Assembly (NCBI GenBank): GCA_017406505.1
Contig: JAFQYI010000108.1
Span: 1 to 36,410, forward strand
Direction of reading: 5' to 3'
DNA: 36,410 nucleotides
From: a bacterium
GTDB taxonomy: Bacteria; Cyanobacteriota; Vampirovibrionia; Gastranaerophilales; Gastranaerophilaceae
Part shown: piece by piece, positions 1-36,410 of the stretch
Numbering within the stretch: the stretch's first letter is position 1
Layout of the letters: each line of letters starts with the position of its first letter
Program-made: the position numbers and the translations under genes
Notes under the pieces: model-generated
Databases searched by the model: none
Told to the model about the DNA's origin: nothing
Seen by the model: the letters and a program-made list of their open reading frames with translations, nothing else

Positions 1-339
1 AACTTCAATACCTTTAATTGTCGTTAAACTGCATTCTTTAAATTTATCAATATTTTTACCGTTTCTATAGCCGCAAAAGCCAATAGCTTTAGCAATATCA
101 GGTGTCCGTTCCAATGGAATAGAAACCGTGAATTCATTTGAGGCTTCAATTTGTTCGTGTGTGAATCTCGTGTGGCGTATGTATGTGGTAAACACAAATT
201 TATTCCACTCAATACCGATTTGCCCCCAAGCAATAGCCATTGTGTTTAATTTATCGCCGTTTTTTGTGTTTACCAAAACCCCTTTTTCAAGTTCGGTCAT
301 AATTTTCGGTAAATATTCTATTACATTTATTTTTTGCAT
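1..339 (-). CDS. flavin reductase-like (FMN-binding split-barrel) protein, C-terminal part cut by the window edge
   Basis: Absent from the ORF track because it runs off the left edge. Complement ATG at 339 follows AGAGG-tattt, then 113 sense codons with no stop reach base 1 (MQKINVIEYLPKIMTELEKGVLVNTKNGDKLNTMAIAWGQIGIEWNKFVFTTYIRHTRFTHEQIEASNEFTVSIP...). It starts 8 nt after the rubrerythrin stop, so the two are probably one operon. The family call is from sequence pattern only. Confidence 0.55.
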   Translation of the reverse strand, partial: MQKINVIEYLPKIMTELEKGVLVNTKNGDKLNTMAIAWGQIGIEWNKFVFTTYIRHTRFTHEQIEASNEFTVSIPLERTPDIAKAIGFCGYRNGKNIDKFKECSLTTIKGIEV

Positions 340-347
340 AAATACCT

Positions 348-902
348 CTATACCTTTTTAAATACACCTTTTGCACAACCGCAAATCGGGCATTTGTAAT
401 CATCTGATTCATTATCCAATTCGCCTTCATATTCAAATCCGCAGACAGAACATACATAAACTTTTCCACTACCATTTACCTCTGCATTTACCCCTGCGTA
501 TTTATTATAAATATCTTCTGTTTTAATTCCATGGTGTTTTTCTTGAAGTGCAAAATATTCAACGCTATCGGCTGCTTCGCTTAATCCATAAGAGCGAAGT
601 GCGTCTGCAAGTTTATTTAGATTGCTTTCCCCTTTATATTCCGCTTTTGATAGCCCTTTAACTAATTTCCAAAAATCTTTTTCATTACTTGGATATTTGC
701 CGTTCAATGTTGCATAAAATCCTGCGTGGTTTACTTCTTGATTACCTATGCCTATAAATTCTTTTGCAACTTCTTCCAAACCAAAATCCTGTGCAATGCG
801 AGCCAGTGCATAATACATCATACCGCCCATTGCTTCACCTGTTGCTAATTGTGCAATTTGTTTTTCAAATTCCGTTCCTTTTGTTTGTCCGTATATTCTC
901 AT
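348..902 (-). CDS. rbr: rubrerythrin-family protein (ferritin-like di-iron domain plus C-terminal rubredoxin-type Cys4)
   Basis: Two ExxH di-iron motifs (NQEVNHAG, LQEKHHG) and a C-terminal CSVCG...CPICGC. I moved the start from the track GTG at 908 to the ATG at 902, which has GGAGGTG 5 nt upstream. Confidence 0.85.
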   Translation of the reverse strand: MRIYGQTKGTEFEKQIAQLATGEAMGGMMYYALARIAQDFGLEEVAKEFIGIGNQEVNHAGFYATLNGKYPSNEKDFWKLVKGLSKAEYKGESNLNKLADALRSYGLSEAADSVEYFALQEKHHGIKTEDIYNKYAGVNAEVNGSGKVYVCSVCGFEYEGELDNESDDYKCPICGCAKGVFKKV

Positions 903-1030
903 ATACACCTCCCTTTACAAATTAACCATTATCGTACTATTATCTTAAACAGATAAGTAATATTCAAGTAATTAGATAATACTAACATAGTAAGTTATAA
1001 TTAACTATTAAACTATATAAAGGTTTTGAT

Positions 1031-1408
1031 ATGAAAAAAGCTAAAGATGAAAGAACTGAAAATTTATTATGCCCTATAAAATACTTAACAAAAGTATTAG
1101 GAGGGAGATGGAAATTACCCATCCTTTGTATTTTAGAAATGGGCGGAACTGTAAGATTTGGGCAGATAAAAAAGAAATTGGGGAATGTTTCAAATGTTAT
1201 GCTATCTCAATCATTGCGGGAATTGGAGCATGACGGAATTATAACAAGACATCAATACAACGAAGTTCCGCCGCATGTGGACTACACTATGACAAAAAAA
1301 GGTAAAAAAGTAATCCCTGCTTTGTCTATGCTTGGCGATTGGGCAAAAGAATGTATGAAAGAAGAAAACATAGTACCTGAATGTGAAGAATGTTTATCGG
1401 AAAAATAA
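1031..1408 (+). CDS. HxlR-family winged-helix transcriptional regulator
   Basis: Shows CPIKYLTKVLGGRWKLPILCIL...RFGQIKKKLGNVSNVMLSQSLRELEHDGIITR...VPPHVDYTMTKKG, the typical HxlR/DUF24 pattern. Divergent from the rubrerythrin operon. Confidence 0.85.
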   Translation: MKKAKDERTENLLCPIKYLTKVLGGRWKLPILCILEMGGTVRFGQIKKKLGNVSNVMLSQSLRELEHDGIITRHQYNEVPPHVDYTMTKKGKKVIPALSMLGDWAKECMKEENIVPECEECLSEK

Positions 1409-1422
1409 ATTTTGAGGTGAAT

Positions 1423-3933
1423 ATGTCTGTTAAAGAAGAATCAAAACCAAATAAAATCATAGTAAAAGGGGCAAAAGTCCATAATCTGAAAAATATAGAT
1501 GTGGAAGTTCCTTTGAATAAAATTGTAGGTATTGCGGGAGTTTCAGGTTCCGGTAAATCTTCTCTTGCTCTTGGCGTACTTTATGCTGAAGGTTCAAGGA
1601 GATATTTAGAATCTCTTTCAACATATACAAGAAGAAGAATGACAGGTGCTTCTAAAGCCGATGTTGATGAAATCTTATATGTCCCTGCTTCTCTTGCTTT
1701 GCATCAGCGTCCTGCGCTCCCCGGTATTCGCTCTACTTTTGGAACAGGAACAGAACTTTTAAACAGTTTAAGGCTTATGTTTTCAAGGCTTGGAGAACAT
1801 AAATGCCCGAATGGTCATTATGTTGAACCAACACTTAATGTTGCGGCCGAAAAAGAAATTATTTGTCCTGTTTGCGGTGAAGTTGTCATTCCGCCATCAG
1901 CCGAAGAACTTGCATTTAATTCTCAAGGTGCGTGTCCTAAGTGTGACGGGGTAGGAACTGTCAGAGCCGTTGATATGGATTCCCTTGTTCCTGATGAAAC
2001 GCTATCTATTGATGAAGGTGCTGTTTTACCTTGGCAGACTCTTATGTGGTCTTTGATGAAAGATATTGCGAGAGATATGGGCGTAAGAACAGATGTTCCG
2101 TTTAATCAATTAACTAAAAAAGAACGGGATATTGTTTTTTATGGTGAGCCCAAAAAACATCACATGGTTTATCAAATGAAAACAGGTCAATCAGGAGAAA
2201 TGGATTTTACCTATTTTAACGCTGTTTATACGGTAGAAAATGCTCTTTCTAAAGTCAAAGATGAAAAAGGAATGAAAAGAGTTGAAAAATTTTTGAAAGA
2301 AGATATCTGTCCTGAATGCAATGGAACACGTCTTTCAGAACGTGCAAGAGCGCCAAAATTGTGCGGAAAACATTTGGATGAAGTTTGCAAAATGCCGCTA
2401 TCAGACTTGATTGAATGGGTAAAAAATGTTCCGAGTTCTTTGCCAAAAGATATGCAGTCTATGGCAGAATCTATTTGTGAAGCCTTTCTTGTAACAGCAA
2501 AAAGATTGATGGATTTAGGTTTAGGTTACTTATCGCTCGATAGAGCATCTTCTACTCTTTCTACAGGGGAAAGACAGAGAATGCAATTAGCACGAGCTGT
2601 TAGAAATAGAACGACAGGAGTAATGTATGTCCTTGATGAACCTTCAATAGGCTTGCATCCTGCAAACATCAAGGGGTTGAATGATGTTATGCACGATTTA
2701 GTAAAAGACGGAAATTCTGTAATTTTAGTTGACCACGACACTCAAATTTTATCCGAATCGGATTGGATAATTGAATTAGGACCCGAATCAGGGGTAAATG
2801 GCGGTCAAATTATTAATGAGGGGACCTTACAAGATACAATAAAAAATCCTGTTTCTAAAATAGGAAAATTTTTATCAGGAGAAACAAAAACAAGAATTCG
2901 CCCTGAAATCAAAGATGATATTTTTGAAAAAGGTGAAATAGAGCTTGTTACAAATTCAATTCACACAGTAAAACCTTTAAAAGTAAAATTCCCAAAAGGC
3001 AGGTTGTCTGTTGTTACAGGTGTTTCCGGTTCAGGTAAAACCACACTTATCTTGGAAAGCCTTATCCCTGCTTTGCAAAATAAATTGAATGGTACGAAAT
3101 TGCCCGAACATATTAAAAGTATTAAGTCAGACGGAATAAAACGAATTAAACTGATTGACGCCACACCTATCGGGATAAATGTTCGCTCAACCGTGGCGAC
3201 ATACGCAAATGTCCACGATGAATTAAGAAAAGTTTTTGCTAAAGCTAAAGATGCTAAAGATTTAGGATACAAAGCAGGAGATTTTTCATATAACACCGGA
3301 AACTTAAGATGTCCCGTTTGCGACGGAACGGGAACAATAAGTTTAGATGTTCAGTTTTTGCCTGATGTTGAAATCTCGTGTTCGGAATGTCACGGCTCAA
3401 GATACTCTAAAACTGCCGATAAGATAAAATATACAAATAAAGCAAAAGAAACTTATACTCTGCCTCAACTTATGGCAATGGATATAAATCAGGCACTTAT
3501 TGCTTGCAAAGATTTAAGCACCATAAAAAACAGATTGCAAACCTTAAAGGATTTAGGACTTGGTTATTTAACCTTAGGCGAAGCAACTCCTAATCTTTCA
3601 GGCGGTGAAGCTCAAAGGTTAAAACTTGCATCTGAAATGGGAAGAAAACAAGAGGATACTATTTTTGTTTTTGATGAGCCGACAATAGGTTTGCATCCAA
3701 AAGATGTTCAGACTTTATTACAGGTGTTCCAAAGGTTAATTGATAACAATGCGACAGTAATTGTCATTGAACACGATTTGGATGTTATTGCAAATGCCGA
3801 TTATATAATTGATATGGGGCCGGATGGCGGTGAAGCCGGTGGAAAAGTTGTTTTTGAGGGCTCAGTTAAAGATATTTGTAACTGTGAAACAAGCAAAACC
3901 GGAATGTATTTAAAAAAATATTATGAAAAGTAA
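1423..3933 (+). CDS. UvrA-family ABC ATPase, short paralogue (about 836 aa)
   Basis: Two ABC modules: Walker A GVSGSGKSS and GVSGSGKTT, signatures LSTGERQR and LSGGEAQR, Walker B VLDEPS and VFDEPT. Zinc modules CPVCG...CPKCDG, CPECNG and CPVCDG...CSECHG. I chose the ATG at 1423 (GAGGTG 4 nt upstream) over the track start at 1390. It is about 100 aa shorter than canonical UvrA, so it may lack the UvrB-binding domain; that is inference. Confidence 0.85.
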   Translation: MSVKEESKPNKIIVKGAKVHNLKNIDVEVPLNKIVGIAGVSGSGKSSLALGVLYAEGSRRYLESLSTYTRRRMTGASKADVDEILYVPASLALHQRPALPGIRSTFGTGTELLNSLRLMFSRLGEHKCPNGHYVEPTLNVAAEKEIICPVCGEVVIPPSAEELAFNSQGACPKCDGVGTVRAVDMDSLVPDETLSIDEGAVLPWQTLMWSLMKDIARDMGVRTDVPFNQLTKKERDIVFYGEPKKHHMVYQMKTGQSGEMDFTYFNAVYTVENALSKVKDEKGMKRVEKFLKEDICPECNGTRLSERARAPKLCGKHLDEVCKMPLSDLIEWVKNVPSSLPKDMQSMAESICEAFLVTAKRLMDLGLGYLSLDRASSTLSTGERQRMQLARAVRNRTTGVMYVLDEPSIGLHPANIKGLNDVMHDLVKDGNSVILVDHDTQILSESDWIIELGPESGVNGGQIINEGTLQDTIKNPVSKIGKFLSGETKTRIRPEIKDDIFEKGEIELVTNSIHTVKPLKVKFPKGRLSVVTGVSGSGKTTLILESLIPALQNKLNGTKLPEHIKSIKSDGIKRIKLIDATPIGINVRSTVATYANVHDELRKVFAKAKDAKDLGYKAGDFSYNTGNLRCPVCDGTGTISLDVQFLPDVEISCSECHGSRYSKTADKIKYTNKAKETYTLPQLMAMDINQALIACKDLSTIKNRLQTLKDLGLGYLTLGEATPNLSGGEAQRLKLASEMGRKQEDTIFVFDEPTIGLHPKDVQTLLQVFQRLIDNNATVIVIEHDLDVIANADYIIDMGPDGGEAGGKVVFEGSVKDICNCETSKTGMYLKKYYEK

Positions 3934-4438
3934 TAAAATAATGACTAACAATAACTGTAAAAGTTTCACTCCGTCAATAGATAATAATTCGCGCATCCTT
4001 ATTTTAGGTTCAATGCCGGGAGTAAAATCTTTGGATGAACAGCAGTACTATGCCCATCCACAGAATAGATTTTGGAAAGTTATGGGCAGTATTTGTAACG
4101 TGCCAAATTTGCATGAATATAGTTATGACTTAAAGTTAAAAACCCTTTTAAATAATAATATTGCACTATGGGATACAATAAAAACCTGCGAACGTGAGGG
4201 AAGTTTGGATTCTGATATCCAAAACGAAACCCCAAATGATATAAGGAAACTTCTGAAAACATATCCCAATATTAAGACCATTTGTTTAAACGGCAATAAA
4301 TCATATACCGCATTTAAAAAATATTTTCCTGAGTTGTTTGAAAAATATTCTTGCCACAAAATGCCCTCAACAAGCCCTGCTAATGCCAGATATGGCTTGG
4401 ATAAACTTATAGAGGAATGGAGCGTTATTTTCGTTTAA
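3923..4438 (+). CDS. uracil-DNA glycosylase superfamily protein, family-6-like (hypoxanthine/deoxyinosine DNA glycosylase type)
   Basis: Shows ILILGSMPGVKSLDEQQYYAHPQNRFWKVM plus a C-terminal MPSTSPANA, the UDG-superfamily motif pattern of the hypoxanthine-DNA glycosylase group. The start overlaps the UvrA-paralogue stop by 11 nt. An alternative ATG lies at 3941. Confidence 0.7.
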   Translation: MKSNKIMTNNNCKSFTPSIDNNSRILILGSMPGVKSLDEQQYYAHPQNRFWKVMGSICNVPNLHEYSYDLKLKTLLNNNIALWDTIKTCEREGSLDSDIQNETPNDIRKLLKTYPNIKTICLNGNKSYTAFKKYFPELFEKYSCHKMPSTSPANARYGLDKLIEEWSVIFV

Positions 4439-4725
4439 TTCGGAGTTGCACTCCATATTGAACGGATTTTGAATTAAAATTTTGTCATCGGTTCGTTTTC
4501 AACTCATGTTAAAAAATGTGTCTGAAATGTGCGATATTATTGGTTGATAGGCTTGACTTGTTGTGGAAGTGAGTTAAGATGAATAGTGACATAGCAAGCA
4601 TTTTAAGACTTCACAGGTTCGGATCCAACCCAGGCAGTTTTAAGAGTTTGTGTATATAGATACTCATGATACTTCCTGGTTTTTGTTGTAGATTATCAGA
4701 GAGATTAAGAAAAGTACCCCCGGAA

Positions 4726-4750
4726 GTTTGAGAGTATTCTCAAACTTTTT
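4726..4750 (+). terminator. hairpin plus T-run inside repeat copy 1 (intrinsic-terminator-like)
   Basis: GTTTGAGA-gtat-TCTCAAAC followed by TTTTT. The stem is AT-rich, so function is uncertain. Confidence 0.35.
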
Positions 4751-4863
4751 AAGTTTTTAGGGAAATTGTAGATTATTGTATATTAATAGTGACATTGATT
4801 ATAAATATTCGGCTATAAATAGACTGTAAATTATCAGAGAGATTGAGAAAAGTACCCCCGGAA

Positions 4864-4888
4864 GTTTGAGAGAATTCTCAAACTTTTT
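4864..4888 (+). terminator. hairpin plus T-run inside repeat copy 2 (intrinsic-terminator-like)
   Basis: GTTTGAGAG-aa-TTCTCAAAC followed by TTTTT. This is the same structure as in copy 1. Confidence 0.35.
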
Positions 4889-4985
4889 ACATTTCGGGGG
4901 AAATAATTCAAAACTCAGTGATACAAATTCCGAAACTCTCTGATAATCCGTTCTTAAACTAACTGATACTTTTTTGATAAGTTAT

Positions 4986-5036
4986 GTGTTCTTTTGTGTT
5001 CAATTTTAAAACATCTATTAAACACACTTTAAACAC
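4986..5036. repeat. back-to-back pair of transposon-end-like motif clusters
   Basis: GTGTTC at 4986 and 4996 on the plus strand. The inverted motif TTAAACAC lies at 5018 and 5029. These are the same 8-mers that form the phased arrays at 14177-14228 and 21867-21907. Confidence 0.5.
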
Positions 5037-5039
5037 TAT

Positions 5040-5708
5040 TTAAATACTTTTAATAAGAATACTTTTACTATTTTTAATTTCATTAACTATAAAATTATTA
5101 TCTTTGTACTTTGCATAAAAATATTTGACATTTAACCCCTTATCTAAACATTGTCTAAATAGTATGTTGAATTCCGTATATTTATTGTTTAAAGTAATAT
5201 TCTTAATATTAGAATTTAGAAAAATGAAATAATAATCTATATTATAACCTTCTTGCAAAAGCCAGTATATCTTTTCCAACTGTCTTAAGGCTCTTTCACC
5301 ATATATTGACGGAAATGTTGCAGTTTCTGATTCTGATAACATTGATTTTACTTCAATTATAGTCTTATTTGCAGGAACATAGAAATCTGATTTGTAGTTT
5401 TGAATATTAACTTCTCGTTTAACTTCTAAATTTTTATATCTCTGTTTTAAATATTCGTATACTATACTATTAACAAAATTCAAGTTGACTAATATTATAC
5501 TGTTTTTATTAGCAACAGCCTGAATTGTATATCTTGTTCGCAAATTCTTACCTTTATTTTCGGTTAGCAAAACTTTCTTGTTTTTTAAATTAATTAATTT
5601 ATTAAGATGAGAAGAGCTTGATATATAACATTCTTCAATCTGAGAATCAATTTTAACGTAACCTATAAATCTTTCTTTTGCTTCTTCAATAAAAATTCCT
5701 GTATGCAT
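5040..5708 (-). CDS. sfsA: SfsA-like PD-(D/E)XK nuclease
   Basis: ERFIGYV near the N-terminus, then SDFYV...IIEVKSM (D...ExK), ATFPSIYGERALRQLEKI and GYNIDYYFIF follow the SfsA motif order. The start is uncertain: I prefer the ATG at 5708, while the track start at 5765 would overlap the divergent gene. Confidence 0.6.
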   Translation of the reverse strand: MHTGIFIEEAKERFIGYVKIDSQIEECYISSSSHLNKLINLKNKKVLLTENKGKNLRTRYTIQAVANKNSIILVNLNFVNSIVYEYLKQRYKNLEVKREVNIQNYKSDFYVPANKTIIEVKSMLSESETATFPSIYGERALRQLEKIYWLLQEGYNIDYYFIFLNSNIKNITLNNKYTEFNILFRQCLDKGLNVKYFYAKYKDNNFIVNEIKNSKSILIKSI

Positions 5709-5754
5709 GCTTAATATTATAAAATACGCAAGATTTTTTTGATATAATAATGAA

Positions 5755-7389
5755 ATGAGTAGCATGATTTTGAATGACAGTTTAGCCTATTTATTAGGGT
5801 TGTTATGTGCAAGAGGGCATATATATCCGGCATCAAAGAGAATTGTAATTGAATTTGCCCATAAAAATAAAACTATTGAGGGCATTGCATACTGTCCCAA
5901 ATGTGGAGAAATGGCTACATCCCCTTCTGGTAAAGACTATTTAATGTGTAAAAACAAATCTTGTCAAGCCATTGTTGACAAAAGTGTAAAACCTGTATAT
6001 GAACAACAAGAATCAACTATAGTGTCCTTAAAAGAAATTATAATACCGTTTTTAAATAAAAATATAAATGCAAATTATGATTTAATTGGGAATGAGCACA
6101 TAACCTGTTTAATTATTGATTTTCAAGACAATGAAACTCTATTTAACGAGATTCTTGAAACTATGAATAATAAGTTTGGATTTGATTCATTTGAAATCCC
6201 TGCTATTATTTATTCTACATCTATAGAACTTAAGAAAGAATTTATAAATGGCTTGTTAGATGCAGCAGGATTTTTTAATTCTGGTGGCTGGTATCCAAGA
6301 AACGGACAAAATAGTTCTGCAAGAATGAGAGCATATTTTCAAATTGTAAGAAATTGGAATATGCCTGTTCAAATTTGTAATTTCTTAAAATCTGAGTTTA
6401 AACTTCCCATACAGACAATAGATTGGGGACATCCAAACATAAGAGACGGTGCAATGAAGGATTATTTTGAATCCAATACTTCAAGTTGGAGCAGAGAGCA
6501 TCAGGTCAAATTTTTACCAGAATATTACATTGATTATTTTAAACTTAGATTAACTCATAAACAAAAGATGTTTGAGGAATTAGCAACTCATAACAAAAAT
6601 GCAATTTTTGATTCTGATGAAGATTGTAATGCTCCGACCACAATTACAAAAAAACAACTGAAGGTCTATCATAAAGAAGAAAATAGTAAAAAAATTCCAG
6701 AATGCACTCGGACTCATTGTGATGCTTTTTGGCAAGTATGTGCAAATATGGGGTGTAAATATGCTGTTGCAGAATTAAATGGAAATAAAAATTATTACTT
6801 AACAGGAATTAAAAATTGTTTAAATGCTAGCGAAGTATTAAAAAACTTTGATAGTATTCGCAAGTTTATTACAGCAAAAAGCATTGAAAGTGGCATGAAG
6901 CTTATTGAGAAAAAAGAAACAAAAGAACGAACAATCATTAGAACAAATCCGGAACAACAACTATACAAACCTATGTGTTTATATTTAGAAAAATTTTTAT
7001 CAGAAAAATACAAACAAGAAGTTGTTGTTCATGACACGTCAGCTTTTTATTTGGATAAATTTATAGTACAAAAAGGCTTAGAACAAGAATTTGAGTTCTG
7101 TGATAATTTTAAGATTAAACCAGATATCGTGGGGTTTTTAAGAGCTTCGAAGAAACTGATATTTGTAGAAGTTAAAGATGAAGAATTAACAATTCAAAGT
7201 ATTGGTCAGTTACTGGGATATTGCCTTGTTGCACAACCAGAAGAAGCTATTCTTGTTTCTCCAAAAGAACCAAATATGGCTCTTAAAATGCTATTGACGG
7301 CAGATTCTTCATTCCTACAATATGGGCGAGATTTAAGAATAAAAATTGCAACGTGGGTAGATAATAAGTTTAAATATTTGGAGTACTAG
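5755..7389 (+). CDS. 544-aa protein with a degenerate double-LAGLIDADG-like scaffold, an inserted Zn-ribbon and a C-terminal PD-(D/E)XK-like domain; candidate restriction endonuclease
   Basis: LAYLLGLLCARGH (residues ~11-23) and EFINGLLDAAGFF (~162-174) resemble the two LAGLIDADG helices but lack the terminal acidic residues. The insert is CPKCG...CKNKSC. The C-terminus has KPDIVGF...IFVEVKDE (D...ExK). The gene is convergent with two DNA methyltransferase genes. Confidence 0.5.
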   Translation: MSSMILNDSLAYLLGLLCARGHIYPASKRIVIEFAHKNKTIEGIAYCPKCGEMATSPSGKDYLMCKNKSCQAIVDKSVKPVYEQQESTIVSLKEIIIPFLNKNINANYDLIGNEHITCLIIDFQDNETLFNEILETMNNKFGFDSFEIPAIIYSTSIELKKEFINGLLDAAGFFNSGGWYPRNGQNSSARMRAYFQIVRNWNMPVQICNFLKSEFKLPIQTIDWGHPNIRDGAMKDYFESNTSSWSREHQVKFLPEYYIDYFKLRLTHKQKMFEELATHNKNAIFDSDEDCNAPTTITKKQLKVYHKEENSKKIPECTRTHCDAFWQVCANMGCKYAVAELNGNKNYYLTGIKNCLNASEVLKNFDSIRKFITAKSIESGMKLIEKKETKERTIIRTNPEQQLYKPMCLYLEKFLSEKYKQEVVVHDTSAFYLDKFIVQKGLEQEFEFCDNFKIKPDIVGFLRASKKLIFVEVKDEELTIQSIGQLLGYCLVAQPEEAILVSPKEPNMALKMLLTADSSFLQYGRDLRIKIATWVDNKFKYLEY

Positions 7390-7393
7390 AATT

Positions 7394-7864
7394 ATGGCAT
7401 CTGCAAAAGAAATTCTTTCTGAAAAATTATTATCGTGGCTTAATGAATATTTAACAGAAAAATATTCTTCTAAATATTCAGTTGAAGTATTTATTCCTAA
7501 GTCATACATTTCAAAGCTTCCAAATGATAATATTAAAAAGATTCCTAATTACACTTCTTTTGATTTCAAGCCCGATATACTAGGCATTTTAAAATCAAAA
7601 GAGGAGCCTAATACAGTAAAACTTATTTTTGTGAATAGATCTCCAAGTTCATTATCTTTAAAAGAAATTGGAGAGATAATTTGTTATTCAAGGATTGCAA
7701 ATCCAGAAGAAGCTTTTTTGATTTCTCCAAAAGCGTTAGCAAACGAAGTAAATTTAATATTGCTTGATAAAGCTATGCAAATGAATGTACTTTCTTATGG
7801 TGATAAATTTGTAAAAATTGGTAAATTTGATGGAGAAAGAGTTTTACATATATTTCCAAGATGA
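7394..7864 (+). CDS. 156-aa stand-alone paralogue of the C-terminal domain of the preceding protein, catalytic motif degenerate
   Basis: LLSWLNEYLTEKY...FKPDILGIL...LIFVNRS...IGEIICYSRIANPEEAFLISPKA aligns with CLYLEKFLSEKY...IKPDIVGFL...LIFVEVK...IGQLLGYCLVAQPEEAILVSPKE. The ExK of the large protein is NxS here. It starts 5 nt after the upstream stop. Confidence 0.6.
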   Translation: MASAKEILSEKLLSWLNEYLTEKYSSKYSVEVFIPKSYISKLPNDNIKKIPNYTSFDFKPDILGILKSKEEPNTVKLIFVNRSPSSLSLKEIGEIICYSRIANPEEAFLISPKALANEVNLILLDKAMQMNVLSYGDKFVKIGKFDGERVLHIFPR

Positions 7865-8689
7865 TCACCCTTTCTTTTTAGTATCTCTTTTCCAATAAAT
7901 ACAAATAAATTCATGGACTTTGTTAAATCTAAATACCCAAGGATACCCAAGAGTTTTCATATTATTGTATTCGTGTTGTCTATCCCATATAACAAATTCT
8001 TCCAATTCAAAGCCTATTTCGGTCATAATTCTCGATAAATCCATATGTAATGGATAAAATTTATCTTTTTTCCTTATATCCATTACAACACAGCAGCAAC
8101 GTTTATTGGGTTTCATCACCCTGTAGACTTCTTTATAAACCTCTTTTAATTCAGATAAAAACTTATCATAATCGGATATATTACCTAAATCTTTGTCAGA
8201 TTGTGAATAACCTTTAATATCTTTCTCACTATCTACTGTTCTTCTCATATTAAGAATATCCCAGTATGGCGGGGAATTTAGGCATAAATCAACAGAATTA
8301 TCTTCAAATTTTTTCAAAACTTTCCTTGAATCTCCAAGTAGTATATTTGAAGAATAATCTTCGGGATTGGAATTGTTAATTTCACATTTGCATTCTTCAA
8401 TTCTATTTTTAGCAATTTTTAAATACTCCGGATTTAAATCTATGCCAATACCCCTTTTAGCAAGTTTTTTTGCGGCAATAAGTGTTGAACCGACTCCAAG
8501 AAATGGGTCTAAAATAACTTCTCCATTATCTTTTGTATAAATATTTATCAACTTCTCTGCTAATGCAGATGGAAACATTGCAGGATGTTTTAATTTATTT
8601 TCTTCCTGTGTCTTTTTTATCTCTCTCCAAATGGTAAATGAATGTTGTAACCATTCTTTCCCATTAAAATTGTTCATTCTTTCAGCCAT
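7865..8689 (-). CDS. DNA methyltransferase, N4-cytosine/N6-adenine family (SPPY motif)
   Basis: HPAMFPSALAEKLI, DPFLGVGST (SAM motif I) and LNSPPYWD (motif IV). Here motif I precedes motif IV. The target base cannot be decided from sequence. Confidence 0.85.
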   Translation of the reverse strand: MAERMNNFNGKEWLQHSFTIWREIKKTQEENKLKHPAMFPSALAEKLINIYTKDNGEVILDPFLGVGSTLIAAKKLAKRGIGIDLNPEYLKIAKNRIEECKCEINNSNPEDYSSNILLGDSRKVLKKFEDNSVDLCLNSPPYWDILNMRRTVDSEKDIKGYSQSDKDLGNISDYDKFLSELKEVYKEVYRVMKPNKRCCCVVMDIRKKDKFYPLHMDLSRIMTEIGFELEEFVIWDRQHEYNNMKTLGYPWVFRFNKVHEFICIYWKRDTKKKG

Positions 8690-10202
8690 TTTGTTTTTTA
8701 CTCATTCCTTCTTTTAAAATTTCGTTTATTAATCTTCTATCATCTTCTTCAAAGCCATATATATCAAATAACAAGTCATTCAGTTGATTATAGATTTCAA
8801 AAAATTCTTTTGAATATTTATCTTTTATCAACAATAACTTATCTACAAGATTAGTTACCATCTGTTCTTGCTTTTTACTTGGAATAGCAATTGGTAATTT
8901 CCCGATATATGTTTTGTCAGTATGCATTGTAAAATTTGAGTGTAAAAATGTTAAATAAATAATAAAGATATTTGCGACTTTAGAATTTAATATTCCCAAA
9001 ATATATTTATTGTTGTATTCAATAGGAATTACATTCGTAACTGTATCAATATTTAATTCACTTTCATCTGATATAGTTGCAAAGATACCGCCTTCTTTTG
9101 AACACAAATTTTGTAATATTATTTTATTTTGCTTAAGACGATTAAATTTTTCATCATCAGCTATATCATTCGATATATAAAAATCTTTTTTTATTCCAAA
9201 ACGTTCTATAGAAGCACCTCTATAAACTTTTGTCATATTTAAATTAACTTTTTCATCATATAGGTGTTTTTTTAGATCTAATGAAACACCTCTAAAAATA
9301 TTACCATTACAAATTTCATCTAACGTATTACTGTGTTTTTTAAATTGTTCATATATCCTAAATAAGCCGCTGTCATAAAAAAGAGGATAAATATCGAATT
9401 CTTTGTATTTACTTTGAAATATTTGGTATTTCTTTAATTTATCAAAAGAGTAGGTTTTATCTAAAAATTCAACTTGAATTCTATGGTCAACTGCTGGAAT
9501 TTTTTTCTGTATTATCATTATCATCTGATCACCTCGGACGTCTTTAAAGAAATGTCCAATATCAGTTATGCTGATAATGCTAGTATTTTCCAGTAAAAAT
9601 TTTCTCAAATTAATAAAAGTATCAACTCTAAGAATATTTTTGGGTAATACGAATGCTAAATAACCATCTTCCTTCAGTAATTCAATTGATTTTGCAATCA
9701 TTAAAGTTGCAGAATTTACAACTCCGTTTGCTACAGTTTTATATATTGTATTTTTAGAATCATAATCTATATCTTTCTTTAAGTTTTGAAATGGTGGATT
9801 GCCTATTACAAAATCAAAACCACCTTCTTTATATATTTCAGGAAAATCTATTCTTAAATCAAAGTCTTTCAACGTATTCTTTACAATGACATTTTTATAC
9901 CCATAGCCTAAATTTTGCCTACAAAGGTTTGCCGCTTCTTCTTCAATATCTATCCCATATATTCTGTTTGTAAAAAATTGAGCTTGAGATAAAAAAGCAC
10001 CAGCCCCACTTGAAGGATCCAATACGCTTGAAGTTTGGTTTATGTGTAGCTTATCTAGAATATATTTAACCAAACTTTTATGAGTAAAAAACTGAGCGTG
10101 CTCTTTTCTATCGGCATGCTTTTTATTCTGTTCAAATAACGTACTAAAAGCATCCTTTTGAAAAATATTATTTTCTATCTTTTTTTCTAGTAAATTTTGC
10201 AT
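8682..10202 (-). CDS. N6-adenine DNA methyltransferase, gamma-class (Eco57I/TaqI-like) with a C-terminal target-recognition region
   Basis: FFTHKSLVKYIL, VLDPSSGAGAFL (motif I) and VIGNPPFQNL (NPPF motif IV), followed by about 300 aa of TRD-like sequence. Overlaps the downstream methyltransferase by 8 nt. Confidence 0.85.
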   Translation of the reverse strand: MQNLLEKKIENNIFQKDAFSTLFEQNKKHADRKEHAQFFTHKSLVKYILDKLHINQTSSVLDPSSGAGAFLSQAQFFTNRIYGIDIEEEAANLCRQNLGYGYKNVIVKNTLKDFDLRIDFPEIYKEGGFDFVIGNPPFQNLKKDIDYDSKNTIYKTVANGVVNSATLMIAKSIELLKEDGYLAFVLPKNILRVDTFINLRKFLLENTSIISITDIGHFFKDVRGDQMIMIIQKKIPAVDHRIQVEFLDKTYSFDKLKKYQIFQSKYKEFDIYPLFYDSGLFRIYEQFKKHSNTLDEICNGNIFRGVSLDLKKHLYDEKVNLNMTKVYRGASIERFGIKKDFYISNDIADDEKFNRLKQNKIILQNLCSKEGGIFATISDESELNIDTVTNVIPIEYNNKYILGILNSKVANIFIIYLTFLHSNFTMHTDKTYIGKLPIAIPSKKQEQMVTNLVDKLLLIKDKYSKEFFEIYNQLNDLLFDIYGFEEDDRRLINEILKEGMSKKQNG

Positions 10203-10413
10203 AATTCCTTCTTCATTATAACTTAAACAAGAGTATGCTATCCACTATGTTACAAATAAATATATCTAATAGTAATTTGTTCTATTAAACATATTCACAC
10301 ATACATTTATCAATTATCTTTATTAAAAGTTCAACTGAATGTGTTGCTATGTAAAGATTTGAGTGCTTTCTATATACTTTCGCGCTAATGTTGTGTGTCA
10401 AAGGAGGTCATAT

Positions 10414-10629
10414 ATGGAAAAAGTCGGATTGAATATTACTCCAAAGGAGTTCAAGCAATTGAGCAAGTGGTCGGAGAATATTTATAATACAGCAGTTGTT
10501 ATTGATTATTTTGTTGCTAATCAACCGGAGATTGAAGAGTGCTACAATCTTGCGCCGGTAGTTAAACATTTACGAAAAGATGCAGATGTGTTGAATGCAT
10601 TCTTTATAGATCACGAAAAAGACATTTAA
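10414..10629 (+). CDS. hypothetical 71-aa protein
   Basis: The start was moved to the ATG at 10414, which has AAGGAGG 5 nt upstream; the track start at 10363 has no SD. No recognisable motif. Confidence 0.5.
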   Translation: MEKVGLNITPKEFKQLSKWSENIYNTAVVIDYFVANQPEIEECYNLAPVVKHLRKDADVLNAFFIDHEKDI

Positions 10630-10711
10630 ATGTATGCTTATTACATTAAGGTGCTAGAGATATTTTTGAGGTATAATTCTCTTAATAAGTAGATAAACTG
10701 GAATATAAGGA

Positions 10712-11641
10712 ATGGATATCCCAAATATTGACAAACATGAATCTAGTTTTAATGCGAGATTCAAAAAACATAAATTTGAGTATACTAGTGAAAATAATCG
10801 TCAAAAAGGCTATTTCTTTTATTTGCCTTTTAGGGATGGAGAAGTTACTACTAACGAATTTTTAAAATATTTGATGGCCGAAACAATTCATTATGCTATT
10901 TCATATGATAAGCGAAAAAAATTTTGCAACAATTTAACCCCAGAAAATATGTCTGAATATATGTCTTTAAGAAAAGAAATAAAATCTCTTTTTACTCATA
11001 CAAATAGATCCGGTGATTTTGGAGAATTGATTATATACTTAATTTTAAGAGATTTTTTCAATGCCCCCCAAATTGTAAATAAGCTAAAATTAAAAACAGC
11101 TAGCAATGTGCCATATCATGGCGCAGATGGTTTGCATATAAAATTTGAAGATGACAATTTATTGCTATTCTTTTCAGAGTCAAAACTTGAATCTGTAGAG
11201 AAAACTGATAACCAAATAAAAAAAGCTTGTGATTCAACAAAATCAATAATATTAAATGAACAAGTCCCAAATCAAACAATTGGCAAAAGAGATTTCGAGA
11301 TTAACTTGATAAACAATCATTTTGAATTGCCAAATATAACAGAATTACAAAAGGAGAAAATTTTAAATTATTTAAATCCTCTAAAACAAGAATCTAATGA
11401 CTGTAAATACATTTCTGCTTGTCTTATAGGTTTTAATTTTAAGTTTTATAACGAGATAAAAGGAAAGAATAATATTGAAGAAATCTTTCTCGATAACTAT
11501 AAACAAATTATTGATAATTCTATAGAATCCATTAAAGCAAATGTTTCGAATAGTGGAATACAAGACAAAAATTTAATTTTTATTCTTCTCCCATTTGAAT
11601 CAATTATTGATTTTAGAAAACAATTTTTGGAGTTATTATGA
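10712..11641 (+). CDS. hamA: HamA-like (DUF1837-type) Hachiman effector with a PD-(D/E)XK-like motif
   Basis: A 309-aa protein whose stop overlaps the start of an SF2 helicase gene (ATGA). Shows GDFGELIIYL, HGADGLHI and LLFFSESKL (D...ExK-like). The call rests mainly on gene-pair architecture. Confidence 0.65.
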   Translation: MDIPNIDKHESSFNARFKKHKFEYTSENNRQKGYFFYLPFRDGEVTTNEFLKYLMAETIHYAISYDKRKKFCNNLTPENMSEYMSLRKEIKSLFTHTNRSGDFGELIIYLILRDFFNAPQIVNKLKLKTASNVPYHGADGLHIKFEDDNLLLFFSESKLESVEKTDNQIKKACDSTKSIILNEQVPNQTIGKRDFEINLINNHFELPNITELQKEKILNYLNPLKQESNDCKYISACLIGFNFKFYNEIKGKNNIEEIFLDNYKQIIDNSIESIKANVSNSGIQDKNLIFILLPFESIIDFRKQFLELL

Positions 11642-14178
11642 CCCAATTAATAAAAGATTTAATTGAAAATATCAAAAATACACCGAATTTTAAAGAGTAT
11701 ATAGATAATTTTATTTTGGTCTCTTTTCAATATTTATTTGGTATTAAGTCTCAAGAACCATCAAATCTTTCTCTTAAACAATTATTAGAAATAGCAAATA
11801 TATTTTCATTGTCATTAGATAGTAATGATAAAAACTTGGCATATCTGGTTGCTACATATTGTTGGTTAATGTACAAAGACAAATATCCAGATATATATTC
11901 AGCTATAATGCTTGTGTTTGCGAGAATTGGTAATTTCCCTGCTCAAAAGTTAATAAAAACAGATGTTGGTCACCCTGAAAATAATATTTTTTCTGAACTG
12001 GAATCAAAAAGCCGAGAATTTTACAATAAAATACCATTTATTAAAAATCTTATATTAACGGATTTTCAATTACAATTGTGGGAATATTTGGAAAATAATA
12101 AATCAATAAGCTTTTCTGCGCCGACATCTTCAGGAAAGTCTTATATATTAAAAAAATATTCAATAAAAAAGTTAAAAGAAATTAATCAAGGAATCATACT
12201 TTATTTATTACCGTCAAGAGCACTAATAAATGAAACAAGTAGTGATTTATTGAATTTTTTAAAAGAAGAAAATATGCAAGAAGATGTCCTTATTACATCT
12301 ATCCCTACAGACAAAAGTAACAATAACAAAATTATATACGTACTAACACAAGAACGAGCAACAATTTTAATTGAACAGAAGCCTGATATAAAATTTGATT
12401 TGGTAATAATCGATGAAGCTCAATCTATTGAGAATCAGGAAAGGGGAATTATTTTACAAAATATCATAAATAGCATACTTGAACAGAACAAAGAGACTCC
12501 ATTGATTTTCAGTTCTCCTTTTGTCGAAAACCTAGAAATATTTAAAGAGATATTTGCAAAAAATATTGATGTAATACCAAATGAAAATTCAAATGTAATT
12601 CAGAATTTAATATTAGTAAATGTTTTAGAAGATGGTCTACATTTATCATCTATACAAAATCAATCTAAAGAAATTGGAATTATTCCATTAGATATAAGTT
12701 GTTATGATATTTCTGCTAAAAAAAATAGGCTTGCATATATTGCTAAATTATTAACAAAAGATGATGAAAAAAGTATTATATATGCAAATGGACCGGCTGA
12801 AGCTGAAGATATTGCTCAAATACTTTATGATCAGCTTAAGCCAATACAAATGGATAAAAATTTAAAAGAATTATCTACATATATAAAGAAGCATTTACAT
12901 AATAAATTTTCCCTAGGATTATTGTTACAACGAGGTGTAGCTTTCCACTATGGTAATCTTCCACAAAGCATAAGAAAGTCGATTGAAGAAGAATTCAAAA
13001 AAACAACAGGGAAAATTAAATATCTGATTTGTACTTCTACGTTGCTAGAAGGTGTAAATTTACCAGCTAAAAATATTTTTATAGAAAATCCATACAAAGG
13101 TAAAGAAAAAGATGATATTCCATTATCTCAACACGAATTTTGGAATCTAGCTGGAAGGGCTGGAAGATTAACAAAGGATTTCTATGGAAATGTATTTTTA
13201 GTAAATTATTCTAATTGGAATAACAAAGTACAAAGTAACAAAAATAAATCAATAAGTTCTGCTTTATTTAATACAATAAATACAAAGTCTAATGAATTAA
13301 TTAACTATATTGAAACTTCACAAATCGAAGGAAGTAATGCAAATATAATAAAAAGCAGTGTCAATATTTTATATACCAAATACAAAGAAGATACTATAAA
13401 TCAAATATTGGACAATCCTTCTATAACAGTTTCACCACAAATAAAAGAAAAAATTAACACATCTTTAATAAAATTTTCAGATAAAATTTCATTACCTATA
13501 GAAATAATAAAAATGAATCCATATATTTCGGCAATAAATCAACAAAAATTATATGATTATTTTCGAGAAAAACTTATTAACAATAAATTAGATTCTTGTT
13601 TACCTAAACATCCAATGAGTGGAGACAGTTTAAATTTAAAAAAAATATTTTACAGAATAAACAATAACCTTTTACCAGAAAAACAAGCTGAAAGTATGAA
13701 AAAAAGGATAAGAGAAGTTGTACCAAAAGCTATTATTTGGATGAAAGGATTACCTATAAATTTAATGATTAAGGATTATATTGATTTTCGAGAAAAAGAA
13801 AGTAAAAGGGCTGTAGATATAAATTCATGTGTGAGACACATTTTAGAAATGGTAGAACAGGATATTCGTTTTAAATTTTCTATTACAAGTAAATGTTATA
13901 ATGATATACTATCATACTGTTATCAACAACAAAATATTGAACAAAAAATAGAACCTATACATCTATATTTGGAAATGGGAGCATGTAATCAAACAATGAT
14001 AAGCCTAATGGGTATAGGACTATCAAGACCTACTGCGGCAGCCGTAGAAGATAAAATTTCAAACAAGCAAATGGATGAAAATGAAGTATATGATTGGCTA
14101 AAAACAAATAAAGATAATTTACAAACTTTTAAGATAACAGGCTTAACATTAGATGAGATTAAAAATTATTTTAATTAA
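11638..14178 (+). CDS. hamB: HamB-like SF2 (DExQ, Ski2-like) helicase
   Basis: Helicase motifs SAPTSSGKSY (I), IIDEAQ (II), FSSPF (III), LICTSTLLEGVNLPA (V) and WNLAGRAGR (VI). It is 846 aa with a long C-terminal region. Confidence 0.8.
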   Translation: MTQLIKDLIENIKNTPNFKEYIDNFILVSFQYLFGIKSQEPSNLSLKQLLEIANIFSLSLDSNDKNLAYLVATYCWLMYKDKYPDIYSAIMLVFARIGNFPAQKLIKTDVGHPENNIFSELESKSREFYNKIPFIKNLILTDFQLQLWEYLENNKSISFSAPTSSGKSYILKKYSIKKLKEINQGIILYLLPSRALINETSSDLLNFLKEENMQEDVLITSIPTDKSNNNKIIYVLTQERATILIEQKPDIKFDLVIIDEAQSIENQERGIILQNIINSILEQNKETPLIFSSPFVENLEIFKEIFAKNIDVIPNENSNVIQNLILVNVLEDGLHLSSIQNQSKEIGIIPLDISCYDISAKKNRLAYIAKLLTKDDEKSIIYANGPAEAEDIAQILYDQLKPIQMDKNLKELSTYIKKHLHNKFSLGLLLQRGVAFHYGNLPQSIRKSIEEEFKKTTGKIKYLICTSTLLEGVNLPAKNIFIENPYKGKEKDDIPLSQHEFWNLAGRAGRLTKDFYGNVFLVNYSNWNNKVQSNKNKSISSALFNTINTKSNELINYIETSQIEGSNANIIKSSVNILYTKYKEDTINQILDNPSITVSPQIKEKINTSLIKFSDKISLPIEIIKMNPYISAINQQKLYDYFREKLINNKLDSCLPKHPMSGDSLNLKKIFYRINNNLLPEKQAESMKKRIREVVPKAIIWMKGLPINLMIKDYIDFREKESKRAVDINSCVRHILEMVEQDIRFKFSITSKCYNDILSYCYQQQNIEQKIEPIHLYLEMGACNQTMISLMGIGLSRPTAAAVEDKISNKQMDENEVYDWLKTNKDNLQTFKITGLTLDEIKNYFN

Positions 14179-14228
14179 ATTTAAATGCCGTTTAAAAGGT
14201 GTTTAATCGGTGTTCAAATTGTGTTCAC
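14177..14228 (+). repeat. left inverted-repeat/array of transposon 1: five 11-bp-phased (N)GTTTAA-type motifs
   Basis: AAATTTAA 14177, CCGTTTAA 14188, GTGTTTAA 14199, GTGTTCAA 14210, GTGTTCAC 14221. The reverse complement of 14177-14206 matches 21867-21896 at 24/30 positions, including a perfect 15-mer (14189-14203 versus 21870-21884). Confidence 0.6.
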
Positions 14229-14658
14229 AAATTTCCTCGTGAGTTATGCCGAGAATTCGTTCTTCAATTTCTCTTATAACATCCGGAGTTAATCCTTTTG
14301 GCTTTTCCTCTTGGAGCCTTTGTTTTTCACTTATCACTTCATCCTCATAAGATTTAATCGGTCCAATCAGTTTCAGCATTTTAGTAACAGCGTAATATCT
14401 TGCAGGCTCTACTTTACCGTTATTCTCCATATCTTTTTCGATAGAATTTATCAAACTGCGGGTAAAACCATATAAATCCGAATGCAAGGTCGTTTTAGTC
14501 CGAAGATATTCAGCTCTTTTGGTTTCCCAATCATCAGACTTTTTCCATCGGCGGAGCGTTCTTTCGTTTAAATGAAGCTTCCTCGCGATATCTTCTAATG
14601 ACATAAATTTTTCAGCATAAAGTTTAAAGGCATCTTGTGCCAATGTTTGTTTTTTCAT
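14203..14658 (-). CDS. DUF1804/Mu gp27-like small-terminase-type HTH protein
   Basis: I chose the ATG at 14658 (GAGG upstream); the 86-aa N-terminal extension in the track looks non-coding. SLEDIARKLHLNERTLRRWKKSDDWETKRAEYL matches the RWKK..DDW..KRA signature of Mu-type gp27-like proteins. Confidence 0.5.
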   Translation of the reverse strand: MKKQTLAQDAFKLYAEKFMSLEDIARKLHLNERTLRRWKKSDDWETKRAEYLRTKTTLHSDLYGFTRSLINSIEKDMENNGKVEPARYYAVTKMLKLIGPIKSYEDEVISEKQRLQEEKPKGLTPDVIREIEERILGITHEEICEHNLNTD

Positions 14659-14818
14659 AATTAACCTCGGGGTAAATAAAGTTTTGGTACACACAGAATA
14701 ACTCTGTTTCGCAGAAACATCAAGTCCCAAATGTGTCTGTATGATACGATTTCGAGATTTAGAGTTGATGTTTGCTCCTGAAAGAGCAATGAATGGTGTA
14801 GCTTGAAAGGAGCATACT

Positions 14819-15031
14819 TTGATTGAAATCGGTAAAAAGTACAGATTAAAAAAGCTAAAAGGTTGGTTTGAAAAAGATAGCGAAGAATTTACTGTTGTTT
14901 GTTTTGGCGAACACAATATTGTCGGCTGTGTCGCACCGGATGGTGAAAGATATGTATTTGATAAAGATTTTTTAATTGATCCTGATAAGCCGAATGAAAT
15001 ATACGCTGATATTACAATAACGAAAGGTTAA
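14819..15031 (+). CDS. hypothetical 70-aa protein
   Basis: TTG start with AAAGGAG 6 nt upstream. First of three tightly packed small ORFs. Confidence 0.45.
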   Translation: MIEIGKKYRLKKLKGWFEKDSEEFTVVCFGEHNIVGCVAPDGERYVFDKDFLIDPDKPNEIYADITITKG

Positions 15032-15034
15032 ACT

Positions 15035-15235
15035 ATGGTTGAAAAAGATTACAAGCTATATGGGACAAAGATTTTGAATCTTAAAACTCAAGAAATCGGA
15101 TTACTGATTTGTTTATGGGAAAACAAGTTTGCTGATAAGACAATAGATTTTGCTACGTGTGTTGATAAAACCGGCAAACGCTACAATATTGAGCTTGATA
15201 ATATAAGAGGGTTTGAAAATGATTTTGAAAAATAA
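15035..15235 (+). CDS. hypothetical 66-aa protein
   Basis: Starts 3 nt after the previous stop. No recognisable motif. Confidence 0.4.
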   Translation: MVEKDYKLYGTKILNLKTQEIGLLICLWENKFADKTIDFATCVDKTGKRYNIELDNIRGFENDFEK

Positions 15236-15452
15236 ATTGACAAAAGAAAAATTAGACATTCCGTATTCTAAGTTTAGAAAAAAGTTTGCAAAGGAAATTC
15301 AGGACGCATTTGAAAATTACCGCAAAACACAATTAAATAAATACTCTTGGAACTTCAAAGATGACAATTCTTTGGAGTTTAATTTTTATTTTGAACTCCA
15401 TTGGAATTTTAATCACTTTGGGATTTCTAATTGGTACATTAAAAGAATATGA
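15213..15452 (+). CDS. 79-aa protein whose C-terminal 47 aa recur at the C-terminus of 24232..24951
   Basis: ...FENYRKTQLNKYSWNFKDDNSLEFNFYFELHWNFNHFGISNWYIKRI versus ...FESYRKTQLNKYSWNFKDDNSLEFNFYFELHWNFNHFGNSNWYIERM. Most nucleotide differences between the copies are synonymous. Confidence 0.55.
   Translation: MKMILKNKLTKEKLDIPYSKFRKKFAKEIQDAFENYRKTQLNKYSWNFKDDNSLEFNFYFELHWNFNHFGISNWYIKRI
15307..15449 (+). repeat. 143-bp segment repeated at 24806-24948 (about 91% identity)
   Basis: Direct alignment by eye shows 13 mismatches and no indels. Confidence 0.9.
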
Positions 15453-15458
15453 TTATTC

Positions 15459-16070
15459 TTATATTTCTATTGTATCAGATGGAATATCTTTAGAATTAAT
15501 ATTTGAATCTTGAACAGTTATATATTTTAAATTATCACAACCAATAATTAGTTTTCGTTTTTCTTCAATATTGGCTGTTGCCTTTTGAGATAATTGCTTT
15601 ATTTCTGTTTTTGCATTTAATGCTGGAACTATTTCCATTCCTTTTAAAAGTAAGCCTCCTAATTTTTCCAAAGCAATTCTTACAAAATTATCAAATTCGT
15701 TTTCATTTACACCTTCTTTGAGGATAAACTTACTTTCAGTTATTGCTTCTTTGATTAATTTTTCTTTGTATTTTTCAAGTTCAGCTTTTTGATTTTTGTT
15801 TATAATATCTATTGTAGTATTTATAGCCTTTATATTTGCAGCGGTTTGTTCTGCTTTGTTTTTTTGAATATCTGAAATAAGTTTTCTGCTCTCTAATATT
15901 TTATTAAATAAATCCGCACTTTTGCTAGCCAAAGATAAGAAAAAACCTGCACTTATAGAATCTGGGAATTCTATACCAATCCATTTAGAGCCAACATCAA
16001 AATTTACAATCGTTATTTCCTGTTGTACGTAGCTAAAAGGGTAACAAATACTTTCTAATTCTGTAAAAAA
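15459..16070 (-). CDS. -1 frame continuation (coiled-coil-rich) of the upstream ORF; the track shows only its TTG-initiated part 15459..15932
   Basis: The frame is open from 16082 down to 15459. The 50 codons upstream of the track start contain no stop and no ATG or GTG (..FFTELESICYPFSYVQQEITIVNFDVGSKWIGIEFPDSISAGFFLSLASKSADLF..). This frame is reached from the upstream ORF by a -1 shift at the T_TTT_TTA heptamer. Confidence 0.45.
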   Translation of the reverse strand, partial: FFTELESICYPFSYVQQEITIVNFDVGSKWIGIEFPDSISAGFFLSLASKSADLFNKILESRKLISDIQKNKAEQTAANIKAINTTIDIINKNQKAELEKYKEKLIKEAITESKFILKEGVNENEFDNFVRIALEKLGGLLLKGMEIVPALNAKTEIKQLSQKATANIEEKRKLIIGCDNLKYITVQDSNINSKDIPSDTIEI

Positions 16071-16495
16071 GTTACATAATCCTTAATAGAAGAATATTCT
16101 TCAGGTAATTTTATATTTAAATTGTTAGGATTTTCTTCATTTAAAACATTTTTTAATAATAATTGCAGATTGCTTAACGCTTTTGATAGAGAATTTTTAT
16201 ATGAATCAAAATTATTTTTTGTATTTTGATTAACAATTATTTCCGATTCTATATTATTTTTAAAATTAGGAATTGCCAATATTTTATTGATTAAATCAAC
16301 TTCGATTTCTGCATTTTTGAGTTCTTCTAATATTTTTTGAAAAGGCTGTATTTTTTTTATCGCATATAAAGAATTATTCCCTGCATTAGTATTTAAAACT
16401 ATTTCTACAGCGTTAATTATTGGAATGGCTTTATTTATTAAGTCTTGATAATCTCTTAGTCTCATACCTGCCTCCTTGCATACATATATTAACAT
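16055..16495 (-). CDS. 146-aa helical protein, upstream frame of a two-frame gene
   Basis: ORF ending ...SIKDYVTFLQN*. The last codons contain T_TTT_TTA (complement of 16064-16070). Confidence 0.6.
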   Translation of the reverse strand: MLIYVCKEAGMRLRDYQDLINKAIPIINAVEIVLNTNAGNNSLYAIKKIQPFQKILEELKNAEIEVDLINKILAIPNFKNNIESEIIVNQNTKNNFDSYKNSLSKALSNLQLLLKNVLNEENPNNLNIKLPEEYSSIKDYVTFLQN

Positions 16496-16544
16496 AAATA
16501 ATTAATATTTGTTTTGTAAATAAACTAAAACATATTTTGAACGG

Positions 16545-16901
16545 TTATAAAACAGGGTTTGAATTAATTTGTCTCTTTATCCATTCCATAATTACTGAAA
16601 CAAGATATTCTTGTTCTGATTTTGTTAGTTCTCTGTGTTGGGAGAATTTGTACCATTTTTCTATACACCCGCGGCAGCAGGTGGCGGTTGCGTGTTGGGC
16701 GATAAAAACAGGATGTCCGCGCATTGGCGTTTGTTTACCATCGTTTACGGGTTTAGAGGGAGCTACTCTATCCCTAATAAAATCTTCTGCGTGGCTCTTG
16801 ATTTTATCAAGACCTTTGTCTTTGATATATTCAAGCTCTTTTGCGCGAAGCTTAAATCTACTCCTAAATTTTGATTTTGCTAATTTATCCAAAATATCCA
16901 T
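16545..16901 (-). CDS. DUF4186-family protein, copy 1
   Basis: GKQTPMRGHPVFIAQHATATCCRGCIEKW signature. 118 aa, about 91% identical to copy 3. Confidence 0.8.
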   Translation of the reverse strand: MDILDKLAKSKFRSRFKLRAKELEYIKDKGLDKIKSHAEDFIRDRVAPSKPVNDGKQTPMRGHPVFIAQHATATCCRGCIEKWYKFSQHRELTKSEQEYLVSVIMEWIKRQINSNPVL

Positions 16902-16918
16902 AAATTTATGATAACATA

Positions 16919-17716
16919 ATGAAGATGAATAAAACTGAAATTAAAGAATTAGAAGAAAAAGAAAAAGTTAAAAAGTTTTTCAAAACCAAAGTTGGTCAGG
17001 AATGGTATGAAGGACTTGGTATTGTTGATTGTGCAAAATCAGAAGCTCCGGATTTTAAAATTAAGACTATAGATGGCGACACTATCGCATTAGAAATAAC
17101 TAAATTTATAGCAGAAAATAAAAATCTTAAATTTTCCCAAGCGTTAACCAGAATAGGTAATAAAATTTGCAGGGAAGCCGAAAAAGAATATAATCTTCGC
17201 ATACATATACTTATTGATAAATATGATGCCAGGAAATTTAGTATCCATTGGGGAGATCATTTGGATTATGCTTATAATCCAGGGTTTTCAGAATTGCCTG
17301 ATGCGAAAATACTTAAACAAAAAATGCATGATGTTCTCAAAAATAATATAGAAAAATTGAGACAAGGTTGGCTCGTGCAAGAGTGGATTCAAGTAGAAAA
17401 TGAATATTTTAAAATTTCAATTGAGTCTTTTGCTTGTCCTTGGACAGGGAAATATGATTGCCACGTCAATAATGCCGGTATGGTAAAGCAAAACCCCATT
17501 GATGAATTACAAACCTGTATTGATAAAAAGAATGATAAAATCCAATCCTATAGCAAGGATTGTACTAAATGTTATTTGTTAATAATTGTTCCCAATGCAT
17601 ACAATGCTAATTATTGTTCTTTTGATAATTCACTATTCGAGCATAAATTTAATTCCAAGTTTGAAAAGATATTTTTATGTGAAGAGAATGGTAAATACGC
17701 ATATACCTTAAATTAA
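16919..17716 (+). CDS. hypothetical 265-aa protein (possible nuclease-like SEAPDF...ALEITK segment)
   Basis: Clean ORF divergent from DUF4186 copy 1. The D...ExxK spacing is not canonical, so no functional call is made. Confidence 0.5.
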   Translation: MKMNKTEIKELEEKEKVKKFFKTKVGQEWYEGLGIVDCAKSEAPDFKIKTIDGDTIALEITKFIAENKNLKFSQALTRIGNKICREAEKEYNLRIHILIDKYDARKFSIHWGDHLDYAYNPGFSELPDAKILKQKMHDVLKNNIEKLRQGWLVQEWIQVENEYFKISIESFACPWTGKYDCHVNNAGMVKQNPIDELQTCIDKKNDKIQSYSKDCTKCYLLIIVPNAYNANYCSFDNSLFEHKFNSKFEKIFLCEENGKYAYTLN

Positions 17717-17719
17717 ACT

Positions 17720-18964
17720 TTATATATGTATCATCTCATAAATTAGGTTCAGCTGGTCTTCGAAGTTAGGGTTGAGTTCTTTCCACAAAAATACGGCGAG
17801 GTGGTGGTCAAGATATTTTCGCATACTTGCCATAAACTTTTTGCGATAAAGAATGTTGTATTGTCTGCGTGCTTCTTTGACTTCCTCGGGTTGCTGACGT
17901 CGTTGTGGTAACTTCGATTTTAGAGGTTTTTGAGTGATAAAAACATTGTCATTATAGCAATACAAGCATATCGAAACATCGTTTATAAAAATTCTGACTT
18001 GCGGGATTTGTGGGTCAGAATCAAAATGTGCAGACAGTTCCTGATATTGTTTGTCATAAATTTTTGCTCGAATGTATTGATAAAAAGTTTCCGTTGTCGT
18101 GTTTCCCATATTTGCGATTTTTGCGGTTTGAGAAGCCGGTATCCCAAAGCAAAAGCATTTATAAATAATCTCAATTTGCTCTGTTGTTGCTAAATTATAG
18201 ACTTTCGGCAGGCGGTTTAGATTTCTGCGGACTTTTGGCTCTTCTTCTCTGTAATCCGGCATAAAATATTTAGGAAATATTCCCATCATACCTTCTGTTT
18301 GGTACTTTTTTCTTTTTGAATGAAACGCAGAATATGAAACCTTTAGCTTTGGATTCTTTAAAGGGATTATTTCTAAAAAACTCCGCAGTTCTCTGCAATT
18401 CATTCCTTCTGTCAATTTAAAAAGTTTCAAGTATCTGTAAATAAATTCTTTGCCTCTGTCTGAAGCCACAATATACAAACGTTCTTCCTCTTTGTTATGG
18501 AAAAGTTTTTTGACCTCTTTATCCATTGCTCGCCGTTCGGAATCTTCTAAAAAATCGTAGAGTTTTAGGGACGAACGTTTGATTAAATATTTCCCCTCTA
18601 AATCAGGCTCTTTGTTAGGTTTTACGACATAATTTCCTTTAAGACAATTCCTTTTTACCGTTTCTTCCTGAATATTCAGCAGTCTAGCAACTTCGGGTAT
18701 TGTGAGCCAAATATCAGAATCACTGTTTTTACTTGTGGGGACTGGTTTATTTACACGCTTTTTAAAATTTGTATATAGATATTCTGTATTTGATATCTTT
18801 TTAATTTGGTTTAAAGACTCTAAATCATTGAGTGCTTTTTGAATTGTTTTTTCATTTTCTTCAAGCATTGGAAGAATGTCAGGCAGAGTGAATTTATTAA
18901 GCCCTTTTGCTATTTTAAGAATTTTCATTTGTAAGTTCAATTTCTTCTGCGTCAGCATCGTCAT
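17720..18964 (-). CDS. third transposition-module protein of transposon 1 (multi-HTH DNA-binding protein)
   Basis: The N-terminal wHTH resembles that of the 508-aa protein at 31631..33157. DIWLTIPEVARLLNIQEETVKRNCL resembles the N-terminal HTH of the transposase. The FIYRYLKLFKLTEGMNCRELRSFLE..VSYSAFHSKRKKYQTEGMMG region resembles Mu-type DNA-binding domains. The start is ambiguous (18964, 18958 or 18928) and overlaps the ATPase gene. Confidence 0.6.
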   Translation of the reverse strand: MTMLTQKKLNLQMKILKIAKGLNKFTLPDILPMLEENEKTIQKALNDLESLNQIKKISNTEYLYTNFKKRVNKPVPTSKNSDSDIWLTIPEVARLLNIQEETVKRNCLKGNYVVKPNKEPDLEGKYLIKRSSLKLYDFLEDSERRAMDKEVKKLFHNKEEERLYIVASDRGKEFIYRYLKLFKLTEGMNCRELRSFLEIIPLKNPKLKVSYSAFHSKRKKYQTEGMMGIFPKYFMPDYREEEPKVRRNLNRLPKVYNLATTEQIEIIYKCFCFGIPASQTAKIANMGNTTTETFYQYIRAKIYDKQYQELSAHFDSDPQIPQVRIFINDVSICLYCYNDNVFITQKPLKSKLPQRRQQPEEVKEARRQYNILYRKKFMASMRKYLDHHLAVFLWKELNPNFEDQLNLIYEMIHI

Positions 18965-19646
18965 TTTTTAGCACCTCCTTCAATGTTATTTCGTCTATTT
19001 CTTTTATACCGTTTGATTTTGCGACCTGTTCCGCTTTACTGATAGTTTTTACCAATTGCCTGAATCGGTTTGTGCGAGCGTATAAAAGCTTTTTTGCACA
19101 ATCCGTAAACGGAACTTCTGATAATTGGTCGATTATTGATGTTATGTCTTGTTTAGAGAATGGTTCAAATTTAATAATTTCCAACAACCTGTCATATAAA
19201 TGTTTGTGCCGTTGGAGCCTTTTATTAGCCGTACCCATCCCGACTAAAACAATAGGGACATTCGTTTTATCGTGAATGTCCCTTAAAGTTTCAACCGCCC
19301 GAGAATCAATCGTCAAATAGTCCGTCTCATCAACAATAATGGTTCTTGGGGTTTTGATTAATTGCGATACAACTTGATTGAAGATATCCGAGAACTTGTT
19401 ATAAGGAATCTCGCCTAATTCTTCAACCATCTCTTCAAGTAACCACCTAGCGGACATAAGATTAGCACTTCTGATTAGTATTGCATCATTTTGTGCTGCC
19501 CACCAAGTAATCGCGTAAGTTTTGCCAAGACCGGGTTCGCCATAAACAAGCCCCATACCTGGGACTCCGTCTTCTCTTTCTCGCAGCCGGTTCATCATCG
19601 AGATTAGCTGTTTTACGTTTTTGGTTTTTACAAAGACCTTTTTCAT
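18915..19646 (-). CDS. AAA+ transposition ATPase (MuB/TnsC/TniB-like)
   Basis: Walker A GEPGLGKT and Walker B IIVDETDYL. The start overlaps the transposase stop (TAATG). Confidence 0.85.
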   Translation of the reverse strand: MKKVFVKTKNVKQLISMMNRLREREDGVPGMGLVYGEPGLGKTYAITWWAAQNDAILIRSANLMSARWLLEEMVEELGEIPYNKFSDIFNQVVSQLIKTPRTIIVDETDYLTIDSRAVETLRDIHDKTNVPIVLVGMGTANKRLQRHKHLYDRLLEIIKFEPFSKQDITSIIDQLSEVPFTDCAKKLLYARTNRFRQLVKTISKAEQVAKSNGIKEIDEITLKEVLKNDDADAEEIELTNENS

Positions 19647-21730
19647 TACTGCTCCTTTCCGTATATTTCTTTGTACTCATCTGATTTTATATAGTTAGTT
19701 AGCCAAGTTCTATCCTCTTGGCAAATACACCCGTTTTGCATATGCCATTCGTAACGCTCGTAGGCACTCTTAAAAATTGGTCTTGCAACAATTGAAGTTT
19801 TAACTTTCGGCTCAAAATCCTGTTTCGGCTTTAATTCTGTTTTTTGTTCAGGTTGCACCGTTATTTCTTTAATCGGTTCGAGTTGAGGTGATCGGATATT
19901 TTGCATCAGCTCTTTTTCGAGATAATCCATATCCTCTAAATTAAAATGTTCCCGAACTGCCTTAATCGTTTTTCTGCGAAGCTTCTGTTGCTTTTCAATC
20001 TTTTGCTTGTAGTCCTCAATATCTTTAATATCGCCCATTTGATACGCAAGCGGGTGAGTTTCCGTTATACGGTTTGCCTTACATATAAATTCGCCCTTCA
20101 TTGAATAAACTTTGATATACGAAAGGTCAAACAAACTGTACTTTATAACTGTTTTTTCTTTGATTCCGTAGAGTGCCTCGTCAAAATAATCAGCTTTCAA
20201 AAATCTTATCCCGTTTCTGCCAATTGATTTTATTTCTTGTGCCATCATTAAATCATCAAGCGAGTTTTCGTCAATATTTTGTTTTTCAATTTCATTTAAA
20301 ACTTCTCGAATTGTTTTATCTTTTGCATTCGGACAAGGTTGAGAATGTTTAAATTCAAGCCATTTTTCTATCATTTTAAGAGCTTGTTCAATGGTTGGAG
20401 TAAAGCCAAATTTTTCGTGGATATTTTTGTGTAGCTTTTCATTTCGCATTAAATATGCCGGCTTATTTTCAATGCTTGTCCCGATATAGCTTGGAATGAG
20501 CTTTTCAAAACTTTCCTGAAAATCCAAAAAGAAACGCTCGATGACTTTGGCTCGAGCGTTATATGGAGTGGCATAAACAGGCTCTATTCCAAGCCTTTTG
20601 TAAACTCCTGTAAAACCTAATTCCTCGAACTTTTTATCCCCGTTAAAGAACTTGCTTTTGAAGGCTCTTCCGTTATCCTGATAAACGTATTCGGGAATAT
20701 GATCCATTTTTAAAATCGCATTACGCAGAGCAGACGCAATATTTTGCGTGCATTCTTCAAGCATAATGTCGTATCCGACAAGACCTCCGGATTTCCAATC
20801 CAAGAACCCAAGCAAAGTCGCCCTACAAGGTTTACCTGTAAACGGGTTTATTACTTGGAAGTTTAGCGTATGCCCATCGGTGACAAGTACTTGCCCAGCT
20901 TTTAAAAGCGAAGCATTTCTTACAATAAACGGGCTCACTTTATCCTTTAATGCTTTTTCTCCGTCTCGTGCAAGTGTCCATTTATCAAAATTGTTATTTC
21001 GAAACCATTCTGCGTACCTGCGGAAAGTAATGTCTTTGGGCAAAATTTCTTGCCCGCGTTCTTTTAAAATGTGCTTGGTTAATGAAATTGCTTTTCCTAT
21101 TGAAAAAGCACTCGGGGATAACAAAATCTGTATAAATATTTTAATCTGTTCTTCATTTAATGTTGTGCGGTATTCCTTACGGGTTGAATATTTATATTGT
21201 CCTACAAGTGCTGTCCAATCCTTGTTATAATCCAAAAGTGCTCGCCAGCGATAAAGTGAGCCTATTGAAACTTTACCTAAAATCTTAAAAATCTCTTCCT
21301 GAAACATCCCTGTATTATATAATTGCAGGAATTCTTTATCTGGGATATTCCCGTTGGTTTTGAGCTTGTCCCTTTTATATTCTTTCCTAAAATCAAGCCA
21401 AGCATAAATCAGGTCATATTTAGCAAGTGCAATTTTTCTTTGGTTTTCGGATATGAGTTTTTCTTGTTTGATATTGAGATTATTTAGTTCAATAACCTCG
21501 TTATCACAAGTTTTATAATCATCATAATATTCCTGAAAATACTTAAGCTGCAGTTCTTCTTCGAGTGTGGATAATTTAATTTTATATGTTTTTCCGCCTC
21601 TGATATTTTCAACTTTGTATTCATATTTATTTTGATTTAATGCAAGCCGAACAGCTCGACGAGTAATGTTTTTGAGCTTCGCAAGTGTCTCAACATCAAT
21701 CCAAATATCGTTATTATTAATGTCTGCCAT
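19646..21730 (-). CDS. DDE transposase of the Mu/TnsB (rve + Mu-transposase C-terminal) type, 694 aa
   Basis: N-terminal HTH (DIWIDVETLAKLKNITRRAVRLAL). Catalytic triad candidates are LVTDGHTL, YQDNGRAFKS and AKVIERFF. The long C-terminal region is shared at about 85% identity with the partial copy at 35631..36410. Confidence 0.85.
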   Translation of the reverse strand: MADINNNDIWIDVETLAKLKNITRRAVRLALNQNKYEYKVENIRGGKTYKIKLSTLEEELQLKYFQEYYDDYKTCDNEVIELNNLNIKQEKLISENQRKIALAKYDLIYAWLDFRKEYKRDKLKTNGNIPDKEFLQLYNTGMFQEEIFKILGKVSIGSLYRWRALLDYNKDWTALVGQYKYSTRKEYRTTLNEEQIKIFIQILLSPSAFSIGKAISLTKHILKERGQEILPKDITFRRYAEWFRNNNFDKWTLARDGEKALKDKVSPFIVRNASLLKAGQVLVTDGHTLNFQVINPFTGKPCRATLLGFLDWKSGGLVGYDIMLEECTQNIASALRNAILKMDHIPEYVYQDNGRAFKSKFFNGDKKFEELGFTGVYKRLGIEPVYATPYNARAKVIERFFLDFQESFEKLIPSYIGTSIENKPAYLMRNEKLHKNIHEKFGFTPTIEQALKMIEKWLEFKHSQPCPNAKDKTIREVLNEIEKQNIDENSLDDLMMAQEIKSIGRNGIRFLKADYFDEALYGIKEKTVIKYSLFDLSYIKVYSMKGEFICKANRITETHPLAYQMGDIKDIEDYKQKIEKQQKLRRKTIKAVREHFNLEDMDYLEKELMQNIRSPQLEPIKEITVQPEQKTELKPKQDFEPKVKTSIVARPIFKSAYERYEWHMQNGCICQEDRTWLTNYIKSDEYKEIYGKEQ

Positions 21731-21866
21731 ACCGTATCCTTATTTATTATACAGCTACTGTATGTTAGACTGCTTTCTCTCAAAATGGAAGTGTTTGAGG
21801 GGGAAATATGTTGTTTTGAGTCAGATTATATCTGAATTTTAAGCAGAAAATTTTATAAAACTGTTT

Positions 21867-21907
21867 TTGAACACCTTTTAAACGCAATTTAAACAAGATT
21901 TGAATTC
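21867..21907 (-). repeat. right inverted-repeat/array of transposon 1: four 11-bp-phased TT(G/A)AAC-type motifs
   Basis: TTGAACAC 21867, TTAAACGC 21878, TTAAACAA 21889, TTGAATTC 21900. Inverted relative to 14177-14228 and about 140 bp upstream of the transposase start. Confidence 0.6.
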
Positions 21908-22298
21908 AAGATTTTGGAAAAATTTGCGTTTTTCTCTCAATTCTGCTTCCTGCTTTGAGGGGTAAAATTAATCCGATATTTTTTACACATACTTTTAGAA
22001 AAGTAATATATAAGTTTTGGAATTTATTTCGATAAAATATTTATAAAATAAAATCAGGGAAGCGATTTCCCACTAAAAAAATTACTTCCGACTTAGGGGT
22101 AAATATCATAGAATTATGCGAAATAATTAAAATTCTAAAACGCACAATGTGCGGGGTTTTTCCGAGTTTAGTATAAATTTCGAATGGTAAATTGCATAAA
22201 ATGTCCGCTTTTTGCACTCGGCTGTAACTCAAATATAATAGGGAAACTTGGTGATTTTTAAAAACATTATGGAAAAATACTGGACTTTTGTGTCCTAA

Positions 22299-22540
22299 TA
22301 ACCGGACATTTCGGACTTTTCAAAACCCCGACTCTCAGACTTGGGGAAGCGGGTAAAACTCAAACACAAAGCCAAACACCGCGATTAAGAATAGCAAAAA
22401 CCGATTTCAAAAGTGTCCGAAAAACCATATAGACAGTTAAAATTGAACAAGTCGGACAATGAAATTGAAAAGTTTAATTTTGCGTTTAATTAAGTCGGAA
22501 ATTGTTCAATTCTATCTGTCAGACAGTTCAAATTGAAAAG
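22299..22540 (+). repeat. dense array of short repeats in a 900-bp non-coding gap
   Basis: (T/C)CGGA(C/A) cores at 22302, 22311, 22451 and 22494 on the plus strand, and at 22413-22424 inverted. Three copies of GACA(G/A)T.AAATTGAA lie at 22431, 22455 and 22521. AATTGAACAA at 22441 has its inverse TTGTTCAATT at 22503. Confidence 0.6.
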
Positions 22541-22632
22541 ATAATTTGTTCAATACTAACTGATAATTAATTTATAGTAAGTTTATAATATTTTTGTTAT
22601 TATCAAATTAACAAAAGGTATAATTTGATTAT

Positions 22633-23286
22633 ATGAACTATAAAGTTATAGACAGAGAAGCATACTATCGAAAGGGAGTGTTCCGCCATTTCTCTGAAGA
22701 TTGCAAGTGTTCAACATCCATGACCGCAAGAATTGATGTTACTAATCTTGTTAATTATTCCAAAGAATCAGGAACAAAGTTCTATATTAACTTCCTTTAT
22801 ATTTTATCTAAGGTACTTAATTCTCGTGAGGATTACAGGATGGGATATCTTTACCAAACTGATGAACTAATCTGTTATGATGTAATCAATCCCACACAAT
22901 ACGTTTTTCATGAAGATACTGAAACTTGTACTCCTGTTTATACAAAATATGATAATGATTATGAAAAGTTCTATGACAAGGCTTTAAGCGATATTGAAAA
23001 TGCTAAAAAGACAAGGGAATATTTGCTTGATATGGCAAACCATCCTAACTGGTTTGATGCATCATTTATACCTTGGCTCTCTTATGATGCTCTAAATATC
23101 GAATTACCTGACGGTCATTTGTTTTTTGCTCCAATTATTAATTGGGGAAAATACAGAGAAGAAAATGGAAAACTTGTTATGCCTGTAAGTGTTCGTTTGA
23201 ATCATGCAATTGCAGATGGATATTTAGTTGCAAACGTATTTCGCCTCTTGGAACAGGAAATTAATTTATTTGTTAAACGTTTATAA
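22633..23286 (+). CDS. cat: type-A chloramphenicol O-acetyltransferase
   Basis: 217 aa with the CAT-family pattern throughout (REAYYRKGVFRHF..., INFLYILSKVLN, WFDASFIPW) and the catalytic-His motif as SVRLNHAIADGY. A TATAAT box lies about 15 nt upstream. Confidence 0.85.
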   Translation: MNYKVIDREAYYRKGVFRHFSEDCKCSTSMTARIDVTNLVNYSKESGTKFYINFLYILSKVLNSREDYRMGYLYQTDELICYDVINPTQYVFHEDTETCTPVYTKYDNDYEKFYDKALSDIENAKKTREYLLDMANHPNWFDASFIPWLSYDALNIELPDGHLFFAPIINWGKYREENGKLVMPVSVRLNHAIADGYLVANVFRLLEQEINLFVKRL

Positions 23287-23339
23287 AGAGACCGTTAAAA
23301 ATAAGCTGATAAAATGCTTAAAACTCTCTGATAACTTTT

Positions 23340-23681
23340 TTATGAAATTTGTCTCTTAATCCATTCCATTATTATTGAAACAAGATACTCTTGCTCGGAT
23401 TTGGTTAGTTCCCTGTGTTGAGGAAATTTGTGCCATTTTTCAATACACCCACGACAGCAAGTAGCAGTTGCGTGTTGGGCGATAAAAACAGGATGCCCAC
23501 GCATTGGAGTTTGTTTACCATCATTCTCAGGATCTGCCGGAGCAACCCTATCCCGAATAAAATCGCAGGCATGAGAATAGATTTTATCCATTCCTTTATC
23601 TTTTATATATTCAAGTTCTTTAGAACGGAGTTTAAATCTGCTTCTGAACTTTGACTTTGCTAATCGATCCAAGATTTCCAT
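23340..23681 (-). CDS. DUF4186-family protein, copy 2
   Basis: Same signature as copies 1 and 3. 113 aa, about 89% identical to copy 3, convergent with cat. Confidence 0.8.
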   Translation of the reverse strand: MEILDRLAKSKFRSRFKLRSKELEYIKDKGMDKIYSHACDFIRDRVAPADPENDGKQTPMRGHPVFIAQHATATCCRGCIEKWHKFPQHRELTKSEQEYLVSIIMEWIKRQIS

Positions 23682-23989
23682 AAAATAATTATAATATATT
23701 AAGTTTTGTTTTGGTAAGTTTATACTAACTAAATTAAAAGAGAGTTGTTTAATAAATTAAATGCTCTCTTTTTTTATTAGTATAAATATACTAATCACTT
23801 TCAGAGTGGGCTTTTCAGCCATTTTGTATTTTTTATAATAGACTTATCCTGAAAGTTAGAAAACTTACATTAAATATATGATTTTTGTAAAAAGTCATAG
23901 TCAAGTTGCCTAACCGGGGAATATATGGAAATCAAAAAAATTGGTATTATAAAATCGTAAAATAGTGCCAAGTTAAGGAATTGATTTTA

Positions 23990-24187
23990 ATGAATCACGT
24001 GGTAAATCAAAAAACTATTTTAACAAAATTCATTATTATGTCTTTAGATATAAAACAAAAATCAATTGCTAATGATTTACACATTTCCCAAGCACAAGTA
24101 AGCAGACTAATTGCAGGTGAACAGTATAATCCTGATTTTGATGAATGGATTATGCACCAACTTAAAGAAAAAGTTTATTGCAATTAG
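23990..24187 (+). CDS. small HTH regulator (Ner/XRE-like)
   Basis: IKQKSIANDLHISQAQVSRLIAGEQ helix-turn-helix. Sits immediately upstream of the transposase-type N-terminal gene, as ner sits upstream of A in Mu-type elements. The ATG at 23990 is preferred over the track TTG at 23981. Confidence 0.5.
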   Translation: MNHVVNQKTILTKFIIMSLDIKQKSIANDLHISQAQVSRLIAGEQYNPDFDEWIMHQLKEKVYCN

Positions 24188-24194
24188 GAGAAAG

Positions 24195-24951
24195 ATGCAG
24201 AATTCCCATTGGGTAGATATATATAAATAAATTGGCTGAGATTTTGGGTTTTAATGTAGAGACGTTAAGACGGTCTTGTGCCAATAATAAATATATTAAC
24301 CGATTTAAAAAATCCGGGAAATATAAACACTACGAAATTGATATTACATCTCTTTCTGAAAATTATTTAAATAAATATAATAAGTATTTTGAAAAAGATA
24401 ATAATAACTTGCAGTTAAATTCGGAAGAATATTCAAATGCTCAAGAATGGCAAAGAAAACAAGCGGATAAATATCTCGAATTAATTACTTTAACTGACGG
24501 GTTGTCGCATAATAAAGTAATTGAATTCCTTAAAAATTGGAATATTGCGCATCCTGATAAAAAAGTTTGCTACACCTCACTATATTATGCAAAACAAAAA
24601 TACGAAGAGTCAGGTGTTGCAGGTTTATTGTCAAAAAAGGGACAGGGTAATAATCACAGAATTATTCCTGATGATTATTATGAATATTATAAAAGTTTAT
24701 ATTTAAGAGAAGGTGCGCCATCAGCGTTTTTCTGTTGGCAAGCAACTTTAGGATATGCAAAAGATAAAGACAATGTTGATATCCTAAAATTCCCTTCATA
24801 TAAAACATTTGAAAGTTACCGAAAAACACAATTGAATAAATATTCTTGGAACTTCAAAGACGACAATTCTTTGGAGTTTAATTTTTATTTTGAACTACAT
24901 TGGAATTTTAATCACTTTGGAAATTCTAATTGGTATATAGAAAGAATGTAG
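24195..24951 (+). pseudogene. frameshifted gene for a Mu-transposase-type N-terminal DNA-binding protein without a DDE core
   Basis: AGGAGAAAG-ATG at 24195 gives MQNSHWVDIYK*. The reading continues in the +1 frame (track ORF from the TTG at 24232), and the shift falls in the (AT)n run 24217-24225. HWVDI..LAEILGFNVETLRRSCANNKY parallels DIWIDVETLAKLKNITRRAVRLALNQNKY of the 694-aa transposase. No catalytic domain is present, and the last 47 aa are the repeated tail. Confidence 0.5.
24806..24948 (+). repeat. second copy of the 143-bp segment (see 15307-15449)
   Basis: Direct alignment by eye. Confidence 0.9.
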
Positions 24952-24952
24952 G

Positions 24953-25645
24953 TTAAATACTTCTTTGATAATTCCATATTAAGTGGTCTAATAATCTTAA
25001 ATTTAAATTGGGATATTCTTTTTTAAGTATTTCGCAACTTTGTTGTAATAAGGCTTGTGCATCTTGAATACTAACATTTTCATTAAGAATAGATTTTAAA
25101 AATGACAAAATTTGCCTATCAGGTTTTATTAAATTATCGTTTCCAGCAAGCATTAAAAAATATTTCAATGAGATTCCACTTCTTTGTCCGGGAATTTGCA
25201 TTATTTCTTCCGATATATAAAGATAGTTACTGTATAATTTGGGCATATCTTGGAAATAATCTATGCCATATTTGTTTAAAACTTTAGCAAATAAAAATAC
25301 AGCTTCAGATTTTAAAATACCATTTTGAGCAGATGTTCTGTTCCTGTTATCGAAGACCTTATTTGTAAAATCATATTTGTCTTCTAAATTAAGGAATTCA
25401 CTTATTGACTGCTGTTCTTCTTTTATAGGAACATCTTGAATGTTTTCTCTAATCTTATTCAATTTAAAAAAATTGCAATATTTTTGAACAACAGATTGCG
25501 TTGTCTGATATTTTATTCCTATAGAAAATACTGCATCGATTATACATAATGGTAAACTTTGATAATAATATTCATTACCAAGCTTCGCATTTCTTAAATT
25601 TAAATTATTTCTACAGAAATTAGCAATAAATTCGGTTTGTGTCAT
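24953..25645 (-). CDS. hypothetical 230-aa protein with a possible helix-hairpin-helix (glycosylase-like) segment
   Basis: IPGQRSGISLKYFLMLAGNDNLIKPDRQILSFL resembles the HhH-Gly-rich loop followed by Asp of HhH-GPD enzymes; this is a weak call. It starts 10 nt after the DUF262/DUF1524 gene. Confidence 0.5.
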   Translation of the reverse strand: MTQTEFIANFCRNNLNLRNAKLGNEYYYQSLPLCIIDAVFSIGIKYQTTQSVVQKYCNFFKLNKIRENIQDVPIKEEQQSISEFLNLEDKYDFTNKVFDNRNRTSAQNGILKSEAVFLFAKVLNKYGIDYFQDMPKLYSNYLYISEEIMQIPGQRSGISLKYFLMLAGNDNLIKPDRQILSFLKSILNENVSIQDAQALLQQSCEILKKEYPNLNLRLLDHLIWNYQRSI

Positions 25646-25655
25646 ATAAATTATC

Positions 25656-27467
25656 CTATATTGAATAATAGAATTTCTTAATTTTTTCAGCCATCATTTT
25701 TCTACGTTCTAGCAAAAATTCATCATAATCGCTTGCTTGCATTGTCAGAACTCTCTCAGGGATACAATTTGTTTTTAAATTATTTTTAAGTTCTTCTTCA
25801 TTTAAAATTGTACCTACGCAACATTGTCCATTTTTACATTGCTCTAATGCTTTTGTAAAATATTCACACGGAGCTTGCTTTCCAATAGAAATATTTACAC
25901 CGGTATCTAAATAAGTATAGTTTGCTACTTGATTATATTTTGATTTATCATCAAATCCGTTCTGTTTTAAATATTCTTTTGGGAATATATGATGAACATC
26001 ACCCATAATGGAAATCAAGTCAGAAACTTTGGTTGTTGAAGAGAACAATGACTGTTCTGCGTTCCAAACTTGTGCTGCAATATAGGTATTAAAATACGGA
26101 CTGTTAATAGATGAGGTTTCCAGATTTTGTACTAAACCTACATTCCAGAAAGCTTCAGATAAATCAGCTTCTTCAACTTCCTGCAAGAAAGCCTTAAATC
26201 CTTTTGCACTAATATTTCTTAAATCTCTATCCATTTGTGATTCAGGTGAACCGATATATCTGCTTGTCAACGTTGATAAAATGAACCACTTTTGTACTAA
26301 TTTTTTAACTTCTGTTTTTTCAATTTCTTTTGAATTGCTTAGCATTAAATATAATGTATAAGCGAAATCTAATGTCATTTTTGAATTTAAAAGTTTTTCA
26401 CTTATGAAGCCACAGCCTTTTATAGCAAGAACAAAATTTTTGAAATTATATTCGTTCATAAAATTTTTTACACCGGCTGTCAGTTTATTGAAGCTGTCTT
26501 CTGCAATATCTTCCTTATAAGTTCTTGTTTCAAAATCTCTACCAGATAGTAAGCTTACTAAATCACCTAGTTTACCTCTTCCGAATTTGTGCATTAGACA
26601 AACACGCAACATATCATTGTAATCAGGGTCATATATTGCCTCTTTATCATCCTTTAACCATTTTAATAATCCTGCAAATTCAGACTCCATAAATTCAATA
26701 TCTGTTGTAGAAAGTTTTTCATAAAAGTTTGGATCAACAGCTAAATGACAGAAATAGTCGATTGCTTTTCTAAGAATGTTGCCACCATATTTAGCATCTG
26801 CTGCAATTTTAGACATAGCAAAGTCTGATTCATTAAGGCGTTTGCCTTGAGAATTTATTCTTACAAAAATTTCTGTAACTTCGTTTATATCTAAATCCGG
26901 AACAAGTATTATTGTGCCCATTTGGCAAGTTCTAATATCTAATAATTTTTGAATTGCTCTATTAATAGTGTCCGTGGAAGCTTCAGGATTATTTTGCATG
27001 TATTCATTTATAAAATTAAAAGCGTTAAAATCAGGTTTAAATACAACGGAAATATCCGGAATCCAATTTTTACTTTTTACATGAGCTGGAGTTTGAACCG
27101 CAAAACGTTCCTCATCATCTTGCGCCAAAGGATTAAATGCTATTTTATATGCTTTTTGTTCGTATTCTTCAGTAAGAATACACTTGCCAGCCAATGCTGT
27201 CATTAAAGCTGTAACTCTTTGCTGACCATCAATTAAAATTTTTGTTCCGCCAGCCTCTCTACCATCTTTTAACCTTATATTTGGATTCTGCCAAATAATT
27301 AAATAACCTGTCGGATAACCATTATACAAAGAGTCTATCAGGTCTCTTACATTTTTAGGTTTCCAAACAAAAGGACGTTGTATTTCAGGAATGGATATTT
27401 CTCCACTATTTATAAAACCAAGAATATTATCTACTGAATATTGTGCAACTGAATATTTATTAGTCAT
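25656..27467 (-). CDS. DUF262 (ParB-like NTPase) + DUF1524 (HNH/His-Me) protein, GmrSD/SspE/BrxU-type nuclease
   Basis: N-terminus IPEIQRPFVWK...LIDGQQRVTAL. C-terminus GDVHHIFPKEYL...NQVANYTYLDTGVNISIG. 603 aa. Confidence 0.8.
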   Translation of the reverse strand: MTNKYSVAQYSVDNILGFINSGEISIPEIQRPFVWKPKNVRDLIDSLYNGYPTGYLIIWQNPNIRLKDGREAGGTKILIDGQQRVTALMTALAGKCILTEEYEQKAYKIAFNPLAQDDEERFAVQTPAHVKSKNWIPDISVVFKPDFNAFNFINEYMQNNPEASTDTINRAIQKLLDIRTCQMGTIILVPDLDINEVTEIFVRINSQGKRLNESDFAMSKIAADAKYGGNILRKAIDYFCHLAVDPNFYEKLSTTDIEFMESEFAGLLKWLKDDKEAIYDPDYNDMLRVCLMHKFGRGKLGDLVSLLSGRDFETRTYKEDIAEDSFNKLTAGVKNFMNEYNFKNFVLAIKGCGFISEKLLNSKMTLDFAYTLYLMLSNSKEIEKTEVKKLVQKWFILSTLTSRYIGSPESQMDRDLRNISAKGFKAFLQEVEEADLSEAFWNVGLVQNLETSSINSPYFNTYIAAQVWNAEQSLFSSTTKVSDLISIMGDVHHIFPKEYLKQNGFDDKSKYNQVANYTYLDTGVNISIGKQAPCEYFTKALEQCKNGQCCVGTILNEEELKNNLKTNCIPERVLTMQASDYDEFLLERRKMMAEKIKKFYYSI

Positions 27468-27474
27468 ACTCCAC

Positions 27475-27513
27475 TCCTTTTTTCTTTTAGGGTATCACAA
27501 AAATGGATTTAAA
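27475..27513 (-). repeat. ~38-nt 5' leader shared with 29403-29440
   Basis: mRNA sense is TT(T/C)AAATCCAT(T/G)TTTGTGATACCCTAAAAGAAAA(AA)GGAG, located directly upstream of the DUF262/DUF1524 start codon. It overlaps the DUF1848 stop. Confidence 0.85.
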
Positions 27514-28468
27514 AATTTAATTTTAGCTGATTTTGTGCTAGAGTTTTTGCCATTTTAACAGTTTTCATTTTTCTTTCAGAAATTTTATCAAGAACTTCAT
27601 TGACTTTATCACAGAGTAATTCAGAATTGTTATCTTGCTGAGCACAATTATTCAAAACCCATTGTCTGTTATAATTAGCATAACAATATTTACACCCGTT
27701 TTTACAAGTATTATATGCTCCTATATCAATACTTTCCGCACAACCACATTCTTTTCTCTGATTTTTATCTTTACTTAAACAGTATTGGCAATTTGTTAAG
27801 CGTTCCATTAAATCTGCATCAATACAATGAGCGTGTTCTATTCCAATATCACTTAAATCTATTTTTTCTGCACAAGTATCCATTTTTAAATTGTACTGCT
27901 GTGCTATACTTACCAATTCTTTTGCAATATCTCGAATAGTTTCATCATTAAAAGGTATAACATTTGTACCTTTTAAATTTTTCTCTGTTTTCTTATATAA
28001 ATCTACAAAACTAATAGTACATTTTTCTGTATAATCAGATAATTGTTTTGCTAATTTTTCAAAATTTTCAATATGATATGCAATACTATATTTATCATTC
28101 AGAAGGATTGGATCATATCGCCAAATTACTTTTTCTTTTCCTATCATATCAGATAATTTTTTGAATGTAGAAATTACATACTTTCCTTTGTTTGGTACAA
28201 ATTCTTCAATATCAGTATCATATGAATTTAGTGTAAATTGAAAATAATAGTTATAATCTTGTAGCTTATCTAATTTATCAAGTAATGGCTCTGGATTCTT
28301 TGTCCAAAATACAATAAAATCAACAACATCTGGAGTTAATTTTATTTTGCTGATTTGATGAATATTTAAAGGATTTCGCGCTAAAACAAACCCTTCTCTT
28401 ATTCTTTCCATAAACCAATCTGAGTAAAATGCTGGAATGTCCGTCCTTCTACTTGCGCTAATAATCAT
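27509..28468 (-). CDS. DUF1848-like protein with a C-terminal CX3CX2C (radical-SAM-like Fe-S) motif
   Basis: The N-terminus MIISASRRTDIPAFYSDWFMERIREG is typical of DUF1848. The C-terminus is ECGCAESIDIGAYNTCKNGCKYCYANY. Confidence 0.7.
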   Translation of the reverse strand: MIISASRRTDIPAFYSDWFMERIREGFVLARNPLNIHQISKIKLTPDVVDFIVFWTKNPEPLLDKLDKLQDYNYYFQFTLNSYDTDIEEFVPNKGKYVISTFKKLSDMIGKEKVIWRYDPILLNDKYSIAYHIENFEKLAKQLSDYTEKCTISFVDLYKKTEKNLKGTNVIPFNDETIRDIAKELVSIAQQYNLKMDTCAEKIDLSDIGIEHAHCIDADLMERLTNCQYCLSKDKNQRKECGCAESIDIGAYNTCKNGCKYCYANYNRQWVLNNCAQQDNNSELLCDKVNEVLDKISERKMKTVKMAKTLAQNQLKLNF

Positions 28469-29396
28469 TTGACACCCCGCAATTTATTAATAATTGTGCA
28501 CTTGTACATTTGTTTTGTTTAAATACAGGATGTCCAAAAAATGTTAATATTCTTTCGTATTTTTCTCCATATGGTGTAACATAAGTAGAATATTGAAAAT
28601 ATTTTTTCTTTTGTGAAAATATTCTAATATTTTTTTCTTCCAGTTGTTCTAATATTTTTTCAAATAAATCTATTCCGCGTAATGGATAATTTACATCGTT
28701 AATAATAATTATACAGTTTTGTATATTTTTATTTTTAAGTAAATTAGAAATACTTTCAAACATAATTAAAATTTTATCTCTATTGCCATCTGCAATAAAA
28801 CTAGAAATCACATAATTTAAAACTATTATATTAAATGTTTTGTTTTCCAATATATCACTATCCAAGATCTCTAAAATATCGCCATATCTTCCGGCAAAAC
28901 TTTCTATGGAAGCATCCTCTTGAACAACTTTTTTGATTTCCTTATGCACTTCTTTCCAAGTTTTTTCAATATCTATTCCATAATAATTTATAGTTTTTAA
29001 ATTTTCTTTTTGTTTATTGTAATAATCAATAGCAACAAATTCAGTAGATGGTCCACATCCTAAAGAAAGGAGATCATACTTCGCATAATCTTCTAAAATA
29101 CTATCACATTCATTTAAGGCGTATACTATCTCAGAAGCATAGCGATCTAATGAACGAAAAACGTATTGGTTAACTAATTTTTTACAGTTGTATTTTAAAC
29201 GAGAATTTTCTCTGTTTTCGGGATAATATATTTCATTAAAACAACAATTTTCAGAACAATAACATTGTCCTTCTGTTGGCGCAGGACATCTGCCACTAGG
29301 ATGTGAACACCCGCCTTCGCAGCCGCAACCTTGCAAAACTTCTGCAGAATTGTTTTGAGCATATTCCATTAAATAGTCATATAAACTGCTTGGCAA
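28458..29396 (-). CDS. class-I SAM-dependent methyltransferase with a Cys-rich N-terminal segment
   Basis: TTG start with AAAGGAG 6 nt upstream. GCGCEGGCSHPSGRCPAPTEGQCYCSENCC, then LLSLGCGPSTE (motif I), YYGIDIE and IIVLNYVISSF. There is no DPPY/NPPY or PCQ motif, so the substrate is unknown. Overlaps the DUF1848 gene by 11 nt. Confidence 0.65.
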   Translation of the reverse strand: MPSSLYDYLMEYAQNNSAEVLQGCGCEGGCSHPSGRCPAPTEGQCYCSENCCFNEIYYPENRENSRLKYNCKKLVNQYVFRSLDRYASEIVYALNECDSILEDYAKYDLLSLGCGPSTEFVAIDYYNKQKENLKTINYYGIDIEKTWKEVHKEIKKVVQEDASIESFAGRYGDILEILDSDILENKTFNIIVLNYVISSFIADGNRDKILIMFESISNLLKNKNIQNCIIIINDVNYPLRGIDLFEKILEQLEEKNIRIFSQKKKYFQYSTYVTPYGEKYERILTFFGHPVFKQNKCTSAQLLINCGVSNDY

Positions 29397-29402
29397 GACA
29401 TA

Positions 29403-29440
29403 CTCCTTTTCTTTTAGGGTATCACAAACATGGATTTGAA
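29403..29440 (-). repeat. second copy of the shared leader (see 27475-27513)
   Basis: Directly upstream of the methyltransferase start codon. Confidence 0.85.
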
Positions 29441-29454
29441 CATATTTTGAACGA

Positions 29455-29811
29455 TTATAAAACAGGGTTTGAATTAATTTGCCGGTTTATCCATTCCATA
29501 ATTACTGAAACAAGATATTCTTGTTCGGTTTGGGCTAGTTCTCTGTGTTGGGGAAATTTGTGCCATTTTTCAATACATCCGCGGCAGCATGTGGCGGTTG
29601 CGTGTTGAGCAATAAATACCGGATGTCCTCGCATTGGGGTTTGTTTGCCATCGTTCACAGGTTCAGCCGGAGCAACTCTATCCCTAATAAAATCACAGGC
29701 ATGAGAACGTATTTTATCAAGCCCTTTGTCTTTGATATATTCAAGCTCTTTTGCTCGGAGTTTAAATCTGCTCCTAAACTTTGATTTTGCAAGTCTATCT
29801 AAAATATCCAT
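29455..29811 (-). CDS. DUF4186-family protein, copy 3
   Basis: Same signature as copies 1 and 2. 14 nt of its 3' flank (29441-29454) are also shared with copy 1 (16531-16544). Confidence 0.8.
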   Translation of the reverse strand: MDILDRLAKSKFRSRFKLRAKELEYIKDKGLDKIRSHACDFIRDRVAPAEPVNDGKQTPMRGHPVFIAQHATATCCRGCIEKWHKFPQHRELAQTEQEYLVSVIMEWINRQINSNPVL

Positions 29812-29812
29812 A

Positions 29813-30262
29813 CTATTTCTCTTTGCACGTAGGTTTAAATTCTTCTTTTTCGTTTACAAAAACATAATTTGCGTTTCCTAGTGCACAATCAATTTCTCCA
29901 ACAAGTTTCATAACTGTTTGGATAGCATCAACCATCTCTGGTTCGCTGTGAACAGGAATTCTTTTGTAATTAAGTAAATAAAATAGTAATTTTTTATAAC
30001 TTTCTCTATCTTTACTGTTCAGAAGAAAGAAAAAATTACTTGCATTAGCACTTAACCAATTCATAACCTCTGCTGCTTCATTATTAGAACCTAAGAATAT
30101 TGTTATAATTTGATCTAATTTATTTGCGAGTTCAAGCCTGCGCATTTTAATATTTTGCATATTTTGTTGGTATGTAAGTATGCATTGTACTGCTGTAAAT
30201 ATAACAATAGCAATAGCACACATCCATTCTGCATTTTCTTGTAAAAATTTTAATATAGTCAT
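29813..30262 (-). CDS. 149-aa protein with one N-terminal transmembrane helix
   Basis: WMCAIAIVIFTAVQCILTY is a hydrophobic helix. Has a 4-nt overlap with the upstream gene and a 1-nt gap to DUF4186. Confidence 0.55.
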   Translation of the reverse strand: MTILKFLQENAEWMCAIAIVIFTAVQCILTYQQNMQNIKMRRLELANKLDQIITIFLGSNNEAAEVMNWLSANASNFFFLLNSKDRESYKKLLFYLLNYKRIPVHSEPEMVDAIQTVMKLVGEIDCALGNANYVFVNEKEEFKPTCKEK

Positions 30263-30612
30263 ACCTTCTCCTTATATGGTCCAACAGGACAATTTGCCGG
30301 ACGTGTTTCGTTCCACGCTTCAATTAATTTTTGTTTGCCATTAAATTTATTATACCAATATTTTACTTTGGCTATATTTTCTTTTGATGTTTTGCCCTCA
30401 ATTAGTTCACAATTATCAATCCGGAAACAAGCATTAATATCGACATTTTTCACATGAAAATGGCAGGGCGCATGCTCATTTGCATATATCTCAATTTTTA
30501 AATCACCAATATTATCAACTCTCTTACGGATTTCAACAACAACTCCATCATAAAATTGTGTTGAATTAATTGTATATGATAATGTCATTTCAAGGAATTC
30601 AAGCTTGTCCAT
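30259..30612 (-). CDS. DUF4160-like protein
   Basis: IEIYANEHAPCHFHVKNVDINACFRID matches the DUF4160 YxNEHxPPHxH core. The start was moved to the ATG at 30612 (AAAGGAG 5 nt upstream) from the track start at 30669. Confidence 0.65.
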   Translation of the reverse strand: MDKLEFLEMTLSYTINSTQFYDGVVVEIRKRVDNIGDLKIEIYANEHAPCHFHVKNVDINACFRIDNCELIEGKTSKENIAKVKYWYNKFNGKQKLIEAWNETRPANCPVGPYKEKV

Positions 30613-30746
30613 AAGTTCTCCTTTACTTCTAATAATATCATATATGACAGTTATGTCATATATGGACATAATTAAACATTAAACTATAAATTCAACTTTA
30701 CTTTCTTTTACTTTTGATACATCAATTATGTTAGTAGAGGTATTAT

Positions 30747-31535
30747 ATGAAGCTAAGAATAATATCTGACATACATTGCAACATTAATTCAGGACAAAGT
30801 ACAAATTTCTATTTTGCTCCGGATGATTTTGTAATTTGCTGTGGCGATATATCAGGAGATAGGCTTACCTCTGAAAAATGGATAAATGAAAATATTAAGC
30901 AAGGAATTGTTATCGGCGGAAACCATTTGGGGTATGCTCATTCAACTTATGATAAAGAAGAATCCTTGAATTTATCTATAAAATATCTTCAAAGTAAATT
31001 CTCAAGTCCTGTTTATTTTCTGGAAAACCAATGTATTATTATCGATAATATTTGTTTTATAGGCTGTATTTTATTTACTGATTTTAATCTATATGGGAAT
31101 CCTGACGGATGCAGATTTATAGCGCAGAAATATTTGAACGATTTTAGAAATGTGAAATTATATGAAAAAGGAAAATTGAGAACTATTTCAACAGAAGATC
31201 AATTGGCGTTTCATAAGAAAAGTATTAATTTTATTGAAAAAACTTGTCAAAAACACAAAGATAAAAAAGTAGTTATAATAACGCACCACGCACCAAGTTT
31301 AAAAAGCATTTCTGAAGAATACAAAAACGATTTATTGAGTGCTGTGTTTGCAAGCAATCTTGAATATTTATTTGAAAGATATTCAAATATAAAATTGTGG
31401 TGCCATGGGCATATTCACAGCTCTGTCGATTATAAACTCGGGAATGCAAGAATAATTGCCAATCCTCTCGGTTATGGTAATGAAAATGTAAATTTCAAAA
31501 AAGAAGGTATTTTAGTAGATACAGATGACTTATAA
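30747..31535 (+). CDS. calcineurin-like metallophosphoesterase
   Basis: SDIHCN, CCGDISGD, GGNHLGY, ITHHAP and CHGHIHS follow the metallophosphoesterase motif order. Confidence 0.8.
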   Translation: MKLRIISDIHCNINSGQSTNFYFAPDDFVICCGDISGDRLTSEKWINENIKQGIVIGGNHLGYAHSTYDKEESLNLSIKYLQSKFSSPVYFLENQCIIIDNICFIGCILFTDFNLYGNPDGCRFIAQKYLNDFRNVKLYEKGKLRTISTEDQLAFHKKSINFIEKTCQKHKDKKVVIITHHAPSLKSISEEYKNDLLSAVFASNLEYLFERYSNIKLWCHGHIHSSVDYKLGNARIIANPLGYGNENVNFKKEGILVDTDDL

Positions 31536-31543
31536 TATTCCAA

Positions 31544-31632
31544 CTTACATTTTTTACACGAAAAATTGAGCAAATCTTACACTTTTTTACAGGAAAATTT
31601 GGGGTAAAATTACATTTTTTTACAGGAAAGTT
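31544..31632 (+). repeat. three 24-25-bp direct repeats (candidate transposase-binding sites / left end of transposon 2)
   Basis: CTTACATTTTTTACACGAAAAATT 31544, CTTACACTTTTTTACAGGAAAATTT 31576 and ATTACATTTTTTTACAGGAAAGTT 31609, spaced 32 and 33 bp. They lie between the phosphoesterase stop and the stop of the 508-aa gene. Confidence 0.6.
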
Positions 31633-33157
31633 ATAAAATTTGAAAATTACCATCCAATTTTTGCGGTAACAGAAAATTATATCTGCTTTCAAAATCTGTT
31701 AGTTTATAAAAACCTAAATTCCTGCTGATTACATTTATTTGTACATTTTTATCAAGCAACAGTTTTATATGTGTATTTAATAAGATATCAAAATTTTCAA
31801 TTTTAATATCTTTAAATACAAGCCCTTTTTGTTTTTTAGGTATTTTATTATACAAAACATCCGGAATATTTAGTGTCCTTATTTTATATTTTGCTCTAAT
31901 GTTTTCAATATTATCTTTAGCTTTAAATTTGCTGATATTAACCGTTTTATTGATAAAATTAATATCGGTATAATGCAGCGCACCAAGTTCTGCTATATTT
32001 ATTCCGGTTGCTAATATCCATAACTCTTGTATTTTACCGTTGTCGTCAACTGTTTGCTGAATTTCTAAATCTGTTAAAACTCTATTTTCTAATGACGGTA
32101 AAATTGTTTCTTGCGTTGAAAATAAAAGGTGAGAACTACTTGCATATTTTTTCATAATTTTTTGAAGTGTGCTTATAAATCGTTTTATACTTGCAACAGA
32201 ATAACCTTCCGATAACATTTTGCTTTGGTAATTAATTAAAGTTTCCTGAGTAATATCTTTAAACTTGTATTTGCCAAAATACGGATATAAATGGTTTTGG
32301 ATATAACCTCTTGCGCAAATCGAATATTCATCTTGCTTGTTTTTAAGTGATTTCAAATAATCATCAAATGCATCCTTAACTTTTTCGTATGTAATTTTAT
32401 CCGTTTCTTTTGTCGATATTTTGCGAAGATCGGGAAGCTTTAAACTTTCGCTTCTTCTTTTCTTGATATATTCCGCTGAAAAGTTTTTAGTCAGAGCTCT
32501 TCTAAAAGATTGCACACTTGAAATCTGTTCGTTCGGATGCCTACTTCTCAATATCTCCCAAGCAATTCTGACTGAATAATTTTTTGGCGATAAATATATT
32601 TCTTCAAATTCTTTTAATTGTTCTTTTGTTACTAAACTCTTATGTTGTGGCGGATTATAGGCTTTCATTAGCCCTAATAAGCCGTTTCTTGCATAAGATG
32701 ATTTCCATCTTATAAAAGTGCTATATCCCATTTTATAATCCGGATTTTTCTTGGCTATTTCATTTAACATTTTTGAGGTTTCTTTAAACGACAAACCGCT
32801 TGTTAATCTAAACAAATTCAGACATTTTATAATGTGGCGTTTATTGTATTCTGCAGCATTGTCAAATAATGTTTGTGCTTCTTTATTATCAGATAACAAT
32901 ATTGTAATATCAAAACATAGTGAGGGCTTAGAATTTTTAGCAGACCGATTTTGTGGCAGTGCTTCAATTTGTGGATGTGAAATAATATCCGGAATATATG
33001 CAAATTCATTTTCTGCAAGTTTACTTATAACTTTTTCTTCTATTAATTCTTTAAGCACATCTTGAATTTCATTATCTGGCAATTCTAATATGCTTGCGAT
33101 TTCATCAAAAGTAAACCTGCTAAGCTGTTTACATAGTTTCTTTATCTGCTGCTTCAT
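31631..33157 (-). CDS. third transposition-module protein of transposon 2: wHTH + Mu-type DNA-binding region + tyrosine-recombinase-like C-terminal half with degenerate catalytic residues
   Basis: YIQNHLYPYFGKYKFKDITQETLINYQSKMLSEGYSVASIKRFISTLQKI is a phage-integrase SAM-like core-binding pattern. In the following region, ATGINIAEL has N where Arg-I is expected, THIKLL has L where Arg-II is expected, and LGF replaces LGH. A Tyr is retained in ESRY. Confidence 0.6.
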   Translation of the reverse strand: MKQQIKKLCKQLSRFTFDEIASILELPDNEIQDVLKELIEEKVISKLAENEFAYIPDIISHPQIEALPQNRSAKNSKPSLCFDITILLSDNKEAQTLFDNAAEYNKRHIIKCLNLFRLTSGLSFKETSKMLNEIAKKNPDYKMGYSTFIRWKSSYARNGLLGLMKAYNPPQHKSLVTKEQLKEFEEIYLSPKNYSVRIAWEILRSRHPNEQISSVQSFRRALTKNFSAEYIKKRRSESLKLPDLRKISTKETDKITYEKVKDAFDDYLKSLKNKQDEYSICARGYIQNHLYPYFGKYKFKDITQETLINYQSKMLSEGYSVASIKRFISTLQKIMKKYASSSHLLFSTQETILPSLENRVLTDLEIQQTVDDNGKIQELWILATGINIAELGALHYTDINFINKTVNISKFKAKDNIENIRAKYKIRTLNIPDVLYNKIPKKQKGLVFKDIKIENFDILLNTHIKLLLDKNVQINVISRNLGFYKLTDFESRYNFLLPQKLDGNFQIL

Positions 33158-33839
33158 CGTTTAAAATCTCCTTAATTATAATTTCATCAACTGAATTTAA
33201 ACCGTTTGCTTTTGCATAACATTCGGCTTTATTTATGATTTTTACTATTTGACGAAACCTGTTAACATTTGAACAAATGCATTTTATAGCACATTCTGTC
33301 ATTTCAATTTCAGATAGCTCTTTTACTATGCCAACGATATCATTTTTAGAAAAAGGTTTAAATTGGACAATTTCTGAAAGCCTGTCATATAAGTGTTTAA
33401 ACCTTTTTATCCTTGATTTAGCATTTGACATCCCAACTAAAACAATAGGGACATTCGTTTTATCGTGAATATCTCTTAAAGTTTCAATTGCTCTTGAATC
33501 AATCGCCAAATAATCGACTTCATCAACGATTATTATATGCGGCTCTGTCAGCAAATTTCGTATAATAATCTTGAAACAATCTGCTAATCTTCCGCAACTA
33601 ACTTCGCCCATTTCATCCATAATTTCATTTAATAACCACCGAGCAGTCATAAGCTGAGTACATCGAACAAGTATAGCATTATTCTTAAATGCCCACCAAT
33701 TAATCGCTTGTGTTTTACCAAGCCCCGGCTCGCCATACACAAGTCCCATCCCCGGAACTCCTTCCGCTCGGTTCTGTAAATTGTTCATCATCGTAATAAA
33801 TCGCTTTACATTATTAGTTTTTACAAAGACTTTTTTCAT
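33129..33839 (-). CDS. AAA+ transposition ATPase (MuB/TnsC/TniB-like), copy 2
   Basis: GEPGLGKT and IIVDEVDYL. Clearly paralogous to 18915..19646. Confidence 0.85.
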   Translation of the reverse strand: MKKVFVKTNNVKRFITMMNNLQNRAEGVPGMGLVYGEPGLGKTQAINWWAFKNNAILVRCTQLMTARWLLNEIMDEMGEVSCGRLADCFKIIIRNLLTEPHIIIVDEVDYLAIDSRAIETLRDIHDKTNVPIVLVGMSNAKSRIKRFKHLYDRLSEIVQFKPFSKNDIVGIVKELSEIEMTECAIKCICSNVNRFRQIVKIINKAECYAKANGLNSVDEIIIKEILNDEAADKETM

Positions 33840-33926
33840 ACCAAAATTCCTATTTCTGTCATCATTAACATTAATCGCTCGTTTGACCAGAAATTGGAAC
33901 TGTTTTTGTTCTTTTGTGTCTTTTAT

Positions 33927-35158
33927 TTATACCCTAAAAGCAGACTCCATTTTATCAATTTCGGATTGGTTTAAACCTAGTTGCTTTGCTGCATTTCGCC
34001 AATTTTTTATAACACTTCTAAAATTATTTATAATTTGTTTGGCTTCTGTCATATTCAAATCAAAATATTCGCTAACAGAAAGAGCTAATTCTATATCTTG
34101 GGTATTATCAGTTTGAGTAATATATGTTGATAAAACATTTTTGTTATCAGAACTTGGATTAACATCGTATAGTGGCGATAATTTCCAACCTTTAGCTCCA
34201 ATATATAAAAATCCGTGGTTTCTTAAATGATCATCTGTGTTAGAAATTAATATTGAAAATACCATACGTTTCCAAAGTTCAAGTAAGTCTTCTTTTACGT
34301 TTGCACCATATTGTCTTATGGCATCTGCAATATCCAAATAACTGTGGATTTGTGTATCATTATCAATAGCATTTAACATACTCATTGCAGATAAGAAAGG
34401 TATTCTGAGATTACCCTTCTTTCTATCAAATCTTTTAAGTAAAATAACATTCTTTTTGCCGGCTTTTTGGATAGACCATTCTTGAACGTTCAATTCGCAT
34501 TGTTTAGCAAGAGTTAGTGCAACACCTTCCCATAAAACATTATTTGTAAAATCATCTTTTTTAGGGAATTTTGCAATGCATAAATCGCCATTTTTATCCA
34601 AAACGCTTGCTTTTGGTCTTGCCCCACCCAAGGATGAACCGGGAGCTAGGAGAAGCTGTAAATCACTCTCTTTTTCACTACTTTCAATAATTTTTTCAGA
34701 AGCAGCTAACAACTTTGTTAAATCAATTAACGGAGGAATTGCTTTTATATTACTTGAATATAGGAATTCGTCACTATTTTCTGTTTTAAATCTAAGCGCA
34801 CCTTGTCTTGCAATATCATTTACAAAAAGAAGATAATCTATTTCGTTTAATGTTCTTGGGCTTCTATTTTCTTTTTTTGCAAGTTGATTTTCATATCTGC
34901 GCATTAAAATTCTTCCCCAAGTATCCGGAGCACTATCACCAAACGAACCAAATAACGGAAGCTGTCTTGTATTAACCTGCTTGCCTTTTCCAAAGAATAA
35001 TCCCGGTTCTAAAGAAAATGAATTTTTGTAATTCAGCCATTCATCAAATACTCAAAATCAGAAGTTTCTTTTCCTCTTGAAAAATGCGACCAAAGAGTTC
35101 CGACAAAGTAATCAACACAATCTAAATTTATGTATACTAATACCTTTTTATCTGTCAT
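33927..35158 (-). pseudogene. hipA: HipA-family Ser/Thr kinase toxin gene interrupted by a 1-nt frameshift
   Basis: The ATG at 35158 (3 nt after the hipB-like stop) reads MTDKKVLVYINLDCVDYFVGTLW...SDFEYLMNG*. The next frame continues (F)DEWLNYKNSFSLEPGLFFGKGKQV...RILMRRYE into the track ORF 33927..34904. The shift lies in a short T run near 35046-35048. Kinase motifs are SSLGGARPK and TDDHLRNHGF. Confidence 0.7.
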
Positions 35159-35161
35159 AAA

Positions 35162-35482
35162 TTAAACCTCGTTTTTCTTGTAGCGTACTCTTTTGGGCAA
35201 ATTTTCTCTGTCAAATCGTCTGCCTAATTCGTCGTTATCAGGATTTGCTAAATCATATAAATTATCAATAAGTCCCAATACAAACATAACTTTAGCATAA
35301 ATACCCATAGAAACGGTAGGATCACCCTTTTCAACTTTCGTTAAAGTCACATGAGTAATTCCGGCGCGTTCCTCAATCAGGCTCATAGTAAGAGAACGCT
35401 TAATTCGAGCATCTTTTAAATTTGCGCCTAATTGAGTCATTGCCTTTTTAACAGGTATTGGAATTATTGACGTCTTTTTCAT
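35162..35482 (-). CDS. hipB: XRE-family HTH antitoxin (HipB-like)
   Basis: LKDARIKRSLTMSLIEERAGITHVTLTKVEKGD is an HTH. The gene sits immediately upstream of hipA. Confidence 0.7.
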   Translation of the reverse strand: MKKTSIIPIPVKKAMTQLGANLKDARIKRSLTMSLIEERAGITHVTLTKVEKGDPTVSMGIYAKVMFVLGLIDNLYDLANPDNDELGRRFDRENLPKRVRYKKNEV

Positions 35483-35498
35483 TTTGCACCTAAATAAA

Positions 35499-35538
35499 AT
35501 ATATTATAGTATATATTATGTTATTTTATATATATTAT
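35499..35538 (-). promoter_or_regulatory. possible hipBA promoter/operator region
   Basis: Three copies of ATATATTAT (35499, 35511, 35530) lie 20-50 nt upstream of the hipB-like start. The sequence is low-complexity AT-rich, so this is weak. Confidence 0.25.
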
Positions 35539-35630
35539 AATATATTTTATCAAAAATTTCAACCCTTACCAAATACATTTTTCCGCACGACTTTTTACTA
35601 TATCAGCTACATTTTCTGCACCACTTTTAA

Positions 35631-36410
35631 TTACGAATATATTTCTTTGTATTCATCTGATTTAATGTAGTTCGCAAGCCAAACCCTGTCCTCATGACAT
35701 ACGCATCCGTTTTGCATATGCCATTCGTATCGTTCATAGGCACTTTTAAATATTGGTCTTGCAACGATAGAAGTCTTAACCTTTGGCTCAAACTTTTGTT
35801 CTTGCTTTGGCTGCTCCGGCTGAACGGTTATTTCTTTAATCGGTTCCTGTTCAGGCAGGCGAATATTTTGCATTAATTCTTTTTCTAAATAATCCATATC
35901 CTCAAGGTTAAATTGCTCTTTGACCGCCTTTATAGTTTTCTTGCGCAGTTTCTGTTGTTTTTCAATTTTATATTTATAATCTTCAATGTCGTTAATATCA
36001 CCCATTTGATGTGCAAGCGGATGAGTTTCTGTTACACGATGTGCTTTACAGATAAATTCGCCTTTGAGGGTGTAAACCTTAATATATGAAAGGTCAAATA
36101 AACTATATTTAATAACTGTTTTTTCTCTTATTCCGTATAGTGCCTCATCAAAGTAATCAGCTTTTAAGAACCTTATACCGTTTCTTCCGATATTTTTCAT
36201 TTCTTGCGCCATCATCAAATCGTCAAGCGTATTTTCATCAATATTTTGTTTTTCTGTTTCATTGATGACCTGTTGAATAGTTTTGCCGGGTACATTGGTG
36301 CATTCTTTGGAATGATAAAATTCAAGCCATTTATCTATCATTATCCGAGCCTGTTCTATTGTTGGGGTAAAACCATATTTCTCATGGATTCGCTTATGCA
36401 ATTTTTCATT
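35631..36410 (-). CDS. DDE transposase (Mu/TnsB type), C-terminal 259 aa only; the gene continues beyond the right edge
   Basis: The frame is open to base 36410 (NEKLHKRIHEKYGF... parallels NEKLHKNIHEKFGF of the 694-aa copy). About 85% amino-acid identity over the shared part. Confidence 0.85.
   Translation of the reverse strand, partial: NEKLHKRIHEKYGFTPTIEQARIMIDKWLEFYHSKECTNVPGKTIQQVINETEKQNIDENTLDDLMMAQEMKNIGRNGIRFLKADYFDEALYGIREKTVIKYSLFDLSYIKVYTLKGEFICKAHRVTETHPLAHQMGDINDIEDYKYKIEKQQKLRKKTIKAVKEQFNLEDMDYLEKELMQNIRLPEQEPIKEITVQPEQPKQEQKFEPKVKTSIVARPIFKSAYERYEWHMQNGCVCHEDRVWLANYIKSDEYKEIYS

What the first reader, a model, noticed from the sequence alone, without database searches (positions are those of the whole stretch)
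24953..30612. Co-directional array with a Cys-rich SAM methyltransferase, DUF1848 (radical-SAM-like) and a DUF262/DUF1524 nuclease: candidate undescribed DNA-modification-coupled defence system
Seven minus-strand genes are separated by overlaps of up to 11 nt or gaps of up to 58 nt:
- DUF4160-like protein.
- A 1-TM protein (4-nt overlap).
- DUF4186 (1-nt gap).
- A class-I SAM methyltransferase with a Cys-rich N-terminus (GCGCEGGCSHPSGRCPAPTEGQCYCSENCC).
- A DUF1848-like protein (11-nt overlap, so translational coupling). Its C-terminus CKNGCKYC has the CX3CX2C spacing of radical-SAM clusters.
- A 603-aa DUF262 (DGQQR) + DUF1524 (HHIFP..N..N) protein.
- A 230-aa protein with an HhH-like segment.

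DUF262/DUF1524 proteins in characterised systems (GmrSD, SspE, BrxU) read DNA modification status. Here one sits directly downstream of a coupled methyltransferase plus Fe-S-type enzyme pair that could write a modification. I do not recognise this gene combination as Dnd/Ssp, Dpd, BREX, DISARM or classical R-M. It lies in an island with R-M, Hachiman, TA and transposon genes. A DNA-repair role is an alternative.
Basis: partly seen in the sequence, partly recalled or inferred. Interest (0 to 1): 0.85.

Follow-up and report, generated by a model that had tools for sequence, protein, structure and literature searches.

The report
Mosaic defence cargo, not one system
The seven tightly packed genes are real, but they are separate cassettes stacked in the cargo of a transposon, not one modification-coupled defence system; two of the cassettes are uncharacterised gene pairs worth testing on their own.

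Summary
All seven minus-strand ORFs, their spacings and almost all domain calls are confirmed.

The single-system interpretation does not hold. Related contigs show the array is a mosaic of independent cassettes in the cargo of a Mu/Tn7-like transposon.

1. The Cys-rich class-I methyltransferase and DUF1848 form a real two-gene module.
   - Every methyltransferase homologue examined, down to about 30% identity, has DUF1848 immediately downstream.
   - Only 18 of 80 genomic and 17 of 55 viral DUF1848 genes have the methyltransferase upstream.
   - DUF1848 behaves as a circularly permuted radical-SAM enzyme. Moving its C-terminal Cys segment to the front lifts the Pfam Radical_SAM match from 14.7 to 30.8 bits.
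2. The 603-aa BrxU/GmrSD-like protein and the 230-aa protein form a second pair.
   - The 230-aa protein has an HhH-GPD DNA-glycosylase fold (pLDDT 96.5).
   - This pair usually occurs without the first module.
   - One contig shows the empty site: DUF4186 directly followed by GmrSD. In the window the 1.9-kb methyltransferase–DUF1848 cassette sits there, flanked by a duplicated 37-nt leader.
3. DUF4186 recurs in this transposon's cargo and has three copies in the window.

No named modification system matched in PADLOC. The functions of both pairs are inferred, not shown.

The parts
30259..30669 (-). DUF4160-family protein. The likely true start is the ATG at 30612. Variable cargo cassette together with the next gene.
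   Evidence: Pfam DUF4160 E 6.9e-9. Weak, sub-threshold match to the NCBIfam toxin DhiT model. This segment is replaced by a Macro-domain gene in L019 and L023.
29813..30262 (-). 149-aa protein with one N-terminal hydrophobic segment. Overlaps the DUF4160 gene by 4 nt.
   Evidence: ORF. No significant family match. Absent from related loci L002, L005 and L019.
29455..29811 (-). DUF4186 protein (YneG family). One of three paralogous copies in the window.
   Evidence: Pfam E 5.4e-53. Repeat family D1 has copies at 16566-16865, 23346-23645 and 29476-29775. It is present in the cargo of the same transposon in L018-L025 without the MTase/DUF1848 pair.
29407..29443 (-). Copy 2 of a 37-nt leader (TTTGTGATACCCTAAAAGAAAA core plus GGAG), immediately upstream of the MTase start.
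   Evidence: Direct repeat D7, 92% identical, spacing 1927 nt. Sequences. Two matches against 0.00 expected by chance. Present twice in every locus that carries the cassette.
28458..29396 (-). 312-aa class-I SAM methyltransferase with a Cys-rich N-terminal metal-binding-type domain. C30, C37, C45, C52 and C71 are invariant and C26 nearly so.
   Evidence: PADLOC methyltransferase model 2.7e-15. Alignment A1. Family of 1062 representatives at E<=1e-3. DUF1848 follows it in every context examined.
27509..28468 (-). DUF1848, read here as a circularly permuted radical-SAM enzyme. The CX3CXYC motif is at residues 255-262, and five further Cys are invariant.
   Evidence: Pfam DUF1848 E 5.6e-112. Permuted sequence hits PF04055 at E 3.9e-7 and 30.8 bits, above the gathering score of 29.5. 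Native sequence scores only 14.7 bits. Invariant Cys. Fold search gives weak TIM-barrel and NifB/Elp3/HydG matches.
27480..27516 (-). Copy 1 of the 37-nt leader, immediately upstream of the GmrSD-like gene. It marks the downstream boundary of the MTase-DUF1848 cassette.
   Evidence: Homology with the cassette-less loci L019 and L018 resumes at 27504 and 27485.
25656..27467 (-). 603-aa BrxU/GmrSD-like type IV restriction enzyme: DUF262 with DGQQR, and a C-terminal HHIFP His-Me-type motif.
   Evidence: Pfam GmrSD_N E 1.6e-31. PADLOC HEC-05 (the BrxU family) 1.2e-30 (the paper read). GmrSD_C sub-threshold, E 0.0027. The only solved relative is BrxU, 7P9K, E 1.8e-7.
24953..25645 (-). 230-aa protein with an HhH-GPD DNA-glycosylase fold. 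The hairpin is IPGQRSGIS, and Asp176 sits 19 residues after it.
   Evidence: AlphaFold2 pLDDT 96.5. All top 50 Foldseek PDB hits are HhH-GPD-type enzymes: MjOgg, MagIII, Mag1, OGG1, MutY and the queuine-salvage enzyme DUF2419. Alignment A4. It follows the GmrSD gene in homologues at 99, 97 and 61% identity.
24806..24947 (.). 142-nt repeat at the cargo-distal edge of the block. It is shared with a second transposon-like unit in the window.
   Evidence: Repeat D5: 15307-15448 and 24806-24947, 92% identical. Homology to L002, L018 and L019 ends at 24808.
31631..33839 (-). Transposition module upstream of the cargo: a TniB-like AAA+ protein (33129-33839) and a 508-aa protein with an integrase SAM-like domain (31631-33157).
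   Evidence: Pfam hits. 86% nucleotide identity to the same module in L019 and L023, which carry different cargo.

Best explanation
The array is a stack of independent cargo cassettes carried by a Mu/Tn7-like transposon (DDE transposase, TniB-like ATPase, and a 508-aa protein with an integrase SAM-like domain) inside a defence island. It is not a single system.

Cassette A is DUF4160 plus a 1-TM protein. It is variable.

Cassette B is DUF4186, a recurrent passenger of this transposon family.

Cassette C is the Cys-rich class-I SAM methyltransferase translationally coupled to DUF1848.
- DUF1848 is a circularly permuted radical-SAM enzyme whose cluster-binding CX3CXYC loop lies at the C-terminus.
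- DUF1848 is the core enzyme. It is widespread and mostly stand-alone in anaerobes.
- The methyltransferase is a dedicated accessory, never seen here without DUF1848.
- Inferred mechanism: the pair performs a two-step SAM-dependent reaction on a nucleic acid, most likely DNA. DUF1848 would do radical C-H activation via 5'-deoxyadenosyl radical and the partner would do methyl transfer.

Cassette D is a BrxU/GmrSD-like type IV restriction enzyme co-transcribed with an HhH-GPD-fold DNA glycosylase-like protein.
- Inferred mechanism: both act on modified foreign DNA. The nuclease cuts it. The HhH-GPD protein either excises the modified base or helps recognise it.

Cassette C was inserted as a 1.9-kb unit between DUF4186 and the GmrSD gene, duplicating a 37-nt leader.

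Shown: modularity, the insertion, the family and fold assignments, and the asymmetry of the MTase-DUF1848 linkage. Inferred: substrates, chemistry and any defence phenotype.
For: Modularity:
- MTase+DUF1848 are adjacent at 99, 50, 49, 46, 43, 30 and 30% MTase identity, with no GmrSD or 230-aa gene except in the ~99% copies.
- In 80 GTDB genomes the MTase is the only recurrent neighbour of DUF1848. It is present in 18 of 80, always immediately upstream on the same strand.
- In viral contigs the figure is 17 of 55.
- GmrSD plus the 230-aa gene is preceded by HTH/Peptidase_M78/HNH instead of MTase/DUF1848 in L018-L021 and L023-L025 (L022 starts at the GmrSD gene), with 15 similar places not shown.
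- Mosaic breakpoints are mapped.
- The empty site is L109, where DUF4186 is followed directly by GmrSD with a single leader.
- The duplicated leader flanks the cassette in the window and in L001-L005 and L108.

DUF1848 as permuted radical SAM. Eight Cys are invariant.

DUF1848 tree: paired and unpaired members are interleaved.

230-aa fold. The Asp is conserved in at least 90% of sequences.

BrxU-like.

Literature:
- UG25 RTs carry an N-terminal methylase domain and associate with DUF1848 (PMC9226505).
- Nuclease plus EndoIII-like sensor defence enzymes exist (PMC12191111).
Against: - The 5-kb block DUF4186-MTase-DUF1848-GmrSD-230aa is conserved at 97-99% identity on several contigs. A functional interaction in this particular lineage therefore cannot be excluded.
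- No biochemical data exist for either pair.
- The DUF1848 model is only moderately confident (pLDDT 79.7) and its fold matches are weak.
- The Radical_SAM match of the permuted sequence exceeds the gathering score for only one of five sequences.
- The 230-aa family is stand-alone in 77 of 80 metagenome loci. Its pairing with GmrSD is therefore lineage-restricted.
- The transposon ends were not defined.
Confidence: 0.75

Rival explanations
1. MTase plus DUF1848 write a new DNA modification on host DNA. The adjacent DUF262/DUF1524 enzyme reads its status, in the manner of SspE or BrxU. The array is then one modification-coupled defence system.
For: - The genes are co-directional and tightly packed, with no predicted terminators between them.
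- The same leader sequence precedes both the MTase and the GmrSD gene, which could give co-regulation.
- The five-gene block recurs on several contigs.
Against: - The contigs that carry the block are all 97-99% identical, so they reflect one recent ancestor.
- All more distant MTase-DUF1848 pairs lack GmrSD.
- The same GmrSD/230-aa pair is more often found without them.
- An empty site and a flanking duplication show a secondary insertion.
- The MTase has generic class-I motifs. It lacks the DPPY motif of amino-methyltransferases and the PC/ENV motifs of C5 DNA methylases.
Confidence: 0.08
2. MTase-DUF1848 is itself a mobile nucleic-acid hypermodification module, either anti-restriction or defence. 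It is carried by mobile elements and stacked next to a type IV enzyme because both deal with modified DNA. The two cassettes are independent but complementary.
For: - The pair lies next to AbiE, serine recombinases, DpnII R-M, RT-HD and PDDEXK genes in 5 of 7 metagenomic contexts.
- In viral contigs, 17 of 55 DUF1848 genes are paired, and clusters of serine recombinases and of tyrosine integrases each occur within 3 kb of DUF1848 in 9 loci.
- UG25 defence-type RTs are associated with DUF1848, and PADLOC has an RT-associated DUF1848 model.
- One MTase variant carries an RnlA-toxin-like N-terminal domain.
- A DUF1848 subfamily lies near ParB-methyltransferase fusions.
Against: - In GTDB genomes the paired loci are not enriched for recombinases: 1 of 18 against 2 of 62.
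- Their neighbours are mostly housekeeping genes.
- DUF1848 is mostly stand-alone and highly conserved, which is typical of a housekeeping enzyme.
- DUF1848 is rare in phage records: 8 of 50,697.
Confidence: 0.2
3. DUF1848, with or without the MTase, is a housekeeping repair or RNA-modification enzyme of anaerobes. One possibility is an SP-lyase-like radical-SAM DNA repair enzyme. Its presence in this island would then be incidental hitch-hiking.
For: - The family has at least 8000 clusters, and the 120 best-scoring share 57% identity or more with the window protein.
- JGI names members 'DNA repair photolyase'.
- It is chromosomal, with variable housekeeping neighbours, in 62 of 80 genomes.
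- Paired and unpaired forms are interleaved in the tree.
Against: - Here and in L002 it is clearly cargo of a transposon among defence genes.
- There is no sequence match to SP lyase or any other solved structure.
- The function of the dedicated MTase partner is left unexplained.
Confidence: 0.3

Closest known systems
BrxU / GmrSD-family type IV restriction enzymes (PADLOC HEC-05; PDB 7P9K)
   Same: - The 603-aa protein has DUF262 with the DGQQR motif and a C-terminal (D/H)HI(Y/F)P His-Me-type motif.
- It has a similar length and is a single polypeptide.
- It is located among other defence genes.
   Different: - Only the N-terminal ~50 residues align significantly to BrxU.
- The DUF1524 match is sub-threshold.
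- It is followed by a co-oriented HhH-GPD-fold gene. I found no mention of such a partner for BrxU or GmrSD in the papers read.
END nucleases (nuclease fused to an inactivated EndoIII/Ogg-like sensor; PMC12191111)
   Same: A modification-dependent nuclease is combined with an HhH-glycosylase-superfamily module that recognises non-canonical bases.
   Different: - Here the HhH-GPD module is a separate 230-aa protein, not a fused domain.
- The nuclease is DUF262/DUF1524-type, not PLD-type.
- The conserved Asp is retained in at least 90% of the family, so the protein may be catalytically active.
Brig1 / Brig3 anti-phage DNA glycosylases (PMC13160076)
   Same: Glycosylases in defence islands that excise modified phage bases. 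Brig3 works in a two-gene operon.
   Different: Brig3 has an AAG-like mixed alpha/beta fold, and the END paper found its EndoIII/OGG-like domain not similar to the predicted structure of Brig1. The 230-aa protein is all-helical with an HhH-GPD fold. No phenotype is known for it.
UG25 defence-associated reverse transcriptases with DUF1848 (PMC9226505)
   Same: A methyltransferase module is genetically coupled to DUF1848. The PADLOC model RTasDUF1848 matches the window protein at 1.3e-55.
   Different: - There is no reverse transcriptase here.
- The MTase is a free-standing ~300-aa protein with a Cys-rich domain.
- Homology of this MTase to the UG25 methylase domain was not tested.
Radical SAM superfamily (PF04055), including SP lyase-type 'DNA repair photolyases'
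   Same: - The CX3CX(aromatic)C motif is present.
- The permuted sequence aligns to 135 of the 166 profile positions (4-138).
- The predicted fold is partial-TIM-barrel-like, with NifB, Elp3 and HydG among the structural hits.
   Different: - The cluster loop is at the C-terminus instead of the N-terminus, which is a circular permutation.
- Five additional Cys are invariant.
- There is no detectable sequence similarity to any solved radical-SAM structure.
Tn7 / Tn5053-like transposons that carry defence cargo
   Same: - A Mu-type DDE transposase, a TniB/TnsC-like AAA+ protein and a third protein are present.
- Variable cargo includes R-M, Thoeris-like TIR, Macro, GmrSD and TA genes.
   Different: - The third protein has an integrase SAM-like domain rather than a recognisable TniQ.
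- No TnsA was seen.
- The transposon ends and target site were not defined.

Membership tests
GmrSD/BrxU type IV restriction enzymes | N-terminal DUF262 (GmrSD_N) domain with the DGQQR nucleotide-hydrolysis motif | tested here: met
   PF03235 E 1.6e-31 over residues 15-220. LIDGQQRVTAL is in the sequence. It aligns to BrxU 7P9K.
GmrSD/BrxU type IV restriction enzymes | C-terminal DUF1524 (GmrSD_C) His-Me/HNH nuclease domain | tested here: inconclusive
   PF07510 E 0.0027 and 18 bits, below the cut-off of 23. The HHIFP...N...N motif is present. BrxU has DHIYP and HEC-06 has EHICP.
GmrSD/BrxU type IV restriction enzymes | Cleaves modified (for example glucosyl-hmC) DNA and protects against phage | not testable with these tools
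   Needs plaque assays and in vitro cleavage.
Radical SAM superfamily | CX3CX2C motif with an aromatic residue before the third Cys, conserved across the family | tested here: met
   C255, C259, Y261 and C262 are invariant in 25 and 35 sequences.
Radical SAM superfamily | Profile match to PF04055 above the gathering score | tested here: inconclusive
   - Native sequence: 14.7 bits over the cluster loop only.
- Circularly permuted window protein: 30.8 bits against a gathering score of 29.5, covering profile positions 4-138.
- Four other permuted homologues: 15-18 bits.
Radical SAM superfamily | [4Fe-4S] cluster and reductive SAM cleavage to 5'-deoxyadenosine | not testable with these tools
   Needs anaerobic reconstitution, EPR and a 5'-dA assay.
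Class I SAM-dependent methyltransferases | Rossmann-type motif I (GxGxG-like) and acidic motif II | tested here: met
   LSLGCGP and G140/D142 (GIDI) are conserved. PADLOC methyltransferase model 2.7e-15. Relatives carry PF13847.
DNA amino- or C5-methyltransferases | Catalytic (D/N/S)PP(Y/F/W) motif, or PC and ENV motifs | tested here: not met
   Neither motif appears among the conserved columns of A1. There is no Pfam DNA-methylase hit.
HhH-GPD DNA glycosylase superfamily | Two-lobed all-helical fold with a helix-hairpin-helix | tested here: met
   pLDDT 96.5. All top 50 PDB fold matches are HhH-GPD-type enzymes, with probabilities 0.57-1.00 and TM up to 0.64. E-values are weak (at least 0.015), and there is no Pfam hit.
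HhH-GPD DNA glycosylase superfamily | Gly-rich hairpin followed about 20 residues later by a catalytic Asp | tested here: met
   G153, Q154 and G157 are invariant. D176 is conserved in at least 90% of sequences and lies 19 residues after G157. Equivalence to the catalytic Asp is inferred from spacing, not from a superposition.
HhH-GPD DNA glycosylase superfamily | Base-excision activity | not testable with these tools
   Needs a glycosylase assay with a D176 mutant as control.
Dnd/Ssp, Dpd, BREX, DISARM or classical R-M over 24953-30669 | Presence of the signature genes (DndA-E/SspA-D, DpdA-C, PglX/BrxC, DrmA-C, or a cognate REase-MTase pair) | tested here: not met
   A PADLOC scan of all seven proteins gives no such hit. 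The only related match is a weak SspE hit (1.2e-4) that covers only residues 24-51, inside the N-terminal DUF262 domain.
A single conserved multi-gene system comprising MTase, DUF1848 and DUF262/DUF1524 | Co-occurrence of the components across divergent lineages | tested here: not met
   Co-occurrence is seen only in ~97-99%-identical copies.
MTase-DUF1848 two-gene module | Immediate adjacency on the same strand across divergent lineages | tested here: met
   - 7 of 7 divergent MTase-anchored contexts.
- 18 of 18 MTase hits in genomes.
- 16 of the 17 MTase hits in viral contigs end within 12 nt of the DUF1848 start; in L205 the MTase-like ORF ends about 1.7 kb upstream.
- The converse holds for only 18 of 80 and 17 of 55 DUF1848 genes.

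The most novel reading that the evidence does not exclude
The Cys-rich methyltransferase plus DUF1848 pair is an oxygen-independent two-enzyme writer of a new nucleic-acid hypermodification. The methyltransferase would install a methyl mark. The circularly permuted radical-SAM enzyme would then functionalise it, or do the reverse. This would be an anaerobic counterpart of the TET/JBP-type pathways used by phages and mobile elements. Mobile elements in gut anaerobes would use it for anti-restriction or defence. Separately, the BrxU-like nuclease plus free-standing HhH-GPD glycosylase would be an 'in trans' version of the END-nuclease architecture.
Probability: 0.2. Interest if true: 0.85.

Novelty: new variant of a known kind. 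Interest (0 to 1): 0.5.

Why it matters
The seven-gene 'system' is an ordinary consequence of cassette stacking in a transposon-borne defence island. It should not be catalogued as a new multi-gene system. The dissection does isolate two clean, small targets that can be tested.

1. A strictly coupled methyltransferase plus permuted radical-SAM pair. Profile search finds 1062 representative methyltransferases, and DUF1848 has thousands of members. No function or structure is on record, and I found only three papers that mention DUF1848 at all. Solving it would annotate a very common gene of gut anaerobes.
2. A BrxU-like type IV enzyme with a partner from a highly conserved HhH-GPD family that has no Pfam model. 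This connects to recent work on anti-phage glycosylases and END nucleases.

The empty-site and filled-site pair, with its duplicated leader, is also a tidy example of how defence cargo is exchanged.

Tried and rejected
- Sequence searches of DUF1848, the MTase, DUF4186 and the 230-aa protein against PDB chains, singly and as profiles, found no meaningful relatives.
- The Foldseek search for DUF1848 gave only weak generic TIM-barrel and radical-SAM matches.
- The literature holds nothing functional on DUF1848, PF08902 or DUF4186. The UG25 search added nothing beyond the 2022 paper.
- The promoter and terminator scan was uninformative in this AT-rich DNA: 44 promoter-like sites against 36.7 expected.
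- A megablast of the block against plasmids found no match.
- The source organism could not be named. Cluster look-ups returned no names.
- PADLOC and Pfam profiling of 139 neighbours of paired loci showed no dominant partner family. I did not run the matching control set.
- A recombinase-proximity test showed no enrichment for paired against unpaired DUF1848 loci in genomes: 1 of 18 against 2 of 62, p=0.54. I therefore dropped the claim that the pair is generally borne on mobile elements.
- I considered that DUF4186 belongs with MTase/DUF1848 and rejected it. It is not a recurrent neighbour in 80 genomes. It occurs three times in the window and, in L018-L025, without the pair.

Full report
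**1. The observation**

The seven minus-strand ORFs are present as described. Their junctions, read from the coordinates, are a 4-nt overlap, a 1-nt gap, a 58-nt gap, an 11-nt overlap, a 41-nt gap and a 10-nt gap.

Pfam confirms four assignments:

| Family | E-value |
|---|---|
| DUF4160 | 6.9e-9 |
| DUF4186 | 5.4e-53 |
| DUF1848 | 5.6e-112 |
| GmrSD_N/DUF262 | 1.6e-31 |

- The DUF1524 half of the 603-aa protein is sub-threshold: PF07510 at E 0.0027 and 18 bits against a cut-off of 23. The HHIFP motif is there.
- The 603-aa protein hits the PADLOC model HEC-05 at 1.2e-30. HEC-05 is the BrxU family. BrxU, PDB 7P9K, is its only solved relative.
- The 312-aa protein has no Pfam hit above threshold. 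It matches a PADLOC methyltransferase model at 2.7e-15.
- PADLOC finds no Dnd, Ssp, Dpd, BREX or DISARM component.

**2. The methyltransferase–DUF1848 pair is a real module**

The word-indexed search found 35 MTase relatives. A profile search of 1.84 billion representatives found 1062 at E<=1e-3 and 301 at E<=1e-30, mostly about 300 aa long.

Alignment A1 shows these conserved features:
- Cys at positions 30, 37, 45, 52 and 71 are invariant, and C26 nearly so. They lie ahead of a generic class-I fold with LSLGCGP, GIDI, NY..S and INDVN.
- There are no DNA amino-methylase or C5-methylase catalytic motifs.

In every context anchored on an MTase homologue, DUF1848 is the next gene on the same strand. 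This holds at 99, 50, 49, 46, 43, 30 and 30% identity. The flanking genes are otherwise unrelated.

Anchoring on DUF1848 gives the opposite picture.
- The family is very large, with at least 8000 clusters. The 120 best-scoring clusters share 57% identity or more with the window protein. JGI calls some members 'DNA repair photolyase'.
- In 80 GTDB genomes, mostly gut Clostridia, the MTase sits immediately upstream in 18.
- It is the only recurrent neighbour. DUF4186, DUF262 and the 230-aa family never appear.
- In viral contigs the figure is 17 of 55.
- Paired and unpaired DUF1848 genes are interleaved in a neighbour-joining tree.

DUF1848 is therefore the core enzyme and the MTase a dedicated, facultative accessory.

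**3. DUF1848 is a circularly permuted radical-SAM enzyme**

- C255-X3-C259-X-Y-C262 is invariant. So are C150, C199, C215, C241 and C243.
- The native sequence matches PF04055 only across the cluster loop, at 14.7 bits.
- I moved residues 228-300 in front of residues 1-227. The window protein then matches PF04055 over profile positions 4-138, at E 3.9e-7 and 30.8 bits. The gathering score is 29.5.
- Four other permuted homologues also match, more weakly.
- The AlphaFold model is moderate, at pLDDT 79.7.
- Foldseek finds TIM barrels and, with the best rmsd, NifB, Elp3 and HydG.
- There is no solved sequence relative.

**4. The GmrSD-like gene and the 230-aa gene form a second, independent pair**

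- The 230-aa family has more than 428 members at about 50% identity, spanning bacteria and archaea. All are annotated hypothetical, and there is no Pfam model.
- Its model is very confident, at pLDDT 96.5.
- All top 50 PDB fold matches are HhH-GPD-type enzymes: MjOgg, MagIII, Mag1, OGG1, MutY and the queuine-salvage enzyme DUF2419.
- The alignment shows an invariant G-Q-x-x-G hairpin. An Asp conserved in at least 90% of sequences lies 19 residues later. That spacing is the signature of the superfamily, which I state from general knowledge.
- The near-identical protein P0036 was read on 23 contigs. In L018-L021 and L023-L025 the GmrSD gene is preceded by divergent HTH/Peptidase_M78 and HNH genes instead of MTase/DUF1848; L022 starts at the GmrSD gene.
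- A 61%-identical homologue still has the GmrSD partner. Below about 55% identity the family is stand-alone: 77 of 80 metagenome loci, and also in Cupriavidus.

**5. Mosaic structure and the insertion**

BLAST of the window against related loci gives these segments:

| Window segment | Content | Status in L019 |
|---|---|---|
| 33921-31543 | TniB plus 508-aa protein | Shared, 86% identity |
| 31543-29812 | Metallophosphatase, DUF4160, 1-TM | Replaced by a Macro gene |
| 29812-29474 | DUF4186 | Shared, 89% identity |
| 29474-27504 | MTase plus DUF1848 | Replaced by HNH/M78/HTH genes |
| 27504-24808 | GmrSD plus 230-aa gene | Shared, 95% identity |

- A 37-nt direct repeat lies just upstream of the GmrSD start (27480-27516) and just upstream of the MTase start (29407-29443). 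The spacing is 1927 nt.
- The repeat is found twice against 0.00 expected by chance.
- Contig L109, 97% identical, has DUF4186 followed directly by GmrSD with one copy of the leader. This is the empty site.
- Every locus with the cassette has two copies.
- The MTase–DUF1848 unit is therefore a secondary 1.9-kb insertion.

DUF4186 occurs three times in the window. It recurs in this transposon's cargo, directly downstream of the first cargo gene in L019, L023 and L024, whatever else is carried.

**6. Is MTase–DUF1848 a defence module?**

The evidence is mixed.

For:
- Five of seven metagenomic contexts are of the mobile-element or defence type.
- In viral contigs, clusters of serine recombinases and of tyrosine integrases each occur within 3 kb of DUF1848 in 9 loci.
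- UG25 RTs, which are fused to a methylase, associate with DUF1848.
- One MTase variant has an RnlA-like N-terminal domain, and one DUF1848 subfamily lies near a ParB-methyltransferase fusion.

Against:
- In GTDB genomes, recombinases are near only 1 of 18 paired and 2 of 62 unpaired loci.
- Neighbours are mostly housekeeping genes.
- DUF1848 is rare in phage records: 8 of 50,697.

I commit to a two-step SAM-dependent reaction on a nucleic acid as the most likely chemistry. This is an inference. I leave its biological role open between mobile-element modification and housekeeping repair or modification.

**7. Verdict**

- The sub-claim of a coupled methyltransferase/Fe-S enzyme pair is upheld and sharpened.
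- The closest known things are BrxU/GmrSD type IV enzymes, END nucleases and Brig glycosylases for cassette D, and UG25-associated DUF1848 and the radical-SAM superfamily for cassette C.
- The whole is defence cargo of a Tn7/Mu-like transposon.

Noticed in passing
window 16545-16901, 23340-23681, 29455-29811 (all minus strand): There are three paralogous DUF4186 genes at 81-85% nucleotide identity. Two of them lie inside transposon-like units. In the related loci L019, L023 and L024, DUF4186 sits directly downstream of the first cargo gene after the TniB/508-aa module. E. coli YneG belongs to the same uncharacterised family.
   Followed up: partly
window 22633-23286 (+): A chloramphenicol acetyltransferase gene (Pfam CAT, E 2.9e-46) lies directly beside the middle DUF4186 copy. 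It is an antibiotic-resistance gene inside the same mosaic region.
   Followed up: no
window 27480-27516 and 29407-29443: A 37-nt leader (core TTTGTGATACCCTAAAAGAAAA followed by GGAG) precedes both the GmrSD-like and the MTase start codons and bounds the inserted cassette. It may be a shared promoter/RBS, or the recombination substrate for cassette exchange.
   Followed up: yes
window 31550-31615: Two tandem 33-nt repeats (TTTTTTACACGAAAAATTGAGCAAATCTTACAC and a 76%-identical copy) lie just 3' of the 508-aa gene. This is exactly where homology to other transposon copies ends and variable cargo begins. They could be a protein-binding or recombination site.
   Followed up: no
window 15307-15448 and 24806-24947: A 142-nt repeat, 92% identical, lies at the cargo-distal edge of both transposon-like units. 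It overlaps the conserved C-terminus (...NWYIERM) of a convergent ORF also seen in L109-L111. It may be a transposon-end region.
   Followed up: partly
window 33927-34904 (-): A HipA_C kinase-toxin gene (E 1.1e-47) sits between the TniB-like gene and fragments of the Mu-type transposase (35631-36401). The second transposition module therefore looks disrupted.
   Followed up: no
window 1390-4438 (+): A UvrA-like ABC ATPase paralogue (847 aa, with a UvrA DNA-binding domain) overlaps a UDG-superfamily glycosylase gene by 11 nt. This could be another DNA-lesion or modification-sensing pair.
   Followed up: no
window 7865-14178: Two DNA methylase genes (N6_N4_Mtase and an Eco57I/TaqI_C type) and a Hachiman pair (HamA plus DEAD helicase) confirm the defence-island setting.
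   Followed up: partly
L060:4859-5992, L211:6569-7999, L094:4863-5996: Three MTase family variants were seen. In one the Cys-rich segment is at the C-terminus instead of the N-terminus (L060). One has an N-terminal RnlA-toxin-like domain (L211, E 1.1e-5). One has an extra N-terminal zinc-ribbon-like extension (L094). The Cys-rich element therefore behaves as a separable domain.
   Followed up: partly
L214-L219 (IMG/VR contigs): A shorter DUF1848 subfamily (matching query residues 1-266 in most of these loci) has its own conserved neighbours. These include a ParB_N-methyltransferase fusion downstream (L217:8429-9898). This is a second, unrelated methyltransferase association.
   Followed up: partly
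L212 (393-kb contig), L228 (297 kb), phage record LR756501 (735 kb): DUF1848 homologues occur on very large phage-like contigs.
   Followed up: no
L002:7249-9581: A sister copy of the transposon carries different cargo upstream of the same block: 8xMP, ThsB_TIR, Macro and DUF6994 genes. The DUF4186 region is present in the DNA (L002 9586-9942 by BLAST) but was not called as a gene there.
   Followed up: no
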